Shown: positions 1-64,000, numbered from the stretch's first letter. The stretch is 64,000 nt of DNA from an uncultured virus (IMG/VR IMGVR_UViG_3300017923_000003) (IMGVR_UViG_3300017923_000003:1-64000); one strand, 5' to 3'. A program made the numbers and translations. The notes: a model not told the origin generated them from the letters alone.

Positions 1-210
1 GGGGGTACTATATAAATTATTAACATAATTTTTAAATTTATTTTAAAAATTATAAGTTCTTCTTTGTTGTCTGTTTTTACCCCGTCACTTTTCGATTTTT
101 GTCTATAGTTGTTCCCCACATAAAAATATTATTTTTTATTCTTCACATTTTTTTCTGATAACAATATTCTTGAAGCATTTTTAAAAATAATTTTTGGGAG
201 GTGAAGTCAT

Positions 211-1374
211 TTGAAAAAACCATCAGTTGATTTTTTGTTTGCCACAGAGATCAAAATTCAAGATGTTGAGATCCCATATATGTATTTTGAGAGTTTGGTT
301 GTTAAAAAGAATTTTCTCGATTATAGATTTCCCTTCATGGTTTTAACGATGAATATGCCTCCTAAAATTTTTTATGAGATTTTAAGAGATGTAGATATAT
401 CAGATCCAGTGGTGAAGGTGAACCTAAATACGTTCTATAAGGCAACAGATCTTGAAGAAGACTCCCCTTTTAGATTACATTCATCTGGAGAATACCTTGG
501 TGTGATTGACACACCCTATTTAAGTTACAGCCCATTCTCAGATGGTGAACCAACAGAAAGGGGAATATCACAGGCACAACAGGAAAACCAGGTAATGAGA
601 ATAGCACTTTATAAGAAAAAAGATATTAATGCCTTTAAATACGACTATATCAATACGGTTATGAAGAATTTCACTGTACTTGACGCTTTAGGTTATGGTT
701 TTAATACAGCAACTAATGGTGATATGAAACTCATTATATCTCCACCCGATAATACGACAAGTTATAAACAGGATTTGATAGCACCAATGGGGTTTTACCA
801 ATTCGTTAGATATTTGGATAACGAAATGGGTATTTATGATACCAGTTACAATATCTTTATTGATGACGGTGTTGTTTATATCCTAAATAAGAAAAACGAT
901 CATGGTATAAAATTAAAAAGCACAGATGAATATGAAAAAACTATCAAGATAAAAACTATAGCAGCAGATGAAGGACCAAAGCAAAACTCTTTAGATATGA
1001 GAGATGATTGGACTTATTATGTTCTTGAGGAAAACGATATTAAAAACGAACTTATATTGGAACGTTTTGGCAATGTAGAATCAATAGTCTCTAATATAGA
1101 TCCTGAACTTACAGGTCCTGTTGGACCAAGACCATACGATGAGATAAATGTTTTAGAAATGAAAAGTAATAGATTTAAACACCACAAAAAAACTAAGTTT
1201 GATACCGAACTCATGGATGTTTATTTAGGTAATTTACCATTAGATGTAAAACCATACACTTATTTCAAGTTAGAGGGTAAATTGTCTAACAATAAATATA
1301 GGATTGCAGGATATACAACAGTAATACAAGGTAAACGGTCTTTATCTAAACTTAAGCTGCTAAGGGTGACTTAA
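211..1374 (+). CDS. Hypothetical protein, probably virion/baseplate structural
   Basis: 387-aa ORF with TTG start after a GGGAGGTG RBS and a late-type AACAA motif at 160-164. The structural role is guessed from context only. Confidence 0.45.
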   Translation: MKKPSVDFLFATEIKIQDVEIPYMYFESLVVKKNFLDYRFPFMVLTMNMPPKIFYEILRDVDISDPVVKVNLNTFYKATDLEEDSPFRLHSSGEYLGVIDTPYLSYSPFSDGEPTERGISQAQQENQVMRIALYKKKDINAFKYDYINTVMKNFTVLDALGYGFNTATNGDMKLIISPPDNTTSYKQDLIAPMGFYQFVRYLDNEMGIYDTSYNIFIDDGVVYILNKKNDHGIKLKSTDEYEKTIKIKTIAADEGPKQNSLDMRDDWTYYVLEENDIKNELILERFGNVESIVSNIDPELTGPVGPRPYDEINVLEMKSNRFKHHKKTKFDTELMDVYLGNLPLDVKPYTYFKLEGKLSNNKYRIAGYTTVIQGKRSLSKLKLLRVT

Positions 1375-1383
1375 GTTTATGAT

Positions 1384-1812
1384 AACATTCTAACGATTTC
1401 TTGGTTGTATACTGGGCGTACAACCAATACAAAAATATAACTTTCTTACAATATATTATGACAAATAATTCTTGTTTTATCTTTTCTGCCTCTGAGCACC
1501 CTTTAATATAAATAATAGCTTCCTTTATTCAGTTAATAAATATAAAATGATTCAGCTCCTGTAAATACAAATGAGACTTTGTATTGCCTAGTATATTCTT
1601 GCAATCTTTTTAATATAAATGTTTTTTGCATAATATGAATACTCTCCTTTAATAAGTAAAGCTTTTTCACGATAATTGCAAGTCAGAAAAACTGTTCTGT
1701 ACTTGCCACCGATATTTAGGTTATATCATCTCCTAATTAAATAAAAAATATAACCTAAGTATCAACTCCTTTTAAATATTTATTTTACCCAGGGCGCAAT
1801 GCCCTGGGGTTT
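1384..1812 (+). ncRNA. Candidate structured non-coding RNA or long 3' UTR carrying multiple anti-SD tracts
   Basis: About 430 nt with no long ORF. Hairpins at 1401-1428, 1563-1585, 1678-1706 and 1716-1758, six CU-rich anti-SD tracts, and a closing terminator. Confidence 0.4.
1788..1812. terminator. Bidirectional intrinsic terminator
   Basis: CCCAGGGC-GCAAT-GCCCTGGG stem followed by a T tract, between convergent units. Confidence 0.75.
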
Positions 1813-1816
1813 TAAA

Positions 1817-3286
1817 TTACTTTTCGTTATATTTGACATTCTCTAACCATTCGTTATAGAAACCTAATTTAACATACATACCTATATTATAGTTTGCACC
1901 GAAATCTGCACTCTTTTCTTCTATCAATAAATTTTGTGAATCTATAATAAAGGACCTATCCATATTTTCTTCCTCATCTTTAAAATATTTGATCTTTATA
2001 TAATTTTCAACATTCATCGCATATTCGAATCTAACTGTATATTCATTATCACCGTCCACTAAGAGATTACCTGTAGATAAAAAGGTGATTGTATTGTTTT
2101 TATAATTTATTTCATAATCATCACTCTCTTGACCAACCAAAAGTCTTACTGTGTTTTCATTTACATTGAAACCAATATCATAAGGTACATCATATTCTTC
2201 TGGTTTAATAATCTTTTTACCTTTTCTATTTGTCAAAAATCCATAGAAGTTATCGAAATTGTCATATAATAGATTTTTGCAATCTATAGTTTCCTCTGCT
2301 CTATCGAATTTCCAGTCTGCATTGATTACCTGTTTATAATCCTCATCCTCATAAACTTTCCAGTCGTATCTAACCCAATCTCTAACACCAATTTCTAAAG
2401 CGTCATCTGGTGCTTCAGCATCATTGGTCACAAACATTCTAGGTCTATCCAATTTTAGAAAACACATAGAAGGAACATTTATTTCTATTTCAAAAGGTCT
2501 TGTTAACATGAAATCTGTTGTGATGGAACCCTTTCTCATTCCATCTGTTAGATTGGAACCCATACCAGTATAATCTAAAAATGTTTCATATTTTAAAAAT
2601 ATCTCTTGGTTTCCGTTACCGAGATTCTTTTTAAGTTCAACAGGGAAAAAGGATTGTCTTTTGATATGGTGGTAAGCTTCTTCTATATTATCTGGATTTA
2701 TATCGTGTGCATCACAATACTCTAAATAAACATCTTTGGGTATTGGGAAAGGTATAACCACTGTCTTCCTATATAACCTTCCGGGGTATCTTTTAGCTCT
2801 CCAATAGTGATACACATTTATCAACTTAGATCTATAGTCATCTATTACATTGGCCTCAACCGTCAACTTAATTCTTTTAAAAGAAAAAGATACAGCTATA
2901 TTTTTGGCATTGTCTCCTCTGTTGTGTGTTAGTATAAATGGATCTGTAAATGTTCTCACATCCATTATGTGGCTTAAATCTGTATTGTATAAAAGAGGTG
3001 ATAATACACCACCCTCGTAAGATGTATCTATACTAACATTTAAATTCAATATAGGTTTAGGATTAGTCAATAAACTTTTTGGTGTTTTGATTAAATTCTC
3101 TTTAATTGCTATTCGGGTATTTATATTGTCATATTTGAAGTTTAAAATGTCATCCAAATCATCTAATACTGAATATTTAAATATAGAAACTATTTCACCG
3201 TATATGTAGGCTAAATCTATGAGTGCTGTTGACTTATATTCATAATCACTCTCGAAGATATCTTTTTTTATTTTCAAATTCATCAC
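1817..3286 (-). CDS. Hypothetical protein, probably virion structural
   Basis: 489-aa ORF with a GGAG RBS and a late-type promoter motif (TTGTT at 3308-3312). Confidence 0.5.
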   Translation of the reverse strand: MMNLKIKKDIFESDYEYKSTALIDLAYIYGEIVSIFKYSVLDDLDDILNFKYDNINTRIAIKENLIKTPKSLLTNPKPILNLNVSIDTSYEGGVLSPLLYNTDLSHIMDVRTFTDPFILTHNRGDNAKNIAVSFSFKRIKLTVEANVIDDYRSKLINVYHYWRAKRYPGRLYRKTVVIPFPIPKDVYLEYCDAHDINPDNIEEAYHHIKRQSFFPVELKKNLGNGNQEIFLKYETFLDYTGMGSNLTDGMRKGSITTDFMLTRPFEIEINVPSMCFLKLDRPRMFVTNDAEAPDDALEIGVRDWVRYDWKVYEDEDYKQVINADWKFDRAEETIDCKNLLYDNFDNFYGFLTNRKGKKIIKPEEYDVPYDIGFNVNENTVRLLVGQESDDYEINYKNNTITFLSTGNLLVDGDNEYTVRFEYAMNVENYIKIKYFKDEEENMDRSFIIDSQNLLIEEKSADFGANYNIGMYVKLGFYNEWLENVKYNEK

Positions 3287-3361
3287 TCCTTTATAAAACT
3301 ATTATAATTGTTTCATTTGGGGGTCAAAGGAAACAAACACTATAGTGTATAAAAGGAAAGG

Positions 3362-3670
3362 GTGAACATAATGGATGAAGAAAAAAAGAAGGTTGAAGAA
3401 AACCCTATAGAAAACTATAATGAAAACACAAGCTGGGTTAGTATACTCAAAAGAGTTATAATTTCCACACTAGGAAAAGATGATATAAGAAATGATGTTA
3501 TTTTAACTGCAATAGTATTTTTTTTATTTCTTTTCCTGAAAGAGGGACTTATAGAAGATACTTCATTTTTCAATTCTCTTAAATGGATTTCTTCTTTGAT
3601 AGTTGTAGGTACGGGTGCTAAATATTTCAAAGAAGAAGCACACGAATATTTAAAAAATAAGAAAAAATAG
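3362..3670 (+). CDS. Small two-TM membrane protein, holin-like
   Basis: Two hydrophobic segments and a basic C-terminus (LKNKKK). Confidence 0.45.
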   Translation: MNIMDEEKKKVEENPIENYNENTSWVSILKRVIISTLGKDDIRNDVILTAIVFFLFLFLKEGLIEDTSFFNSLKWISSLIVVGTGAKYFKEEAHEYLKNKKK

Positions 3671-3683
3671 GAGGTGAGAAAAA

Positions 3684-4205
3684 ATGAAAACTAAATTTAA
3701 ATTATTTCTTGCTAAACTCTCTGAATACAAAGAATATATTCTTTATGGGTTAACCATTGTTTTGTCCATCATAATTAGTGTGTCATTAAATAGTGATGGT
3801 AAAAAAATGAGAGAGAAAAGAAAAAAGAAAGTAGAGGAAAAGAAAGAAAAGACTAAAGAACTAAAAAAAGAAGCTAAAAAGAAAAAGGAAGAAAAAGAAA
3901 CTATTATAAAAGAAAACCAAAAAGAATTAAAAGAGGCAGCTAAAAAAACGGGCATAATAAAAGAGGACCAAGATAAGATAGATCGATTAAGAAAACAGGT
4001 TAAAGAACGGGGAAAAATTATAGATAAAGAAAAAGAATTAGCTGAAGAAACAGCTGAGAGAGTTGAAGAAATAAGAGAAAAAAATGACAAAAAAATAAAG
4101 GAACAGGAAGAGGAATTAAAGAAAGTGAGGGAAGAGGATGTTGAACTCACAGATGAAGAAGTTAGCGATACTTTTGATAGTATTCTTAATGACGATACAA
4201 ATTAG
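3684..4205 (+). CDS. N-terminally anchored coiled-coil protein, i-spanin-like
   Basis: Single TM segment (YILYGLTIVLSIIISVSL) followed by a long K/E coiled coil; GGAGGTG RBS. Confidence 0.45.
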   Translation: MKTKFKLFLAKLSEYKEYILYGLTIVLSIIISVSLNSDGKKMREKRKKKVEEKKEKTKELKKEAKKKKEEKETIIKENQKELKEAAKKTGIIKEDQDKIDRLRKQVKERGKIIDKEKELAEETAERVEEIREKNDKKIKEQEEELKKVREEDVELTDEEVSDTFDSILNDDTN

Positions 4206-4692
4206 TCCTGTTGTTTTTGCACATGGTGAACTAAACGAAGAGGAAGAGAAAAAGATAGCCGAGGAAATTGTGAAATTAAGAAATGAAATCGGTGTATTAG
4301 AAACAAATAATGAAGAATTAAAATCTATGCTAGAAGAAGAACGTGAGATACATGATAAAAGAGTTAACGAACTTAAAGGAACCATAAATACACTGGAAAA
4401 ACAAAATGCCGATTTAACCACCATTAAAGATTACTATATGGAATTGGTTGGTGCTTTAATGGAAGAAAACCGATTGTTAAAGGAATCATTAAAAGAAGAA
4501 CGTATAGCTAATGATCAGTACACCATGAAATTAGAAGACATAACCGAAACACAGGATGAGACTATCGTAAATTTAGATGAGATAAACGAATCATTAGAAA
4601 GAGAAAATACAAGATTGAGAATTCAATCCAAAATAAATAAATACTTATACTTTGGTATAGGTGTTGGAATAACTTACCTTATATTAAAATAA
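4138..4692 (+). CDS. Signal-peptide coiled-coil protein with C-terminal TM anchor, possible spanin partner
   Basis: MKKLAILLIV...VFA signal peptide, heptad repeats and C-terminal YLYFGIGVGITYLIL; overlaps the previous gene in another frame. Confidence 0.4.
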   Translation: MLNSQMKKLAILLIVFLMTIQISPVVFAHGELNEEEEKKIAEEIVKLRNEIGVLETNNEELKSMLEEEREIHDKRVNELKGTINTLEKQNADLTTIKDYYMELVGALMEENRLLKESLKEERIANDQYTMKLEDITETQDETIVNLDEINESLERENTRLRIQSKINKYLYFGIGVGITYLILK

Positions 4693-4788
4693 CACACGGT
4701 GGGTTTAAAACCCACCTTTCTTTCTCTACGATATAAAACGTCGAGAACAATCCAATTAGACCACAATGAATTAAAGAGAGGTGTTTAT

Positions 4789-7740
4789 ATGATATTTTTG
4801 GAAGACTTATCAACGATGAAAATAGGCAGAAGAATCTATGCTCTAAGTAGAAAGAAACCATATACAAAAGGTAGATTTATAATACCTATGTTCACTAATT
4901 TTGATGATACATTAAAGTACATAAATGATTCCCAACAGAATTCACCATATCATTTACACTTAAGAAGAGTTAAAGCTATTTATGTTGATAGAATTTATAA
5001 AGAAAAAATTCTTTCACAGAGAGTGTATATGAAAAATGATTTGAAAAAAGTATACGATTATGTTAAAGATAATTGTCCCGAGATAAAATATATGTATAGG
5101 AATTTATCTCAATACTCTAAAAGAAATCTTTTTTATGATGTATCGTTAATAAATGAAATGATTTTTTCTAAAGATATAAAAAATTACAAATTTGTAGATG
5201 AATATTATAAGACAATCATAAAGGATATAATAAATTCAGCAGAAGAATACGATGACAAATACATTTTATTCGATATATCTGATACTGATATTGTGAATGT
5301 TGGGGATATCAAAAAATCAGATTATACAACCCCCAATTTACTATACCTTTTTCTTTATGTTTTAAAATATAATCCTGATTTAAAATACTTAAAAGATGTA
5401 TTCAAAGACACAACCATTGTCTTTACTTCAGAAAAGGGATTATTTAAATTATCATTTGATGAGAGGTTGGATGAATATCTTAAAGAGAGTAACTCTGATG
5501 TGAGTGATCTTTTAAAAGATATACTGTTGCGTTTTAGAAGACTTAAAACTTCAGACGATGATGACGAAGAAACTAAAGAAAACGATAACGACAGGATAAA
5601 ACACGAAGTAACTGACGCTGTTGTAGATACATTAGAAGATGAAGATTCTCCTGATGAAGAGATAGACCCCGAAGGAGAAATAGAAAAAGAAGATAAAGAA
5701 GAGAAAAAAGATGTACCGCTAATAGAGGAAGAAGTTTTAGATAAAGTAATTAATATGACTGATGAACCGGAAAAAGCAAAAGAGATATCTAAAATATTGA
5801 AGGAAGTAAGGACTAAAGCCCTAGAGAGAGTATCTGAAATGGGTGAGAAAGAAAGAAAATATATCGAGGATGTTATGAATGTGGAAATAGATGATATGTC
5901 GTATTCTGAACTTCTAGAAGAAATAAAGGATATAGATGTACCAAAAGATTCATATGATATAACAGCCATAGATAAATACAATGAGAACTCTTTTGTTAAC
6001 TTCAATAAAACATATGATGAAAAATTAAAGAAATTTGATATTACAGAAATAGCACAATCTTTCTCTAATACAGATGTCCCCTTATACATTCAAAAAATAG
6101 AAACAGAAGACTCATCAGATGAGTTAAACTATACTGAAGATATCAAAATGAAATTCAAAGATTTAGAGGGTAATAGGCACAATGTGAAAATAACATTACC
6201 AAAATTGGTTTATGATAAATTTGTGTATCTTGGTGGTTCTAAAAAAAATATCATAGGACAGATCATGAGTAACCCCATAACAAAAAATGAAGAGTACGTT
6301 ATTATAACCTCAAATAGAAATAAATTACGGATGACATATAAAGGTGGAAAATACCTATCTCCTATTTATTCTAAATTTGTCAGAGGTTTTAAAAAGTTTG
6401 AAGATGAAAATAAGTCTGATATAATTAATTTTGAATCAGCTTTTGAAACCAACTTCAATACAGGGGAAACCACTAGAGAATATAATGGTATATCAAGATA
6501 TTTATCAGAAGTAAACACAAATAGCGTTAACCTTATATTCGATTATGAAAAATCAAAACAGTTGTATGAAAACGATAATGAAAATGAAATTGTTCTAGGT
6601 GAGATAGAAGGTAACGAGATAATCCTAAATAAAGAGACAGAAACCATAACCACCGATGGTGATTATAAGGGTATGGTTTTATCAGAATTTCTGATAAAAG
6701 TTTCAGAGGAATATATCCCAAAACTCCATAAGTATATTGAAGAAAAAAACACAGTGCCAAAAACTATCGTTTATACTTCTGTAAAGATACTGGGTAAAGA
6801 TGCACCCTTAGTTCTTATATTAACTTATCTTATGGGCTTAGATTCTTTAATGGAAAAAATGGATATTGATTATAGGTTAGAAACTAAAGAAAAGAAACCA
6901 AAGATAGATAAATTTAAAGAAGGTCTAATTGAATTTGAAGACACATATTTAATTTATAAATATGATTCAATGGCTAATATATCTATTATGAGTTACTTGC
7001 AGAGAATGGATCTTTCTGGATACGAACTAGCAGACTTAGAAGATAAAGATGTTATGGCAAATATATTAGAAGATGAAATGGGTAGTCATAATTTCCCAGT
7101 ATATATTGATAACTACAATAATACGATGATAGATGCAATAACCAAAAATATATTGGTTCATTTTTCCTTACCCACTGAATTCACCGATCTTTTAATTTAT
7201 GCTAATTATCTATTATCCACAGCTGTAAATGAAAAGGACATCGATATAAGAAATTCAAGGGTTAGATATCAGGAATTAATAACTGCGACAATGGCTAATG
7301 TTTTAGCTGATGAATATGAAAAATTCTCTGTTGCTAAAAAAAGAGGTAATACTAAATCTACTTTCTCAATTGATAAAAATGCTGTAATTAAAAAGTTATA
7401 TGAATTACCAAACCTTGAGGAATACTCTACTGTTAATCCAGCTAGAGAGATAGATAAATATTCATCTGCTTCAATGAAAGGTCTATCTGGGTTGAACTTA
7501 GATAGAGCATACACAGCAGATAAGAGATTGTATGATCCTAGTTTCTATGGTAAATTCTCTATGGCTTCTGCTTACTCAGGTTCCATTGGTGTTGTAAAGC
7601 ATTTTGGTGTAGACCCAAAGATATTATCTGCTAGAGGGTTTTTTGAAAACGTAGATATGGAGGATGTGGATGATCTTGATTCTAAAACACTCCTATCTAT
7701 ATCGGAAGTTTTAACTCCTATGACCACCTCAAAAGATGAT
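4789..7740 (+). CDS. Multisubunit RNA polymerase beta-like subunit (likely virion RNAP), exon 1
   Basis: ATG at 4789 after GAGGTG. Beta-like motifs near the 3' end (SASMKGLSG, SISEVLTPMTTSKDD, compare LIPFLEHDD). Frame is interrupted by a group I intron. Confidence 0.85.
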
Positions 7741-8047
7741 CAATTTTAGGTCCCACCATATAGTAATATATGAGTGCGTATCCCCTTAACCTTAATCAAG
7801 GGTGTGTTAGATGTATTCTAATGCTAACGGTATCAGTTGAATAAGATCACCTGTGTGACAATCACGGGTATTGACCAAGAGCGAAGGAACTGACTAAGAG
7901 ACCCTAAGACCCAAACATTTGAATATGAATGGGTAGCTGGAAATACCGTGCTACTAAAGAGTGTAACGACTACCTCGCAAGAGGGTACTATTGAATATTG
8001 ATAACCAATAGGAAACAGGGGAATACCAAAAAAAAAAAGGATACAAT

Positions 8048-8860
8048 TTAAATTGTACCCCTTAATTTTCTTAATGTTTGTACAGAAATATTGAATTTTT
8101 TCGCTATCGAATTAAATGAGTAATCGTTATACCCATTCTCTTTATTTTTCAAAACACGTATTATTTCTTTTTGATCTCTAAGAGAAATGGAATTGAAATC
8201 GTTGGTTGCTTTTTTTAAATTATAAGATTTACTTATATGTGTGTATGTTTTTCTTAAACGGATATCGTTTATTTTATAAACGGGAATGTCGGTTATTTCA
8301 CTTATGAAATGATTTCTTTCACCTTCTTCGATAAGCTCACATATCCTTTTTACTTGGGTGACTGAAAGAGATCTGGCGTAACCCTTATCCATTTCTTTAG
8401 GGTCGTATAAACCTGTGTCTAATGCATGCTGGAAATTCTCCGCACTGGTGCACCATTCCAAATTAGTTATATGGTTGTCTTTTTTAATTCCATTCATATG
8501 GTTTACGGTTAGGTTTTCGTGATTTTTATTGTAGTTAAAGAGTAAAGAAACTAACCTATGAGCAGTATATTTATTTCTTTTCTTTGGAAAAGTATCTTTA
8601 AAGGATAACGAATAATAAATATAACCGTAACTATTAATCAATGGTTTTAGCAAACCACCATAAAACTCACTATAGACATACCCGTTTAAACTAATGTAGT
8701 AATAATCTTTAATTTTGTTTATCACGTTATTTATTTTTCTCATAAAATAAATATTAGAATTAACTTTAACAACATATAAGTTTTTTTTAAAATCATCTTT
8801 TAATTCGATAGGAAATATTTCTTGACTTAAGGATACAAATTCTTTTTCATATAAATGCAA
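8048..8860 (-). CDS. HNH homing endonuclease, antisense within the intron
   Basis: AHRLV...VNHMNGIKKDNHITNLEWCT HNH motif plus C-terminal HTH-like repeats. Probable TTG start at 8860 after AAGGAGG. Confidence 0.9.
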   Translation of the reverse strand: MHLYEKEFVSLSQEIFPIELKDDFKKNLYVVKVNSNIYFMRKINNVINKIKDYYYISLNGYVYSEFYGGLLKPLINSYGYIYYSLSFKDTFPKKRNKYTAHRLVSLLFNYNKNHENLTVNHMNGIKKDNHITNLEWCTSAENFQHALDTGLYDPKEMDKGYARSLSVTQVKRICELIEEGERNHFISEITDIPVYKINDIRLRKTYTHISKSYNLKKATNDFNSISLRDQKEIIRVLKNKENGYNDYSFNSIAKKFNISVQTLRKLRGTI

Positions 8861-8884
8861 TTTGTTTTCCTCCTTTCTGTATAT

Positions 8885-8896
8885 ATAATATATAAT
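8885..8896 (-). promoter_or_regulatory. Early-type phage promoter motif TTATATATTAT driving the antisense HNH
   Basis: The same 11-mer occurs upstream of seven other minus-strand genes. Confidence 0.65.
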
Positions 8897-8973
8897 CGTT
8901 TTTTGGTATATAATATAGTCTAGTCCCACTTATTTATTAAGTGTCAAAGTATCTCGAAAGAGAGGGTATATCG

Positions 8974-10137
8974 GCCCCAAGAACTGCTATGAATTTAAGT
9001 CAGACAAACCACCTTATGGGTGTTGAAGATGCAGACCCCCTAATGGTCTCCACTGGTGCAGATGAAGCTTTAGCACATATGTCAAATGAGTTTGTTAGAA
9101 AATCTAAAAAAGACGGCGTGGTATCTAATATATCTGGAAATTATATTACCGTGGAATACTCTGACGGAACAGAAGATAGTTTCCCTATAAATTCTGTAGA
9201 AAAGAATTCAGCTAAAAGTATGTATATATCTAACGAAATGAAGTTGATGCCAAAAATTAAAGTTGGTAAGAAAATAAAAGCCGGCGATGTTTTAGCATAT
9301 AATAAAAACTTCTTTAAAACAGACGGATATTCACTTCATTTTACTCCTGGTCCAATAGTTACTCTAGCATTACATTCAGCACCAGAGACTTATGAGGATT
9401 CCACTATGGTTTCTAGATCACTTACAAAAAGATTAGCAACAAAGGTTATTAAAAAATATGCTGTTCTTTTAAAAAATGATGCTAAAATACATGAGTCTGT
9501 TGCAGAATTCAAAGAGGTGAGATCTGGAGAACCGTTAATGGTTTTCGAATCCATGACTGGTGATGAAGAGGTTGATGAGTTTTTAAATGTAGAGTCATCA
9601 GAATTAAATCAACACGAAAAGAAAGTAAAACGTGGTGGTAGAATAGTTGATATGAGAGTTTATAGAACTTCTAATCTTGACGAATATTCAAACAGTATAC
9701 AATACCATATAAGAAAAATAGATGATTTTTTATTAAATAACAAACAATCTAATGCTAAACAGTTGGAAGAACATGGTTCAACTGAAAGTAAAATTCTTTT
9801 CGGTAAGAAAAATGCTAAGGTAAAGGTTGGTGATAAAATAAATGGTATAAAACTTAATAAAGATGAAGTTTTATTTGAGTATTATGTGGAAAGTTATGAT
9901 ATCTTCTCCACTGGTGATAAGGGTACAAACTATACCTCTTTAAAAGCCATTAATGCCAGAGTTTACGATGACGAGAAGATGCCAACAGGTGTTGAAACTG
10001 GTAGAAATGTTGATGTGGTTTTATCACCAAATTCACCTATGAAAAGAATGACTAACTCTGTTTTTATTTCAGGGCTCCTAACAGGTGCAATGAGAAAACT
10101 TATAAAACAGTGTAAAGAAGATATGGACATCGAATAA
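8974..10137 (+). CDS. RNA polymerase beta-like subunit, exon 2
   Basis: Motifs TYEDS, GDKGTNYTSLKAI (compare GDKMAGRHGNKGV) and DVVLSPNSPMKRMT (compare DIVLNPLGVPSRMN). Spliced product about 1371 aa. Confidence 0.9.
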   Translation, partial: APRTAMNLSQTNHLMGVEDADPLMVSTGADEALAHMSNEFVRKSKKDGVVSNISGNYITVEYSDGTEDSFPINSVEKNSAKSMYISNEMKLMPKIKVGKKIKAGDVLAYNKNFFKTDGYSLHFTPGPIVTLALHSAPETYEDSTMVSRSLTKRLATKVIKKYAVLLKNDAKIHESVAEFKEVRSGEPLMVFESMTGDEEVDEFLNVESSELNQHEKKVKRGGRIVDMRVYRTSNLDEYSNSIQYHIRKIDDFLLNNKQSNAKQLEEHGSTESKILFGKKNAKVKVGDKINGIKLNKDEVLFEYYVESYDIFSTGDKGTNYTSLKAINARVYDDEKMPTGVETGRNVDVVLSPNSPMKRMTNSVFISGLLTGAMRKLIKQCKEDMDIE

Positions 10138-10155
10138 AAAAAAAATAATTAGGGG

Positions 10156-10374
10156 ATGATAGTAATGGTTAATGGTGTATTTATTAAATCTTCAAGAGAA
10201 ATAGAAAGAGATAAGATTTTACAAAGAATTGAGGAGCTAGAAAAGGATGAAAGAAATAATGCACAAGAATTGATTGAGCTTTGGCGTAGATATAAGAAGT
10301 CAGGTAAAAGTTACACATCTCCAGATGAAGAATTAGCTAATAAAAAGATTAAGTTACTGAGAAAATTTGTTTAA
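10156..10374 (+). CDS. Hypothetical protein
   Basis: 72-aa ORF with an RBS, followed by a terminator. Confidence 0.55.
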   Translation: MIVMVNGVFIKSSREIERDKILQRIEELEKDERNNAQELIELWRRYKKSGKSYTSPDEELANKKIKLLRKFV

Positions 10375-10375
10375 T

Positions 10376-10407
10376 AAAAAAACCCAGGGTTTTACCCCTG
10401 GGTTTTT
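10376..10407. terminator. Bidirectional intrinsic terminator
   Basis: A-tract, CCCAGGG-loop-CCCTGGG stem, T-tract between convergent genes. Confidence 0.8.
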
Positions 10408-10408
10408 A

Positions 10409-10597
10409 TTAGTTGCGAATTAGTAAACCTTTTTCATCGACTGACACATTTAAGTGACCCACATATACTGGTTCATCACCAAAAGAAACTTCCCACCATT
10501 TCTTTTCCTTTTCATTGTAGATACCATACCCCCAAGAAAACTCATGTCTAGTATAAACCTCATTCTCTTTTGATGATTCAAATTTTAATTTAAACAT
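10409..10597 (-). CDS. Small hypothetical protein with FSWG motif
   Basis: AGGGGGA RBS; similar to the neighbouring ORF. Confidence 0.6.
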   Translation of the reverse strand: MFKLKFESSKENEVYTRHEFSWGYGIYNEKEKKWWEVSFGDEPVYVGHLNVSVDEKGLLIRN

Positions 10598-10610
10598 GGT
10601 TCATCCCCCT

Positions 10611-10841
10611 TTAATTTCTCCTCTTATTTTTTATGAATCTTATTCCGCCATCGTCAATTACCACATCTCGTTCACTTACATCTAAAGCTGTCTCAGCATC
10701 AAAAACAATAGTTAACCATTTATCTTTTTTCATATCTTTGGTTGCTGCACCCCAACTAAAAGCAAAAACTGCATACCTATCTTTATTATAGTCTTTTCTA
10801 AATTGGTTTAAATTAACTACTTCACCCATTTTGTATTGCAC
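10611..10841 (-). CDS. Small hypothetical protein with FSWG motif
   Basis: Overlaps the thyX end; shares FSWG..K.KW with 10409-10597. Confidence 0.6.
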   Translation of the reverse strand: MQYKMGEVVNLNQFRKDYNKDRYAVFAFSWGAATKDMKKDKWLTIVFDAETALDVSERDVVIDDGGIRFIKNKRRN

Positions 10842-11665
10842 CTTTTAGATTCCTTTATCATTTCTTTTACTTCTTCATGGGTTATGATACTACATGCTCC
10901 ATGTTGTCTGCTGTTTTCTGGACAATACCCTAAAGAAACACAACTTGCACCGGCATCCTTAAATAAATCTGGGAATACATCCTTACAGATATCTTTTGTT
11001 TTATTAGCCATATCTCTAACACCATCTTGAGCTGTCATACAACATCTGATTTTAAACCAATCTAAAAGACCATGTGCATTCATACTGAATACACCTTTAA
11101 ATTCTGTAGCTTGTGGTTTCAAATATCTTAAATTCTCTTCAGGAAGACCCAACTCAACACCTTCATCATACCACTTCTCCATCATAGATAATAGGTCATA
11201 CCCATCAAAATCAAATGTAATATCCTCTCTCCCTACATTATCATAACCAGCATCATATAAAATTTCATCTAAGGGTATACCGTCTACAAAAATATCTTCT
11301 GGTTTTAAGTTATATTCGGTATTATGATAAAGAATGTCTTCAGGAACAACAACATCAAATTTTCTTTTCCCATTCTTTTCAACTCTTCCAGATTTTATCA
11401 TGTATGAAGCCAACCGTTTTCTTATTAACTGGGCTTCTGTTACTCTTGCATAACCTTCAACACCAAATATAAAATGATCAAATTCAGTGCAGGCTAAATG
11501 TCCAGATTCTAAAATGTTTTTTATAATTTCTTTATTATAATCGCTCCCTACTATTTCTTCAACATTTCTTTCTGAACCCACAAACCTAGCCACAACATCG
11601 GTAAAACATTTACCACCACCAGATAAAAGATGAACTTTTCCATTACCAACTATATTTACATTCAT
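10817..11665 (-). CDS. thyX: Flavin-dependent thymidylate synthase
   Basis: GHLACTEF, AQLIRKRLASYMIKSGR (RHRx7SxR variant), LRYLKPQA, MNAHGLLDWFKIRCCMTAQ. Start at 11665 after GGAGG. Confidence 0.85.
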   Translation of the reverse strand: MNVNIVGNGKVHLLSGGGKCFTDVVARFVGSERNVEEIVGSDYNKEIIKNILESGHLACTEFDHFIFGVEGYARVTEAQLIRKRLASYMIKSGRVEKNGKRKFDVVVPEDILYHNTEYNLKPEDIFVDGIPLDEILYDAGYDNVGREDITFDFDGYDLLSMMEKWYDEGVELGLPEENLRYLKPQATEFKGVFSMNAHGLLDWFKIRCCMTAQDGVRDMANKTKDICKDVFPDLFKDAGASCVSLGYCPENSRQHGACSIITHEEVKEMIKESKRCNTKWVK

Positions 11666-11737
11666 TATATTACCTCCCATTATTTTCTATAAACTTGTTA
11701 CCATAAAATAAAAATATTTTTACTATAACAATATACT

Positions 11738-11891
11738 AGAGGAAGATTAAGAAAAAAATACACTGTGAACTTATTGAAACTATCCCAAGTGTCTTAGATG
11801 AGATCATTTTGTATTTCTCTTAATCCCTTGCCTTGTTTTCTCCATATTAATTCCTTATAAGATGTGGGGGTAAAACCCCACACATTTTTTT
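11738..11891 (+). ncRNA. Candidate ~150-nt small RNA
   Basis: Own late-type promoter (AACA-N6-TA, 11727-11738), a long imperfect hairpin (about 11745-11825), a CU-rich tail and a terminator at 11862-11891. No RBS-led plus-strand ORF. Confidence 0.55.
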
Positions 11892-11920
11892 GTTTTGATA
11901 ACAATGAAATGGTGATAAAT

Positions 11921-12148
11921 ATGGATATAGAATTAGAAATGAGAATGTTACTTATGAAAGATAAAATTAAAAGACTCAATAAAAAGGAGATGGACAAAAT
12001 GAAAAACAAAATTAATGACGACATAAAATGTAATGTTCAAGAATGTGTATACAATGGGGAAAAAAATGAATGCAATTATATTGGTGATGCTAGGGTATCG
12101 CCGAATGATAAAGAAAATTGCCCAATGTATGTTAACGGCTTAATTTAA
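11921..12148 (+). CDS. Small Cys-rich hypothetical protein (CNVQECVYN...C...C)
   Basis: Four Cys suggest metal binding; start is uncertain (11921 or about 11998). Confidence 0.5.
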   Translation: MDIELEMRMLLMKDKIKRLNKKEMDKMKNKINDDIKCNVQECVYNGEKNECNYIGDARVSPNDKENCPMYVNGLI

Positions 12149-12166
12149 TATTAGAGGAGGGGGCTA

Positions 12167-12706
12167 ATGAAATTATCGGATGGTGGAATTTTAGATAGGA
12201 TTGATGAAGGTGATATTTATATAGAGGATTTTGATTTAGAGAGATTAAACCCAAACAGTTATAATCTTAGGTTACATAATGAATTGACTGTTTATGAAAA
12301 TTCCATTAATGGAGAACCACTTGATATGAGAAAGGAAATGAAAACAAAAACCTTTAAGATAGACAAAAAAAATGGGTTTTTAATGGAACCCAATAAATTA
12401 TATTTAGGTAGGACAAGAGAGTACACTAAAACGCATAATTTGGTACCAGGATTGGAAGGAAGAAGTTCTATCGGTAGATTGGGTATTGATATACATGCAA
12501 CCGCAGGATTTGGGGATAATGGCTTTGAGGGGTATTGGACACTTGAGCTCAGTTGTACAGAACCAGTTTTTTTGTATCCTAATATAGAGATATGTCAAAT
12601 CTATTACGAACCGTTGATGGGTCCCGTATTGAAAACATATGATAATGGTAAATATCAAAAAAATAAAGGTATACAGGGTAGTAGAATATACAGAGAATTC
12701 GAATAA
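12167..12706 (+). CDS. dcd: dCTP deaminase
   Basis: PNSYNLRL, EGRSSIGRLG, TAGFGDNGFEGYWTLE, ICQIYY, GKYQ motifs. Confidence 0.9.
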   Translation: MKLSDGGILDRIDEGDIYIEDFDLERLNPNSYNLRLHNELTVYENSINGEPLDMRKEMKTKTFKIDKKNGFLMEPNKLYLGRTREYTKTHNLVPGLEGRSSIGRLGIDIHATAGFGDNGFEGYWTLELSCTEPVFLYPNIEICQIYYEPLMGPVLKTYDNGKYQKNKGIQGSRIYREFE

Positions 12707-12736
12707 AAAAAGCGAGGGTTAAACCCTCGCTTTTTA

Positions 12737-13156
12737 TTACATTCTTTCATACACCCCTTTGATAAAGGAACCATAGTCATAGTTATCAAATAACGACTTC
12801 TTATTCTTTAGCTTTTTAAGACCCAAAGCCATCAAAAATTTATCGAAATTATTTAATCTCTCTTTTCTTCTATTACTCTCTATAGAATCAGCCAAATTCT
12901 TTAGTCTTTTTCCAATCATTTCTTCACCAAAAAGGAAGTAGTCTAAAGATAATGCGGCTAACTTTATAGCATCAACATCAATATATTCGGTGTAACCAGA
13001 AAAGAAATTGAATCTTATAAAGTAACTCTTTAAAGTGTTTATTTTATAAGTGTAAAACCTTTCTACATCATCATCTTCAGCTTCTTTTCTTGGATTGTGT
13101 TTTTTATAAAATTTGAGCATGCTATCTATATGTCTTTCGTCCATTTGTTTATCCAC
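12737..13156 (-). CDS. Hypothetical protein
   Basis: ORF within a tightly packed minus-strand operon. Confidence 0.55.
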   Translation of the reverse strand: MDKQMDERHIDSMLKFYKKHNPRKEAEDDDVERFYTYKINTLKSYFIRFNFFSGYTEYIDVDAIKLAALSLDYFLFGEEMIGKRLKNLADSIESNRRKERLNNFDKFLMALGLKKLKNKKSLFDNYDYGSFIKGVYERM

Positions 13157-13161
13157 CCTCT

Positions 13162-13740
13162 CTATGATACAGCCATCGGATTCATTGCTAGTGTATTTTT
13201 TTCTTTTCTTAATAAGTGTTCTCCGTTCATTGAATTAATGAATTCTTTAGTTGTAAGACATTCCTTTTCCTTTGTTTTAAGATAATATCTATACAAATAA
13301 TCTGACATGTCTTTTAATATGTTGTCTGTTCTTATTATTGGAAAATAAGCTGGTATGCTATACTCGGTTATTTGATAGTGTATATCCATTACAATTTCTT
13401 TTTTAAATGTTTTATAAAAACCATCCTTACCAAGCACATTTATCAGTTTAACATAGTTCAATTTCTTGAAATTCTCCATATATATTAATGGGTCTTCACT
13501 AGCTGTTGTGATTTCAAAATATCTCCTAATGTTTTTAACTCTTTCTATATAATTATCATCCATGTCGGATTTATCTATATATTCACATAACCAACCAAAC
13601 CCTTTCATTTGAATCTTTTTATTAAATTCTTCTTCGCTTAAATTATTAAACTCCATATCCAGACTCATTTCCTCCGACTTAGTATTGACACCGAAAATAG
13701 TAAGTAAAAATATAATCAATTTCTTTAACATATTTAACAT
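13162..13740 (-). CDS. Hypothetical protein, paralogue family member
   Basis: Shares the LS..EF...I...G..L..YI....Y..R block and the KL....LG...F block with 13815, 15487 and 19312. Confidence 0.65.
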   Translation of the reverse strand: MLNMLKKLIIFLLTIFGVNTKSEEMSLDMEFNNLSEEEFNKKIQMKGFGWLCEYIDKSDMDDNYIERVKNIRRYFEITTASEDPLIYMENFKKLNYVKLINVLGKDGFYKTFKKEIVMDIHYQITEYSIPAYFPIIRTDNILKDMSDYLYRYYLKTKEKECLTTKEFINSMNGEHLLRKEKNTLAMNPMAVS

Positions 13741-13814
13741 CCCCTTTATTAGTTTGTTTTGTTTAATTGAAGTTTGACACTTAAAAAAGCAGGGTTTTAC
13801 CCCTGCTTTATAGT

Positions 13815-14804
13815 TTATGGCATATCAACCATTTCTATTATATAATAGAATAGGTCATCATAATTTGTGAACCTATCATCTTTTTCATAATAGAAAATAT
13901 AATCCAATAACCAACCTTGACTTCTCAAATTAGACATCTCACCTTCAGGGTCATAAAAATATATTAACCCATGTAGGGTTGAATCCATAAAGAATACATC
14001 TAAAGAATATTCATCATTGAAATAATCGTTCGTTTCTGCAATGTGTCTTATGAAGGGATACAGAGGGTGTTGGTACAATATATCCCTGAAATCTTTAAGC
14101 ATTTTTGCAATATTAGCCATATCGATATCTGTTAATGGTGATAGATAAAGTGTATCTTCATCATAAATACCTATACCGTGCTCATCATAATTGGGGTGGT
14201 TTATTAACTCTCCTGTTGATTTATCAAATAAAGCTTTATCATTACTTTCTAAATGACTTTCTTTAAAAAGATAACCCCAAATGTTTTTGGCTTTATCCAT
14301 TATACGTTCAATAAAAACTGAATCATTAATCACAATATTTTCAACACAACTTAATAAAAGATCAGAGTTTTTAATATATTCGATATACCCTGGTAGATTA
14401 ACTAAGATTCCGTTTTCGTCTGTAGAGTATATTATATCTAAAGCTATGAGGTTTGCAAATCTATATACAAAATCTTCATTACCCATAGCATCTATTAATT
14501 TCTTTTTATCCAGATGTTTATAAAAGAAAATCGATTCAAAGAAAGTTCTCACTATTTTATCTTTATCATTGTCTGACCCATATAACCGATCGTAAGGGAA
14601 AGAAATTTTGAGGTTTTTTATCCTTTCACAATATTCTTTATTGGTTTTAGCTTCATTAATATATTTCAATAAAAATATATAACCATACTCTCCAATCAAT
14701 TTAGAAAATTCCAAATTAGATATATTATCAATATTGATAACATCTAATCCTCCTATATCATCTCTTCTTCTTAATGTGTCTGGAAAATTTCCCATTGTAC
14801 ACAC
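13815..14804 (-). CDS. Hypothetical protein, paralogue family member
   Basis: ISNLEFSKLIGEYGYIFLLKYINE...EYCERIKNL; C-terminal IFYYEKD shared with 19312. Confidence 0.65.
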   Translation of the reverse strand: MCTMGNFPDTLRRRDDIGGLDVINIDNISNLEFSKLIGEYGYIFLLKYINEAKTNKEYCERIKNLKISFPYDRLYGSDNDKDKIVRTFFESIFFYKHLDKKKLIDAMGNEDFVYRFANLIALDIIYSTDENGILVNLPGYIEYIKNSDLLLSCVENIVINDSVFIERIMDKAKNIWGYLFKESHLESNDKALFDKSTGELINHPNYDEHGIGIYDEDTLYLSPLTDIDMANIAKMLKDFRDILYQHPLYPFIRHIAETNDYFNDEYSLDVFFMDSTLHGLIYFYDPEGEMSNLRSQGWLLDYIFYYEKDDRFTNYDDLFYYIIEMVDMP

Positions 14805-14811
14805 ACTCCTT

Positions 14812-15474
14812 TTATAACAGTTTATTAACCATTATTTTTATTATTCTATAATTATCATCTTCTTGTACCACACCCTCTTGATTTTTCTTTTTTAATATAC
14901 TTTTCCTGTGTTTTTTGTTCAACTCTCCTCTCAAATATTTCAATTCATATTTGTGTAGTCTTTCATAGAGAGTTTTATATTGGTTACTTTCTTTTAATGC
15001 CATAAACATTTTAACTTTATTTAAAAAAGGATATTCATCCAAAGTAACATCCCCCAAACCCCTCTGGAAGAAATCTCCTTCTAATGAGTTATAATAGAAA
15101 ACCACACTCTGTACCCCTAAAGGGAGAACAGATGTTGCAATTCTCTTTTTTACAAATTCAATATAATCATTATATTTTCTTTTTGTGGGATAACGGCCAT
15201 AAACCCAAACAGCATCTTTTACAACTTCATAAATGTTATCTTCTAAACCATTATCTTCAATAAATGTTTTCACAAACCTTTTCAATCTTTTTGTGAAGGC
15301 ATTATATAATTCTTTATCATCTCTAAACATCATACCAACTTTCACTACCCTTGTTTTTTTATCCGAATTTTTTAGTTCTAAATATTTTTCTTCTGATATC
15401 AAGCCACCTGAAAATAAGACATTGATGTTAGCTTTCCTTATATCATATTCAGTGATCTTTATTTTTTGGTACAT
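14812..15474 (-). CDS. Small protein with DNA-polymerase palm-like acidic motifs
   Basis: EYDIRKAN near the N-terminus and VVKDAVW centrally resemble polymerase motifs A and C. Confidence 0.35.
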   Translation of the reverse strand: MYQKIKITEYDIRKANINVLFSGGLISEEKYLELKNSDKKTRVVKVGMMFRDDKELYNAFTKRLKRFVKTFIEDNGLEDNIYEVVKDAVWVYGRYPTKRKYNDYIEFVKKRIATSVLPLGVQSVVFYYNSLEGDFFQRGLGDVTLDEYPFLNKVKMFMALKESNQYKTLYERLHKYELKYLRGELNKKHRKSILKKKNQEGVVQEDDNYRIIKIMVNKLL

Positions 15475-15486
15475 TCACATCACATC

Positions 15487-16368
15487 CTAAACTCGTTTAT
15501 AATATTTACTTTCCATCAGTTCCTCATATAAATTTTGATATATGATGTCTATGTTTTTGTCATTTGTTTCTATCATAAATAGTGGTGAGGTTAAAAGATT
15601 ATATTTTTCTTTATCAACCCCTTGAACATGTATAAAATTTTTTAACATCTTTATTATTAGTTTTTCGATAAGTTTATCTTTATCATCTATCAACTCATAA
15701 TATTTTATAGTTGGTATTATTTCATCTATGAAGTTTTTGAAATTACCTTCATCTAAATTCTTTAGTATTTTACCAAAATCATCATTTCCAAGAGGTAACA
15801 TGCCCCCACCAATTCTTTCGCTATTAAGTTCGGGTTTATATTTATTCTCAAATAATCTCTTATAAAGACCGTACAATGTTGATTTGATTTTCTTATTCCC
15901 AATAAAATTCGAATAGATAAATTCATATATTATTTTTTTAGATGATTCATCATTCAACATCCCAAAATACTCTGGAAGCGAGTCACCCTTAAAAGAACGC
16001 ATATCTATAATAATAGCATGTAAAAATATATCTACAAATTTCTCATCACCTATAATCTTTATTATTTTTTCTTTATCAAGTTTATCAAATAAACCCACCA
16101 ATTCATTATGGATTCTCGAACAACTTTTTTTATAATGAGATTTCACGTCACCATTTTCAACTAAAAGCATCTTTTGAAAAGAAAGATACCTGTTACATTC
16201 TTTTAATTTTTCAAAATTCCTTTTTAAAGAATTTATTCTTCTTCCAACTTCCTTTTCATTTTGACATTTATTTATATAGTCTGCTATAAAATCAAAACCA
16301 TACATCCCATACAAATTTCTATATTCTTTATCTGTTAAAACTCCACCAGAATTATACATTGAAATCAT
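15487..16368 (-). CDS. Hypothetical protein, paralogue family member
   Basis: LTDKEYRNLYGMYGFDFIADYINK...RRINSL and FDKLDKEKIIKIIGDEKF. Confidence 0.65.
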   Translation of the reverse strand: MISMYNSGGVLTDKEYRNLYGMYGFDFIADYINKCQNEKEVGRRINSLKRNFEKLKECNRYLSFQKMLLVENGDVKSHYKKSCSRIHNELVGLFDKLDKEKIIKIIGDEKFVDIFLHAIIIDMRSFKGDSLPEYFGMLNDESSKKIIYEFIYSNFIGNKKIKSTLYGLYKRLFENKYKPELNSERIGGGMLPLGNDDFGKILKNLDEGNFKNFIDEIIPTIKYYELIDDKDKLIEKLIIKMLKNFIHVQGVDKEKYNLLTSPLFMIETNDKNIDIIYQNLYEELMESKYYKRV

Positions 16369-16739
16369 CTCCCATTATGATATCTATATTTTTCATATGC
16401 AATATAATCTATTAAGTTATATTTTTCTATACCCACATTAAGATCGAATGTTAACCCTTCAATCAAATCGTTTAAGAAGATTTCATCTCCCAAAATTTTA
16501 TGAAGGTTATCCTTACGCATATTCATAAGATGATCTATTAATTTCCTTGCATCATTCTCGTCTTTTATCTTTTCCATTTTTCTATAATAAAAGATTTTAA
16601 CACTCTCTCCACTACAAGGAGCGTACAAATAATACAAAAAATCATTTTCCATCAATAACCTAACCCTTGTTTTTGGTAGGATATCGTTGGGGTTCATACA
16701 CCCCAATAGATCTTTATGATCGTATATATACATAACCAC
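16365..16739 (-). CDS. Hypothetical protein, divergent paralogue
   Basis: LHKILGDEIFLNDL resembles the family block. Confidence 0.5.
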   Translation of the reverse strand: MVMYIYDHKDLLGCMNPNDILPKTRVRLLMENDFLYYLYAPCSGESVKIFYYRKMEKIKDENDARKLIDHLMNMRKDNLHKILGDEIFLNDLIEGLTFDLNVGIEKYNLIDYIAYEKYRYHNGR

Positions 16740-16741
16740 AC

Positions 16742-16909
16742 CTACTCTTCTAAACTAGATTTAAATATTAATGACTGAGATTTTATTAGACTTAACCCCT
16801 CATTAACTTTCCTTTTATAATCTACTATGTGTACTTTAGGTTGCATATACACATGGATGTCCATATATAAATCTCTATCTTGGTGTGTCATAGTAAGTGC
16901 ATCACCATC
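16742..16909 (-). CDS. RNA polymerase beta' N-terminal subunit, exon 2 (55 aa, not in the ORF track)
   Basis: Reads DGDALTMTHQDRDLYMDIHVYMQPK...SSLEE* directly after the intron terminal G. Confidence 0.85.
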   Translation of the reverse strand, partial: DGDALTMTHQDRDLYMDIHVYMQPKVHIVDYKRKVNEGLSLIKSQSLIFKSSLEE

Positions 16910-17963
16910 CGTTTACACCCTGGTTTTCACCAAATTTATCTTACTAGGGACTAGACTATATCATCAGCATCTCAGCTGCTCTGCTTTTGGGTACTCAATT
17001 TCTCTTTCCCTACTCTACTAAGTTCTCATCGGCCATATCATTCAACCGAATCCCTTTTCGATAGTCGTTGAACGTTTTGTTTTGTGTTATTTTTTAAATA
17101 GATATCCCTAACATCATACACCCTATGTCTATTGGTATTATGTCTTTTAGCGATATCTTTTATACTCAATTTATCATTTATGAGATCATCGATGATACTT
17201 TTTATCTGATCCAGATTCAGAGAACGAAACTTATGCATTTTACCAAAGGTATACTGTTTTGTAATGTCAGTATAGTTGGTTTTATTACATATTTTTTTTA
17301 CAGCTTCATATGAAACATCGAATTTATCTGCTATATGTTTGGGTCTTTCTCCTTTTTCTCTTTCTTCGCATATTTTGTGAATTAAACCTAAATCTTTTAT
17401 ATAATCACCGTATTCGTCACGAACACCGTTTTTAATTGAATGTCTCCAATTTTCTCTATTTGTCACCCATTCTAAATTATATAGATAATTATTTTTCTTA
17501 TCTAGATCTTTATGGTTCACCACCATGTTGTCGTGATTGTCTATATAATTGAATACTAACATCAATAAACGATGCACACCAAAAGATTTTTTATTACCGG
17601 TTTTATCATACAGGTCAACTTTCAAATAGCCACGTTTGTGGTCATCATGTGTTGATAAGAAACCACCTGTATATTCACTATAAACGAACCCACCATCACA
17701 TATATAATAGATGTCTTTTATATCGAAAAGAATATCCGATATACGTCTCATATAAAACTCTTTTTCGTTCTCTTTATAAAATATAGTATTTTTAGTAAAA
17801 TTATCGTTAAATAATTCATGTGTCATAGAAATCACCCCTTTTCCACACACACAAAACAACTTCGCTGCTGATTACCCACACCATTAGTGTTTGGGCTTCC
17901 CAGCAATTAACAGAGTTTTTCATAGCATCTTCTTTTATTCGATTGCTATGCCACTTTTTTCAA
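16910..17963 (-). mobile_element. Group I intron in the RNAP beta' catalytic motif, with sense HNH in P6
   Basis: P element AATTGCTGGGAA, Q element AATCAGCAG, R element CAACGACTA, S element GATATAGTCT. P1 is CCAU/GUGG with a U-G pair; terminal G at 16910. Splicing gives YNGDH|DGD. Confidence 0.9.
17038..17826 (-). CDS. HNH homing endonuclease, intron-encoded, sense orientation
   Basis: VHRLL...VNHKDLDKKNNYLYNLEWVT. ATG at 17826 after AGGGGTG. The C-terminus (VQRL) reads through the P7 R element. Confidence 0.9.
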   Translation of the reverse strand: MTHELFNDNFTKNTIFYKENEKEFYMRRISDILFDIKDIYYICDGGFVYSEYTGGFLSTHDDHKRGYLKVDLYDKTGNKKSFGVHRLLMLVFNYIDNHDNMVVNHKDLDKKNNYLYNLEWVTNRENWRHSIKNGVRDEYGDYIKDLGLIHKICEEREKGERPKHIADKFDVSYEAVKKICNKTNYTDITKQYTFGKMHKFRSLNLDQIKSIIDDLINDKLSIKDIAKRHNTNRHRVYDVRDIYLKNNTKQNVQRLSKRDSVE

Positions 17964-19166
17964 ATGGTCGCCATTGTATCCTTCAAGCAGAACAGAAGGT
18001 ATCCTTAATACATTTTCATCTTCGAGACTTGATATCCTCAATGATTTGGTGGATTCAAATTTTAATGTCGGTTGTCTATTGACGAGAACATAATTGTTCT
18101 CGATATCTTTTTCCAGTATCTCATCAAGAACTTTCTTATCGTCTTCTCTTAGATCGATATTAATATCAATAAACCTATAAGCTCTATCTACTGGCATCCC
18201 ATTATTGACTAGAACATCAAATATCTCTCTTCTAAATATACCTCTAAAGACATCATAAGGTACAGTTATCGCATCAATATGTTTGGTGACATGTGGCACA
18301 ATCACACAACGTGAAGTAAAGGGTAATCTTGTTGCGAATATCTCGTTACGTAATATCTTTTCTTTACCCCCACCGACTATTTCTGTTATTAAGTTGTCGT
18401 TTAAATCCCAGTATTTTCTCTGTATAGCTCTAACAGTATTTTCTGTAATCTTTGGGGTATTTTCTCTATCACAGTAATCCCTTAGAGTTTGTATGTCACC
18501 AGATATTGATGTGTATATACTATTCATATCATGAATTGTATAATGGGGAACGATATTCTCGCTCCTGTGTAGATACCTTGTTTTCTTACTTATCACAGGT
18601 ATATACGATGTGAAGAAATCTTCTTTGTGTTTTAAAAGAAATTTAGTGGTGTCTGATTTAGATGATTTACCTACCTTCTTTAAAACTATATCAAATTTCT
18701 CATATAATTCTGTAACCTTTATTTTACTTCCGTCCTCTGTTTTTAACTTCCCATTCAAAAATTTCTTAAAGTTCTTTCTCCCAAGTACAGTTCTAAAGTG
18801 TAGTAAACCTGCATAAGTCATTATTTTATGTGGTGCTATTTTACCCCAAGCTCTTATCGTTATTGGGAACTCTTGTTTTTTTACTTTATAACCACACTCA
18901 GGACAAACTCTCCCTTTATTATTCTGACCTAATAAATTCTCACATTTACATGTGTAAAGATAAGCCAGTATACTTTTAGGATCTGATTCACTTATTCCAA
19001 ATTTTCTAGAATAAATAGAATCACTCATTAACATTTCCTCTTTGTACAAATAAAGGTAGTTTATACTGGTATCTAACATGAAACCAGTTTCATTCTTAAT
19101 GTCTTTTTTAACTAATTTTTCTAAATTCAAAAATGAAAAACTAAGTCCTTTTCTACCCATCTCCAT
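17964..19166 (-). CDS. RNA polymerase beta' N-terminal subunit (likely non-virion RNAP), exon 1
   Basis: Zn finger CKC...CPECG, RLPFTSRCVIVP, NRQPTL, YNGDH; preceded by an early-type promoter. Confidence 0.9.
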
Positions 19167-19228
19167 ATCATCTCCTTATTATGATAAATAAATTGTTTTC
19201 CTTTCAATATTTTATTTGTTTCGTCTAT

Positions 19229-19240
19229 ATAATATATAAT
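19229..19240 (-). promoter_or_regulatory. Early-type promoter motif TTATATATTAT
   Basis: Exact recurring 11-mer upstream of the beta' gene, flanked by two late-type AACAA motifs. Confidence 0.7.
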
Positions 19241-19311
19241 CAAAAGGAATTTGTACAATCCTTCAAAAGATTGTTACTGAAAAATAAAAAAAAGCTGAGT
19301 GTAAACCCAGC

Positions 19312-20289
19312 TTATGATACATAACCCATTATTGCATCAATCAAGTCACTTTTATTTTCGAAACCTTCATCTTTCTCATAATAGAATATAGGTGAAACAC
19401 CGATATGGATGGATAGAGACTCATCTGTATAGCCATCGTAAAAACTAATATTTCCTTCTTCATGGAAATATATGAGATTATCAACTATAGCTCTATATAA
19501 TTTATTAGTTAAACCATCCATATCTCCACCTAGAAATTTATATTTATTTATTATTTTTAAATCTTCCACTTCTTCTAAAACATGTATATACCAACCCACT
19601 ATATCTTTCATGTACGGTTTAGATAATTCTTCTAACACAACAACACCATCGAAATCTATTTCTTCTGCTTCTTTTTTTGTTATCTTTAAACCTTTATTTT
19701 TATATTTATTTTCTAAATCAAAATATCCTGGATTCTCCTGTAAATTAAAACTATTCATATTGTAATCGTAAAACTCAAAAATTTCAAACGCAAATTGATA
19801 TATTTTTTCATTATTAGATATTTCTTTTACTATGGTTTCTAAAAACAAATCTTCCAGCAATTCATTTTTTTTTTCTGTGAATAGATACTCTAAGTATTTT
19901 GGTATGTCTTCTTTTACTATTAAATCAACCTTAATAGGGAAATTGAAATTATTTAAGAAACTAACATCCCCTATGGAATCAATCACCTTTATCTTATCCA
20001 TATTTTTAAAAACACTCAGTGCATCTAAAATAGAAAAACCATCAGGCAATATATCTTTAGAGCGGTGATGAAATACTTCTAATTCCTTGTGGGATAGTAT
20101 TATATCTTCACTTACTAAATTGATCATAGAAAGTCTTCTTACATATTCTTCATTTGGTTCAGCATTATTGATATAATAGACTAAGAAACTCCCACCCCAT
20201 GTACCGATAGCTTTGTAAAAAGAAAGATCACTCATATTGTCTATATCTCGAACATTAATATCTCTATTCATTTTTCTCACCACCGTCAT
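19312..20289 (-). CDS. Hypothetical protein, paralogue family member
   Basis: MSDLSFYKAIGTWGGSFLVYYINN...EYVRRL, FKNMDKIKVIDSIGDVSF, IFYYEKD. Confidence 0.65.
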   Translation of the reverse strand: MTVVRKMNRDINVRDIDNMSDLSFYKAIGTWGGSFLVYYINNAEPNEEYVRRLSMINLVSEDIILSHKELEVFHHRSKDILPDGFSILDALSVFKNMDKIKVIDSIGDVSFLNNFNFPIKVDLIVKEDIPKYLEYLFTEKKNELLEDLFLETIVKEISNNEKIYQFAFEIFEFYDYNMNSFNLQENPGYFDLENKYKNKGLKITKKEAEEIDFDGVVVLEELSKPYMKDIVGWYIHVLEEVEDLKIINKYKFLGGDMDGLTNKLYRAIVDNLIYFHEEGNISFYDGYTDESLSIHIGVSPIFYYEKDEGFENKSDLIDAIMGYVS

Positions 20290-20497
20290 ATATCTTTTTT
20301 AAAACATTACACTTACATATAATGTAATCGGTATTAGCTGTTGTATCCAACACTACATCGTCAATTCTAAGAATATAAATGACATTTTTGTGGTTTACTT
20401 TTAATGCCCATTTCAATTCAGGTTTAACTCTCGAGTGAACAACAATTTCTTTTTCATCATTATCTTTACCATCGAACCTTAAACTGACAGTATACAT
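20264..20497 (-). CDS. Hypothetical protein
   Basis: Translationally coupled small ORF. Confidence 0.55.
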   Translation of the reverse strand: MYTVSLRFDGKDNDEKEIVVHSRVKPELKWALKVNHKNVIYILRIDDVVLDTTANTDYIICKCNVLKKIYDGGEKNE

Positions 20498-20812
20498 TTA
20501 TTCACCACTCCTTCTTGATTCATCTAAAAGTGTATTACCTAAATCCCATATTGCCTTTTCATTAAAATTTTCATTACCTAACATCTTTACTAGACTACAC
20601 TTTTTAATAGTGTGCTCAAACACTTCATCAAAACTGAAATCCAAATCATCATTAGATAATCTAACTACCCTGTCGATTTGTTCGATAGTATCATAAAGTT
20701 CTCTGTCCTCTTCTCTTATTTCATTTCTGATTCCATCTAAATCTTCTACCGCGTTTCTAAAATTTTCAACCTTTTCGATATACTCTTTAATAAACTTAGC
20801 TCTCTTTTCCAT
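20498..20812 (-). CDS. Hypothetical early protein
   Basis: AAGGAGATG RBS; early motif at 20837-20847. Confidence 0.6.
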   Translation of the reverse strand: MEKRAKFIKEYIEKVENFRNAVEDLDGIRNEIREEDRELYDTIEQIDRVVRLSNDDLDFSFDEVFEHTIKKCSLVKMLGNENFNEKAIWDLGNTLLDESRRSGE

Positions 20813-20836
20813 TTATAATCATCTCCTTCTACCCTT

Positions 20837-20848
20837 ATAATATATAAC
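20837..20848 (-). promoter_or_regulatory. Early-type promoter motif
   Basis: TTATATATTAT. Confidence 0.65.
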
Positions 20849-20901
20849 TGTTATAGAATAATAAAAATAAATAAGGTAGGGTTTTACCCCTACCGTATAT
20901 T

Positions 20902-21888
20902 TTAAAGACTAAAACCGTCTTCATCTTCAACTTCAACTTTGTCTTTTTTAATCTGTTTTTCAGTATCACTTACTGCTTCAATAGTTGAAACCTTATATTG
21001 TCTATCTTCTTTAGAGGCTTCATCCATTGCTCTTTTTCTTTTCTCACTATCTTTTTCACTGTATAAATCTAATGTATCATTAATCTTTTCAATTTTCTTT
21101 TCTAGAGAAAATTTAGCATAGAAGAAAAGATATACTATGTATCTTAAAAAAGCTGTTATCTTATATAACAAATATGCAAGTCCCATAGAGAAAATTCTAA
21201 GTGTATCATTTAAAGAAGCCTCTGAATACATAGTGATAAATTCACCATTGAAAATATCAGATTCACCGATCAATTCTTTAGAGAAATCAATCTTAAAGAA
21301 TTTCTTTAAACCATCATCACTCAATATATCTTCAGTTTTAATGAAAGGAGTTTTGAATTCCTTTTTATTACCAATCGTTTTATCTAAATCTTCACCTTCT
21401 TTAGCCCACTCTAAAAGAGCAGATGATAACACTGTCGCCATTTCTATCATATAAAGAATAAGTCCTGCATAAAATAAGGACATAACATTTTCCTCGTTAT
21501 TCTTAAAAGATTTCCTGAAATCTCTTCTATGTTTCATCATGAAATCGAAAGTGTCTAAATAAATATTCGCATATTTGGATTTATTCTTCATACCCTTTTG
21601 ATATGATTCTAAAAGTTTATTTAAACGTGTAAAATCTTTATAGTAGTTTATCTTTTTAATATCACCTTTAGATTCCATAATTTCATGTACCTTTATCTTC
21701 TTCATCTTTTTGGTGATTGCCGAAATAAGTTTTACTGAAACCTTACCAACAACAGAATCCGAAGCGTTACCTTTTTTACCAAAGTCACTAGGGGATTCTT
21801 TTACTAATGTTGAATAATAGTTTCTATAACTTTTTTCAGACAACTCACTTGCATACAATGTATAAGCATCTTCATTAGTGATAGCCAT
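20902..21888 (-). CDS. Probable virion (head) protein
   Basis: Late operon; contains YSEA and IGES candidate prohead-protease sites. Confidence 0.45.
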   Translation of the reverse strand: MAITNEDAYTLYASELSEKSYRNYYSTLVKESPSDFGKKGNASDSVVGKVSVKLISAITKKMKKIKVHEIMESKGDIKKINYYKDFTRLNKLLESYQKGMKNKSKYANIYLDTFDFMMKHRRDFRKSFKNNEENVMSLFYAGLILYMIEMATVLSSALLEWAKEGEDLDKTIGNKKEFKTPFIKTEDILSDDGLKKFFKIDFSKELIGESDIFNGEFITMYSEASLNDTLRIFSMGLAYLLYKITAFLRYIVYLFFYAKFSLEKKIEKINDTLDLYSEKDSEKRKRAMDEASKEDRQYKVSTIEAVSDTEKQIKKDKVEVEDEDGFSL

Positions 21889-21906
21889 ATATGTTAACCT
21901 CCTTTA

Positions 21907-22974
21907 TTATTTATTTAGTCTAACTAACTGTTTCAATTCCTTTTCATACCTACTGGTATCTTTGGCAACCTCATCAAATGGGTATTTTGTAAAAACTTTA
22001 TCTCCATCATATTTAATTTCTACTAAGTCAGTATCTGTATCATAAATATAAATACCCATTGCCATCAATTTTTTCATAATCATCTGACTTTCATTATACA
22101 TATCCATTTTTTCGGAAGACTCCAACTTATCCACAAAATCTTTAGTTACTAAAAATACTGAGAATGGGTATTTTTGTAAACCCATATCCTTTTTGAGTCT
22201 AGCTTGTTCTATTTCTTTAAACACACTATTTTTCTTAGTTCTTTCTTTAGCCATTTCTTTCATAACATCGTAGTCAATTAAAAAGTCTTTAACGAAATGT
22301 TTTTCTGGATTTGTTAAAGAAACGAATCTTTTAAAAAATCTCTTTGTATCATATGTTGACAACTTCATTCTTAATGTAGTCGCTGGCACATATCTAGGTA
22401 CAGCTTGAATAGCCATATTATATCTTATTGATTTGATTTCGTTTTTATTACCACCAGTAACATATTTAACTTCTATTTCAATATTGGTTGGTTCAGAACC
22501 TCTTTCTTTAATAAGATAAGATTTAGCTTCTGAATAAACTTCAACATTGACGTCTTTAATTCTGGAAGCTACGTAATCAATAGCCTCTCTCTCTAATGTG
22601 ATCTTAGCATCTAATTCACTATTTTTTAAACCATTAAGTGTTGCCAAATCAACAGCACCAGAGTTATCAAAAGGAAGCATTTCTACTACGGATTGATAGT
22701 TTACCTTATCTGGTCCAGATGCAATATCTCTTTCTAAAATTCTTTTAATATCATATGCAATTTTAACTTCTGCTGATTTCGCTAATTCCATAGTAACATC
22801 TTTTGTGATGTCATCTGTGGCGATAACAGGAAACACAATAGAACTACCCTGAGCAGAACGTGTGATGCTAGTGTTTTTTGATATGGTATTAAATAATGTT
22901 TTTTTGATAGATAGAGAAACCTTAGAAGATAAAATGGTACCGAGAATCTCACCTATTTGCTGTTCTACAATCAT
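21907..22974 (-). CDS. Probable virion (head) protein
   Basis: Late-type promoter motif near 23018-23022; YSEA motif. Confidence 0.45.
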   Translation of the reverse strand: MIVEQQIGEILGTILSSKVSLSIKKTLFNTISKNTSITRSAQGSSIVFPVIATDDITKDVTMELAKSAEVKIAYDIKRILERDIASGPDKVNYQSVVEMLPFDNSGAVDLATLNGLKNSELDAKITLEREAIDYVASRIKDVNVEVYSEAKSYLIKERGSEPTNIEIEVKYVTGGNKNEIKSIRYNMAIQAVPRYVPATTLRMKLSTYDTKRFFKRFVSLTNPEKHFVKDFLIDYDVMKEMAKERTKKNSVFKEIEQARLKKDMGLQKYPFSVFLVTKDFVDKLESSEKMDMYNESQMIMKKLMAMGIYIYDTDTDLVEIKYDGDKVFTKYPFDEVAKDTSRYEKELKQLVRLNK

Positions 22975-23081
22975 CTATTTTTCCTCCTTAAATAAAAGTA
23001 ATCGATATCTAATATAGTTGTTGAATACTGCTTAATTCACAAAAAAAGAGGGTACACCCCTCTTTAAATTTAACCAACCTA

Positions 23082-23951
23082 TTAGAATTTAGACTTATTT
23101 ACAATATCTAAAAGTGTCTGGTATTCTTCTTCATCTAAGTTTTCAATAAATAAATCAAAATCGAATATCTTTATATATGGGTGTATCTTTTCATCTTCAC
23201 CATCCACTATTCTATCAAGATTACTTTCAATATATTTAATAGTCCTCTTTCTTCCTTTACCCCTCACACCTGGATAATCATATTTTTTTATACCCCGGAT
23301 AGTATAATAATATTTTAAGAACTCTATATCTATATTAGGTAATTTCTTAACTGTATTTTCACAGAAGTTTTCTTTTGTATATGATTCTTGCCCATCAAAC
23401 ATTGTCACGTTTTCATTTATTAAGTTTAAGAAATCCAACCTATCTCTTGAAATCAAAAGTATTTCTTTTTTGTAATCTCTTAGTAATATGAAAGCGTGTG
23501 TGAAAACAGCCGGGTCAAACTGTTTGGTATTAATGATTTCTATAAGTGGACTTGCTTTTTTCAATTGGTTGAATATATCCACAAAATGTTCGAAAATCAT
23601 CTTTGCAAATTCATTCTTCTTTTTATTATCGTATCTGTTGTGTCTCCATTTAGGGTATATTTTAACAAAGTTAGAAACCTCATTTGAATATATAAGTATT
23701 ACCCTTTTGGTTCTAAGTGATGTTAAAACCAATTTAAACATCTCACTAACTGAAGACACATATTCTGACATCTTATCTTCATCTACCAGAAATTCATTAA
23801 TCATACTCTCATAAAATGTTGTAGAGAAGACACTATTTAGATTAATTATTACTGTATTGTATTCATCCATATGGATGTTTTCATTATCTTTAAATTTTAA
23901 AAGATCAAACATTATTCTTCTAGATAAATCAATATCCATTGTGACCACCAC
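23082..23951 (-). CDS. RNase H / 5'-3' exonuclease-like protein (T4 RNase H/FEN fold)
   Basis: IYPKWRHNR, LLISRDRLD and PGVRGKGRKRT (H3TH-like) motifs. Confidence 0.55.
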   Translation of the reverse strand: MVVTMDIDLSRRIMFDLLKFKDNENIHMDEYNTVIINLNSVFSTTFYESMINEFLVDEDKMSEYVSSVSEMFKLVLTSLRTKRVILIYSNEVSNFVKIYPKWRHNRYDNKKKNEFAKMIFEHFVDIFNQLKKASPLIEIINTKQFDPAVFTHAFILLRDYKKEILLISRDRLDFLNLINENVTMFDGQESYTKENFCENTVKKLPNIDIEFLKYYYTIRGIKKYDYPGVRGKGRKRTIKYIESNLDRIVDGEDEKIHPYIKIFDFDLFIENLDEEEYQTLLDIVNKSKF

Positions 23952-24696
23952 TCAAAATATATTTTACTTTATTTTCTTTTAGATAATCTTCTTTCACAAT
24001 TTCTTCAACTTCTTTCATATGAACACCGGATCCCCTATCCATTAAAGTTTCTATAAAATGATAATAGATTTCTAGTATATCATTTAAATTGCTATTGTCT
24101 AAATATAAGGCATTCATTTCTGCTGGAGAATACCTATTGAATTTATGGAACAAAAACAAAACCTCTTCTCTTTGGAAGAATCTATAAAATAAATCAACCT
24201 CTTCTCTTACATCCTTATTCTTTATTTTATAGAGGAAATCCATTTTATTATCTTGATTTAAAAACCCAAGGTCATCATGATATAAATCATACCATGTTTT
24301 TGTGTGTTGCATATTGTTTTCTTTTTCAAGTTGGATTATATCGTCCATGCCTCTGTTGTGTAAAATAGAAACGACAAGTCTAACTTCAGTCTCCAAGTAA
24401 TAAAATAAAGTTGACTTCACCCTCTCTTTTAAAACTACATCATCCAGCTTCCTTAATGAAGGTATTTCAACAGACCACAAATACATTTTGAAATCTTTTA
24501 GAAATTCTTCAAACCCTAATCTATATATTATCTTTTCAACATCTATTTTATTTACTGTCTTAGGGCTGAGTCTTTTAGATTTTATATACTCTCTAGATAT
24601 TTCATCATCATAATTGCTTATGTGTTTTGCAATGAAGTTATATTTGTCTTCTGAAATACCTAAATTTTTAAAGAAATTTTTTCTGTATACATCCAT
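23929..24696 (-). CDS. Hypothetical protein
   Basis: 255-aa ORF with an RBS; KIDVEKIIYRLGFEEF weakly resembles the paralogue block. Confidence 0.55.
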   Translation of the reverse strand: MDVYRKNFFKNLGISEDKYNFIAKHISNYDDEISREYIKSKRLSPKTVNKIDVEKIIYRLGFEEFLKDFKMYLWSVEIPSLRKLDDVVLKERVKSTLFYYLETEVRLVVSILHNRGMDDIIQLEKENNMQHTKTWYDLYHDDLGFLNQDNKMDFLYKIKNKDVREEVDLFYRFFQREEVLFLFHKFNRYSPAEMNALYLDNSNLNDILEIYYHFIETLMDRGSGVHMKEVEEIVKEDYLKENKVKYILSGGHNGY

Positions 24697-24797
24697 TATT
24701 CAACACCCCTTTCATCTTTTGGTTAAAAAAATAATCTGGGGAACTAAATCCCCAGAATTATTTAATTTATTATAATAAATTAAACTATTTGATATAC

Positions 24798-25592
24798 TTA
24801 AATTCTTTGTAGTAAATCAAATAATCTATCATCTAGAAACTTATTATTTGCAATAGCAATTTTAAAGTTTCTAGATTGTGGTTGCTGCTTTGTATATAAG
24901 AATAACTTGTTTCTTTCACTAGGTCTACCGAATCTAGCAGGATCATAACCTAATGCAGAAACGATCACCGAAATGATGTTAACATTAACTGACACCAATT
25001 CGTTGACTTTATCCACACTAGCAACCATACCGTGGCTTGGGAAAAATCTACGATTCTTCTGCTTAATCTTAGAGAAATCAATTTCATATTCTTCTCTAGA
25101 CAGTGCTCCTAAATCTTCATCTACAGATAACTTCTCAACAACATCCAATTTCTTAAATACTAAAATAGGAATAGCATCGAAGAAATCTGTGAATCTTCCA
25201 TCACGGTAATTTGCACCACTGATTTTACAGATGGTATCGATAGCTGCCTCACTGTCAACTTGGATTTGACTAGCTAGACTTTCAATATCAAATCTCTCCC
25301 AATTAACCTTTTCAGGTTTAATTTCCTGTATGTTCTCAAGCAGGAAATCTGAGATTGCTTGATAGCTTAAGTTTGTAACTAGTAATTCAGGTTCATCATA
25401 TTCTTTAACTGAACCTAAATTGACACCACTGTGTTGTGGGCTGAAATCTCTGTCAGTGAAACTATCTTTCAAACTTGTTTTCTTTGGTCTCTCGTTGCTC
25501 ATTTTTTTATTCCCCCTACTTTGATTATTGTCCTTTTCTTTTTTACCATTAACATTGTTGTCATTTTCAAAATTGTCCATATCTTTTTTCAT
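24798..25592 (-). CDS. Hypothetical protein
   Basis: AAGGAGATGG RBS; both early and late promoter motifs upstream. Confidence 0.6.
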   Translation of the reverse strand: MKKDMDNFENDNNVNGKKEKDNNQSRGNKKMSNERPKKTSLKDSFTDRDFSPQHSGVNLGSVKEYDEPELLVTNLSYQAISDFLLENIQEIKPEKVNWERFDIESLASQIQVDSEAAIDTICKISGANYRDGRFTDFFDAIPILVFKKLDVVEKLSVDEDLGALSREEYEIDFSKIKQKNRRFFPSHGMVASVDKVNELVSVNVNIISVIVSALGYDPARFGRPSERNKLFLYTKQQPQSRNFKIAIANNKFLDDRLFDLLQRI

Positions 25593-25633
25593 TTGTCCAT
25601 CTCCTTTTAATAATAGTTGTTTGGTTCAACTTA

Positions 25634-25645
25634 ATAATATATAAT
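25634..25645 (-). promoter_or_regulatory. Early-type promoter motif
   Basis: TTATATATTAT. Confidence 0.65.
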
Positions 25646-25686
25646 TATATTTCCTTATCTATTTTTTTGTTATAGGCTAAGGAAAT

Positions 25687-26793
25687 TTATTTTAAATCTT
25701 CGTTGTTCTTCTCAATGTCCATATCCTCGCTGACATTAGAATTTGTGTCGTTATCAATCAAATCTAAAAGATATACTTCTTTTTGAACATCATAAAAACC
25801 TTCCACATTAAAATCGAGTATGTTGTCTTTGATATATTTATATACTGCCACTCTTCTTAAACCATTCTCATGTGTGAGTTCTTGAACCACATCGATAATT
25901 TCAATATCATCATATTTGATATCCTCATATTCATTATCTATTCTCTTTTCTAAATAATCATAAAGACTATCAATTATCTCCATCTGAGCAGACTCTTCGT
26001 CTCTATCTGAAGGCAGTTCGTATTCAAATTTATCAATATAGAATTTAGATGTTCTCTCCATCGACTTAATATAAACGATAGTTTTTAATATGGTATCTGT
26101 ATCCACTGTTGTGGTGCATTCACAAATGGAATCTTTTATCTCTTCCATTAAAACTTTTCTTTCTCCTCTATCAATTATATCATCACCATAGTAAAGTCTC
26201 ACGAAAATATGCATCAAAGCCACAAGTAAATCTAGATAGACTCCCATGTATGGTGCCATGTTAATCATTGTCTGAGATAATTCAAACACAGCAGTGTGTA
26301 ACGTGGACTTATAAAATAAATTATCCACGAATTCTGTTGTGTCCATAAAGCCTTTGAAAGCAACATCCGTAAGAAAATCATAATCCTCAAAGAATGGACA
26401 TTCAGCATATAATCTATAAATATCAAACACAAAAGACATATCTAATTTCTTTGTGTTATGTGTTGGTTCTATCTCCTTACAGATATCTATAATCATTTCC
26501 AGTCCTTCTGTATCAGAGGTGGATTTTGTTATCTTTTCTTTAGATGCTCTAAAATCATTAACCAACATCTTAAATATTTCTTCTCTGAATTTTAATTTCC
26601 TAGCTGATTCTTTATTTATTAAACCAGGATTCTTTTTAATCAGTGTAGCTGCAACTGAATACTCTTTTAAATATAAAGCTCCCTCTATACCGTACTCAAA
26701 ATAAATCACAGCTTTATGGAAAGGGTTACCACTTAACTGGTATCTTTCCACTAAATCTCTTATCTTCTCCACATCCCTCAATGTCAGCATCAA
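25687..26793 (-). CDS. Hypothetical acidic helical protein
   Basis: 368-aa ORF in an early operon. Confidence 0.6.
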   Translation of the reverse strand: MMLTLRDVEKIRDLVERYQLSGNPFHKAVIYFEYGIEGALYLKEYSVAATLIKKNPGLINKESARKLKFREEIFKMLVNDFRASKEKITKSTSDTEGLEMIIDICKEIEPTHNTKKLDMSFVFDIYRLYAECPFFEDYDFLTDVAFKGFMDTTEFVDNLFYKSTLHTAVFELSQTMINMAPYMGVYLDLLVALMHIFVRLYYGDDIIDRGERKVLMEEIKDSICECTTTVDTDTILKTIVYIKSMERTSKFYIDKFEYELPSDRDEESAQMEIIDSLYDYLEKRIDNEYEDIKYDDIEIIDVVQELTHENGLRRVAVYKYIKDNILDFNVEGFYDVQKEVYLLDLIDNDTNSNVSEDMDIEKNNEDLK

Positions 26794-27674
26794 TATCCTC
26801 CTCTCAATTTCTCTGTTATATCCTTTGCTAAAATTTTATTGTCTGTTTTAGAATCCACATAATATGGTAACATGTCTGTTAAGGAACGCACAAATTTTTC
26901 AAAATTATCATTTATATAAGAAATAATGTAGTCCCTTGACTTATAATCTAAAAGCCACTCAAACATAAGTTCCAACATATGTTCCTTATATGTTTGATAG
27001 AATTCATCACAAAGTATAGGTACAACTCTGTATTTCTCGTAATCAATAGGCGTATCCTTATCAACCACGAATCTTTCTTCATTGAATTTGTCGTCACTTT
27101 CAGCTGTTATACCCTGCATATTTTTATACATCATAAGGTAATCAACTGGTGAACCCAACCATTCTATAACTTGACCAACCCATATTGCAACGGTTTCTAC
27201 AAGTGTATTTAAAACCATCTTTTCATTTAAGAGTTCAACAAATTCACCCGGAACCTCATTTAAATAATAGATGGCTAGATTGGGGCACTGCTCAATTAAC
27301 ATATTATCATTAAAACTTTCTATTAATTCATCCAAAAGTTTTTTGTCTTTTGGGTATCCTCTATAAAAAGGCAGATACATAATATCAATAGCCTTCTCAC
27401 AATATATATGGCACTTACCGCAGTCTTCGTCACAATCCATCCATGATTTTTTATTTTTAAAATTTAAAACATCTATTATCTCTTCTATATATTCATGTAT
27501 TAGATCCTCATGACGAAACACCTCAAAGAAAAATGGTGTCTTTTCAATAAGTTCATATAACCCGTCTCCTATTTCTCTAAAAACTTTAGGATCGTTTGTA
27601 ACATCGTATAAATTTTTAAAATACATATAATCTTTTACATTTACCATTTCTTCACCTCCCAATTTCTCAATCAT
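26790..27674 (-). CDS. Hypothetical protein with a CDEDCGKCHIYC Cys cluster
   Basis: 294-aa ORF; four Cys may bind metal or an Fe-S cluster. Confidence 0.55.
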   Translation of the reverse strand: MIEKLGGEEMVNVKDYMYFKNLYDVTNDPKVFREIGDGLYELIEKTPFFFEVFRHEDLIHEYIEEIIDVLNFKNKKSWMDCDEDCGKCHIYCEKAIDIMYLPFYRGYPKDKKLLDELIESFNDNMLIEQCPNLAIYYLNEVPGEFVELLNEKMVLNTLVETVAIWVGQVIEWLGSPVDYLMMYKNMQGITAESDDKFNEERFVVDKDTPIDYEKYRVVPILCDEFYQTYKEHMLELMFEWLLDYKSRDYIISYINDNFEKFVRSLTDMLPYYVDSKTDNKILAKDITEKLRGGY

Positions 27675-28185
27675 GTACCTTACATTCCTCTATTATAGTG
27701 TTAAGATTGCGAGAAAATTTATTCTTAATGGTTTTGGTATCCAAAATCAATTCAGCCATCTTAATGAGCTCTTTTAAAAGCGTATTCTCATTCTTATCTT
27801 TTATTAAGGATAGAAAATCACGTAAATGTGATTCATCGACCTCATGTAATATTTGGATTAAGAATTTTACTACACTTTCTTTATTATCTATTGAGTCCAT
27901 TATATTTTTTATGAGCATATATAATTCCTTACCCATTAAACACTGTATCTTTAATGAATCCAAAAGCATCTCAATATTATCCTTACTGTTTGCTTTTTTT
28001 ATTACCTCTTTAATTAGCTCCTCGTCATTTTCCCTCAATATTTTAGAATGTCTGGACTCATTTAAATGTTTCACTATATTAAAATTGATATTCTTAGCTA
28101 TTTCTAAAACTTCTTCATCTTCAATATTTTCTATTTCTTTTGGATCATTTAAAACTCTTAAAAAACTATAAACTGCATTCATCAA
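27667..28185 (-). CDS. Hypothetical early protein
   Basis: AGGAGATGAT RBS; early motif at 28228-28238. Confidence 0.6.
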   Translation of the reverse strand: MMNAVYSFLRVLNDPKEIENIEDEEVLEIAKNINFNIVKHLNESRHSKILRENDEELIKEVIKKANSKDNIEMLLDSLKIQCLMGKELYMLIKNIMDSIDNKESVVKFLIQILHEVDESHLRDFLSLIKDKNENTLLKELIKMAELILDTKTIKNKFSRNLNTIIEECKVHD

Positions 28186-28227
28186 TAATCATCTCCTAAT
28201 TAATATTATTATTACCGTTCTAATATA

Positions 28228-28239
28228 ATAATATATAAT
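28228..28239 (-). promoter_or_regulatory. Early-type promoter motif
   Basis: TTATATATTAT. Confidence 0.65.
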
Positions 28240-28251
28240 TGAAGAAAAATA

Positions 28252-28626
28252 CTAGAGTGTGTGTTTTAAATTATCATACACTGCTAATAACTCCGGGATA
28301 TTCTCTGGATTCATTATAAACACATCACTCGTACAATCAAAGTCATCGGGATGTGAAACCCCATTTAATTTCATGAGTATAAACCAAAGATCTGGAGTAC
28401 CATAAAGTGTGTTGGATAATATCTTTGGTTTATTATCGAAAGTTTTTACTTCATCTCTATCAAATGTTAAAACCATCTTGTTTTTTTGGATGATATCGGA
28501 ACACAAATCCAAAATATGTTCATTTTTTAATTTTTTTATTTTACAGTTATCAAAGTTGAATATACTTTCATCCAATAAATTAACATATTCAGAATAACTT
28601 GAAAAATCCTCTTTATTTAGATACAT
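28252..28626 (-). CDS. Baseplate wedge protein (T4 gp53-like, LysM-like)
   Basis: KPKILSNTLYGTPDLWFILMKLNG signature. Confidence 0.7.
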   Translation of the reverse strand: MYLNKEDFSSYSEYVNLLDESIFNFDNCKIKKLKNEHILDLCSDIIQKNKMVLTFDRDEVKTFDNKPKILSNTLYGTPDLWFILMKLNGVSHPDDFDCTSDVFIMNPENIPELLAVYDNLKHTL

Positions 28627-28629
28627 TTA

Positions 28630-29388
28630 TTAATCCCCTTTCATTGGTATAATATCGGGTATATGCATAATTCTAAAATCATTTAAATCACCGGAAATAA
28701 AACAACCTATCATTTCGTGACCATATTTTATAACCCTATCGTTTAACCCCTCATATTTAACATTGAAAAATTGGAAAGGTTTTATAATTGGGTGCACATG
28801 TTTTCTATGTGGTTGTGGTGGGTGTCCATCCCCTCTTGAATCTACAAGATGATCGTGTTTTAAATCCATTGAGGAAAAGGAGAAGTTTATTGGCCTACTT
28901 ACACCATTTTGCTCAAACGGTTTAAAAACAAAATCCGGAAGATCTTTAACGACAGCATTTCTAATAGCCGGTGGTGAAGATTTTATTGTGGGACTAGGTG
29001 AGGAAACCTCCGTTGTTTCTATTTCGTCTACCCTTTCTTTAAATGGTGGTTTTGCATAACTACCACCAACAGGTACAACTTCAGTTTCTGTTATACAATG
29101 TGAGTGTGTCATCTTATATATCTGACCAAACATCCAACTTCTATAATCTGTCATGGCTTTTGCTTTTAAAAAATTAGCTGTCGATACATTCTTAGCCATG
29201 TTTGTTTTATTTAAAACGTGAGAACTTTCGTTTGTTGGTTCGTTCTTTGTTATTGGTGGTAATTTTTCTAACTTTGGCATTAACCTAGGTATACTTATCT
29301 CAAATTCCTTTGAGGTTATATGTGCTCTAGGTGTGAGTAATATGCATTTTTCTATGCTGGTTGGTTCAAAATACTCGTTATTAAACAT
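28630..29388 (-). CDS. Baseplate spike/hub-associated protein
   Basis: IPRLMP near the N-terminus and a His cluster (HPPQPHRKHVH) like metal-capped spike tips; adjacent to the wedge gene. Confidence 0.4.
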   Translation of the reverse strand: MFNNEYFEPTSIEKCILLTPRAHITSKEFEISIPRLMPKLEKLPPITKNEPTNESSHVLNKTNMAKNVSTANFLKAKAMTDYRSWMFGQIYKMTHSHCITETEVVPVGGSYAKPPFKERVDEIETTEVSSPSPTIKSSPPAIRNAVVKDLPDFVFKPFEQNGVSRPINFSFSSMDLKHDHLVDSRGDGHPPQPHRKHVHPIIKPFQFFNVKYEGLNDRVIKYGHEMIGCFISGDLNDFRIMHIPDIIPMKGD

Positions 29389-29502
29389 TTAAAAACCTCC
29401 TAATACTTTTGTACCTCCAAATGTCGGAAACAAAATAATGTACTAATTTAATTGTTTCATGCGGTATTATATTTCAATATTATCAGTGGGAGGCTCAAAA
29501 TT

Positions 29503-30600
29503 ATGGATATCGTAAAAAAATATGAAAAAACAATAAATTCTAATAATAGAGTTATGACAGTAGATGCAATACACGGTGTTAATGTTTATGAGACAGTAAT
29601 AGAACCTTTAATGAATTTGTATTCCAATAAAGGTGTTAAAGTTTTAGCTTCAGGTGTGGAGCAAGAAAGAATTTTGGATCACTATGATGTGGATTACGAG
29701 AGAATAACAGATTTCTATGAGTTGAAGAAAAAGGAAAGCGGCATGCAATACGAGCTAAAAGAAAACGACACTACAGCTGACTTAACTTTCATATGGTCTT
29801 CTAATTTTACCGGTGTAGAACATATACATGAAATCAAAAGAAATTTTAAAACTTCAGTTGTTGATATAGGAGATTCTTTTTTAGTTGATTATTTTTCAAA
29901 CGGGGATGTAATAAAACATATTAGAAACTGTGACCTTTACTTAGATAAAATAAATAAACTACCAAAGTATTCTCAGGAGTTAGTTTATTTTGCCAATAGA
30001 ATAAGAAACGGCACAATGGAAGAATTGGAAAATATAAATAACAGATCATATGTTGTATCAGATAAAAAACCAGAACTTGAAGAAATTTTTGATTATGATG
30101 TTGCTGTTGTTTCAAAATTCTATGTTGGGGATACTAATAAAAAGATAAGAAGTTACATATTTGATTATCACGGTGCCGAACCAAGAAAAGGCGAGAGAAT
30201 GATTGCATACCAACCAATCAAAACAAAAGACTCAAAAGGAAATGAAATAGAAATACAACTTGGGGAAGAATTGATAGTAAAGGATGCCAGAATGAATAAT
30301 GATGGATGTTTCTATGGTGTCTTTGATTTCAAAGGAAAAGAAGTGGAACTTTGGATCGACATGAACTTTATTAATGTTTTGTATGGTTTAGATTATGATG
30401 AGTATATGGCTGGTGGTGTTAGGTTATATTATTCTTACGTTATTCCACCAAAGATGGTGGTAGATAAATCTTATGATACTTTATTTTTTGAAATGAAAAA
30501 TAACGATATAAATAATAAGAGGGTTTTTTATTCTGTAGCCCGTGCAGCAAGAAGAGATATAAAAGTGGTTTATGATAGTGACAATAGATTTGTATATTAA
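29503..30600 (+). CDS. Dda/RecD-like SF1 helicase homologue with degenerate Walker A
   Basis: IGDSFL, YFANRIRNG, PRKGERMI and FYSVARAARR (motif VI-like); no GxGKT/S. ATG at 29503 after GGGAGG. Confidence 0.55.
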   Translation: MDIVKKYEKTINSNNRVMTVDAIHGVNVYETVIEPLMNLYSNKGVKVLASGVEQERILDHYDVDYERITDFYELKKKESGMQYELKENDTTADLTFIWSSNFTGVEHIHEIKRNFKTSVVDIGDSFLVDYFSNGDVIKHIRNCDLYLDKINKLPKYSQELVYFANRIRNGTMEELENINNRSYVVSDKKPELEEIFDYDVAVVSKFYVGDTNKKIRSYIFDYHGAEPRKGERMIAYQPIKTKDSKGNEIEIQLGEELIVKDARMNNDGCFYGVFDFKGKEVELWIDMNFINVLYGLDYDEYMAGGVRLYYSYVIPPKMVVDKSYDTLFFEMKNNDINNKRVFYSVARAARRDIKVVYDSDNRFVY

Positions 30601-30605
30601 AAATA

Positions 30606-30640
30606 AAAAGGCAGGGGTGTGAGCCCCTGCTTAATTTTTA
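30606..30640. terminator. Bidirectional terminator
   Basis: GCAGGGG-loop-CCCCTGC between convergent genes. Confidence 0.7.
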
Positions 30641-30641
30641 T

Positions 30642-31463
30642 TTAAGGAAATTCAATGTTATCTGCTTTAGATGTTACTCCACCAATTTCACCGTTCATTT
30701 CTTCTAAGAACTCATAACACTTATCGGTTATCATTTTATTATTAGTAATAAACTGACAACTGTAAGGTGTGGTAATCTCTGGTGGTGTGTTCTCACCTTT
30801 GTTTTTGTTATTGATGCTAAGCTGTGCATTTTTAGGCATCATATTTAACAGATAAGCTGAAAATTCAATAGCGGATTCACTTGGGTCTAATGTAAAATAA
30901 ACACCACTCATTGTATGGTTAGCGTTGGTGTATTCTAAATCAGCACCATGATATCTTCCTCTATCTGTATAAGGATCCATAATACCTGTCATCCAGTTGT
31001 ACTGATAACGGGTTAGGAATTGCCCTCTAAGTTCAGCAGGGAATCTCATTGTCACTTCTCTTGTCAAACCTGTAACATTATTTGCAACATCCATGGTCTG
31101 AGATTCAACACCACTAGTAACTTCTGAGAAGTTCATAGTAGGATCTGTGATACCATCAAACCCAACACAATACCCAATCAATAAAGTTTTAAAGAATTTA
31201 GTTTGATCTTCAAATTGATCCTCCATAAACTTGGGCATTCTGGTTGGGATAAAGTATCCTCTACCTGGTTGGTAGGGTGTTAACTTTTTAAGGTTAACCA
31301 TATCAAGCTGCAAAAGATCAGTATATATTCTATTTGCAATATCGTCTTCTTTATAATTAGCTAAAAAATGATTGTTTACACCACCGGCATTAAACTGATC
31401 GCCTTTTAGTGATGAACCATTAATAGTATTTTGATAAGCTGTGCTGGCTTCATCTTTGGCCAT
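30642..31463 (-). CDS. Tail tube protein
   Basis: 273 aa, immediately downstream of the sheath gene; WMTGIMDPYT motif. Confidence 0.65.
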   Translation of the reverse strand: MAKDEASTAYQNTINGSSLKGDQFNAGGVNNHFLANYKEDDIANRIYTDLLQLDMVNLKKLTPYQPGRGYFIPTRMPKFMEDQFEDQTKFFKTLLIGYCVGFDGITDPTMNFSEVTSGVESQTMDVANNVTGLTREVTMRFPAELRGQFLTRYQYNWMTGIMDPYTDRGRYHGADLEYTNANHTMSGVYFTLDPSESAIEFSAYLLNMMPKNAQLSINNKNKGENTPPEITTPYSCQFITNNKMITDKCYEFLEEMNGEIGGVTSKADNIEFP

Positions 31464-31495
31464 TTAAATCTCACCTCTCTTTATAAATTTATATA

Positions 31496-33493
31496 TTATA
31501 GCTTCTCCTTTGGCATTGTGTATAGATATGCTCTATAACGTTTAATAGACCCATTAGGCCACCAATAGAGTGCCATAGTAACATCGCCACGAGCTTCTTC
31601 TTGTTCGTTTTTAAAGTAAGCTTCAACCTGAATCTTAGCACACTTTCCACCGAATCTATCGTTCATTAGTTCTTCTAATTCTCTACGAACAGATTCAATG
31701 TTTTGTGGGGTATCCAGTTTATGTTTTCTAGCTTCTAATAAAGGCACATAGTATTTAATGATTCTGCCTTTAATCATAATGTTGAATGCTTCTTTTAATT
31801 TAGAGTATTGACCGATAATATTTGTCATCTGACCGTTTAAGAAAATTCCGTCGGAATCTCTTGAAACTATATTGAAGTTCATGTCATCCATTCTTTGTTT
31901 ATCATCAAGTGTATTAATTGATGGTAGAATGTTATCGGATTCAATTCCACTAATATATACATTGTCTCCAGCAAATGGTTCTTTAAAACCATTCATATAA
32001 TGATCGATTAAGTTCAGATATAGTAAAATAGAGATAGGAACTCTATATATCTTACCATTATCATCTGATCTATAAGGTACTGTTTCACCCAGTTTCATCA
32101 TTTGCTGGTTTTCTGGGTTGAATGTCATATTCCATGTTTCCAGCATGTCGATTGTTTTTGCTGTAACTGGAACACCAGCTAAATACAACATATCCAATCT
32201 TGACTTTTTAACAAGTCCAGAAATAGCTTCTTTTACTACAGTTGGGTATCCAGGGTCAAGAATAATATCACCGGACACTTTCTGAATATCAAATAAAACA
32301 GGATCAATAGCACCTGACCAAGCATCTGCAAATAACTTTTCTACAACCTTATCGCCAGTTGCATTTTCATATTCCCAATCAAACCTTTTCATTTTAGCCA
32401 GTTCCCCATCACTACCTTCAGCCAAAGTAATATTTGTATCAATATTATTTGGGAAGATAAGATTTAGGTTAATACCTTCCTCTTCAGGGAAGATTGAATC
32501 ACTAAATAAGTCAAGATTATTAAGGAATGATTCATCTAATAATGAAACGAATGTTTTTAATTCGTTTAAACGATCAACTAAGTTTGTGATAGGATTAGTT
32601 GTAGTGAGTGCATTAAGGTTTGTGATGACCTCATCAATCATATCTTCAAAAAGATCGTTAAACAGTTCGTAATTATCCTCATACATTGTTACACCCAATT
32701 TAGCACTGTAATTATTAATTACGGTGTCAAAAGCTACCGGAATATCATTATCAGTTAAATCAGGTACATGAGAAACCTCATAGTCATCGATAACATTACC
32801 CGTTTTCATATCGGCTAACATATAATTTTTAAGAGGATACCCTTGTGCATCTTTAATAGTATCGTTAAGAATTATCTGATAAGCGTTACCGAATTTACCT
32901 CTACCTAGAACGGAAAAACCGTAAATAGGAAGAACTGCTGGTGAACCAGCTGCTGGTAAACTATCGTCCATATCTAAGGCTGCTGTAACATCCAGTTCCC
33001 CAGAGTTTTGGACTGAAGCTATATGTTTGATTAATGTGTTGAATTCATATGAACTAACAACCACCTCTTCTAGATCACCAGCATCATTTTGACTTTCAAA
33101 AACTGCACCAGTATCATCTAAGTAAAAGGTAACATCTGTTTTCTCAGAAATTTCTAGTTCATATAATGCATTGGCTAAAGCTGCATCTTCAGCTGTTAGT
33201 CTTCTTGCAATTAAACGACCACCAGCTATAATATGTTTTCTAGCAAATTCCATCATAAGACCATATTTCTTTGTGTTTAAATCACCAAAGGCTTCATCAA
33301 AGTCTCTTAAAGCTGTGGATCCACTAAATTCTAAAAATCCATCATCTAAACCCTCTCCCGACAAAATAAACATAACCAGAGTTGCTGTATCAGGTAAAGC
33401 AGGCAATGGATCGTCCTGTCTTGTTCTATCTACTTCATAATATGTGGTATGTGGAAATGAGTATTGAAAATTCTCACCATAAATTAGTTCCAT
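31496..33493 (-). CDS. Contractile tail sheath protein
   Basis: 665 aa with PHT..EVD N-terminus, FGDLNTKKYG, GRGKFGN, LAEGSDG, ILDPGYPT.VK motifs. Confidence 0.8.
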   Translation of the reverse strand: MELIYGENFQYSFPHTTYYEVDRTRQDDPLPALPDTATLVMFILSGEGLDDGFLEFSGSTALRDFDEAFGDLNTKKYGLMMEFARKHIIAGGRLIARRLTAEDAALANALYELEISEKTDVTFYLDDTGAVFESQNDAGDLEEVVVSSYEFNTLIKHIASVQNSGELDVTAALDMDDSLPAAGSPAVLPIYGFSVLGRGKFGNAYQIILNDTIKDAQGYPLKNYMLADMKTGNVIDDYEVSHVPDLTDNDIPVAFDTVINNYSAKLGVTMYEDNYELFNDLFEDMIDEVITNLNALTTTNPITNLVDRLNELKTFVSLLDESFLNNLDLFSDSIFPEEEGINLNLIFPNNIDTNITLAEGSDGELAKMKRFDWEYENATGDKVVEKLFADAWSGAIDPVLFDIQKVSGDIILDPGYPTVVKEAISGLVKKSRLDMLYLAGVPVTAKTIDMLETWNMTFNPENQQMMKLGETVPYRSDDNGKIYRVPISILLYLNLIDHYMNGFKEPFAGDNVYISGIESDNILPSINTLDDKQRMDDMNFNIVSRDSDGIFLNGQMTNIIGQYSKLKEAFNIMIKGRIIKYYVPLLEARKHKLDTPQNIESVRRELEELMNDRFGGKCAKIQVEAYFKNEQEEARGDVTMALYWWPNGSIKRYRAYLYTMPKEKL

Positions 33494-33629
33494 TTATGTT
33501 ATTCCTCCTTTCAATTATTGACTATAAAAATTGTTAAATTGTGACGCTTATATAAGATAACCCTATGGATAAAATATTTTTTCATAATTGAAACAATGAT
33601 TTGAAGCAAAAATAAAAGGAGGGATTGTT

Positions 33630-34265
33630 ATGTTAGTGAATATGATAGCCAGACAATTAAATAATTTAGAATATACTTATATTGACGAAAACTGTTTTCC
33701 AGACAATGAAAGGGTTGGTGATTATAATTACCATATAGAAAGGTATCGTGATGACAATATCACAAAATCAAAAGAAGTCGTAAATGAGATTATCTCAATT
33801 AAATCTGTAATAGAAAGATTTTTTGGGATAAACATCAATAGTAATGACCCAAAAATAATATCGAAAGTTTACCGTTTTTTAGTATCAAAGAGGTTAAACA
33901 ATGTAGCTGATATAGTTGCAAGTTATATAATGTTTAATGAGGACAGACTTTATGAACAGTATCGTGACCGTGTTAAAAGAGAAGATGTAGATCATACAGC
34001 AAATATATATGGTGTGAGTAGAAAAGAATCAGTTATAAGAAATAGTCTATCATATATAGTTTCTGACTGTCTTATGGATGACCTATCTGAATTTATTCCA
34101 AATGATCAGCTTTCTTTTATTGAGGATTATATCGAAATAAAAGATGACATCTCTCCGTACCATCTATTGGTGTCAACTGTTTATGGGGATGACATTCATT
34201 ATCTTGTGAATATATCAGAAAAGGTTAGATTAAGATTAAAAAATAGAGAATTACAAAATAACTAA
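33630..34265 (+). CDS. Hypothetical protein
   Basis: AGGAGG RBS; late-type motif near 33592. Confidence 0.6.
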   Translation: MLVNMIARQLNNLEYTYIDENCFPDNERVGDYNYHIERYRDDNITKSKEVVNEIISIKSVIERFFGININSNDPKIISKVYRFLVSKRLNNVADIVASYIMFNEDRLYEQYRDRVKREDVDHTANIYGVSRKESVIRNSLSYIVSDCLMDDLSEFIPNDQLSFIEDYIEIKDDISPYHLLVSTVYGDDIHYLVNISEKVRLRLKNRELQNN

Positions 34266-34272
34266 TAAGGGG

Positions 34273-34917
34273 ATGGATAAAATGGAAGAATTAGCTGTTT
34301 ATAATGACGAAAAAGAAATGATGGAGCAGATTAATAAAGATTTAAAAGATGAAAACACAATGGAATATCAGGATGCTAACTTTTATGAATTAAACGAATA
34401 TATAAAAGAGTGGGTTCTTGAATATGAGAAAAATATGAAAGAAGCTTTTGAAGATGAAGATAAAAAAGAGGTAACTGATGAAGTATACGATAAAGCAATG
34501 GGTGTAGTAGAAAGTGTTAAAGAAAGAAATGTTAGTGATGAGTATGTCCAAGGTATAGTGTCATATCTTGATACACTTGATTTATCATTCTTAGATAATT
34601 ATGATAAGATAAAAGAACATAATGCTTTATTTTTAGCCTTCATTCAGAACACATGCAACGAAAAAGGTGTAGATTATAAAATGTTTACTAAATTGGTAAA
34701 GGCTAATATTAATTCAATAGCAGAGTCAAGAAGAGAAGAAAAAACATTTGGTGCATTCTGTTACCTGATCACAAAAGAAGAAAGTGTAAACGAGAACTTA
34801 GAAACAAGATATAAATTTATTAAACTATTTTTAAACTCCATGGTTGATACTTATGGTAAAAAGGTATTTAAAAAAATAATCGAACTCTACAATCAGTACA
34901 CCTCTAAAAAAGAGTAG
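34273..34917 (+). CDS. Hypothetical protein
   Basis: Operonic ORF. Confidence 0.6.
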   Translation: MDKMEELAVYNDEKEMMEQINKDLKDENTMEYQDANFYELNEYIKEWVLEYEKNMKEAFEDEDKKEVTDEVYDKAMGVVESVKERNVSDEYVQGIVSYLDTLDLSFLDNYDKIKEHNALFLAFIQNTCNEKGVDYKMFTKLVKANINSIAESRREEKTFGAFCYLITKEESVNENLETRYKFIKLFLNSMVDTYGKKVFKKIIELYNQYTSKKE

Positions 34918-34928
34918 GAGGGGAATGA

Positions 34929-35606
34929 ATGGAAAAACATCTTAAATTAATAGATGGAAATTGGTGTGTGAATGAACCTATTATAGAAATGATATTGAAC
35001 GAAGAAAACATATTAGAGGATAAAGAAATAATGAGTATTTTTGGTTTTGGTCCTTTAATCATAGTTGAAGATGAGAACAAAAAAGTAGTGGATGAGAGAG
35101 CATTGGTTTTAGCAACAGTTTTTACTACTAAGCCAGTGGAAGTGGAAAGAAATAAAGAAGAAGGAACATACACTTTAAAATACGATATGAAACATCAAAA
35201 ATCTCATCCCTTTTGTATGGGACAAAAAGTTATCTCCGATATAACTAATGTGGAGAAGATGTTTGATTTACTGTCCTCAGGAAAATTAACGAACAAAATA
35301 GATCCAGATTTGTATCTTGATATCATATTAAACAATATGAATTTAAATGAAAGATTAAATGTTTCAGAAAGAGATATAGAATTATTATTGGCAAACTATA
35401 TAAGAGATGCTAAAGATCCGTCTAAACCATTACGCACAACAGGAAAAGAAGACTATGTTCTATTATCTTATAAAAATCTTGTAGCCCAACAGTCCACATT
35501 TGCGGCTATGACATATGAAGATCCCAAGACAATGATGTCTGTATCCCTCGTTAAAGATGACAGTAAAGAAGCACCTTCTCCACTAGAAAAATATATGAAA
35601 TTATAA
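34929..35606 (+). CDS. RNA polymerase beta' C-terminal fragment subunit (likely virion RNAP)
   Basis: DIELLLANYIRD (compare HIEVIVRQM), STFAAMTYEDPKTMM (compare SFISAASFQETTRVL), SPLEK. Confidence 0.65.
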   Translation: MEKHLKLIDGNWCVNEPIIEMILNEENILEDKEIMSIFGFGPLIIVEDENKKVVDERALVLATVFTTKPVEVERNKEEGTYTLKYDMKHQKSHPFCMGQKVISDITNVEKMFDLLSSGKLTNKIDPDLYLDIILNNMNLNERLNVSERDIELLLANYIRDAKDPSKPLRTTGKEDYVLLSYKNLVAQQSTFAAMTYEDPKTMMSVSLVKDDSKEAPSPLEKYMKL

Positions 35607-35627
35607 AAATAGGGAAGGTGCCTTAAA

Positions 35628-36092
35628 ATGGAAATGTATCTAGTATTGAACGCAGAAGATGAGAAAGAACTTTATTTTAACCAGAAAGAAGACAGATTAA
35701 TAAAAGAGGGAACAAAAAAAGAACTTGAAACGATTCCTGTAAATGTAAACGATTTTAATATAGATAACTTAGAAGAATTAAAACACGATATCAAAAATAA
35801 AATCCACAAGACAGGAAAACATATACACCATTCATTAACCAGTATTGAAAAAGCAAATGGAACTATAGATGAAGCATCACAAACAAGTTTCGTTTTGGAT
35901 GCGGATATCAACAACACAGAATCCAGACATCTAATAGTAGAAATTGACGAAAATGATGGTGTGAAATTATCAGAAAACAACACAAACCATATCGAAATAG
36001 ATGATATACATCTGGATGATATGGTAAAGATCAAAGAAGCAGTTAATAAATATTCTATGATGTATGATATAGTTTCTGAAAATTTAGAATAA
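35628..36092 (+). CDS. Hypothetical protein
   Basis: Operonic ORF followed by a terminator. Confidence 0.55.
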   Translation: MEMYLVLNAEDEKELYFNQKEDRLIKEGTKKELETIPVNVNDFNIDNLEELKHDIKNKIHKTGKHIHHSLTSIEKANGTIDEASQTSFVLDADINNTESRHLIVEIDENDGVKLSENNTNHIEIDDIHLDDMVKIKEAVNKYSMMYDIVSENLE

Positions 36093-36123
36093 AAATAAGG
36101 GGAGGGTGTTAACCCTCCTCATT

Positions 36124-36573
36124 TTATCTATGAAATCGAATATAATAAACATAAGTAACTAGTAATGGGAAATAAACAAGCCAGCTTATTCCTAAAATAT
36201 TTAATGTTGTAAAACCTTTATCGAATATTATTATAGTTGTGATGCTCACCATTATAAATAAAGCTTTAACGGCATAGATGTGCACTATAGATCTTACAGT
36301 CTTTAATACCTCTACATCGTAATAACTGTGTAATAGATTGGTAAGCATTATTGTGTTCAATATAAAAGGTGTTATTAATAGCAATTGTAAATGAATATCC
36401 AGATTTGACAGAGGAAAATAAAACAAACAAAAAATGAATGTTAGCCCAACCAAAATCTGCTTATCTTCCTTGATCAACCTATTCCATTTATTCTGTCTTT
36501 TTGTTACAAAGTATACTATGACGAATTGCTCAGGAACCGATACAAGTAAATAAAGTAGGAGATTATATTTCAT
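36124..36573 (-). CDS. Multi-pass membrane protein in the lysis operon
   Basis: About five hydrophobic segments. Confidence 0.6.
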   Translation of the reverse strand: MKYNLLLYLLVSVPEQFVIVYFVTKRQNKWNRLIKEDKQILVGLTFIFCLFYFPLSNLDIHLQLLLITPFILNTIMLTNLLHSYYDVEVLKTVRSIVHIYAVKALFIMVSITTIIIFDKGFTTLNILGISWLVYFPLLVTYVYYIRFHR

Positions 36574-36842
36574 TATAAATTCTCCTTAGTTATTCTTTTA
36601 GTAAGTGCATCAGTTTCTTTGATTATGGCTATTCTTTCATTCATCATTTTTTTCCACCCATAAATCACGTTTAAAACAGTGTAAAAGAAAATCAGAAAAA
36701 ATATGAAAACAAATGTCGTTGTAAATAACCATATGACTGAACTTATAGCTAGTGAAACTGTAAATGGAGATAAGTTAAAAAGCCAAACCCACGATATACC
36801 CATCAGTATCGTGATTAGGGTTAGTATCATAAGTTCAAGCAT
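36573..36842 (-). CDS. Small membrane protein in the lysis operon
   Basis: Two to three TM segments and a charged tail. Confidence 0.55.
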   Translation of the reverse strand: MLELMILTLITILMGISWVWLFNLSPFTVSLAISSVIWLFTTTFVFIFFLIFFYTVLNVIYGWKKMMNERIAIIKETDALTKRITKENL

Positions 36843-36848
36843 TTTTCT

Positions 36849-37208
36849 TTAATCGCCCCCCTCTTTATTAATAGTTTTGGTGGCTTGGTTTTCCCCATTT
36901 TCTTCCATTTGTTTATTATGTGTTTCGAGTTGTAAGCTTAATTTGTCTAATTTATCGTTGGTCTTTTCTATCTCCTTTAGAGTGCTTTTGTCTTTTTCCA
37001 TATCAAGATTAATGGCTAAAGAAAGATCATTTATAGCCTTAGACCATTCTTTATTTATCTTAAATTGGTTTCTATTATTTATTAACATTATCACCAATAA
37101 AAAAATAAAAATTGTAAAAAAAATAAATAAAGTAAGTGGTATAATATCAGCACTCCCAAAGAGTTTCAAAATTCCTTCGTTTGAAAGGATCTTTTCTGCT
37201 GTGGCCAC
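36849..37208 (-). CDS. Holin-like protein (single TM plus coiled coil)
   Basis: Directly downstream of the amidase gene. Confidence 0.5.
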   Translation of the reverse strand: MATAEKILSNEGILKLFGSADIIPLTLFIFFTIFIFLLVIMLINNRNQFKINKEWSKAINDLSLAINLDMEKDKSTLKEIEKTNDKLDKLSLQLETHNKQMEENGENQATKTINKEGGD

Positions 37209-37238
37209 ATTATACCTCCCCTCTTTATATTGGGATAT

Positions 37239-37817
37239 TTAAGTAAAGTTTTTATAGATAGCACTCAGCAATAGGTCGCTTACAATTTCAGCGTTTTCAT
37301 TCATTTCTTCTTCAGTTTCTATAGAGTCTATAAAAAATGGTTCCACAATAACACAAGGTTTAGCTGTGTTTATCAACATGTGACCACCTCTATCAGATCT
37401 CTTTTTGGCTTTAATTCCTCTATCATTATAACCTAGTCTTAGGAGTTCTTTTTGTGTTAATTCTGCTAATAGTTCAGAGGCTGAGGATTTCTCGTAATAA
37501 AGGGTTTCTGTCCCCTGTGCTTCGGAATTAAATGCATTAAGATGTAAGGAAATAATAAAATCTGGTCTTAAATAATTTAATTCATCAGGTAATTTAGAAT
37601 AAGAATTTCTTGAAGTCAATATGAGACTTAATGACTTGTCTTTTTCTTTCTTTAACATTTGGGTTGCTATATCCATCACTACATCGTGTTCACTAATACC
37701 CAACTTATCATTATATGCACCAGGTTTGTCTATACTATGTCCTGGTATAATCAAAACCCTAATGATGTCATTATGGGGTTTTCTACCAACTATTTTTCTA
37801 TAAGCATTCTCGTTCAA
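37239..37817 (-). CDS. N-acetylmuramoyl-L-alanine amidase (Amidase_3), endolysin
   Basis: PGHS, SEHD, ISLHLNA, GTETLY, VIVEPFFID zinc/catalytic motifs; no cell-wall-binding domain. Confidence 0.9.
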   Translation of the reverse strand: MNENAYRKIVGRKPHNDIIRVLIIPGHSIDKPGAYNDKLGISEHDVVMDIATQMLKKEKDKSLSLILTSRNSYSKLPDELNYLRPDFIISLHLNAFNSEAQGTETLYYEKSSASELLAELTQKELLRLGYNDRGIKAKKRSDRGGHMLINTAKPCVIVEPFFIDSIETEEEMNENAEIVSDLLLSAIYKNFT

Positions 37818-37937
37818 GTTATTTACCTCCTTCTTTTATTTTTATTAGTTCTCTAAACGAATTGTTGATTAGCCTTTCAAAACGTAAATAAAGGGTGGGG
37901 TTACAAACCCCACCTTTATATTGTGTCGATTTCTTAA

Positions 37938-38228
37938 TTATTCTTGAAGTTTTTTTTCAAAGTCATCGTATCTATCATTTTCTGTTAATTTTTTGTATTC
38001 TTCACTGACACTCACATAGTCTTCTTTATCACCATTCATTAACATGGTCTCTAACTTGTGTATACTGTAACCATGGCTAATATGTAGCTCACAGGCATAA
38101 AAGGCTTCGTCTAAATCTTTAGCTGCTTTAGCAATCTTTCTTAACTGGTATTCTTTAAATTTGTCTTCTTTTCCCCCAAACCCTAAAGAATCTGTTAAAT
38201 AATCGAAAATATAGTTTTTAGTTTTCAT
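37938..38228 (-). CDS. Hypothetical protein
   Basis: GGAGATGG RBS. Confidence 0.55.
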   Translation of the reverse strand: MKTKNYIFDYLTDSLGFGGKEDKFKEYQLRKIAKAAKDLDEAFYACELHISHGYSIHKLETMLMNGDKEDYVSVSEEYKKLTENDRYDDFEKKLQE

Positions 38229-38250
38229 CTAAACCATCTCCATTTTTATA

Positions 38251-38646
38251 TTATTTGGATAGTTGTTTTACTACCCTAGAAACCGTAGACTGACTAACAC
38301 CAAATATTCTACCTAACTGGTGTTGTGAAAATAAACCAGACATATAGAAATGATATATCTTTTTCTTCATTTCTAAACTTATTAACCCTCTCCTCTTTTT
38401 TTCTAAATTGATATTTAAAGTCTCCAATTTACTATAGAAGTTATTGACTATTTTAATAAGTTCTTTAAGTTCTTTTTTATCCTCTTTATTTATGTCATCT
38501 TCTTCAATAGCTTCTTTTAAAACATTATCGAGATTATTGGATGTTGCCTCAGAAATAACCAGACACCTATGTATGTTATCTCTTTTATCCTCATCCAGTT
38601 CTTTTAAATTGGAGTTTTTAGAAAAATCAAACTGAGTTTGTTCCAT
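38251..38646 (-). CDS. HTH DNA-binding protein
   Basis: C-terminal FSQHQLGRIFGVSQSTVSRVVK. Confidence 0.75.
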   Translation of the reverse strand: MEQTQFDFSKNSNLKELDEDKRDNIHRCLVISEATSNNLDNVLKEAIEEDDINKEDKKELKELIKIVNNFYSKLETLNINLEKKRRGLISLEMKKKIYHFYMSGLFSQHQLGRIFGVSQSTVSRVVKQLSK

Positions 38647-38762
38647 TTATTTTTTCACCACCCATAAAAAGTAGAATACGACGACTATCTCAATGTTAAA
38701 TCTCTTCATATATATGTTGGGAGTTTTATAATATTCACAAAAAAATAGGGAGATTATAATCC

Positions 38763-39053
38763 CTATTTTCTATATACCTCCTCAGGTATGATGAGAGTTT
38801 GTCCGACTCTCAACATACTGTTTTCTAAATTATTCATTTCCTTTATTAAGGAAACCAACATATGTCCATCTATATTTTCTCGACCCTTAATAGTATTTAA
38901 TGCCTCCCAAATTGTATCATTTGGTCCTACTGTAAACTGAACAGTGTCGTTAAAACCTATTTCATAAGACATAGATTCATAAACAATACCACCTAGACCA
39001 AAAAGTAAACTAACCATGACTATCAAAATAATTATGTTTTTCATTCTCTTCAT
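38763..39053 (-). CDS. TM plus LysM protein (YneA-like)
   Basis: N-terminal TM segment; TVGPNDTIW...IKEMNNLENSMLRVGQTLIIP. Confidence 0.75.
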   Translation of the reverse strand: MKRMKNIIILIVMVSLLFGLGGIVYESMSYEIGFNDTVQFTVGPNDTIWEALNTIKGRENIDGHMLVSLIKEMNNLENSMLRVGQTLIIPEEVYRK

Positions 39054-39091
39054 CTCCCTTTTTTTATTATGTAGTGTTTCCTTTCACTTTT

Positions 39092-39103
39092 ATAATATAT
39101 AAT
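39092..39103 (-). promoter_or_regulatory. Early-type promoter motif
   Basis: TTATATATTAT upstream of the LysM gene. Confidence 0.65.
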
Positions 39104-39156
39104 TATAATTTATATAGTAGTTTACCCCAGGGTTTTTACACCCTGGGATTTATATA

Positions 39157-40809
39157 CTACATTCCTGTTTTATCGAAATGGTTTGTAACATACACATCTG
39201 AGAAGATAATCTGATTAGCTGTAATAAAAATCTTTACAATCTCTAATGCCGCTAATAAAATAACCTTTTCAGATTGGAAAGGATTTGTTATGGTATAAGT
39301 TAATTCCTCATCTTTAACATCATATGTCTTTAGTATGCTCTTTTTATCTTCAGGGTCTAAATGAGTGATCTCTTCTACAATATCATCTGAGACATCTCTT
39401 CTAGACATATCAACAATGACATCAAATAATTTTTTATAGGAATCTTTAATTGCATTTGCGATTTCAGCAATACCTTCATCTTTATATTCAAATGAATTGA
39501 TTGTTTTAATCATTGCTGTGTTCATACCAGACACAATACCTTCTTTAGCATAATTCATAGCCAGTGTGGCATCCATAAACATAGAATAAATCCTTCTAGC
39601 TTCTTCTGGAATATTACCACCAACTTTGATATCAGCAACCTTACTTGTCATTTTATTATATCTATAAGTTGCTTTCTTTCTATCTTCAAGACTACCGTTT
39701 TCCATTTGTCTTTCTATCAAACTAATCCTATCGTTGTATAGTAGGTCATTATTTCGTTTTTTAATCATGAAAGTTGTGCTATATGTCCCCACTTTAATGT
39801 CAGCGACCGATAATTTATTGAAGTTTTCTTTAAATGTATCCATAAAGTCTTCAGCATCGTGTAGATTAAGCACAACAGTACCAAGGTATGCCATGACATC
39901 TCCATAATGGTCTCGTCCATCCATGGTACCACCTCTGTCCACACTTAAAAAGAATACACCCAGATTTTTTTGTTCCATATTCATTTTCTGTAATCTTTGT
40001 TTAATTTTTCTTGTTGCTGTTGCAGAATATTCTGGTGCAATAAACATGAGTTTAGAATTGGTATCAGAAACATAATCTAAGACATCGTATATTTTTTCGA
40101 TTTGTTCTACTGATTCTATTTTTTCTCCAGCCACAAATACTTTACATTCTTTAAGTACGGCATTATTTAAAGCACTACCAATACCAAACATTAAAGAAGA
40201 CCTAATGTCCATACCTTTTGAAACATCAACTTTGATTTTATCAGACCCTTCATTAATAGATGCGACTATGTTCATATCCTTTGGGTCATCAAAAACTTCT
40301 AGTGCTTCTTTAACATAATTGGTTAATTCTTTATCGTTATTTAAAGAAGTGTAAGCTATATTCAAAAACTCTTCTTTATTTTCTGGAACATACTTAATTT
40401 TATCCAAAGAGTCTATTAAAGCATGTCCTAAACCGTTCACATCACCTATAAAATCTTGTGGTGTTTTGCCACGGTAACTTTCTTCAAAGACTTCATTTAA
40501 GTTTTCAAAAAGTGCCTCAGCAAGAAGTACAGCTGTTGTCTTACCATCACCAGAAGTTAATAATGTTTTATTTGTTAAGCTCCTCACCATATTAGTGACC
40601 CAGACTGCAAGTTCACTTTCTGGTTTTAAAGAATTCAGTATACTGTAACCATCCTTAGTCACCTTGTGTTCATCAATAATGATAGAACTGCTCCCGAAAG
40701 GAGAGTAAGATTTAGCTAATATACCACTCATCTCTTTTAGAATCTCACCGATTTTTTCTTTAGTGTCTATTTCGTTTCCTGTTGCATTGAAGTTTTTAAA
40801 TGTACTCAT
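39157..40809 (-). CDS. groEL: Phage GroEL-like chaperonin
   Basis: SYSPFG, VTKDGYSIL, GDGKTTA, IKVGG, GIVSG; 550 aa; no groES in the window. Confidence 0.85.
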   Translation of the reverse strand: MSTFKNFNATGNEIDTKEKIGEILKEMSGILAKSYSPFGSSSIIIDEHKVTKDGYSILNSLKPESELAVWVTNMVRSLTNKTLLTSGDGKTTAVLLAEALFENLNEVFEESYRGKTPQDFIGDVNGLGHALIDSLDKIKYVPENKEEFLNIAYTSLNNDKELTNYVKEALEVFDDPKDMNIVASINEGSDKIKVDVSKGMDIRSSLMFGIGSALNNAVLKECKVFVAGEKIESVEQIEKIYDVLDYVSDTNSKLMFIAPEYSATATRKIKQRLQKMNMEQKNLGVFFLSVDRGGTMDGRDHYGDVMAYLGTVVLNLHDAEDFMDTFKENFNKLSVADIKVGTYSTTFMIKKRNNDLLYNDRISLIERQMENGSLEDRKKATYRYNKMTSKVADIKVGGNIPEEARRIYSMFMDATLAMNYAKEGIVSGMNTAMIKTINSFEYKDEGIAEIANAIKDSYKKLFDVIVDMSRRDVSDDIVEEITHLDPEDKKSILKTYDVKDEELTYTITNPFQSEKVILLAALEIVKIFITANQIIFSDVYVTNHFDKTGM

Positions 40810-40868
40810 TTTATTCCTCCCTTAGTAATTTAATTTTCTGTCTACATTTTTGTTGTACAATATAGTTT

Positions 40869-41705
40869 TTACCAAACTCCGGTTTCTAGTATTCTGTTTG
40901 TGGGGAAATCATCTTTATTTATAAAACCATAATTGGTTGGTAGAAGTATTAATACATTTGAAAAATATTCTTCTAAATATTTTTCAATTATTTCTTTATC
41001 AACTGTTGATATATATATTAAAGCTTCATCTTCTGTTTTCAATTCTTCCGATATATCTTCTTCTAAATCATCTATATATAAGAAATCTAAAACTATATCG
41101 TATTCCAATTCCAAAGTGTTTACTGGTGAGACAATATTTTTATATATATTATATTCCAGTTTGTTTTTAAAAACTATCTTATGTGTTTTTTTAAATTGAT
41201 TGGGAAACGACACCATACCATCGCATACACCGGATGTTATAGTTTTTAATTGTAACGGAAACCCATCATAAATACTAAAGAGGTCCTCTAAAGTAATGAA
41301 GACCTCATCCTCTCTCAATAGTATTTTCTCATGAATTTCATCAGGGTTTTCTATTCCGAGTTTCCCCTTTATATCATTTAATAATTCACTACATTGATCA
41401 TATATTTTTTCTAACCTATCATCACCACTGGCGTAGTCTTTAAATAGTTCTACCAAATCATCATCTTCTGGCAGTTCTATATCAATATCGTTTGGATCAT
41501 GGTCTCTTTTATTTTTTTCTTCTTCTGATAGATTATTAAACTCTTCGATATTTTCTAAAGCTTCAAAAAAATTTTCTATATCTAGCATGAAACTTGTCAA
41601 AGAATAAAGAAGAGTAAATTGTGTAGAAAAAAGTATATCATCAGCAAAAAAATAATACTTTTCTATATTTTCTAAATCATGGATGTTATCAAATTTAGTT
41701 TTCAT
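40869..41705 (-). CDS. Hypothetical acidic protein
   Basis: 278-aa ORF with an RBS. Confidence 0.55.
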   Translation of the reverse strand: MKTKFDNIHDLENIEKYYFFADDILFSTQFTLLYSLTSFMLDIENFFEALENIEEFNNLSEEEKNKRDHDPNDIDIELPEDDDLVELFKDYASGDDRLEKIYDQCSELLNDIKGKLGIENPDEIHEKILLREDEVFITLEDLFSIYDGFPLQLKTITSGVCDGMVSFPNQFKKTHKIVFKNKLEYNIYKNIVSPVNTLELEYDIVLDFLYIDDLEEDISEELKTEDEALIYISTVDKEIIEKYLEEYFSNVLILLPTNYGFINKDDFPTNRILETGVW

Positions 41706-41722
41706 ATATATCCATCTCCAAG

Positions 41723-43198
41723 TTATTTTTCTAATTTTTGATATTCAACTTCATCGAATTCGCTATGAATATATTTTTTTAATTCTTTATAATAAAAATA
41801 ATTTCTATAAAAAGATGTATCAAACATCTTATACCATCTTCCTCTTAATCCCCCCACACGACCGACACGACCTATTAGCTGCACAAATATAGATGCACTC
41901 CTATAGGTTTCCATATCAACCAGTGTTTCTAGGTTTTTAATATCTAATGCTCTACCCATACTAGAAGAGATAGAAATTATTACCGATTTATTTAAAGCTT
42001 CATCTTTTTCTTTTTTATCAACGTCAGAATTATATATCCCAATTATCGAGGGATCGATATTATAATCCTTTATCAATAAACCTTTTATTAATTCGCAGTT
42101 TTCTATTTTACCAGTAAAGAATATATGTTTTCTTTCTGGATTATTTTTTAATTCTTTTTTGATGTGTTTTAAAGGAATATCTAAAAAGCTTTTTAAAACT
42201 TTTTTCTTTTTAATTATATACTGGTGATATTTATCAGGGTCAAAGAAAGGTTCCCACCTTTGTCCAGTATTTTTATATGTGTAACATTTTTTCTTCTCCT
42301 TTTTCTCTGGATCAGATTTCAAAAATACGATATGAGCATCTCTATTGGGTGTTTCATTTGCATATAAATCTTTACCCAATTGGTATACTCTATTAAATGC
42401 GTATTTAAAAACTTGGTTATCGTAATATCCAGATTTAAAAGGTGTAGCTGTTAAATATAAGTTATATCTAAAAGAGGAATGACAATCTATTCTGAACATA
42501 TTTTCTACAGCCAAATCAAACTCATCAAATATCTTTAGGTTAACACCCATAGCTAGAAACCATTGGTTTAATTTTTTATAACCGTTATCTCTTATAAAGT
42601 TTGAGACTGTCCTGTGTGTTGTTATAAACACATCATAGTCATCACCATTTTCAAATAGATAGTGTACCCTGGTTTTACCTCTGGCTATATATATCCTATC
42701 CTCATCTATATGGGTATGCTCTACAAAACCTTTTGCCCACTGTTTACACTGTCTACCGTTTTTAACGAATATAATGGGTTTTCTATTTAGCTTATGGGTT
42801 AGGTAAATGGCAGCAAATGTCTTACCTCTACCAGTTGGCATATCCACAATAGCTTGTGTGTCTCCTCTTTTAAAATTGTCATGAACATTATTGATTATCT
42901 TAGACTGTTTTTTAAATGGGTTATTTTTCATTTTAAAACCAAGTTTATCCCCCACATCTAAAAACCCACCCATTTGGGTTTTATTTGTTTTCAAATATTT
43001 AAAAAGTTCAGACTTACCTATACCTTTTGGTACCGAATAGGCATCTTTTTCTCTATTGTAAAAATACCCCAAAGGTACTTTTTCTCTAGTATGATAGTCT
43101 ATAGTTTCTAAATTCTCTAAAAGATCTTCTATACCTTTATTAGGGTTTATTATTTTATAACTTGCACCATACTCTAATATTTTCATTTCTTTTGACAT
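41723..43198 (-). CDS. SF2 (DExx) helicase
   Basis: PTGRGKT, IFDEFD, LTATP, QLIGRVGR. Confidence 0.9.
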   Translation of the reverse strand: MSKEMKILEYGASYKIINPNKGIEDLLENLETIDYHTREKVPLGYFYNREKDAYSVPKGIGKSELFKYLKTNKTQMGGFLDVGDKLGFKMKNNPFKKQSKIINNVHDNFKRGDTQAIVDMPTGRGKTFAAIYLTHKLNRKPIIFVKNGRQCKQWAKGFVEHTHIDEDRIYIARGKTRVHYLFENGDDYDVFITTHRTVSNFIRDNGYKKLNQWFLAMGVNLKIFDEFDLAVENMFRIDCHSSFRYNLYLTATPFKSGYYDNQVFKYAFNRVYQLGKDLYANETPNRDAHIVFLKSDPEKKEKKKCYTYKNTGQRWEPFFDPDKYHQYIIKKKKVLKSFLDIPLKHIKKELKNNPERKHIFFTGKIENCELIKGLLIKDYNIDPSIIGIYNSDVDKKEKDEALNKSVIISISSSMGRALDIKNLETLVDMETYRSASIFVQLIGRVGRVGGLRGRWYKMFDTSFYRNYFYYKELKKYIHSEFDEVEYQKLEK

Positions 43199-43300
43199 GG
43201 TTTATAATTCACCACCTTCCAGACATTTAAAAGTCTATAGACTTGTTTCAACACCATAATTTTAAATAAAAAAAACAAGGGTTTTACCCCTTGTTTTAAT

Positions 43301-43549
43301 TTACGGTATATCCATAAAGATTTCTACGGACTCTTTAATCTTTTTACTCTTTGATTTTTTGACCCACTTATCATCTTTATTCTTTTTATATATTCTTTTT
43401 ACAGCAGACCAAGCTATAGCGTGTGATTCAGCTTCATCCCCATTATCGTCAAAGGAACTATTGAATGCTGCTATATAGACATCCTGTGCGTGTTTAGGTA
43501 GGTTCTCCTTAACACTGTCTGGTAAATCTTTCTTTTTTTTATACGGCAT
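43301..43549 (-). CDS. chaB: ChaB family protein
   Basis: MPY...DLPDSVKENLPKHAQDVYIAAFNS...AHAIAWSAVK-type signature. Confidence 0.9.
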   Translation of the reverse strand: MPYKKKKDLPDSVKENLPKHAQDVYIAAFNSSFDDNGDEAESHAIAWSAVKRIYKKNKDDKWVKKSKSKKIKESVEIFMDIP

Positions 43550-43568
43550 TTTTTATACCCCCCATTCT

Positions 43569-45392
43569 CTACTGTTTATCTTTTCTTCTACTTTCAAATA
43601 GTATATCGAATTTAGAAGGTTTAGTTTTCTCGTAGTTTCTCAAATCAGAAAGCATAGATTTAAAGAACCCGATATTCAATTTAAGACCGAGTTCTTTAAA
43701 GTTTCTTATCGCTGTCTGCATTGTTAGTATCTCCTCTTTTGGTTCTTCTTTAGAATAATCAGGTCTCTCCTCATTTTGACCCTCTTTTCTAATGATGTTT
43801 CTAATTAAGAGATATGGCACAATTGCTTTTTCCTTTTTCATCAGCTGTTTTAATTCTTTCATTGCCTTTTGTATGTTACCATTGTTTTTATTGAATACCT
43901 TATCCAATTCATGGTATCCAGATGAAACGGGGTTATTTATAATCTCGATATGGATTTTTTCTATATCATCTACTAATCCAGACTCGTAATCTATATTCGG
44001 TTTTTCAGTATAAAATACAGAGTTAGTTTGGAATTCCATTGTGTCACCATTTTTCATTTTGATTTCCATTTTTCTTCTGAATCTGGCTTTCCTTTTACCC
44101 TTATCCTTTATCTTAATCAACCTTATCTCATCGATGTTCTTTTTAAACCCTTCTTTAAAAACCAATTTATTTATATACTTTAAATCGAAATAATCGTGCC
44201 AGTTTTTCTTTCCATTTATTCTGGTTAAAGGTTTCCCATCTTTGTCAAAGAGTTTCGCTACAATATTGTGCTTAGCAGATAGGTGACCCTGAACCTTTGG
44301 TGCAACTTTCTTTTTAGATATAGCAACACCGAAGTTTCTTTCTCCACCATGATAACCTTGAAGATTATCGTAATATAATTTTTCACCGATACAGTAATGA
44401 CAAACACCATCATCACTATTACATGTGTAAGGTTGTCTTAGTAATATTTTTTTACCAATCAAATGTGTGTCCTTTTCTGTTATCAGTTGTGGTTTACCAT
44501 CGACTTGATGGTATAAATCTATAAATCTTTGGAAGTCCTTTTCATCTTCTATCTTCTCTTCTGCAAAATGAATGGTGTCACAACAGTAATCAGGGTCTGG
44601 ATTTAAATAATTTGGTTGTGCCAACATTGTAGAACGCTTATTGAATGTACCAGTTTTTCTTATATCCAGTTTCTGGATTATTAAAGCATTTCTTGCTGAA
44701 TCATTTTCAGCCCAAAAGGAATCTTTATTGGTGAGACCATTGAGCCAATTCTCGTTAATAAGGAAAGGATAGACACTATCTTTATTATTGGGTCTTATAC
44801 CAACACCTACCACTATATCATGAAACTGTGGCTTACGCATAGCAGCTTCAGCAGTAAGGAAGGTATACATAGGATCTATCTTTTCTTTTAAAATAAAATC
44901 TTCAATCTCTTTAGATAACTTCTGCTTTTTTCTCATTATCTCAAAGGCATTCATTTCTTCATTAAAATTATTCCCACTTAAAATTTCTCTCATTCTGTCA
45001 GATTTCTTCATCATTTTTATGAAGTCATATAAAGATATATCAACTGATAATCTAAAATTAAATATCAGTGTATACTCATTAACTCTTTCTTGAACTTCAT
45101 AAATTAAATCTTTGGTTTCATCGACCGTTTTCCCAAGTCTAAAACATTCGTCGATAATTCTCTGTTTGTAATTGGTTAAGTTGCTACTTGAACCAGTTTC
45201 TAAAAATAAGAATTCTTTCACTCTTAATTTTTTGGGTAACACATCAAATACAAGTGCATTCAAACCAGCTCTAGCAATAGTTAATTTTATTTCCTCATTA
45301 TTTAAACTGAACATCTTTTTTTGTTTGTAGTTTTTTATGTTTAATTTTAGATCTCTTACAATCTCTTCTCCATCTTTAACTATATCTAACAT
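43569..45392 (-). CDS. RNA polymerase beta' C-terminal subunit (likely non-virion RNAP)
   Basis: Bridge helix ARNALIIQKLDIRKTGTFNKR, Zn site LRQPYTC...VCHYC, trigger loop QGHLSAKH; early promoter upstream. Start at 45392 or 45404. Confidence 0.85.
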   Translation of the reverse strand: MLDIVKDGEEIVRDLKLNIKNYKQKKMFSLNNEEIKLTIARAGLNALVFDVLPKKLRVKEFLFLETGSSSNLTNYKQRIIDECFRLGKTVDETKDLIYEVQERVNEYTLIFNFRLSVDISLYDFIKMMKKSDRMREILSGNNFNEEMNAFEIMRKKQKLSKEIEDFILKEKIDPMYTFLTAEAAMRKPQFHDIVVGVGIRPNNKDSVYPFLINENWLNGLTNKDSFWAENDSARNALIIQKLDIRKTGTFNKRSTMLAQPNYLNPDPDYCCDTIHFAEEKIEDEKDFQRFIDLYHQVDGKPQLITEKDTHLIGKKILLRQPYTCNSDDGVCHYCIGEKLYYDNLQGYHGGERNFGVAISKKKVAPKVQGHLSAKHNIVAKLFDKDGKPLTRINGKKNWHDYFDLKYINKLVFKEGFKKNIDEIRLIKIKDKGKRKARFRRKMEIKMKNGDTMEFQTNSVFYTEKPNIDYESGLVDDIEKIHIEIINNPVSSGYHELDKVFNKNNGNIQKAMKELKQLMKKEKAIVPYLLIRNIIRKEGQNEERPDYSKEEPKEEILTMQTAIRNFKELGLKLNIGFFKSMLSDLRNYEKTKPSKFDILFESRRKDKQ

Positions 45393-45509
45393 CTTATCCC
45401 TCACCTCATGTTTTTATATTTTCAGACTATTAAATTGTTAACAACAATTATTTTTTATTCATATTAATATCATCTCCTTATTAAAAAATATTTTTTTCTA
45501 TTCGAATAT

Positions 45510-45521
45510 ATAATATATAAT
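45510..45521 (-). promoter_or_regulatory. Early-type promoter motif
   Basis: TTATATATTAT. Confidence 0.65.
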
Positions 45522-45564
45522 CATAAAAAAAAAGCAGGTGGTTTTAAACACCTGCTATATTTTT

Positions 45565-46452
45565 TTATATTTCTTCATCATATGGTAGTATTGAGAATAG
45601 AACTTGGGACTTAGGTTGTAAGTCCATATCGTAATTTGAATCTTGTGCTTGGATATAAATACTATAGTCTTCCATCTCAAATAACTCGTGGTTGATGTTG
45701 TTTATTAACACATCATAGACATATTCTTTTAACTGTGCTATTTCTTTAGGATCCATCACATCTTCTATTTCTTCGTAGTTATCTATTCTCATACCGAGGG
45801 TCATATCGTAATTGAATTTTTCTAATACGATTTCTCTAACAACGAGATCTTCTCTTAAACCTTTATAAATGTTTTCTACTGCGTTGTGAAAATCAATGAA
45901 TGCTATGTCTAAAACATCCATTTTTTCTAGGTCGATATTTTCTTCTTTTTGATTATTGCTTTTGGCAGAAGAAATTATATTACTTATATCCAGTGTATCA
46001 CTCTCGTCATCAGCAGAAACATTATTTTTGTTTACGTCACCTTCTACCATATTCTTTTTTCTATCATAAGCGTCAACTAATTCTTTATTATTCATTGACT
46101 CTATCTCTTCTTTTGAGTATTGACCTTCGAAGAATTCTAGAAGGTTAGTGTTTCTTATTTCTCTAGGTACCATAACACCTGTACCATCTACAACACTTCT
46201 TCCGTCATTAGAATTTCTTTTGGTGCTGGTATTTGTGGTCTGTTTAACTTTTTCTACCCCACCACTTTTATTGAATTTCGCATTTAATAATTCCTGAACT
46301 TCTTTAGGTGTGAAGGGTCTATTACCCAAGTCAACTTTGAAGTTTTCTGAATTTAAAGACCAAAGTTTATTTATTTCCTCAGGTTTGATTTCTGCTTCTT
46401 CAATACTAATTACTTCACCATTAATTTCTAATTTCAAATTGTTTAATTTCAT
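45565..46452 (-). CDS. Hypothetical acidic protein
   Basis: AAGGAGATGG RBS. Confidence 0.6.
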   Translation of the reverse strand: MKLNNLKLEINGEVISIEEAEIKPEEINKLWSLNSENFKVDLGNRPFTPKEVQELLNAKFNKSGGVEKVKQTTNTSTKRNSNDGRSVVDGTGVMVPREIRNTNLLEFFEGQYSKEEIESMNNKELVDAYDRKKNMVEGDVNKNNVSADDESDTLDISNIISSAKSNNQKEENIDLEKMDVLDIAFIDFHNAVENIYKGLREDLVVREIVLEKFNYDMTLGMRIDNYEEIEDVMDPKEIAQLKEYVYDVLINNINHELFEMEDYSIYIQAQDSNYDMDLQPKSQVLFSILPYDEEI

Positions 46453-46472
46453 TTGACCATCTCCTTTTTATG

Positions 46473-46574
46473 TTATCTCCATTTACTAGAATCTCCAAAA
46501 TAACCTTTCTTTATTAAATAGACACAATAAACAAAAGCCATTAAACCAAGAATAATATTTGATTTATCCATCAT
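46473..46574 (-). CDS. 33-aa membrane micropeptide (not in the ORF track)
   Basis: MMDKSNIILGLMAFVYCVYLIKKGYFGDSSKWR, with an AGGAG RBS; fills the intergenic gap. Confidence 0.55.
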   Translation of the reverse strand: MMDKSNIILGLMAFVYCVYLIKKGYFGDSSKWR

Positions 46575-47469
46575 ACATCACACTCCTATTGTGATTTAAT
46601 ACGAGATCACTTTTAATTTCCATGACACCCAACTCCCCCATAAGTTCTTTTTTAAGAGGTGTCTCGTAATCAATAGTTTGAGAACTGAATATCAGTAATC
46701 TCAAAAACTCACTGTAAATGTCTATCACCTCTTTCATATTTTCAGGATCCAAATAGATTAAATTCTTTGCCTCTATAAATGTATCCAAATATTCAGGATG
46801 AATTAACTCATTGATAACATGTGATAAGTTTTCTTTGTTATCGGAGTACCTCCCAGCATATTCATCAATAATGAATTTAAATTCCAAGTTATTAACTTCA
46901 TAATCATCGGGATGATTATAACTTGTCCCGGGATAATTACCAGCTCCCTCTATATAAAAGAACCACTCATTAATTAGTTCTTTTATTCTGGGTAAATATT
47001 TTTTAAAATCTCCCATTTTATAATCGCCCAAATACTCTCCAAATTCTGGGTGGTATAAATAGGCCCATGGAACTCTACCTCTTTTTTTCATTTCAAAGAT
47101 GAACGATTCCAAACCTTTGAAAAATAGATCCCTGTAGACAGCGTGAACCTTACCCAAAAGATCCGATAATAAAAGATTTTTGATTCTCGCTTTTACATCG
47201 GGGTTTTCTAAAGAGGATAGATTTGGCATCAGAGTATTTCTTGGTACATTACCATAATGCTTTATGAATTTATCGTAGTCCGATAAATAACTTACTACAT
47301 TTTCTAAATCTAATTCCTCATGAGTGATAACCGTCTCATTTAATTTATTGTCTAAATACTCAAATGTTATTTCATCATAATTTGTATTGATATAATCAAC
47401 TAAATAATTAACACCCCCTTTCCCTAAATTAACATAAAAGTTTTTCTTTTTAGGCTCCATAAATATCAA
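46564..47469 (-). CDS. Hypothetical protein
   Basis: Early operon ORF. Confidence 0.6.
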   Translation of the reverse strand: MIFMEPKKKNFYVNLGKGGVNYLVDYINTNYDEITFEYLDNKLNETVITHEELDLENVVSYLSDYDKFIKHYGNVPRNTLMPNLSSLENPDVKARIKNLLLSDLLGKVHAVYRDLFFKGLESFIFEMKKRGRVPWAYLYHPEFGEYLGDYKMGDFKKYLPRIKELINEWFFYIEGAGNYPGTSYNHPDDYEVNNLEFKFIIDEYAGRYSDNKENLSHVINELIHPEYLDTFIEAKNLIYLDPENMKEVIDIYSEFLRLLIFSSQTIDYETPLKKELMGELGVMEIKSDLVLNHNRSVMYDG

Positions 47470-47473
47470 CTCC

Positions 47474-47845
47474 TTAAAACTTAAACTTATTTAATTTCTT
47501 TATAAGATATTCTGTTGAAAATCGTACTATCTCCTTTATACTATTTGTGGTTAATATACTTTCTTTATCGTATTCCTCCTTTTTGAATACATCAAATATA
47601 TTTGACCTTTCATCATTTGTGATCATTATGGTATCTAATACTTTCTCTCCCTTTTTAATCTGTATTGAAAAACCATAAAATTTTTTTGATTCACTTTCTA
47701 TATTCACCTCCAGTTTCAATTTATCATCGATTGCTAGTTCTGGGTGTCTAGCTTTATAACTATTAATGTTTTCTAAAACTGTCTCCAAAATCTCCTCTAC
47801 TACTGAATATTTTTTCAGTATCAACATTTTTTCCATCTCCTTCAT
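47474..47845 (-). CDS. Hypothetical early protein
   Basis: Early motif at 47854-47864. Confidence 0.55.
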   Translation of the reverse strand: MKEMEKMLILKKYSVVEEILETVLENINSYKARHPELAIDDKLKLEVNIESESKKFYGFSIQIKKGEKVLDTIMITNDERSNIFDVFKKEEYDKESILTTNSIKEIVRFSTEYLIKKLNKFKF

Positions 47846-47853
47846 TCATTTTA

Positions 47854-47865
47854 ATAATATATAAT
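47854..47865 (-). promoter_or_regulatory. Early-type promoter motif
   Basis: TTATATATTAT. Confidence 0.65.
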
Positions 47866-47957
47866 CGTAAACACATAGCCTCCACATCTTTATGATGTGG
47901 TCTAAATGATTGTTAATGGCAAATAAAAAAAAATGTGGGTTTTACCCCACATGATTT

Positions 47958-48431
47958 TTATACATCTAGCTTATCTAATTTCTCAATTTTTTCTGCTTTC
48001 TCTATAACTTCATTCAAAGTAACAGCTGCATCTTCAGCATAGTCTTCATACAGATTATCAAGCATAGATTTAAATTCACTATACTGTTCTTCAATAACCT
48101 TCACATTTTCATCTCCACGTTTTTGTGCAATTAAAAATGCAGTAAGTTTTAAAAGTTCGATATCATATGTTTTATGTTCTTCATCCTCTTTTGAAACTAA
48201 CCCCTCTATTGTTGGGATTTCAAATTCGGTGTTCTTTTTTACTTTCTTTGAAAGCTGAGCTGTCATTGGTGCACCTTTTTTAATAAGCAATAGAGAAAGA
48301 AGGATATCATCCACACTTTTAAGACTTGTAAAGCCTTTCTCTTTTGCGTCCAGTTGTTTTTCTATTTCATTTGTAGATAGCAATTCCATTATATAATGAC
48401 CTCCTAGATAATTTTTTATCATCGTAAACAA
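47958..48431 (-). CDS. Hypothetical protein, possibly virion
   Basis: ORF divergent from the polymerase gene; true start probably at MELLS after GGAGG. Confidence 0.5.
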   Translation of the reverse strand: MFTMIKNYLGGHYIMELLSTNEIEKQLDAKEKGFTSLKSVDDILLSLLLIKKGAPMTAQLSKKVKKNTEFEIPTIEGLVSKEDEEHKTYDIELLKLTAFLIAQKRGDENVKVIEEQYSEFKSMLDNLYEDYAEDAAVTLNEVIEKAEKIEKLDKLDV

Positions 48432-48467
48432 TTTAATGTGAGCTAAAATATTGTTCTAAGGAGATGA

Positions 48468-48893
48468 TTGTCAATGAGTAGATGGTCAAGAGGGTATTTG
48501 GAATTTGCAAAAAATTTCGAGAATGAAGATGTTTTTAGAGACGCTTGGATAGAGGATGTTTCTAGAAAATTAGAATTAGAAGATGACACAAAATTATACG
48601 GATTATTTAAAGATAAGTTTGTAAATAGAAGCGTAGAATTAATCAATACAGTTCGAGGTAAAAACTATAAATTGGATGCGTTGGATTTTATTGAAGATGT
48701 TTATTCAACCCCTTATCTTATGGTTGAAAATGGCACATTCTTTTTAAACCAAGATATCAAAACACCACCAGTTGTTAGTGGTGAGATGAGATTGTTTGAT
48801 GATAGAGCTGAGATAAAGAAGTTGGGTAATTACTACTTAACAGAAGGTGATGACCCCATACTTGGTAAGTTGTATGATTTAAGACAAAAGGAT
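48468..48893 (+). CDS. Family-B DNA polymerase subunit, exon 1
   Basis: ENGTFF...RAEIKK...LRQKD precedes motif B. Start at 48468 or 48474. Confidence 0.8.
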
Positions 48894-49236
48894 AAAAAGT
48901 GTGTCCTACCATACTGGAAACAGTGTGGTTAAAATTGCCTTAAATGCTGGGAGTTCTTAACGCCCCTGTACCAAAATATGCGGTGAAAACCCATACAAAG
49001 GTGACGAAAGTCAGAAACAAGTTAGGGGATTCTCTATGGTGAAATAAAAACACCACCCAATTAAGGATGGTGCCCTAAGGAGAGTTATAATGGATAATCA
49101 GCAGCCGAACATCTAAAATGACTTTTATATAGGTCATCATGGTGTGGGTTCAGAGACTAGGGTATCTTTTTAGATATAGTACAGCCCTCGAAAGGTTCAC
49201 TAAAAACCCATGTGATTAAATGGAAACAGGCAAATC

Positions 49237-50172
49237 CTAATCATTTTTAAACATTCTTTGGAAATTTTTATTATTCAATGTATACCCTATGGTGGAAATA
49301 TTTTTGTGATCGATTCTTTTTGAGATTTCAGAATATGAATAGCCTTTTTCTTTTAATTTGAATATTTTTTCAACTTCTAATAAATTGAAAGAAGTTCTGT
49401 TAATAAAGTCGGGAGAATGGTTGGCATGTTTTTCTATTATATACCTAACCGTATTATAATTGATACCTAATCTTTCTGAGATATGTTTTCTTCCCTCCCC
49501 ACCATAGTATAAGGTCAAAATAGGTTCTATTGTTTCGGGCCCAAATGTCTCAATTAACCCAGTATTGATAGCGTGCATTGAGTTTTCTCTTGTGGTCACC
49601 TGCTCTAAGTTACTGAGGGTATTGTTTGACTTAATGCCGTCTTTATGGTTTATAACTAGATCAGGATCCATGGGTTCAACGTATGTGCTATATAAAATAC
49701 GATGCATCATTCTTGTCTTTAAATTTAATGTCACAAAGACATATCCCTGAGGGGTTTGATGCTCAGATAATATTTTATATGTTTCGGTGTTGAATACACG
49801 ACCATCTATATCCACGATATATTTGGTGTATTTTTTATCATCGTATTTTAAAAATTTGGGTTTTTTGAAACCATGTCTATTTTCAACGTAATCGAAAACA
49901 TTGGATATCTTCACGTTGTTCAGTTTGGTTTTTTTATTAGGGTAATAAGATATTATTGTGTCTTCACTCTTTTCATATTCCAAAAAAGTATACGCAATTA
50001 GCTCATGTATATGAAAAGATTTTGAAGACCCCTCATGATACATTTTGACAAACTCACCTTTACCATTTTTATATATAGTTAAAGGTCTATCGTATTGTCC
50101 ATAAATGAAACCATCCTTATCAATGTGATAATCAAATAAAGTTTCCTCAGTATTAATTTTTACATTTTTCAA
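49237..50172 (-). CDS. HNH homing endonuclease, antisense within the intron
   Basis: MHRIL...INHKDGIKSNNTLSNLEQVT, a degenerate N-terminal duplicate of the module, and C-terminal HTHs. TTG start after AGGGGG. Confidence 0.9.
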   Translation of the reverse strand: MKNVKINTEETLFDYHIDKDGFIYGQYDRPLTIYKNGKGEFVKMYHEGSSKSFHIHELIAYTFLEYEKSEDTIISYYPNKKTKLNNVKISNVFDYVENRHGFKKPKFLKYDDKKYTKYIVDIDGRVFNTETYKILSEHQTPQGYVFVTLNLKTRMMHRILYSTYVEPMDPDLVINHKDGIKSNNTLSNLEQVTTRENSMHAINTGLIETFGPETIEPILTLYYGGEGRKHISERLGINYNTVRYIIEKHANHSPDFINRTSFNLLEVEKIFKLKEKGYSYSEISKRIDHKNISTIGYTLNNKNFQRMFKND

Positions 50173-50217
50173 ATGAATCGCCCCCTGTTTAAGAATGTAC
50201 GGATATGATATAGTCCA

Positions 50218-50231
50218 CTAAGCTATTTGTT
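50218..50231 (-). promoter_or_regulatory. Late-type promoter motif AACAA-N6-TA inside intron P9, driving the antisense HNH
   Basis: Minus strand reads AACAAATAGCTTAG about 45 nt upstream of the HNH start. Confidence 0.5.
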
Positions 50232-50247
50232 ATGAATAGCAACAGTG

Positions 50248-52416
50248 ACAAAAATTATCATGAATACATTATATGGTGTTTTAATAAATATGTATTGTAA
50301 ACTCTTCTCCCCAGATTTGGGAGCTGCAATAACATCTAAGGGTAGAAGTATCATTTCTATTTCTGCATTGACTGTAGAGGCTGCTTTGGGTGGTTATTTC
50401 CCAAAGAAATACGATGCATTGATGTATACTTTGGATGAGATAATAAAAGAGGAAGATGAATACTATGGTGTTTTATTTGCTAATTCAGTAAGAAGAGCAA
50501 AAGAAAATGATATCACATGGGTTAATGAAAAAGAGCGCGATTCAAAATTAAAGGATATGTATATAAAAAAGGTTATAGACCATATCGGTATTGATGAAAA
50601 ATATTACGCATATGATGGTGTGGTAAGAAAGATTAATAAAATATCTTTAGAATCTTTAATAAAAATATATTACAAAAACAACATAGACGCATTTTTAAGT
50701 ATTGATGAAGTAAAAGATTTATTTAAAGAGTCTTTAGATACGATTGATGATAATAGAAAAGATAATGAAGATAGTGTTTTCGTTGATCCTTACGAACCAC
50801 CTGAAGCTGTAAAAGAAAAAATTGATAAATTACAGGATATGACAGAACAGATTCTTTGTGGTTATTACTGGTATGGCGGGGATCTTATAGAAGAAGCAAA
50901 TAAAATAACAACCAACACACAGGGTACAATTAAAAACATTATGAGAAGTTTAATATTATTAATCGATACTGACAGTAATATGGTTGCCATAGATGAGTTA
51001 AATAAAGACATAAATGATTTGTATAATAAAGGATATAAAAATTTATCAGAAGATGAGATATGGTTTACCCTATCTAATTTATCGACTATGGTTGCTGTAA
51101 GTTGTGTTGATTATTCGTTGGAAAGATATAAAGACCACACCAATGTATTGGAAAGATACAAATCTAGAATCAATATGAAAAACGAATATCTGTATAAACG
51201 TTTTGTACTGACATCTAGAAAGAAAAACTATATAGGTTTGAATAAACTTAAAGAAGGTAATGTTTTTGAAGTTGCTGATTTGGATGTCAAAGGTCTTTCT
51301 TTTACCAAATCTAATTTCAATCAAAAACTTTGTAGCAATGTAGAAGATATTGTAGAAAATGATATCATGAGAGAAGAAGATATCAAATTAGATAAGATAT
51401 TAAATAAACTAAGAGATATCGATAATGAAGTATTGGAGATGATGAAAGGTGAAACCGCACAGGAGTTCTTTGATGTGCATAAGCTAAATGGTGTATTCGA
51501 AGATTTCCCTATCTCCGACCACAGAGTTACTGCTATAAAACTCTGGAACGATTTGGGTTTAGATGATGAGATTGAAGCACCAGCAACATTTTACACAGCG
51601 TATTTGGATATGACCGATATAGAGGGTATGAAAAGAGATTATCCTGAAATGTTTAAGAAACTCTCGTATCATATAATAGATAGAATGATAGAATCAAACG
51701 AGGATAAATTAAATGGGTATAGAGTAGATATTTCAGATAGAATAAATTTCAATTACGAAGAACTTGATTTTATAGAGTTAAAAGAAAAAGGTAAATCAGG
51801 TTTAATGTTTCGTGGAGAAGTTTCAGTAAAAAATAACTCAGTCTTTTTAAAGGTATCTGATGATATCGATTTAGACCAAGATCTACTGGATGTTATAATT
51901 CAAAAATTCAACGCCAAATTTAGAAGTCAATATGACCTTTATAAAACAAAGAAAGTAGTAGAGATGATGGATAATAACATTATGGTTATAAATGACGGTG
52001 AATATTTATATTTAAAAATTAATGATGTTTATGACCAGGGTATCGAAAAAATGGCTATGGATGTTTTAGATATTTATACTGATACTTTCCGTTTAGTCTC
52101 CAATGAATTTATGAAAAGAAAAGGTTTAAAGATAAAAGAGAAACTAATAGAAAGAGGTGCAAAAGAATCTGAATTAAAAAGGTTTAGGCTTGATAGTTTA
52201 TCCTCAATCCAAAAAAGATATCGTGATATTAAAAAGATAGCACTCCCATATGATATAACTTATATACCGGATTTCATTTTGGATTTTTTAAATACAACAC
52301 CAGTTATCACACAAACATCAAATCTAATTGCACCTGTGATTGACCCGCTGGGATTGATAACTATTAGAGATAGTAAAAAAAGAAGACATGTTACAAACGT
52401 AATAGATTACTATTAA
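50248..52416 (+). CDS. Family-B DNA polymerase subunit, exon 2
   Basis: KIIMNTLYG, AITSKGR, IDTDS, KKNY, DVKGL motifs. Confidence 0.9.
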   Translation, partial: TKIIMNTLYGVLINMYCKLFSPDLGAAITSKGRSIISISALTVEAALGGYFPKKYDALMYTLDEIIKEEDEYYGVLFANSVRRAKENDITWVNEKERDSKLKDMYIKKVIDHIGIDEKYYAYDGVVRKINKISLESLIKIYYKNNIDAFLSIDEVKDLFKESLDTIDDNRKDNEDSVFVDPYEPPEAVKEKIDKLQDMTEQILCGYYWYGGDLIEEANKITTNTQGTIKNIMRSLILLIDTDSNMVAIDELNKDINDLYNKGYKNLSEDEIWFTLSNLSTMVAVSCVDYSLERYKDHTNVLERYKSRINMKNEYLYKRFVLTSRKKNYIGLNKLKEGNVFEVADLDVKGLSFTKSNFNQKLCSNVEDIVENDIMREEDIKLDKILNKLRDIDNEVLEMMKGETAQEFFDVHKLNGVFEDFPISDHRVTAIKLWNDLGLDDEIEAPATFYTAYLDMTDIEGMKRDYPEMFKKLSYHIIDRMIESNEDKLNGYRVDISDRINFNYEELDFIELKEKGKSGLMFRGEVSVKNNSVFLKVSDDIDLDQDLLDVIIQKFNAKFRSQYDLYKTKKVVEMMDNNIMVINDGEYLYLKINDVYDQGIEKMAMDVLDIYTDTFRLVSNEFMKRKGLKIKEKLIERGAKESELKRFRLDSLSSIQKRYRDIKKIALPYDITYIPDFILDFLNTTPVITQTSNLIAPVIDPLGLITIRDSKKRRHVTNVIDYY

Positions 52417-52420
52417 AGGA

Positions 52421-53158
52421 GTGGTAAAAATGGAATCCAAAATAATAGCAATTGATGGTGTGGATGGTTCAGGAAAAGAAACACAAACTAGACGTTTATA
52501 TGATTATTTAAATGGAAGATATGATAAAGTCAAAAGAATATCTTTTCCTTTCTATGATGATGAGTCATCTCATTTAGTGAAGATGTATTTAAATGGGGAG
52601 ATATCTGAAAAAGCAGAAGATGTCAATGGGTATTCTGCATCTTTATTTTATGCCACCGATAGATTCATATCTTTTAAAAGGATATGGGAGAAGTATATAG
52701 ACGAAGGATATATCATAATAATGGATAGATATGTATCATCTAATATGATACACCAAAGCTCTAAATTTGATACGGTAAAAGAAAAAGAATATTTCCTAGA
52801 TTGGGTATATGATTTAGAATATAATAAATTGGGTTTACCAAAACCCGACATCACCCTCTTTCTCCATATGGATTTTGATATCCGAGAAGCCTTGATAACC
52901 GATAGAGCAAATAAGATTGACGGTTCTAAAGAAAAAGATATTCATGAGATAGATAAAGGATATATGAGAAAGACACATGAGAATTCTACATTTGTGGCTA
53001 AAAGACAGAATTGGAATATAATAGAGTGTGTTGAGAATGGTGAATTAAAGGGTATAGAAACTATACTTGGTGAGATATGTGATACAATAAAAAGGGAAAA
53101 TATTTTAAAACCACCTGCTTGGATAACACGTGGAAGAAACATAGAGGAAGGTGTATGA
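52421..53158 (+). CDS. tmk: Thymidylate (dTMP) kinase
   Basis: IDGVDGSGKETQ, SFP.Y, LFYATDR, IMDRYVSSN, PDITLFL. Confidence 0.9.
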   Translation: MVKMESKIIAIDGVDGSGKETQTRRLYDYLNGRYDKVKRISFPFYDDESSHLVKMYLNGEISEKAEDVNGYSASLFYATDRFISFKRIWEKYIDEGYIIIMDRYVSSNMIHQSSKFDTVKEKEYFLDWVYDLEYNKLGLPKPDITLFLHMDFDIREALITDRANKIDGSKEKDIHEIDKGYMRKTHENSTFVAKRQNWNIIECVENGELKGIETILGEICDTIKRENILKPPAWITRGRNIEEGV

Positions 53159-53559
53159 TGGAAAAGTGGAAATGCAAATCAAACCCCAAAAAGAAAGTTT
53201 TTGTTTTAGATAAAACAATAGGTAGGGTGGGAACCGTTTATGAAGGTAAAAGAATCTTCATCATAAGAGATACCTATGATTTAAAGGGGACTTTAAGATT
53301 ACTGTTCTTTATTCTACTAGGACTATTTACTATAACCATGAGCATTAAAACAAGAACAGGGAATGTTAGGTTGGTATGGATATTCACCACTGTGGCTATT
53401 TTATATACCGTACACTTAGAACACAAATACATTACCCGAAGGGTGGTGCTGGAAGATATGTTTAAAAAAGATTATATAAAAGAATGTGTACAACATAATA
53501 TACTATTTGAATTTTTTGTTCAGTTCAAAAAAAATGTAGAAAGATTTTTCAAAGAATAA
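53119..53559 (+). CDS. Hypothetical two-TM membrane protein
   Basis: Two hydrophobic segments; start probably at MMEKW. Confidence 0.5.
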   Translation: MDNTWKKHRGRCMMEKWKCKSNPKKKVFVLDKTIGRVGTVYEGKRIFIIRDTYDLKGTLRLLFFILLGLFTITMSIKTRTGNVRLVWIFTTVAILYTVHLEHKYITRRVVLEDMFKKDYIKECVQHNILFEFFVQFKKNVERFFKE

Positions 53560-53562
53560 AAT

Positions 53563-53591
53563 AAAAGGCAGGGTTAACCCCTGCCTTTTTT
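53563..53591. terminator. Bidirectional terminator
   Basis: AAAAGGCAGGG-loop-CCCTGCCTTTTT. Confidence 0.8.
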
Positions 53592-53594
53592 AAT

Positions 53595-55757
53595 TTAGAA
53601 TCTACTTCCACCTGAATCTTCTTCGTTATCGTCTGGTGTTTCTGATTTATATTTGTTTAAGATTTTATCTATCTGGAACCAGTCAATTGAAGAACCTGTT
53701 TCTTTTCTAAATAATTTTTCTCTTAAATAATCTCTCTTTTCTTCGTTTCTATCTTCCACAACATGTTCGACTATACTGTTTATCTTATCTGTTATTCTAT
53801 TTAAAGCATCACCCTGTAACCCCTGTGTTAAAGTTTTAGGTAAAGGTAAATTGGATTTAATAACTATACTGTCATCGTCTTTTTCATACCTTGCAACCTT
53901 TGTGACAAATTCAGATATCTGTTTTTCTAATTCTATCTGATATGTTATTGATGATGATACTTGATGTATATCTTGACTTATCAAGTTTGTAGCATAATCA
54001 GTATTAGCCTGTGTATCTGTCATAGAAAAAGGAACACCAACTAAAGCTGTTGCGATATGTTCTAAGTCTTTTTTGAAATCATAGTTTTCCTCTATAGCTT
54101 GACCCTGCATTCTTTCTATATCAAGAGCCTTGGTTCCATTTCTTGCTTGAGGCATTATGACCCTTGCTATGTCAGCCATCCTACCGTGTGTCTTAGATAA
54201 GTCCAGTATTTCATTTGGCATAGGATATATTTTTTTAACAGCTTCCAATGCTCTTTTTGCAACTGAACCTAAATCTTTACTTACTGAAGCTCTTGCATTT
54301 ACAAGCATTTTGTCTTTTTCAAAAAACAATTTGTTCATCAAGTTAGAATAATTTAAAAGAATCCACATGTGTGCCATTATTCTTGAACGGTGTAACTGTG
54401 AACGTCCAAGACCCATATTATCTTTATTTACCATAAAGGGTGTGATATATTTTCTTGGGATATATCTAACTTTATAATCAGAAGTTTCAGATGCTTTTAA
54501 AATATGTTCAATAGTATCTAGAATCTTTTTATTTTTCTTTATTAATTTTTTATCGAGATTCTTTTTTATGACACCTCTTAATTTTTTGGTAACCATATTC
54601 TTTGTCATGTTATTTCTTTCATTATAAACGTCATTGGTATCATTTATATAATTAGACCCAGTCATATTGGATATGTTATAACTTGTTCTCCCCCCTGCTG
54701 CATTTAATACCTCAGGTTTCTCAATATAATAAATACCAATAACCTCTCTATTAACAACCACAGGTATACATCTTTCGTTTTCTAAAACCTCAACATGACA
54801 ACCTGTCATTTTACTAAATTTCGATCTAGCTTCACCAATCAATATTCCATCCTTTTCAGATAAGAAGTCATTACCTTCTTCAAATTTTTTATTAAGCTCA
54901 TAAGCTATAGAATCTTTAGCTTCATCGATTAAAGGGTTTTCTGTCAGCATCATCTCTGATTTATTTTCTTCACTGGTGTCAAAGGAAACACTCTCACCAT
55001 AATAATCGACAAATTCCTCATCGTCATCTGAAAAGACTATCTCTTCTATTGATTCTCTAAAAAGAGAGCTATCCAATTCTTTATCTTCAAGGTCTGCTTC
55101 AGCTATCATACCACCAACAGATTCCTTTTCTAAATATCTGGAATAAATCCTTTCTGCAATTCTTCTGTATGGTACAGTATATACATATTTATTACCACTA
55201 ATAAATGTCTTGGTATAAATATCTTTAACCATTGGTTCTAATTCCTTGGTATCTGTTATATCTTTTAGTTCCTGTTGAGAGATAACACTATCCCCACGCA
55301 CAATATCATTTTGAATAAATCTCTTAGAAGTGCCATCAGGAGATAAAATATTATTTACTTTTATTTCTATGGAATTTAAAAGCTGTGGCATTTGTGCACA
55401 CATGTAATTGTATTCCTGTTCTAAAAGTATCCTTTCCTGGTATGTTGGAGATGAGGTTATGTAATCACCAATATCATTTAACGCATCCTCCATAGCGTCC
55501 TCTAATGGTACCCTAGTATCACTATCTTTACCAACGATATCTAGAAGGTGTTTTCTTGAAGAACGGTATGAAGAGGAACCTAAGCCTTCTAGGAAGTTAT
55601 TAGGTAGGTCATCACTTATATCCACAAGGTTTCTAACTTTAGTACCAACACCATATACTTTTCTATTGAGCTTATCCTCTAATTTATTATAATCTTCATC
55701 AATGTTTTCTATTTTTTTCTGAAATTTCGTTTTCAACTCATTATCTTTATCAGCCAT
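53595..55757 (-). CDS. Portal protein
   Basis: 720 aa; YNYMCAQMPQLLNSIEIKVNNILSPD, GNKYVYTVPY and VGVPFS resemble jumbo-phage/T4 gp20-type portals. Confidence 0.65.
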   Translation of the reverse strand: MADKDNELKTKFQKKIENIDEDYNKLEDKLNRKVYGVGTKVRNLVDISDDLPNNFLEGLGSSSYRSSRKHLLDIVGKDSDTRVPLEDAMEDALNDIGDYITSSPTYQERILLEQEYNYMCAQMPQLLNSIEIKVNNILSPDGTSKRFIQNDIVRGDSVISQQELKDITDTKELEPMVKDIYTKTFISGNKYVYTVPYRRIAERIYSRYLEKESVGGMIAEADLEDKELDSSLFRESIEEIVFSDDDEEFVDYYGESVSFDTSEENKSEMMLTENPLIDEAKDSIAYELNKKFEEGNDFLSEKDGILIGEARSKFSKMTGCHVEVLENERCIPVVVNREVIGIYYIEKPEVLNAAGGRTSYNISNMTGSNYINDTNDVYNERNNMTKNMVTKKLRGVIKKNLDKKLIKKNKKILDTIEHILKASETSDYKVRYIPRKYITPFMVNKDNMGLGRSQLHRSRIMAHMWILLNYSNLMNKLFFEKDKMLVNARASVSKDLGSVAKRALEAVKKIYPMPNEILDLSKTHGRMADIARVIMPQARNGTKALDIERMQGQAIEENYDFKKDLEHIATALVGVPFSMTDTQANTDYATNLISQDIHQVSSSITYQIELEKQISEFVTKVARYEKDDDSIVIKSNLPLPKTLTQGLQGDALNRITDKINSIVEHVVEDRNEEKRDYLREKLFRKETGSSIDWFQIDKILNKYKSETPDDNEEDSGGSRF

Positions 55758-55859
55758 TTATAAACCTCCTTTAATAAACGGTTAAATTTCTATTTAAATT
55801 GTTTCGGTAGGTTTATCTTTAGAATAAATAAAGGCAGGGTTTTAGCCCTGCCATAATTT

Positions 55860-56783
55860 TTAGTATTTTTTAGACTTATATTCTTCATGTGAAAAGTTGT
55901 TTATTACAAACTTTGTGAGTTCACCTTTTCTTGATGTTACAGGATTATTGATATGAGATGCAAACCTCTGTCCCTCTGTTTTCTTTATAGTATAAACTAA
56001 CGGTATATTGTTTTTAGAGAATGTTTTGTCGTCAATTTGTTTTATGTCACCACTTAAAATAACCTTGGCATTATCAGATCTTGTAAGTAAAGACTCAACT
56101 TCCCTATATCTCATATCCTCACTTTCATCAATGATAACTATGGCGTTAGCGTAACTTCTTCCTTTTATCTTTTCTAGGGGTTGAAATTCTATCCCCATTA
56201 CATCGTCTCCACGCCCAACCATTCTTCTAAAACTTTGGGTAGCACCCATAGCTTTAGCGTTATCATAAAAAGGCATCATATAAGCTTTTATTTTATCATC
56301 ATCATCACCTGGTACTGCACCGTCTTTTCTTTCTAGTGTTTGTTTTGGTCTGGATAAAACTATCCTATTATATTTATTCTCACAGTCAGGATTGTCTATC
56401 ATATTTAAGGCATATGCTAATGCCAAAAATGTTTTACCACTACCAGCAACACCAGTTAAAATAATGAGTTCTTTTTCTGGTCTAAGTAAAGAATCTATAG
56501 CCATCCATTGGTAAGGGTTTTTCCCTTTTTGACCATAAACACATCTATTTCTATCTACAGCTTTTAATATTGTTCCATCATAATAAGCCATTAGACCATT
56601 GGGGTAAAAATAATTAGTTCTTGAGAATTCAGAATACATGTCATCCTTTGATAAATATTCGGTTGGTTCTTTATGTTTGTATAAATGATAATAACCTATA
56701 TCTGTAATTGGAAGATCACATGCTATCTCTTTTTTTTCTTCTAAATCTTCTATTATATTTTCATCTACTTTATAATGTCTCAC
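55860..56783 (-). CDS. phoH: PhoH family ATPase
   Basis: NPYQ, GVAGSGKT, LSRP, VPGD, KIKGRSY, IIDESED, SGDIKQID. Confidence 0.9.
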   Translation of the reverse strand: MRHYKVDENIIEDLEEKKEIACDLPITDIGYYHLYKHKEPTEYLSKDDMYSEFSRTNYFYPNGLMAYYDGTILKAVDRNRCVYGQKGKNPYQWMAIDSLLRPEKELIILTGVAGSGKTFLALAYALNMIDNPDCENKYNRIVLSRPKQTLERKDGAVPGDDDDKIKAYMMPFYDNAKAMGATQSFRRMVGRGDDVMGIEFQPLEKIKGRSYANAIVIIDESEDMRYREVESLLTRSDNAKVILSGDIKQIDDKTFSKNNIPLVYTIKKTEGQRFASHINNPVTSRKGELTKFVINNFSHEEYKSKKY

Positions 56784-56914
56784 ATTTTTTCCCCCTCAAA
56801 TACTATATAAATATAAAAACACTACAGTATTGTTTTTGACATATCACCATAAAAAGGTAAGAGGAACAAAGTAAATAGTTTAAACAAATAAGTTTATAAA
56901 GGGGTGAAGACACT

Positions 56915-59900
56915 TTGGCTTATATAAAAAACCTTAAAAAAAGCTTCGAGTATTTGGTTAAGGATTTATCAGAAAGTTATGCACCGAATACAATGGAAGC
57001 TGGTAGAAATTTAAATAAGACTTTACAAGATAGTAAAAAATTATACCATAAATCAGGTTCGATAAGAAATGTAAAAAAGCAAATATTAAATACCTCAATG
57101 TTTAGAGATATCAATAATGCCTCTAGGAAATATTTTAAAGAATTAAAAAGAGGTAATGTATATAAAGGAAAAGACCAAGCATTTGAAGAACAAATGGGTT
57201 TATCAAATGTTAATGATATGATATATGATGACGGTGAGGGTGACGATATCCCACAGGGTGGTAGTGTTTCTGTAGATGATGAACAAGCATCCGGCAGAAC
57301 AAACATAAACACATCATCAGACACCAATGAAGATTCAGGATTATTAGGTAAACTCAGACAAAATAATTCTGTTAAAGACGGGATGGATATGAAAACACCC
57401 GATGCCGTCATAGATAGTAATGAAGCTTTAGCTTTATCTTTAAGTGATGTCATGCAGGCTTTACATATAGATAGTAAAATCGCATCCAACATACACTTCG
57501 ATAAATTAGATAATAAAATGGATACGATGAATGATAACCTTGAAACCCTGGTTAAATTTAATGACGAGATCCAAAAAGATTTCATAGATAAGACAACCAA
57601 ATTCTATCAAGACCATATGAGTTTAATGACCGAGATAAGATCCATATTAGAAGAGAATGTTGTTATAGAAGAAAACCCAATGGGTCAAATGATGGGTGGT
57701 CAAAATAAAAACCGTGGAATGATGGACTTCATAAGAGAAGGAAACTATAAAGGTGCAGCTCAAGATGCTGGTTATAAATTATTAAATGCAATGGACCCAA
57801 CAGGTTCTTTTGCTATGATGGCATCTATGGCTCCCACTTTCATGCAAGAATATATGTCAAACCCATCTATGATTTTAAAGGATGTTACTGAAGCAGGATT
57901 GAATCGTTTCTTAGGATTTGATGTTGTAGAGAAATTAGATGGGCTTTTTGATCAAGCAAAAGCTGGTAAGAACTCTTTATTCAATAAGATGTCCTTATCC
58001 GATAATAAACTTGTCAAGATGTTGGGTGATACCTTAAGAGATAAAGGTGATATAAACAGGGGCATCCAAACTGGCAATTATAATAAAGGTAGAACTTTCT
58101 TCGATGGTGTAACTAAAAAAGCAATAACTGAAGTTATACCAACATACCTAAGAAAGATACTTTCAACACTTTCTGGTAATGAAGAGATGGTATTCAATTA
58201 TGATACCGGTCAATATAAAGATGTGTCTGAAGTAGCAAAAGAATTTTACGATATGCGTCCAGATTTTAAAGGACAGTATGGTAGAATAACCAGTCTAGTA
58301 GAAAGTAACCTAGATAAAGACCGTGTTGGTGAAGTGGACTCAGATGCTTTAGAAGCCACAATGACAAAAATAACTGATAATCTTTTAGACCGTTCATACA
58401 CTTTAGACGATATGTCGGTTATGAAATACAATAAGTTCATAAATATGATGGGTATGTCCCCAGATGAAATATCTAAATCTGAATATCAGTTAATTAGAAA
58501 TGCAATAATGAAAGCCAAATCTGGAAAAGACCAAACTTCAGCCAGTGAGTTCAGAGATATCCAAAATGCAATGGGTGACTATAATGTTCAGATGTCAGAT
58601 TATTATGCTGAGCAATCCCAAAGAGCTAATATGACTGGTGTTAACACTTTAGTCGACGGTTCATTTAGATCTCAAAGTTACGGTGTAAACGGTATGGGTT
58701 CAAATGGAGAACCTCTAGCTGAAGATGATAAAAGAAAATATAAAAGTTTAAGTCAATATGACCCAACCAGAAATAGAAAAGATTTATCTGAGATGGGTAA
58801 TAATTTTGACATCAATATGACAGAGGAAGATAAAAAAGTTTTAGAAGAGTCATATGATAAATTCAATACCCTTGATTATATTAATGCTTCTATGATGGGG
58901 GTTACAAATTTACCGTTCCTAGATAAAATCGGGGTAAACGACATTAAAGAAATAAAGGAATGGAAAGATAATAACCCATATGATTTAGATAATATTATAA
59001 AATCTGGTGGACAAAGTATAGATGATATACATTCATCCTATATGGATAACAAATTGGGACAGATTTTAACTGGTGTTAAAGATGCAACTGATGATTTTGA
59101 ATCACCCAATATCAATATAGAAGATGAAAAAGATATAGAAGATGAGGTCACAAAACAACTATCCAAAGGTGTATCCAAATTATTTTCTAAAGCAGCTGGT
59201 TCTCCCAGTTCAAATCCAGCTGTTGAAGCTCTTAAATCGGGTGGAGGATCCTCTGGTGATGACGGTTGGGATTTATTTAAAGATTATAACCCCAATGTAA
59301 TGAAAGGGTTAGATTTTGGTGCTGGTGCTATGGGTGGTATCGGTATTGGTGCAATAGCTTCTACCGTTTTAACCGGTTCTCCTTTTATGGGTACTATGTT
59401 GACTTCCCTAATAGGTATTGGTTCAGGTATGATGGCAAACAACTCTAAATTAAAAGAGAGATTATTTGGTGCCAAAAATAAAGATAAATCAATGATAACC
59501 AATATATCTGAGAAGTTTTTTGGGAAAGAGAGAACAGATAAAATCCATAAATCAATTATGGATGCATATAAAGGTTTTAAAGACACTTTCCTAACACCAA
59601 TTGGGGAGTGGCTTAAAAAACCAATAAATTGGGTTAAGGGTAAACTCGGTATCGGGGATGATATGACAGAACCTAAAAGTGAAAATATCTCCCAAACCGA
59701 CAGTGTAAATTTAGATGAAATAGATAACGAAGTAAAAAGAGATGATGAAGGTGAAGAATACGGAGAAGGGGTAAATAGAGTTAAGGGTTTATATAGTGGT
59801 AAATCCAATAGAGCTTTATTTGGAAAAGGTATTCATTTCTTCTCACAAAAGGACGGCGATTATTCTTCTATTCCTTTAAGTGGTGGTTCAACAGTTGGTG

Positions 59901-62900
59901 AATCTGGTTGTGGTTTATTGACAGCTGCAATGGCTGTATCAAATATACTTGATGTTGAAATAAAACCAGATGAACTAACAAATATAGCTAAAAAATATAA
60001 AGTCAAAAATGACGGTATATCTTTTGGTTTCTTCAGAGATGTTGGATACAGATTCGATATCTCAACTAACATATTCTCAAGAGAAGAGGTATCCCTTAAA
60101 GCATTAGATAATACCATATCAAGTGGTGCAATGGTTATCTCTTTATATGAAGATAAGTCGGGTTCCCTACATTATATATTAGTAAGAAACGGTAAGCAAA
60201 AACATTTTGCTGTAGATGATCCGATGAGAGGCAAAGGAATCGATATACCAAAAAATCTAATATATGCTAAATCTAGAAACTTCATTGTATTCTATCCAGA
60301 TACAGCATCTGAATCTAAAGAAAGAGATAATGAATTAAAAAATTCAAAATCTATAAAGGAATTTTTCGGTGGTATGTTTAAAAAAAGTGGACTATCTAAA
60401 AAGATTTCTGATTTAGATGTCATGGGTAGTTTAAATAAATTATCCAGTAAAGTATCAAACACCACAATGGAAAGTGTATTAAGTGATATCCAAAAGTCAG
60501 ATACAGTTGTGGATATGAACGAATACAAAAAAGCTGCCGGTGGTGGTTCTGTACAAAAAAGAAATGAAGAGATATCAGAATCACCTATCAAAAAGTTCTC
60601 AAATAAAATAATGAGAAAACAAGAAGAACTTTTAAATGGTGTTGCATACAATATAGAATACATTAAAAGATTACTGGTTGGTCAATTTGGTGATTTGGAT
60701 CCTTCACTAAGACCAGATAAAGAAGGTGTGTTCGGTGGTGTATTCAAAAAAAGAAATGCCTTAATGTTAAAATTTAAAAATATGATGGGTAATTTCAAAG
60801 ACCAATATATATCACCCATAACTGATTACTTGGGTAAGATAAAAGAGAATATAACCAAACCATTTACATTTTTAAAGAACCTACCATCAACTATCAAGGA
60901 CAAAATAGATGGTCTGTTACCCTCCAAAGAGGATATCAAAAACAAATGGAACGAATACACTGATAAATTAAAAGACTTAAGTGAAACGGTTTATCTATAT
61001 GGTTTAGAATTCAAAGATAAGTTATCTGATGCAGCTAAATCTATGAAAGAATCCGCTATAGAATTCATGAAAGATATGAAAAAGAGATCTGCCTCGGCTT
61101 GGGAAAGATGGAAAGAAGACATCTACCCATCAATTAAAGAGTCAATGGGTGAGTTTAAAGAAAGAGGAAAAGAATTCTTCACATCAGCTAAGGAACATTT
61201 AGCAAGTGGTATCTCTAAATTGTGGGGTGGAATAAAATCTGCTGGTAAGTGGGGTTTGGATAAAGCACTATCTGTTGGTAGTTTATTTTCTGATAAAGCT
61301 GGAAAGATAAAAGATAAGTTATTTTCCAAAAGGGTTCAGAAAGTATATGTTGATGGTGGTCATCTAGATGCTATTGGTGCTGTGGGTGCTATCGATGCTG
61401 ATGCTTACAATGCAGCCAAAGATGATTTAGATAAAACTGAGAATGCACAAAACCACGAAGGTAGAGATATTGATTTTGATTCTTCTACGGCTTTAACGGT
61501 TGCCGATAGACAACAGGAAATGGACATTTCAAATGAATCCAAAAGAACATCTTTACTTGGAAAAATAAAAGATAAACTCGGAAGTAAAAAAGGAAGTAAA
61601 GATGAAGGTGGGTTAATAGATGGTGTTTTACAAGAATCCATAGCTGAATTATTAGGTGGAACTGTCGGTGGTACTGTTGCCGGTGTCGCCACCAATGCTG
61701 TTGCAACTCACGGTGCTGGAGGAATATTGGCTGGTGCAGGTATGGCAGCTTCTGGTGCGGCTGGTGCTGGTATGAGTGTCTGGGATGCCATTAAAGGTTT
61801 TATTCATGCAAGCGATATGCTTGATAAAGATGTTGATGAAACCACATTTATAGATAAGGTGCTAACTGGTATGTCATCTGTTCTAGGTGGTACAGGTGAT
61901 GGTGTATCAAATATTGTTTGGAATGCAGTTAAGTGGGGATTAATAGGTACAGCTATAGGACCAGGGGTCGGTACAATAGCTGGTGCAGTATTGGGTGCTG
62001 GTATGGGTGCCGTAAATGGTTCAAGGATAGCTAAATTCCAAACCGGAGTAAAAGATGCTATTTTTGGGTTTGGTAGTAAAATAACAACAAGTGTCAAAGA
62101 ATTCTTTGTCGGTAATGATGGAGAAGGCGAAGATGCTAAAAAAGGTATCTTTGAGAAAATGGGTGAAAATGACGGGATAGTTGGTGCAATAAAAGGTGGT
62201 GCAGCTGGTGGTGCAATGGGTGGTCCATTGGGATTACTTATTGGTGCTGGTGTTGGTGCTTATGGTCCAGGTAAATTCTTAAAGAAAATTGCCAACCCAA
62301 TTGAAACAATCGGTGATGTTGGTGGATGGATCGGTGATAAACTAATAGGTATCAAAGATGCAATCTGGGATTCTAAATTTGGCTCTTTCCTAGAAGCTGC
62401 TGGAAAAACTGCCGGTGATGTTGTAGACCAATTCATTAATGTTGACGAGATAGTCCAGGGTGTTAAAGAGAATGTGGAAGAAGCTAAATTAAAGATATCC
62501 GATACAGCTCAATCCATAAAAGATGGTTTACATGAAAAGATAGTCAAACCACTAGATGATAATATAGTAAGTCCTGTTCAAGAATCATTTACTGAATTCA
62601 AAAACAAAATAGTCGGTATAGGTGATAATGTAAAATCAAAGGTTGAAACAGCCTATGATGAATTTACCAAAAAAGTCACTGACTTGGGTGATGCCATATA
62701 TGATAACACAATAGGTAAGGTTAAAGAATCATTTGAAACCATTGCTGAAAAGTTGGGCGAATTTAAAGATACAATTGTAGAGATTGTAACAAACCCTGGT
62801 GACTTTATTAAAAAGACTGCAGGTGGTTTTATAAATAGATATACACCTAACTGGATGCAAAGTGCATACCAAAACACAACCGGGTTCTTTGGTAATATTG

Positions 62901-63991
62901 GAAATACATTCTCCAATGTATGGGGTGCTTTAGGAAACTTTGGTAGTTATTATGATCAAGCCGAAGCTAAAAGAGGAAGGGGTCAAACCCAACCTATTAT
63001 GGGTCCAAGTGGTTACCCTGCAGCACATGGTGATGGTAGAGATAATTTTGTTAACCAAAAATCCAATAAGTTTAAAAACTTAATGATCGGTTCTAAGAAA
63101 TTCTCTAATAGTGGTTGTGCACCATCTGTATTATCAATGCTCCTTTCTAATTATGGTAAAAAGGTTCCAGTTGAAGTCCTAGCTAAAGATGCTGCACCTT
63201 ACACAAGTAACGGCGGTGTTGTTATAGATTACTTTAAACACCAATTCGAAAAACATAATTTAGAAGGAGATATGTATACTGAAAATATACCTGATCTAAT
63301 GAATAATATGGCAGAAGGATCACAATCCGTGTTATTAACCAAAGCACAAAACGGAAATGACCATTATGTTCTGGTTAAAAAATCTGGTGGAAAATTGATG
63401 TTATTTGATCCACTTAAAAACAACACCAAAATGATTTCAGTAAACGACAAAATAATAAGAGATGCTTCATTAGCTTATATGTCTCAACCTAAAATGGACC
63501 CCGAGAAGATGTTTAGTTTAAGTGATTTTAAAACCAGAGTTGGGGCAGGATTAGGTGCAGGTGTTGATTTATTAACTGGACAAAAAAGAGATAAGATAAA
63601 ATCCATGGTCAACACACAAAGAGCAGATCAACTAAATAAGATAAGAAGTCTAAAAGACAGGGTATCTTATGGTAGGGATATCGAAAGAGAAATAAATAAT
63701 ACCACTTATAATAATTCCTCTAATTCTGAAACTATAAAAGACTTATCAGTTGATAATTCTAAAGTTGAAGAGAAATTAGATACTCTAATAGATGAGATTA
63801 AAAAATTGGCCGGAGTGTTCTCAACAGTAGGTAAAGAGATAGTTCAAAACTCCAACACCAATAATATAACCAGCAACAATAACACAAATAATGTTAATGC
63901 TGGTGGTAAAGATGAACAGAATTTAGACAAAAATAAAAGAGATTCATTTATGGAAACAATCAACAAAATATCATCAGGGGTCTTAACTTAA
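56915..63991 (+). CDS. Tape-measure-like tail protein with two C39-like cysteine peptidase domains
   Basis: 2358 aa, helical with Gly/Ala-rich TM-like stretches. Q...SGCG...HYI...DP near 59830-60280 and Q...SGCAP...HYV...FDP near 63045-63480. Confidence 0.75.
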   Translation: MAYIKNLKKSFEYLVKDLSESYAPNTMEAGRNLNKTLQDSKKLYHKSGSIRNVKKQILNTSMFRDINNASRKYFKELKRGNVYKGKDQAFEEQMGLSNVNDMIYDDGEGDDIPQGGSVSVDDEQASGRTNINTSSDTNEDSGLLGKLRQNNSVKDGMDMKTPDAVIDSNEALALSLSDVMQALHIDSKIASNIHFDKLDNKMDTMNDNLETLVKFNDEIQKDFIDKTTKFYQDHMSLMTEIRSILEENVVIEENPMGQMMGGQNKNRGMMDFIREGNYKGAAQDAGYKLLNAMDPTGSFAMMASMAPTFMQEYMSNPSMILKDVTEAGLNRFLGFDVVEKLDGLFDQAKAGKNSLFNKMSLSDNKLVKMLGDTLRDKGDINRGIQTGNYNKGRTFFDGVTKKAITEVIPTYLRKILSTLSGNEEMVFNYDTGQYKDVSEVAKEFYDMRPDFKGQYGRITSLVESNLDKDRVGEVDSDALEATMTKITDNLLDRSYTLDDMSVMKYNKFINMMGMSPDEISKSEYQLIRNAIMKAKSGKDQTSASEFRDIQNAMGDYNVQMSDYYAEQSQRANMTGVNTLVDGSFRSQSYGVNGMGSNGEPLAEDDKRKYKSLSQYDPTRNRKDLSEMGNNFDINMTEEDKKVLEESYDKFNTLDYINASMMGVTNLPFLDKIGVNDIKEIKEWKDNNPYDLDNIIKSGGQSIDDIHSSYMDNKLGQILTGVKDATDDFESPNINIEDEKDIEDEVTKQLSKGVSKLFSKAAGSPSSNPAVEALKSGGGSSGDDGWDLFKDYNPNVMKGLDFGAGAMGGIGIGAIASTVLTGSPFMGTMLTSLIGIGSGMMANNSKLKERLFGAKNKDKSMITNISEKFFGKERTDKIHKSIMDAYKGFKDTFLTPIGEWLKKPINWVKGKLGIGDDMTEPKSENISQTDSVNLDEIDNEVKRDDEGEEYGEGVNRVKGLYSGKSNRALFGKGIHFFSQKDGDYSSIPLSGGSTVGESGCGLLTAAMAVSNILDVEIKPDELTNIAKKYKVKNDGISFGFFRDVGYRFDISTNIFSREEVSLKALDNTISSGAMVISLYEDKSGSLHYILVRNGKQKHFAVDDPMRGKGIDIPKNLIYAKSRNFIVFYPDTASESKERDNELKNSKSIKEFFGGMFKKSGLSKKISDLDVMGSLNKLSSKVSNTTMESVLSDIQKSDTVVDMNEYKKAAGGGSVQKRNEEISESPIKKFSNKIMRKQEELLNGVAYNIEYIKRLLVGQFGDLDPSLRPDKEGVFGGVFKKRNALMLKFKNMMGNFKDQYISPITDYLGKIKENITKPFTFLKNLPSTIKDKIDGLLPSKEDIKNKWNEYTDKLKDLSETVYLYGLEFKDKLSDAAKSMKESAIEFMKDMKKRSASAWERWKEDIYPSIKESMGEFKERGKEFFTSAKEHLASGISKLWGGIKSAGKWGLDKALSVGSLFSDKAGKIKDKLFSKRVQKVYVDGGHLDAIGAVGAIDADAYNAAKDDLDKTENAQNHEGRDIDFDSSTALTVADRQQEMDISNESKRTSLLGKIKDKLGSKKGSKDEGGLIDGVLQESIAELLGGTVGGTVAGVATNAVATHGAGGILAGAGMAASGAAGAGMSVWDAIKGFIHASDMLDKDVDETTFIDKVLTGMSSVLGGTGDGVSNIVWNAVKWGLIGTAIGPGVGTIAGAVLGAGMGAVNGSRIAKFQTGVKDAIFGFGSKITTSVKEFFVGNDGEGEDAKKGIFEKMGENDGIVGAIKGGAAGGAMGGPLGLLIGAGVGAYGPGKFLKKIANPIETIGDVGGWIGDKLIGIKDAIWDSKFGSFLEAAGKTAGDVVDQFINVDEIVQGVKENVEEAKLKISDTAQSIKDGLHEKIVKPLDDNIVSPVQESFTEFKNKIVGIGDNVKSKVETAYDEFTKKVTDLGDAIYDNTIGKVKESFETIAEKLGEFKDTIVEIVTNPGDFIKKTAGGFINRYTPNWMQSAYQNTTGFFGNIGNTFSNVWGALGNFGSYYDQAEAKRGRGQTQPIMGPSGYPAAHGDGRDNFVNQKSNKFKNLMIGSKKFSNSGCAPSVLSMLLSNYGKKVPVEVLAKDAAPYTSNGGVVIDYFKHQFEKHNLEGDMYTENIPDLMNNMAEGSQSVLLTKAQNGNDHYVLVKKSGGKLMLFDPLKNNTKMISVNDKIIRDASLAYMSQPKMDPEKMFSLSDFKTRVGAGLGAGVDLLTGQKRDKIKSMVNTQRADQLNKIRSLKDRVSYGRDIEREINNTTYNNSSNSETIKDLSVDNSKVEEKLDTLIDEIKKLAGVFSTVGKEIVQNSNTNNITSNNNTNNVNAGGKDEQNLDKNKRDSFMETINKISSGVLT

Positions 63992-64000
63992 AGCCCCTGT

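Follow-up and report, generated by a model that had tools for sequence, protein, structure and literature searches.

A candidate late non-coding RNA with six anti-Shine-Dalgarno tracts between two convergent genes of a 195-kb phage

Among the regulatory RNAs of Firmicutes, those of the RsaE/RoxS type are C-rich riboregulators of about 100 nt that target the Shine-Dalgarno (SD) sequences of many mRNAs. The icaR mRNA carries an anti-SD motif in a long 3' untranslated region (UTR), and RNAs of the MicL/DapZ type are small RNAs derived from 3' UTRs, with a promoter inside the upstream coding sequence. The description of the RsaE/RoxS type is supported by the accessible parts of PMC8216469, PMC5419742, and PMC6158497, and the control of icaR translation by pairing between the 5' and 3' UTRs is reported in the accessible part of PMC3868564. 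Giant phages with their own multisubunit RNA polymerases time their genes via early and late promoters; a limited search of part of the giant-phage literature found no RNA acting on ribosome-binding sites (RBSs).

Here we describe a long non-coding gap in a phage genome that may give rise to an RNA with features of each of these types. Like the RsaE/RoxS type, this predicted gap RNA is structured, ends in an intrinsic terminator, and is predicted to place several pyrimidine-rich motifs, which could pair with the G-rich SDs of many mRNAs, in loops and linkers; unlike that type, it would be about 513 nt long, its motifs are CUCC(U)-type inverse copies of RBSs rather than runs of C, and it would be phage-encoded, probably late, and without an Rfam match. 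It resembles icaR in forming a long 3' untranslated region whose anti-SD motifs could pair with an SD, but it has six tracts, not one, and its computed pairing with the start region of its own mRNA is unremarkable (-19.4 kcal/mol, rank 11 of 67), so that these predictions lend no special support to a cis role of the icaR kind. As in the MicL/DapZ type, the promoter is predicted to be internal to the upstream gene, in its last 86 nt, and the RNA shares its terminator with the mRNA of that gene; however, this promoter belongs to the type used by non-virion RNA polymerases of jumbo phages, and the RNA is much longer. If real, it would be new in being phage-encoded, late, about 0.5 kb long, and equipped with six inverse-RBS tracts. 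If it is both made and SD-binding, a phage, too, would have a multi-motif anti-SD regulator of the sort familiar from Gram-positive bacteria, and the early-to-late switch would gain a translational layer.

The window, by which we mean the whole 64,000-nt stretch of DNA that was analyzed, belongs to a phage genome of about 195 kb and about 30% G+C, which encodes split RNA polymerase beta-family subunits (PHROG matches). A relative, G001, is complete according to CheckV (194,604 bp) and shares 99.87% identity with window positions 1-7740 and 89-97% elsewhere; according to gene calls, it is 92% coding. The gap (1375-1816) separates two convergent, late genes, 211-1374 (plus strand, 387 aa) and 1817-3286 (minus strand, 489 aa). 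A first-pass annotation of this DNA had singled out a convergent spacer of about 430 nt as unusually long. Measured at 442 nt, it truly is unusual, because 13 of the 21 convergent junctions in G001 span 17-45 nt, although junction and gene counts rest on a crude gene caller. Most of the short junctions consist of one GC-rich hairpin with A-tract and T-tract flanks, and the other long ones in G001 reflect miscalled starts or stops, apart from a structured segment of 304 nt near an HNH endonuclease gene. Two other long convergent gaps, 7750-8047 and 48933-49236, were considered as analogues of the gap and rejected: both are GC-richer structured segments adjoining HNH endonuclease genes and are therefore a different kind of element.

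At the sequence level, the transcription signals of this phage resemble those of Bacillus phage AR9. According to the accessible part of PMC5312081, the AR9 early promoter consensus is AAATATATATTAT-(6N)-G and the late one is AACA-(6N)-TA/G, with the last A/G as the start site; the late promoters include 13 internal and 7 antisense ones, some of them inside ORFs; the virion polymerase tolerates little deviation from consensus; and no RNA comparable to the gap RNA is described there. In our phage, the early-type motif ATTATATATTAT has seven exact copies in the window, each on the minus strand and upstream of minus-strand genes. The late-type motif (AACA[AG]-N5/6-TAG or TGAAG) occurs 31 times in the window versus 14.6 expected; 21 of these 31 copies are intergenic, typically 29-110 nt ahead of a same-strand start codon. 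The two genes on either side of the gap are each preceded by such a motif, at 160 and 3312. As in AR9, these motifs are concentrated upstream of genes; unlike in AR9, the motif is extended (AACAAT, TAG) and its spacing is 6 or 7. The extended RBS consensus of the phage is strong, commonly AAGGAGATGAT or AAGGAGG. We found no tRNA or tmRNA in the window, and the best candidate in the phage for a RegB-type GGAG-cutting endoribonuclease scored 13.8 bits against a cut-off of 27, with control genomes scoring alike.

The gap and the adjoining end of gene 211-1374 contain the following features:

1288..1301, plus strand: motif AACAATAAATATAG resembling late promoters, within gene 211-1374 near its 3' end, predicted start A1300
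1300..1333, plus strand: 5' arm of a predicted closing helix, 29 bp with 1575-1609, 4 G·U, -33.3 kcal/mol
1347..1379, plus strand: AT-rich hairpin with 10 perfect bp (inverted repeat I9), present in folds, spanning the stop codon of gene 211-1374
1384..1395, plus strand: previously claimed promoter AACATTCTAACG, rejected, departing from the phage motif at position 5 and lacking the T that precedes the start base
1401..1428, plus strand: hairpin with a perfect 9-bp stem, 1401-1409/1419-1427 (inverted repeat I19), present in folds
1497..1503, plus strand: tract 1, CACCCTT (AAGGGTG on minus), unpaired probability 0.64-0.71
1519..1526, plus strand: tract 2, CTTCCTTT, unpaired probability 0.72-0.75
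1533..1631, minus strand: 32-codon ORF (MQKTFILKRL...), ATG start, 12 nt after AAAGGAG
1555..1560, plus strand: tract 3, GCTCCT, unpaired probability 0.36-0.41
1563..1585, plus strand: local 8-bp hairpin, present in folds, its 3' arm competing with the long-range helix
1575..1609, plus strand: 3' arm of the closing helix, an interrupted helix with 1300-1333
1642..1650, plus strand: tract 4, CTCTCCTTT, RBS of the 32-codon ORF when read on the minus strand
1678..1706, plus strand: hairpin of 6+3 bp with one bulge, present in folds
1711..1763, plus strand: 16-bp hairpin (inverted repeat I2), a perfect 11-bp stem lengthened by further pairs that include one U·G, present in folds
1727..1734, plus strand: tract 5, CATCTCCT, in a 21-nt hairpin loop, unpaired probability 0.98
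1764..1772, plus strand: tract 6, AACTCCTTT, single-stranded ahead of the terminator, unpaired probability 0.97-0.98
1788..1813, plus strand: intrinsic terminator, GC-rich hairpin 1788-1808 with 9 pairs (7 GC), then GTTTT

All six anti-SD tracts listed by the first-pass annotation are present, are of the CUCC type, and lie on the plus strand; judged by sequence, they are reverse complements of the generic extended SD consensus of the phage. The asymmetry between the strands is pronounced. The minus strand of the gap contains AGGAG four times and the plus strand lacks it, where the rate on coding sense strands predicts 0.29 per 442 nt, and a looser count of SD-like sequences splits 11 to 0 by strand. 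The enrichment has P = 0.03 in a first-order Markov simulation, just 0.83% of 442-nt windows reach four AGGAG on the minus strand, and this is the sole non-coding gap of at least 200 nt in the 195-kb genome with at least three AGGAG on one strand. Internal tandem duplication was considered as the origin of the tracts and rejected (best self-alignment score of 25 versus a shuffle mean of 19.7 and a maximum of 32). In the predicted fold, five of the six tracts are more exposed than the average of the RNA (unpaired probability 0.64-0.98 for these five versus 0.45-0.50 overall). Compared with a composition-matched null, the tracts reach 0.76 versus 0.65 ± 0.07, which is not significant, as 7% of null sets are as high; their modeled exposure is largely what a G-poor composition predicts. 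The exposure of the SD tracts on the minus strand is no higher than average (0.41 versus 0.43).

The RNA had been proposed to start at a near-consensus late promoter at 1384, and here the proposal fails. At either spacing, the T required before the start base is replaced by C or G in AACATTCTAACG, and its position 5 is T, which is typical inside coding sequence (47%), whereas A occupies this position in 31 of 45 well-placed intergenic sites. Within 1375-1816, the late-promoter motif has no match on either strand. A putative promoter lies further upstream, where AACAATAAATATAG at 1288-1301 fits the strict motif AACAAT-N4/5-TAG and thus has the form of an AR9-type late promoter. The strict motif has 26 copies in the 194.6-kb G001 genome, 22 intergenic and 4 coding, with the copy at 1288-1301 among the latter. 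It precedes the stop codon of gene 211-1374 by 86 nt and is followed by no ORF; the chance of such an orphan copy per 150-nt stretch of one strand is 0.0017 for the strict motif and 0.005 for the looser one. The motif overlaps a conserved peptide, N-N-K-Y-R, and protein coding may therefore partly explain it. By a rough estimate, this peptide spells the motif in about 10-15% of its synonymous encodings. Two other promoter types were considered and rejected as being at chance level: an early promoter at 1448-1459 (ATTATATATTAT with two mismatches, both strands; 92 matches at up to two mismatches versus 72 expected) and sigma-70-type promoters (10 versus 8.3 expected).

At the other end, the claim of a terminator is borne out. 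Hairpin 1788-1808 has the make-up of an intrinsic terminator, with the tail GTTTTAAATT on the plus strand and no U-run on the minus side; this T-run orientation is weak evidence alone, because hairpin 39126-39147 is likewise called on the plus strand only, within a stretch that has only minus-strand gene calls. The left flank of hairpin 1788-1808 lacks the A-tract that is common at short bidirectional junction hairpins. After gene 211-1374, we detected no other terminator-like site between 1374 and 1788, and plus-strand transcription across the gap is therefore the default expectation.

Between these two ends, the four hairpins reported earlier at 1401-1428, 1563-1585, 1678-1706, and 1716-1758 are all present in the folds. 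The last of them contains the perfect 11-bp stem (1716-1726/1748-1758) that had been said to hold one tract in its loop; it does, since CATCTCCT lies inside the 21-nt loop, and the stem extends to 16 bp. An alternative pairing joins TTTGTATTG at 1578-1586 to 1425-1433 (inverted repeat I17). The gap as a whole (1375-1816) folds with z of -3.4 on the plus and -3.7 on the minus strand, and it is more structured than the rest of the genome: by our own shuffle, its z is -4.0 versus a mean of -0.93 (sd 1.15, minimum -3.06) for 14 random windows. When the segment begins at the predicted start (1300-1816), z is -6.39 on the plus strand versus -3.66 on the minus strand. No Rfam family reached its gathering score anywhere in the window; four sub-threshold hits near the gap (E 2.5-9.9) are to unrelated families and were rejected.

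The predicted fold also contains the long-range helix between 1300-1333 and 1575-1609, whose first base is A1300, exactly the predicted start. In a comparison that is post hoc, because the helix was found after looking at the region, the same 36-mer paired with 300 random windows at -15.8 ± 3.0 (minimum -25.8), with none of the 300 as good, and none of 66 other 36-mers of gene 211-1374 fell below -22.7. The helix is seen in both the MFE and the centroid fold and still starts at 1300 when 100 nt are added upstream. On the minus strand, its equivalent reaches just -21.8, because all four wobbles are G·U on the plus strand and C·A on the minus strand; the single U·G of the 16-bp hairpin behaves likewise. 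In these models, the motif at 1288, the closing helix, and the strand bias of wobbles and folding favor the plus strand. The promoter motif and the closing helix meet at one base, which lies outside the coordinates that were first flagged.

The first-pass annotation had derived individual targets from identities with particular RBSs. The identities are exact: 1725-1740 equals 28188-28203 over 16 nt, 1760-1771 equals 47464-47475 over 12 nt, and ATATCATCTCCT occurs at 1723, 19165, and 45467, as had been noted. Their specificity is another matter. As a background, we took the 136 called RBSs in G001 and scored the exact stretch through the core that each shares with another RBS. Sixty of the 136 have an exact partner over at least 12 nt, 25 over at least 14 nt, and 12 over at least 16 nt, with a maximum of 23. 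The six tracts have exact matches of 18, 13, 12, 9, 9, and 9 nt in G001 (three of six at least 12 nt), and within the window the four tracts with a GGAG core have matches of 16, 12, 12, and 5 nt; 12 nt is attained by only 27 of the 662 GGAG sites that lie within genes on the sense strand. The tracts behave like real RBSs, not better. Pairing energies were compared for 67 start regions with an RBS-swap control, in which the six tracts were exchanged for reverse complements of random real RBSs. The observed mean and best values (-17.0 and -26.0 kcal/mol) match those of the controls (-17.2 ± 0.5 and -26.3 ± 1.4), and there is thus no preferential pairing with defined target start regions. Gene-specific targeting by multiple seeds is not supported, as the seed matches are no better than the RBS consensus, an outcome that the first-pass annotation itself had named as speaking against its proposal. 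The way in which 16-nt target matches dissolve against the phage's own RBS consensus illustrates the limits of sequence inference.

Our best overall reading, to which we assign a probability of roughly 0.4, is a late plus-strand non-coding RNA of about 513 nt that acts by generic SD sequestration. On the modeled evidence, a plus-strand RNA probably exists; its acting by SD sequestration is a tentative proposal that falls somewhat short of an even chance. The gap would form the body of this RNA, which would extend from 1300 to about 1812. It would occur within the full late mRNA of gene 211-1374 as well, as the tail, and may be viewed as the 3' trailer of that mRNA. The putative AR9-type late promoter AACAATAAATATAG, inside the final 86 nt of the upstream gene, would set the start at A1300, and the intrinsic terminator 1788-1808 would set the end. 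Folding in silico pairs the initial 34 nt with 1575-1609, which would close a 5' domain and bury the 5' end; two strong hairpins and the terminator would follow downstream of this domain, and the six CUCC-core tracts are predicted to be mostly unpaired, one of them in the 21-nt loop. We infer that the RNA would pair with SD regions of mRNAs, either in trans or on its own mRNA, and would thereby damp translation. Since the tracts are able to pair with any SD, generic sequestration is the most economical mechanism; the RNA would be at most weakly biased toward GGAGA-type early RBSs and would not rely on gene-specific seeds. Thus, the late multi-seed antisense RNA of the first-pass annotation survives in outline, as a plus-strand, late, hairpin-rich, terminator-ended RNA with anti-SD tracts, and is superseded in its promoter site and its specific seeds.

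How much of a preference for early genes should be retained is best judged from the gene classes. GGAGA-type RBSs belong to 11 of 16 early-class genes (those directly behind early-type promoters) versus 4 of 44 late-only genes (p = 1.2e-5), GGAGG belongs to 3 of 16 versus 23 of 44, and complementarity to GGAGG is absent from all four GGAG-core tracts. Early-class start regions also pair better with the tracts than late-only ones (-15.4 versus -13.0 kcal/mol, p = 4e-4). These differences, together with the exact RBS identities, are what speaks for the RNA as originally proposed, that is, a late RNA from 1384 that carries gene-specific seeds against early genes (27667-28185, 46564-47469, and a gene for an RNA polymerase subunit) and may be processed into guides. 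However, 18% of the RBS-swap control sets equal or exceed the early bias, and its main driver is one tract, with which 9 of the 16 early-class start regions pair best; early-gene selectivity therefore stays hypothetical. Within the window, moreover, start regions close to early promoters show no significant advantage as targets (p = 0.20). With a start site that fails the phage motif and with 16-nt matches shared by 12 of the 136 real RBSs (up to 23 nt), we regard the original version as very unlikely, and selective silencing of early genes by the RNA as distinctly doubtful. A late, multivalent SD sponge of about 0.5 kb, its six tracts fitting GGAGA/GGAGU-type RBSs and never GGAGG, that preferentially masks early GGAGA messages and spares late GGAGG ones is a little less improbable and still quite unlikely; if true, it would be an RNA-based early-to-late translation switch in a phage already running its own transcription. 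A simpler view is that the gap is an untranslated tail of the late mRNA of gene 211-1374 without a function of its own, in which the hairpins stabilize the 3' end and the tracts are incidental leftovers. On the one hand, this agrees with the lack of a terminator-like site between 1374 and 1788, with target pairing that is no better than that of the controls, and with a tract exposure for which composition largely accounts. On the other hand, it has to accommodate four AGGAG complements in one orientation where about 0.3 are expected, in the only non-coding gap of its size class (at least 200 nt) in 195 kb with at least three on one strand, as well as a strand-specific 29-bp helix that begins at the predicted start site, in a genome that is 92% coding and where 13 of 21 convergent junctions are only 17-45 nt long. 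We consider a functionless trailer unlikely.

The same degree of doubt applies to the idea that the minus strand is the meaningful one, with the tracts being intact or decayed RBSs that belong to small leftward genes following gene 1817-3286 and the 32-codon ORF expressed by read-through of the hairpin. The tracts do fit the RBS consensus as real RBSs do (three of six at 12 nt or more versus 60 of 136, and 27 of 662 in genes), the ATG of the ORF stands 12 nt after AAAGGAG, and the terminator hairpin has no U-run on the minus side. However, ATG, GTG, or TTG follows at 5-13 nt on the minus strand for only one of the six tracts, when chance (0.32 per site) would give about two, and the tracts are thus not working RBSs; moreover, the minus-strand spacings between them, 22-88 nt, leave no room for genes. 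A search of 1.84 billion representatives for homologues of the 32-codon ORF returned the ORF itself and one weak repetitive match to a 603-residue protein, no paralogue was found in the phage, and its codon score (0.09) is ambiguous, spurious ORFs having a mean of -0.11 and real small genes a mean of 0.27. The minus strand has neither a promoter motif nor a terminator, and only on the plus strand do the wobble pairs hold. One contig of the nearest relative (67-77% protein identity) bears the homologues of both flanking genes under adjacent locus tags, which we read as meaning that no gene is annotated between them, on the assumption that the annotation pipeline steps its locus tags by 5. Alternatively, a minus-strand RNA could act as a sponge of the CsrB/RsmZ type, in which six GGA-containing tracts soak up an SD- or GGA-binding protein or 30S subunits. 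Several A(A)GGA motifs are available for this, one of them in a hairpin loop; however, the hallmarks of that type, a promoter and terminator of its own and GGA exposed in loops, are missing here, as the minus strand has no such signals, its tracts are no more exposed than average, no Rfam family matches, and the wobble pairs favor the plus strand. Such a sponge is highly improbable.

To look for diverged copies of the region, we scanned collections of viruses, metagenomes, and genomes, guided by both flanking proteins and by their alignments, and obtained nothing but copies with at least 99.9% identity over the region; neither tblastn nor blastn gave any match for it in the GenBank phage collection. 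A look for RNA among nine listed runs found none. The contigs from four runs are identical in sequence save for one C>T at 2329.

In the window and in G001, a related phage genome of 194,604 bp used for genome-wide counts, the type of ribosome-binding site (RBS) follows the type of promoter, with two classes of each. Where the early-type motif ATTATATATTAT stands directly before a gene, the RBS is GGAGA(TG) in 11 of 16 cases, whereas genes with a late promoter only have GGAGG in 23 of 44 cases and GGAGA in just 4 of 44 (Fisher p = 1.2e-5 for GGAGA, early-class versus late-only). The late-promoter motif also differs between genomic contexts: among AACA-N6-T[AG] sites across the whole of G001, position 5 is A in 31 of 45 when the site is intergenic, against just 7% of the 150 that lie in coding sequence. 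This disparity suggests that accidental late promoters within genes are selected against.

Both promoter types occur upstream of the RNA polymerase subunit gene 43569-45404, in the region 45420-45525:

45510-45521, early-type promoter
45439, start site of a late-type promoter motif, located after the mini-ORF

The mini-ORF, which has four codons (ATG AAT AAA AAA TAA) and is preceded by a strong RBS, is found downstream of the early-type promoter; it may encode a leader peptide or act as a decoy start site.

Several segments of the window are associated with HNH endonuclease genes:

7750-8047, structured, GC-richer segment inside the insertion 7741-8973
8048-8929, minus strand, HNH endonuclease gene inside the same insertion
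17038-17859, HNH endonuclease gene within the segment 16907-17963
49237-50172, HNH endonuclease gene adjoining the segment 48933-49236

The insertion 7741-8973 (1233 nt) is missing from the otherwise close relative G001 and interrupts an RNA polymerase beta-family gene, with 4699-7749 and 8941-10137 matching successive portions of the same PHROG profiles. The insertion resembles a mobile intron or homing element; a comparison with Rfam gave no intron match for it. The segment 16907-17963 (1057 nt) is likewise not present in G001, and the segment 48933-49236 (304 nt, 40% G+C) looks structured. On the G001 side, there are insertions of 310 and 1054 nt relative to the window. Identity between the two sequences is a mosaic, being 99.87% over 1-7740 and 94.1%, 96.7%, 89.1%, and 93.3% in the next blocks, and this pattern points to recent recombination among co-occurring strains.

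Toward the end of the window, positions 56915-63991 form an open frame 2358 codons long or longer, with no more than 9 bases left between it and the window end; at E <= 1e-5 it matches nothing in PHROG. A further hairpin lies in a stretch where genes were called on the minus strand only:

39126-39147, hairpin CCCAGGG/CCCTGGG, 10 nt past the stop codon of a gene on the minus strand

Its T-rich tail is on the plus side only, the same geometry as that of the predicted terminator hairpin at 1788-1808, and this phage may use hairpins that lack a U-run to terminate or stabilise its transcripts.
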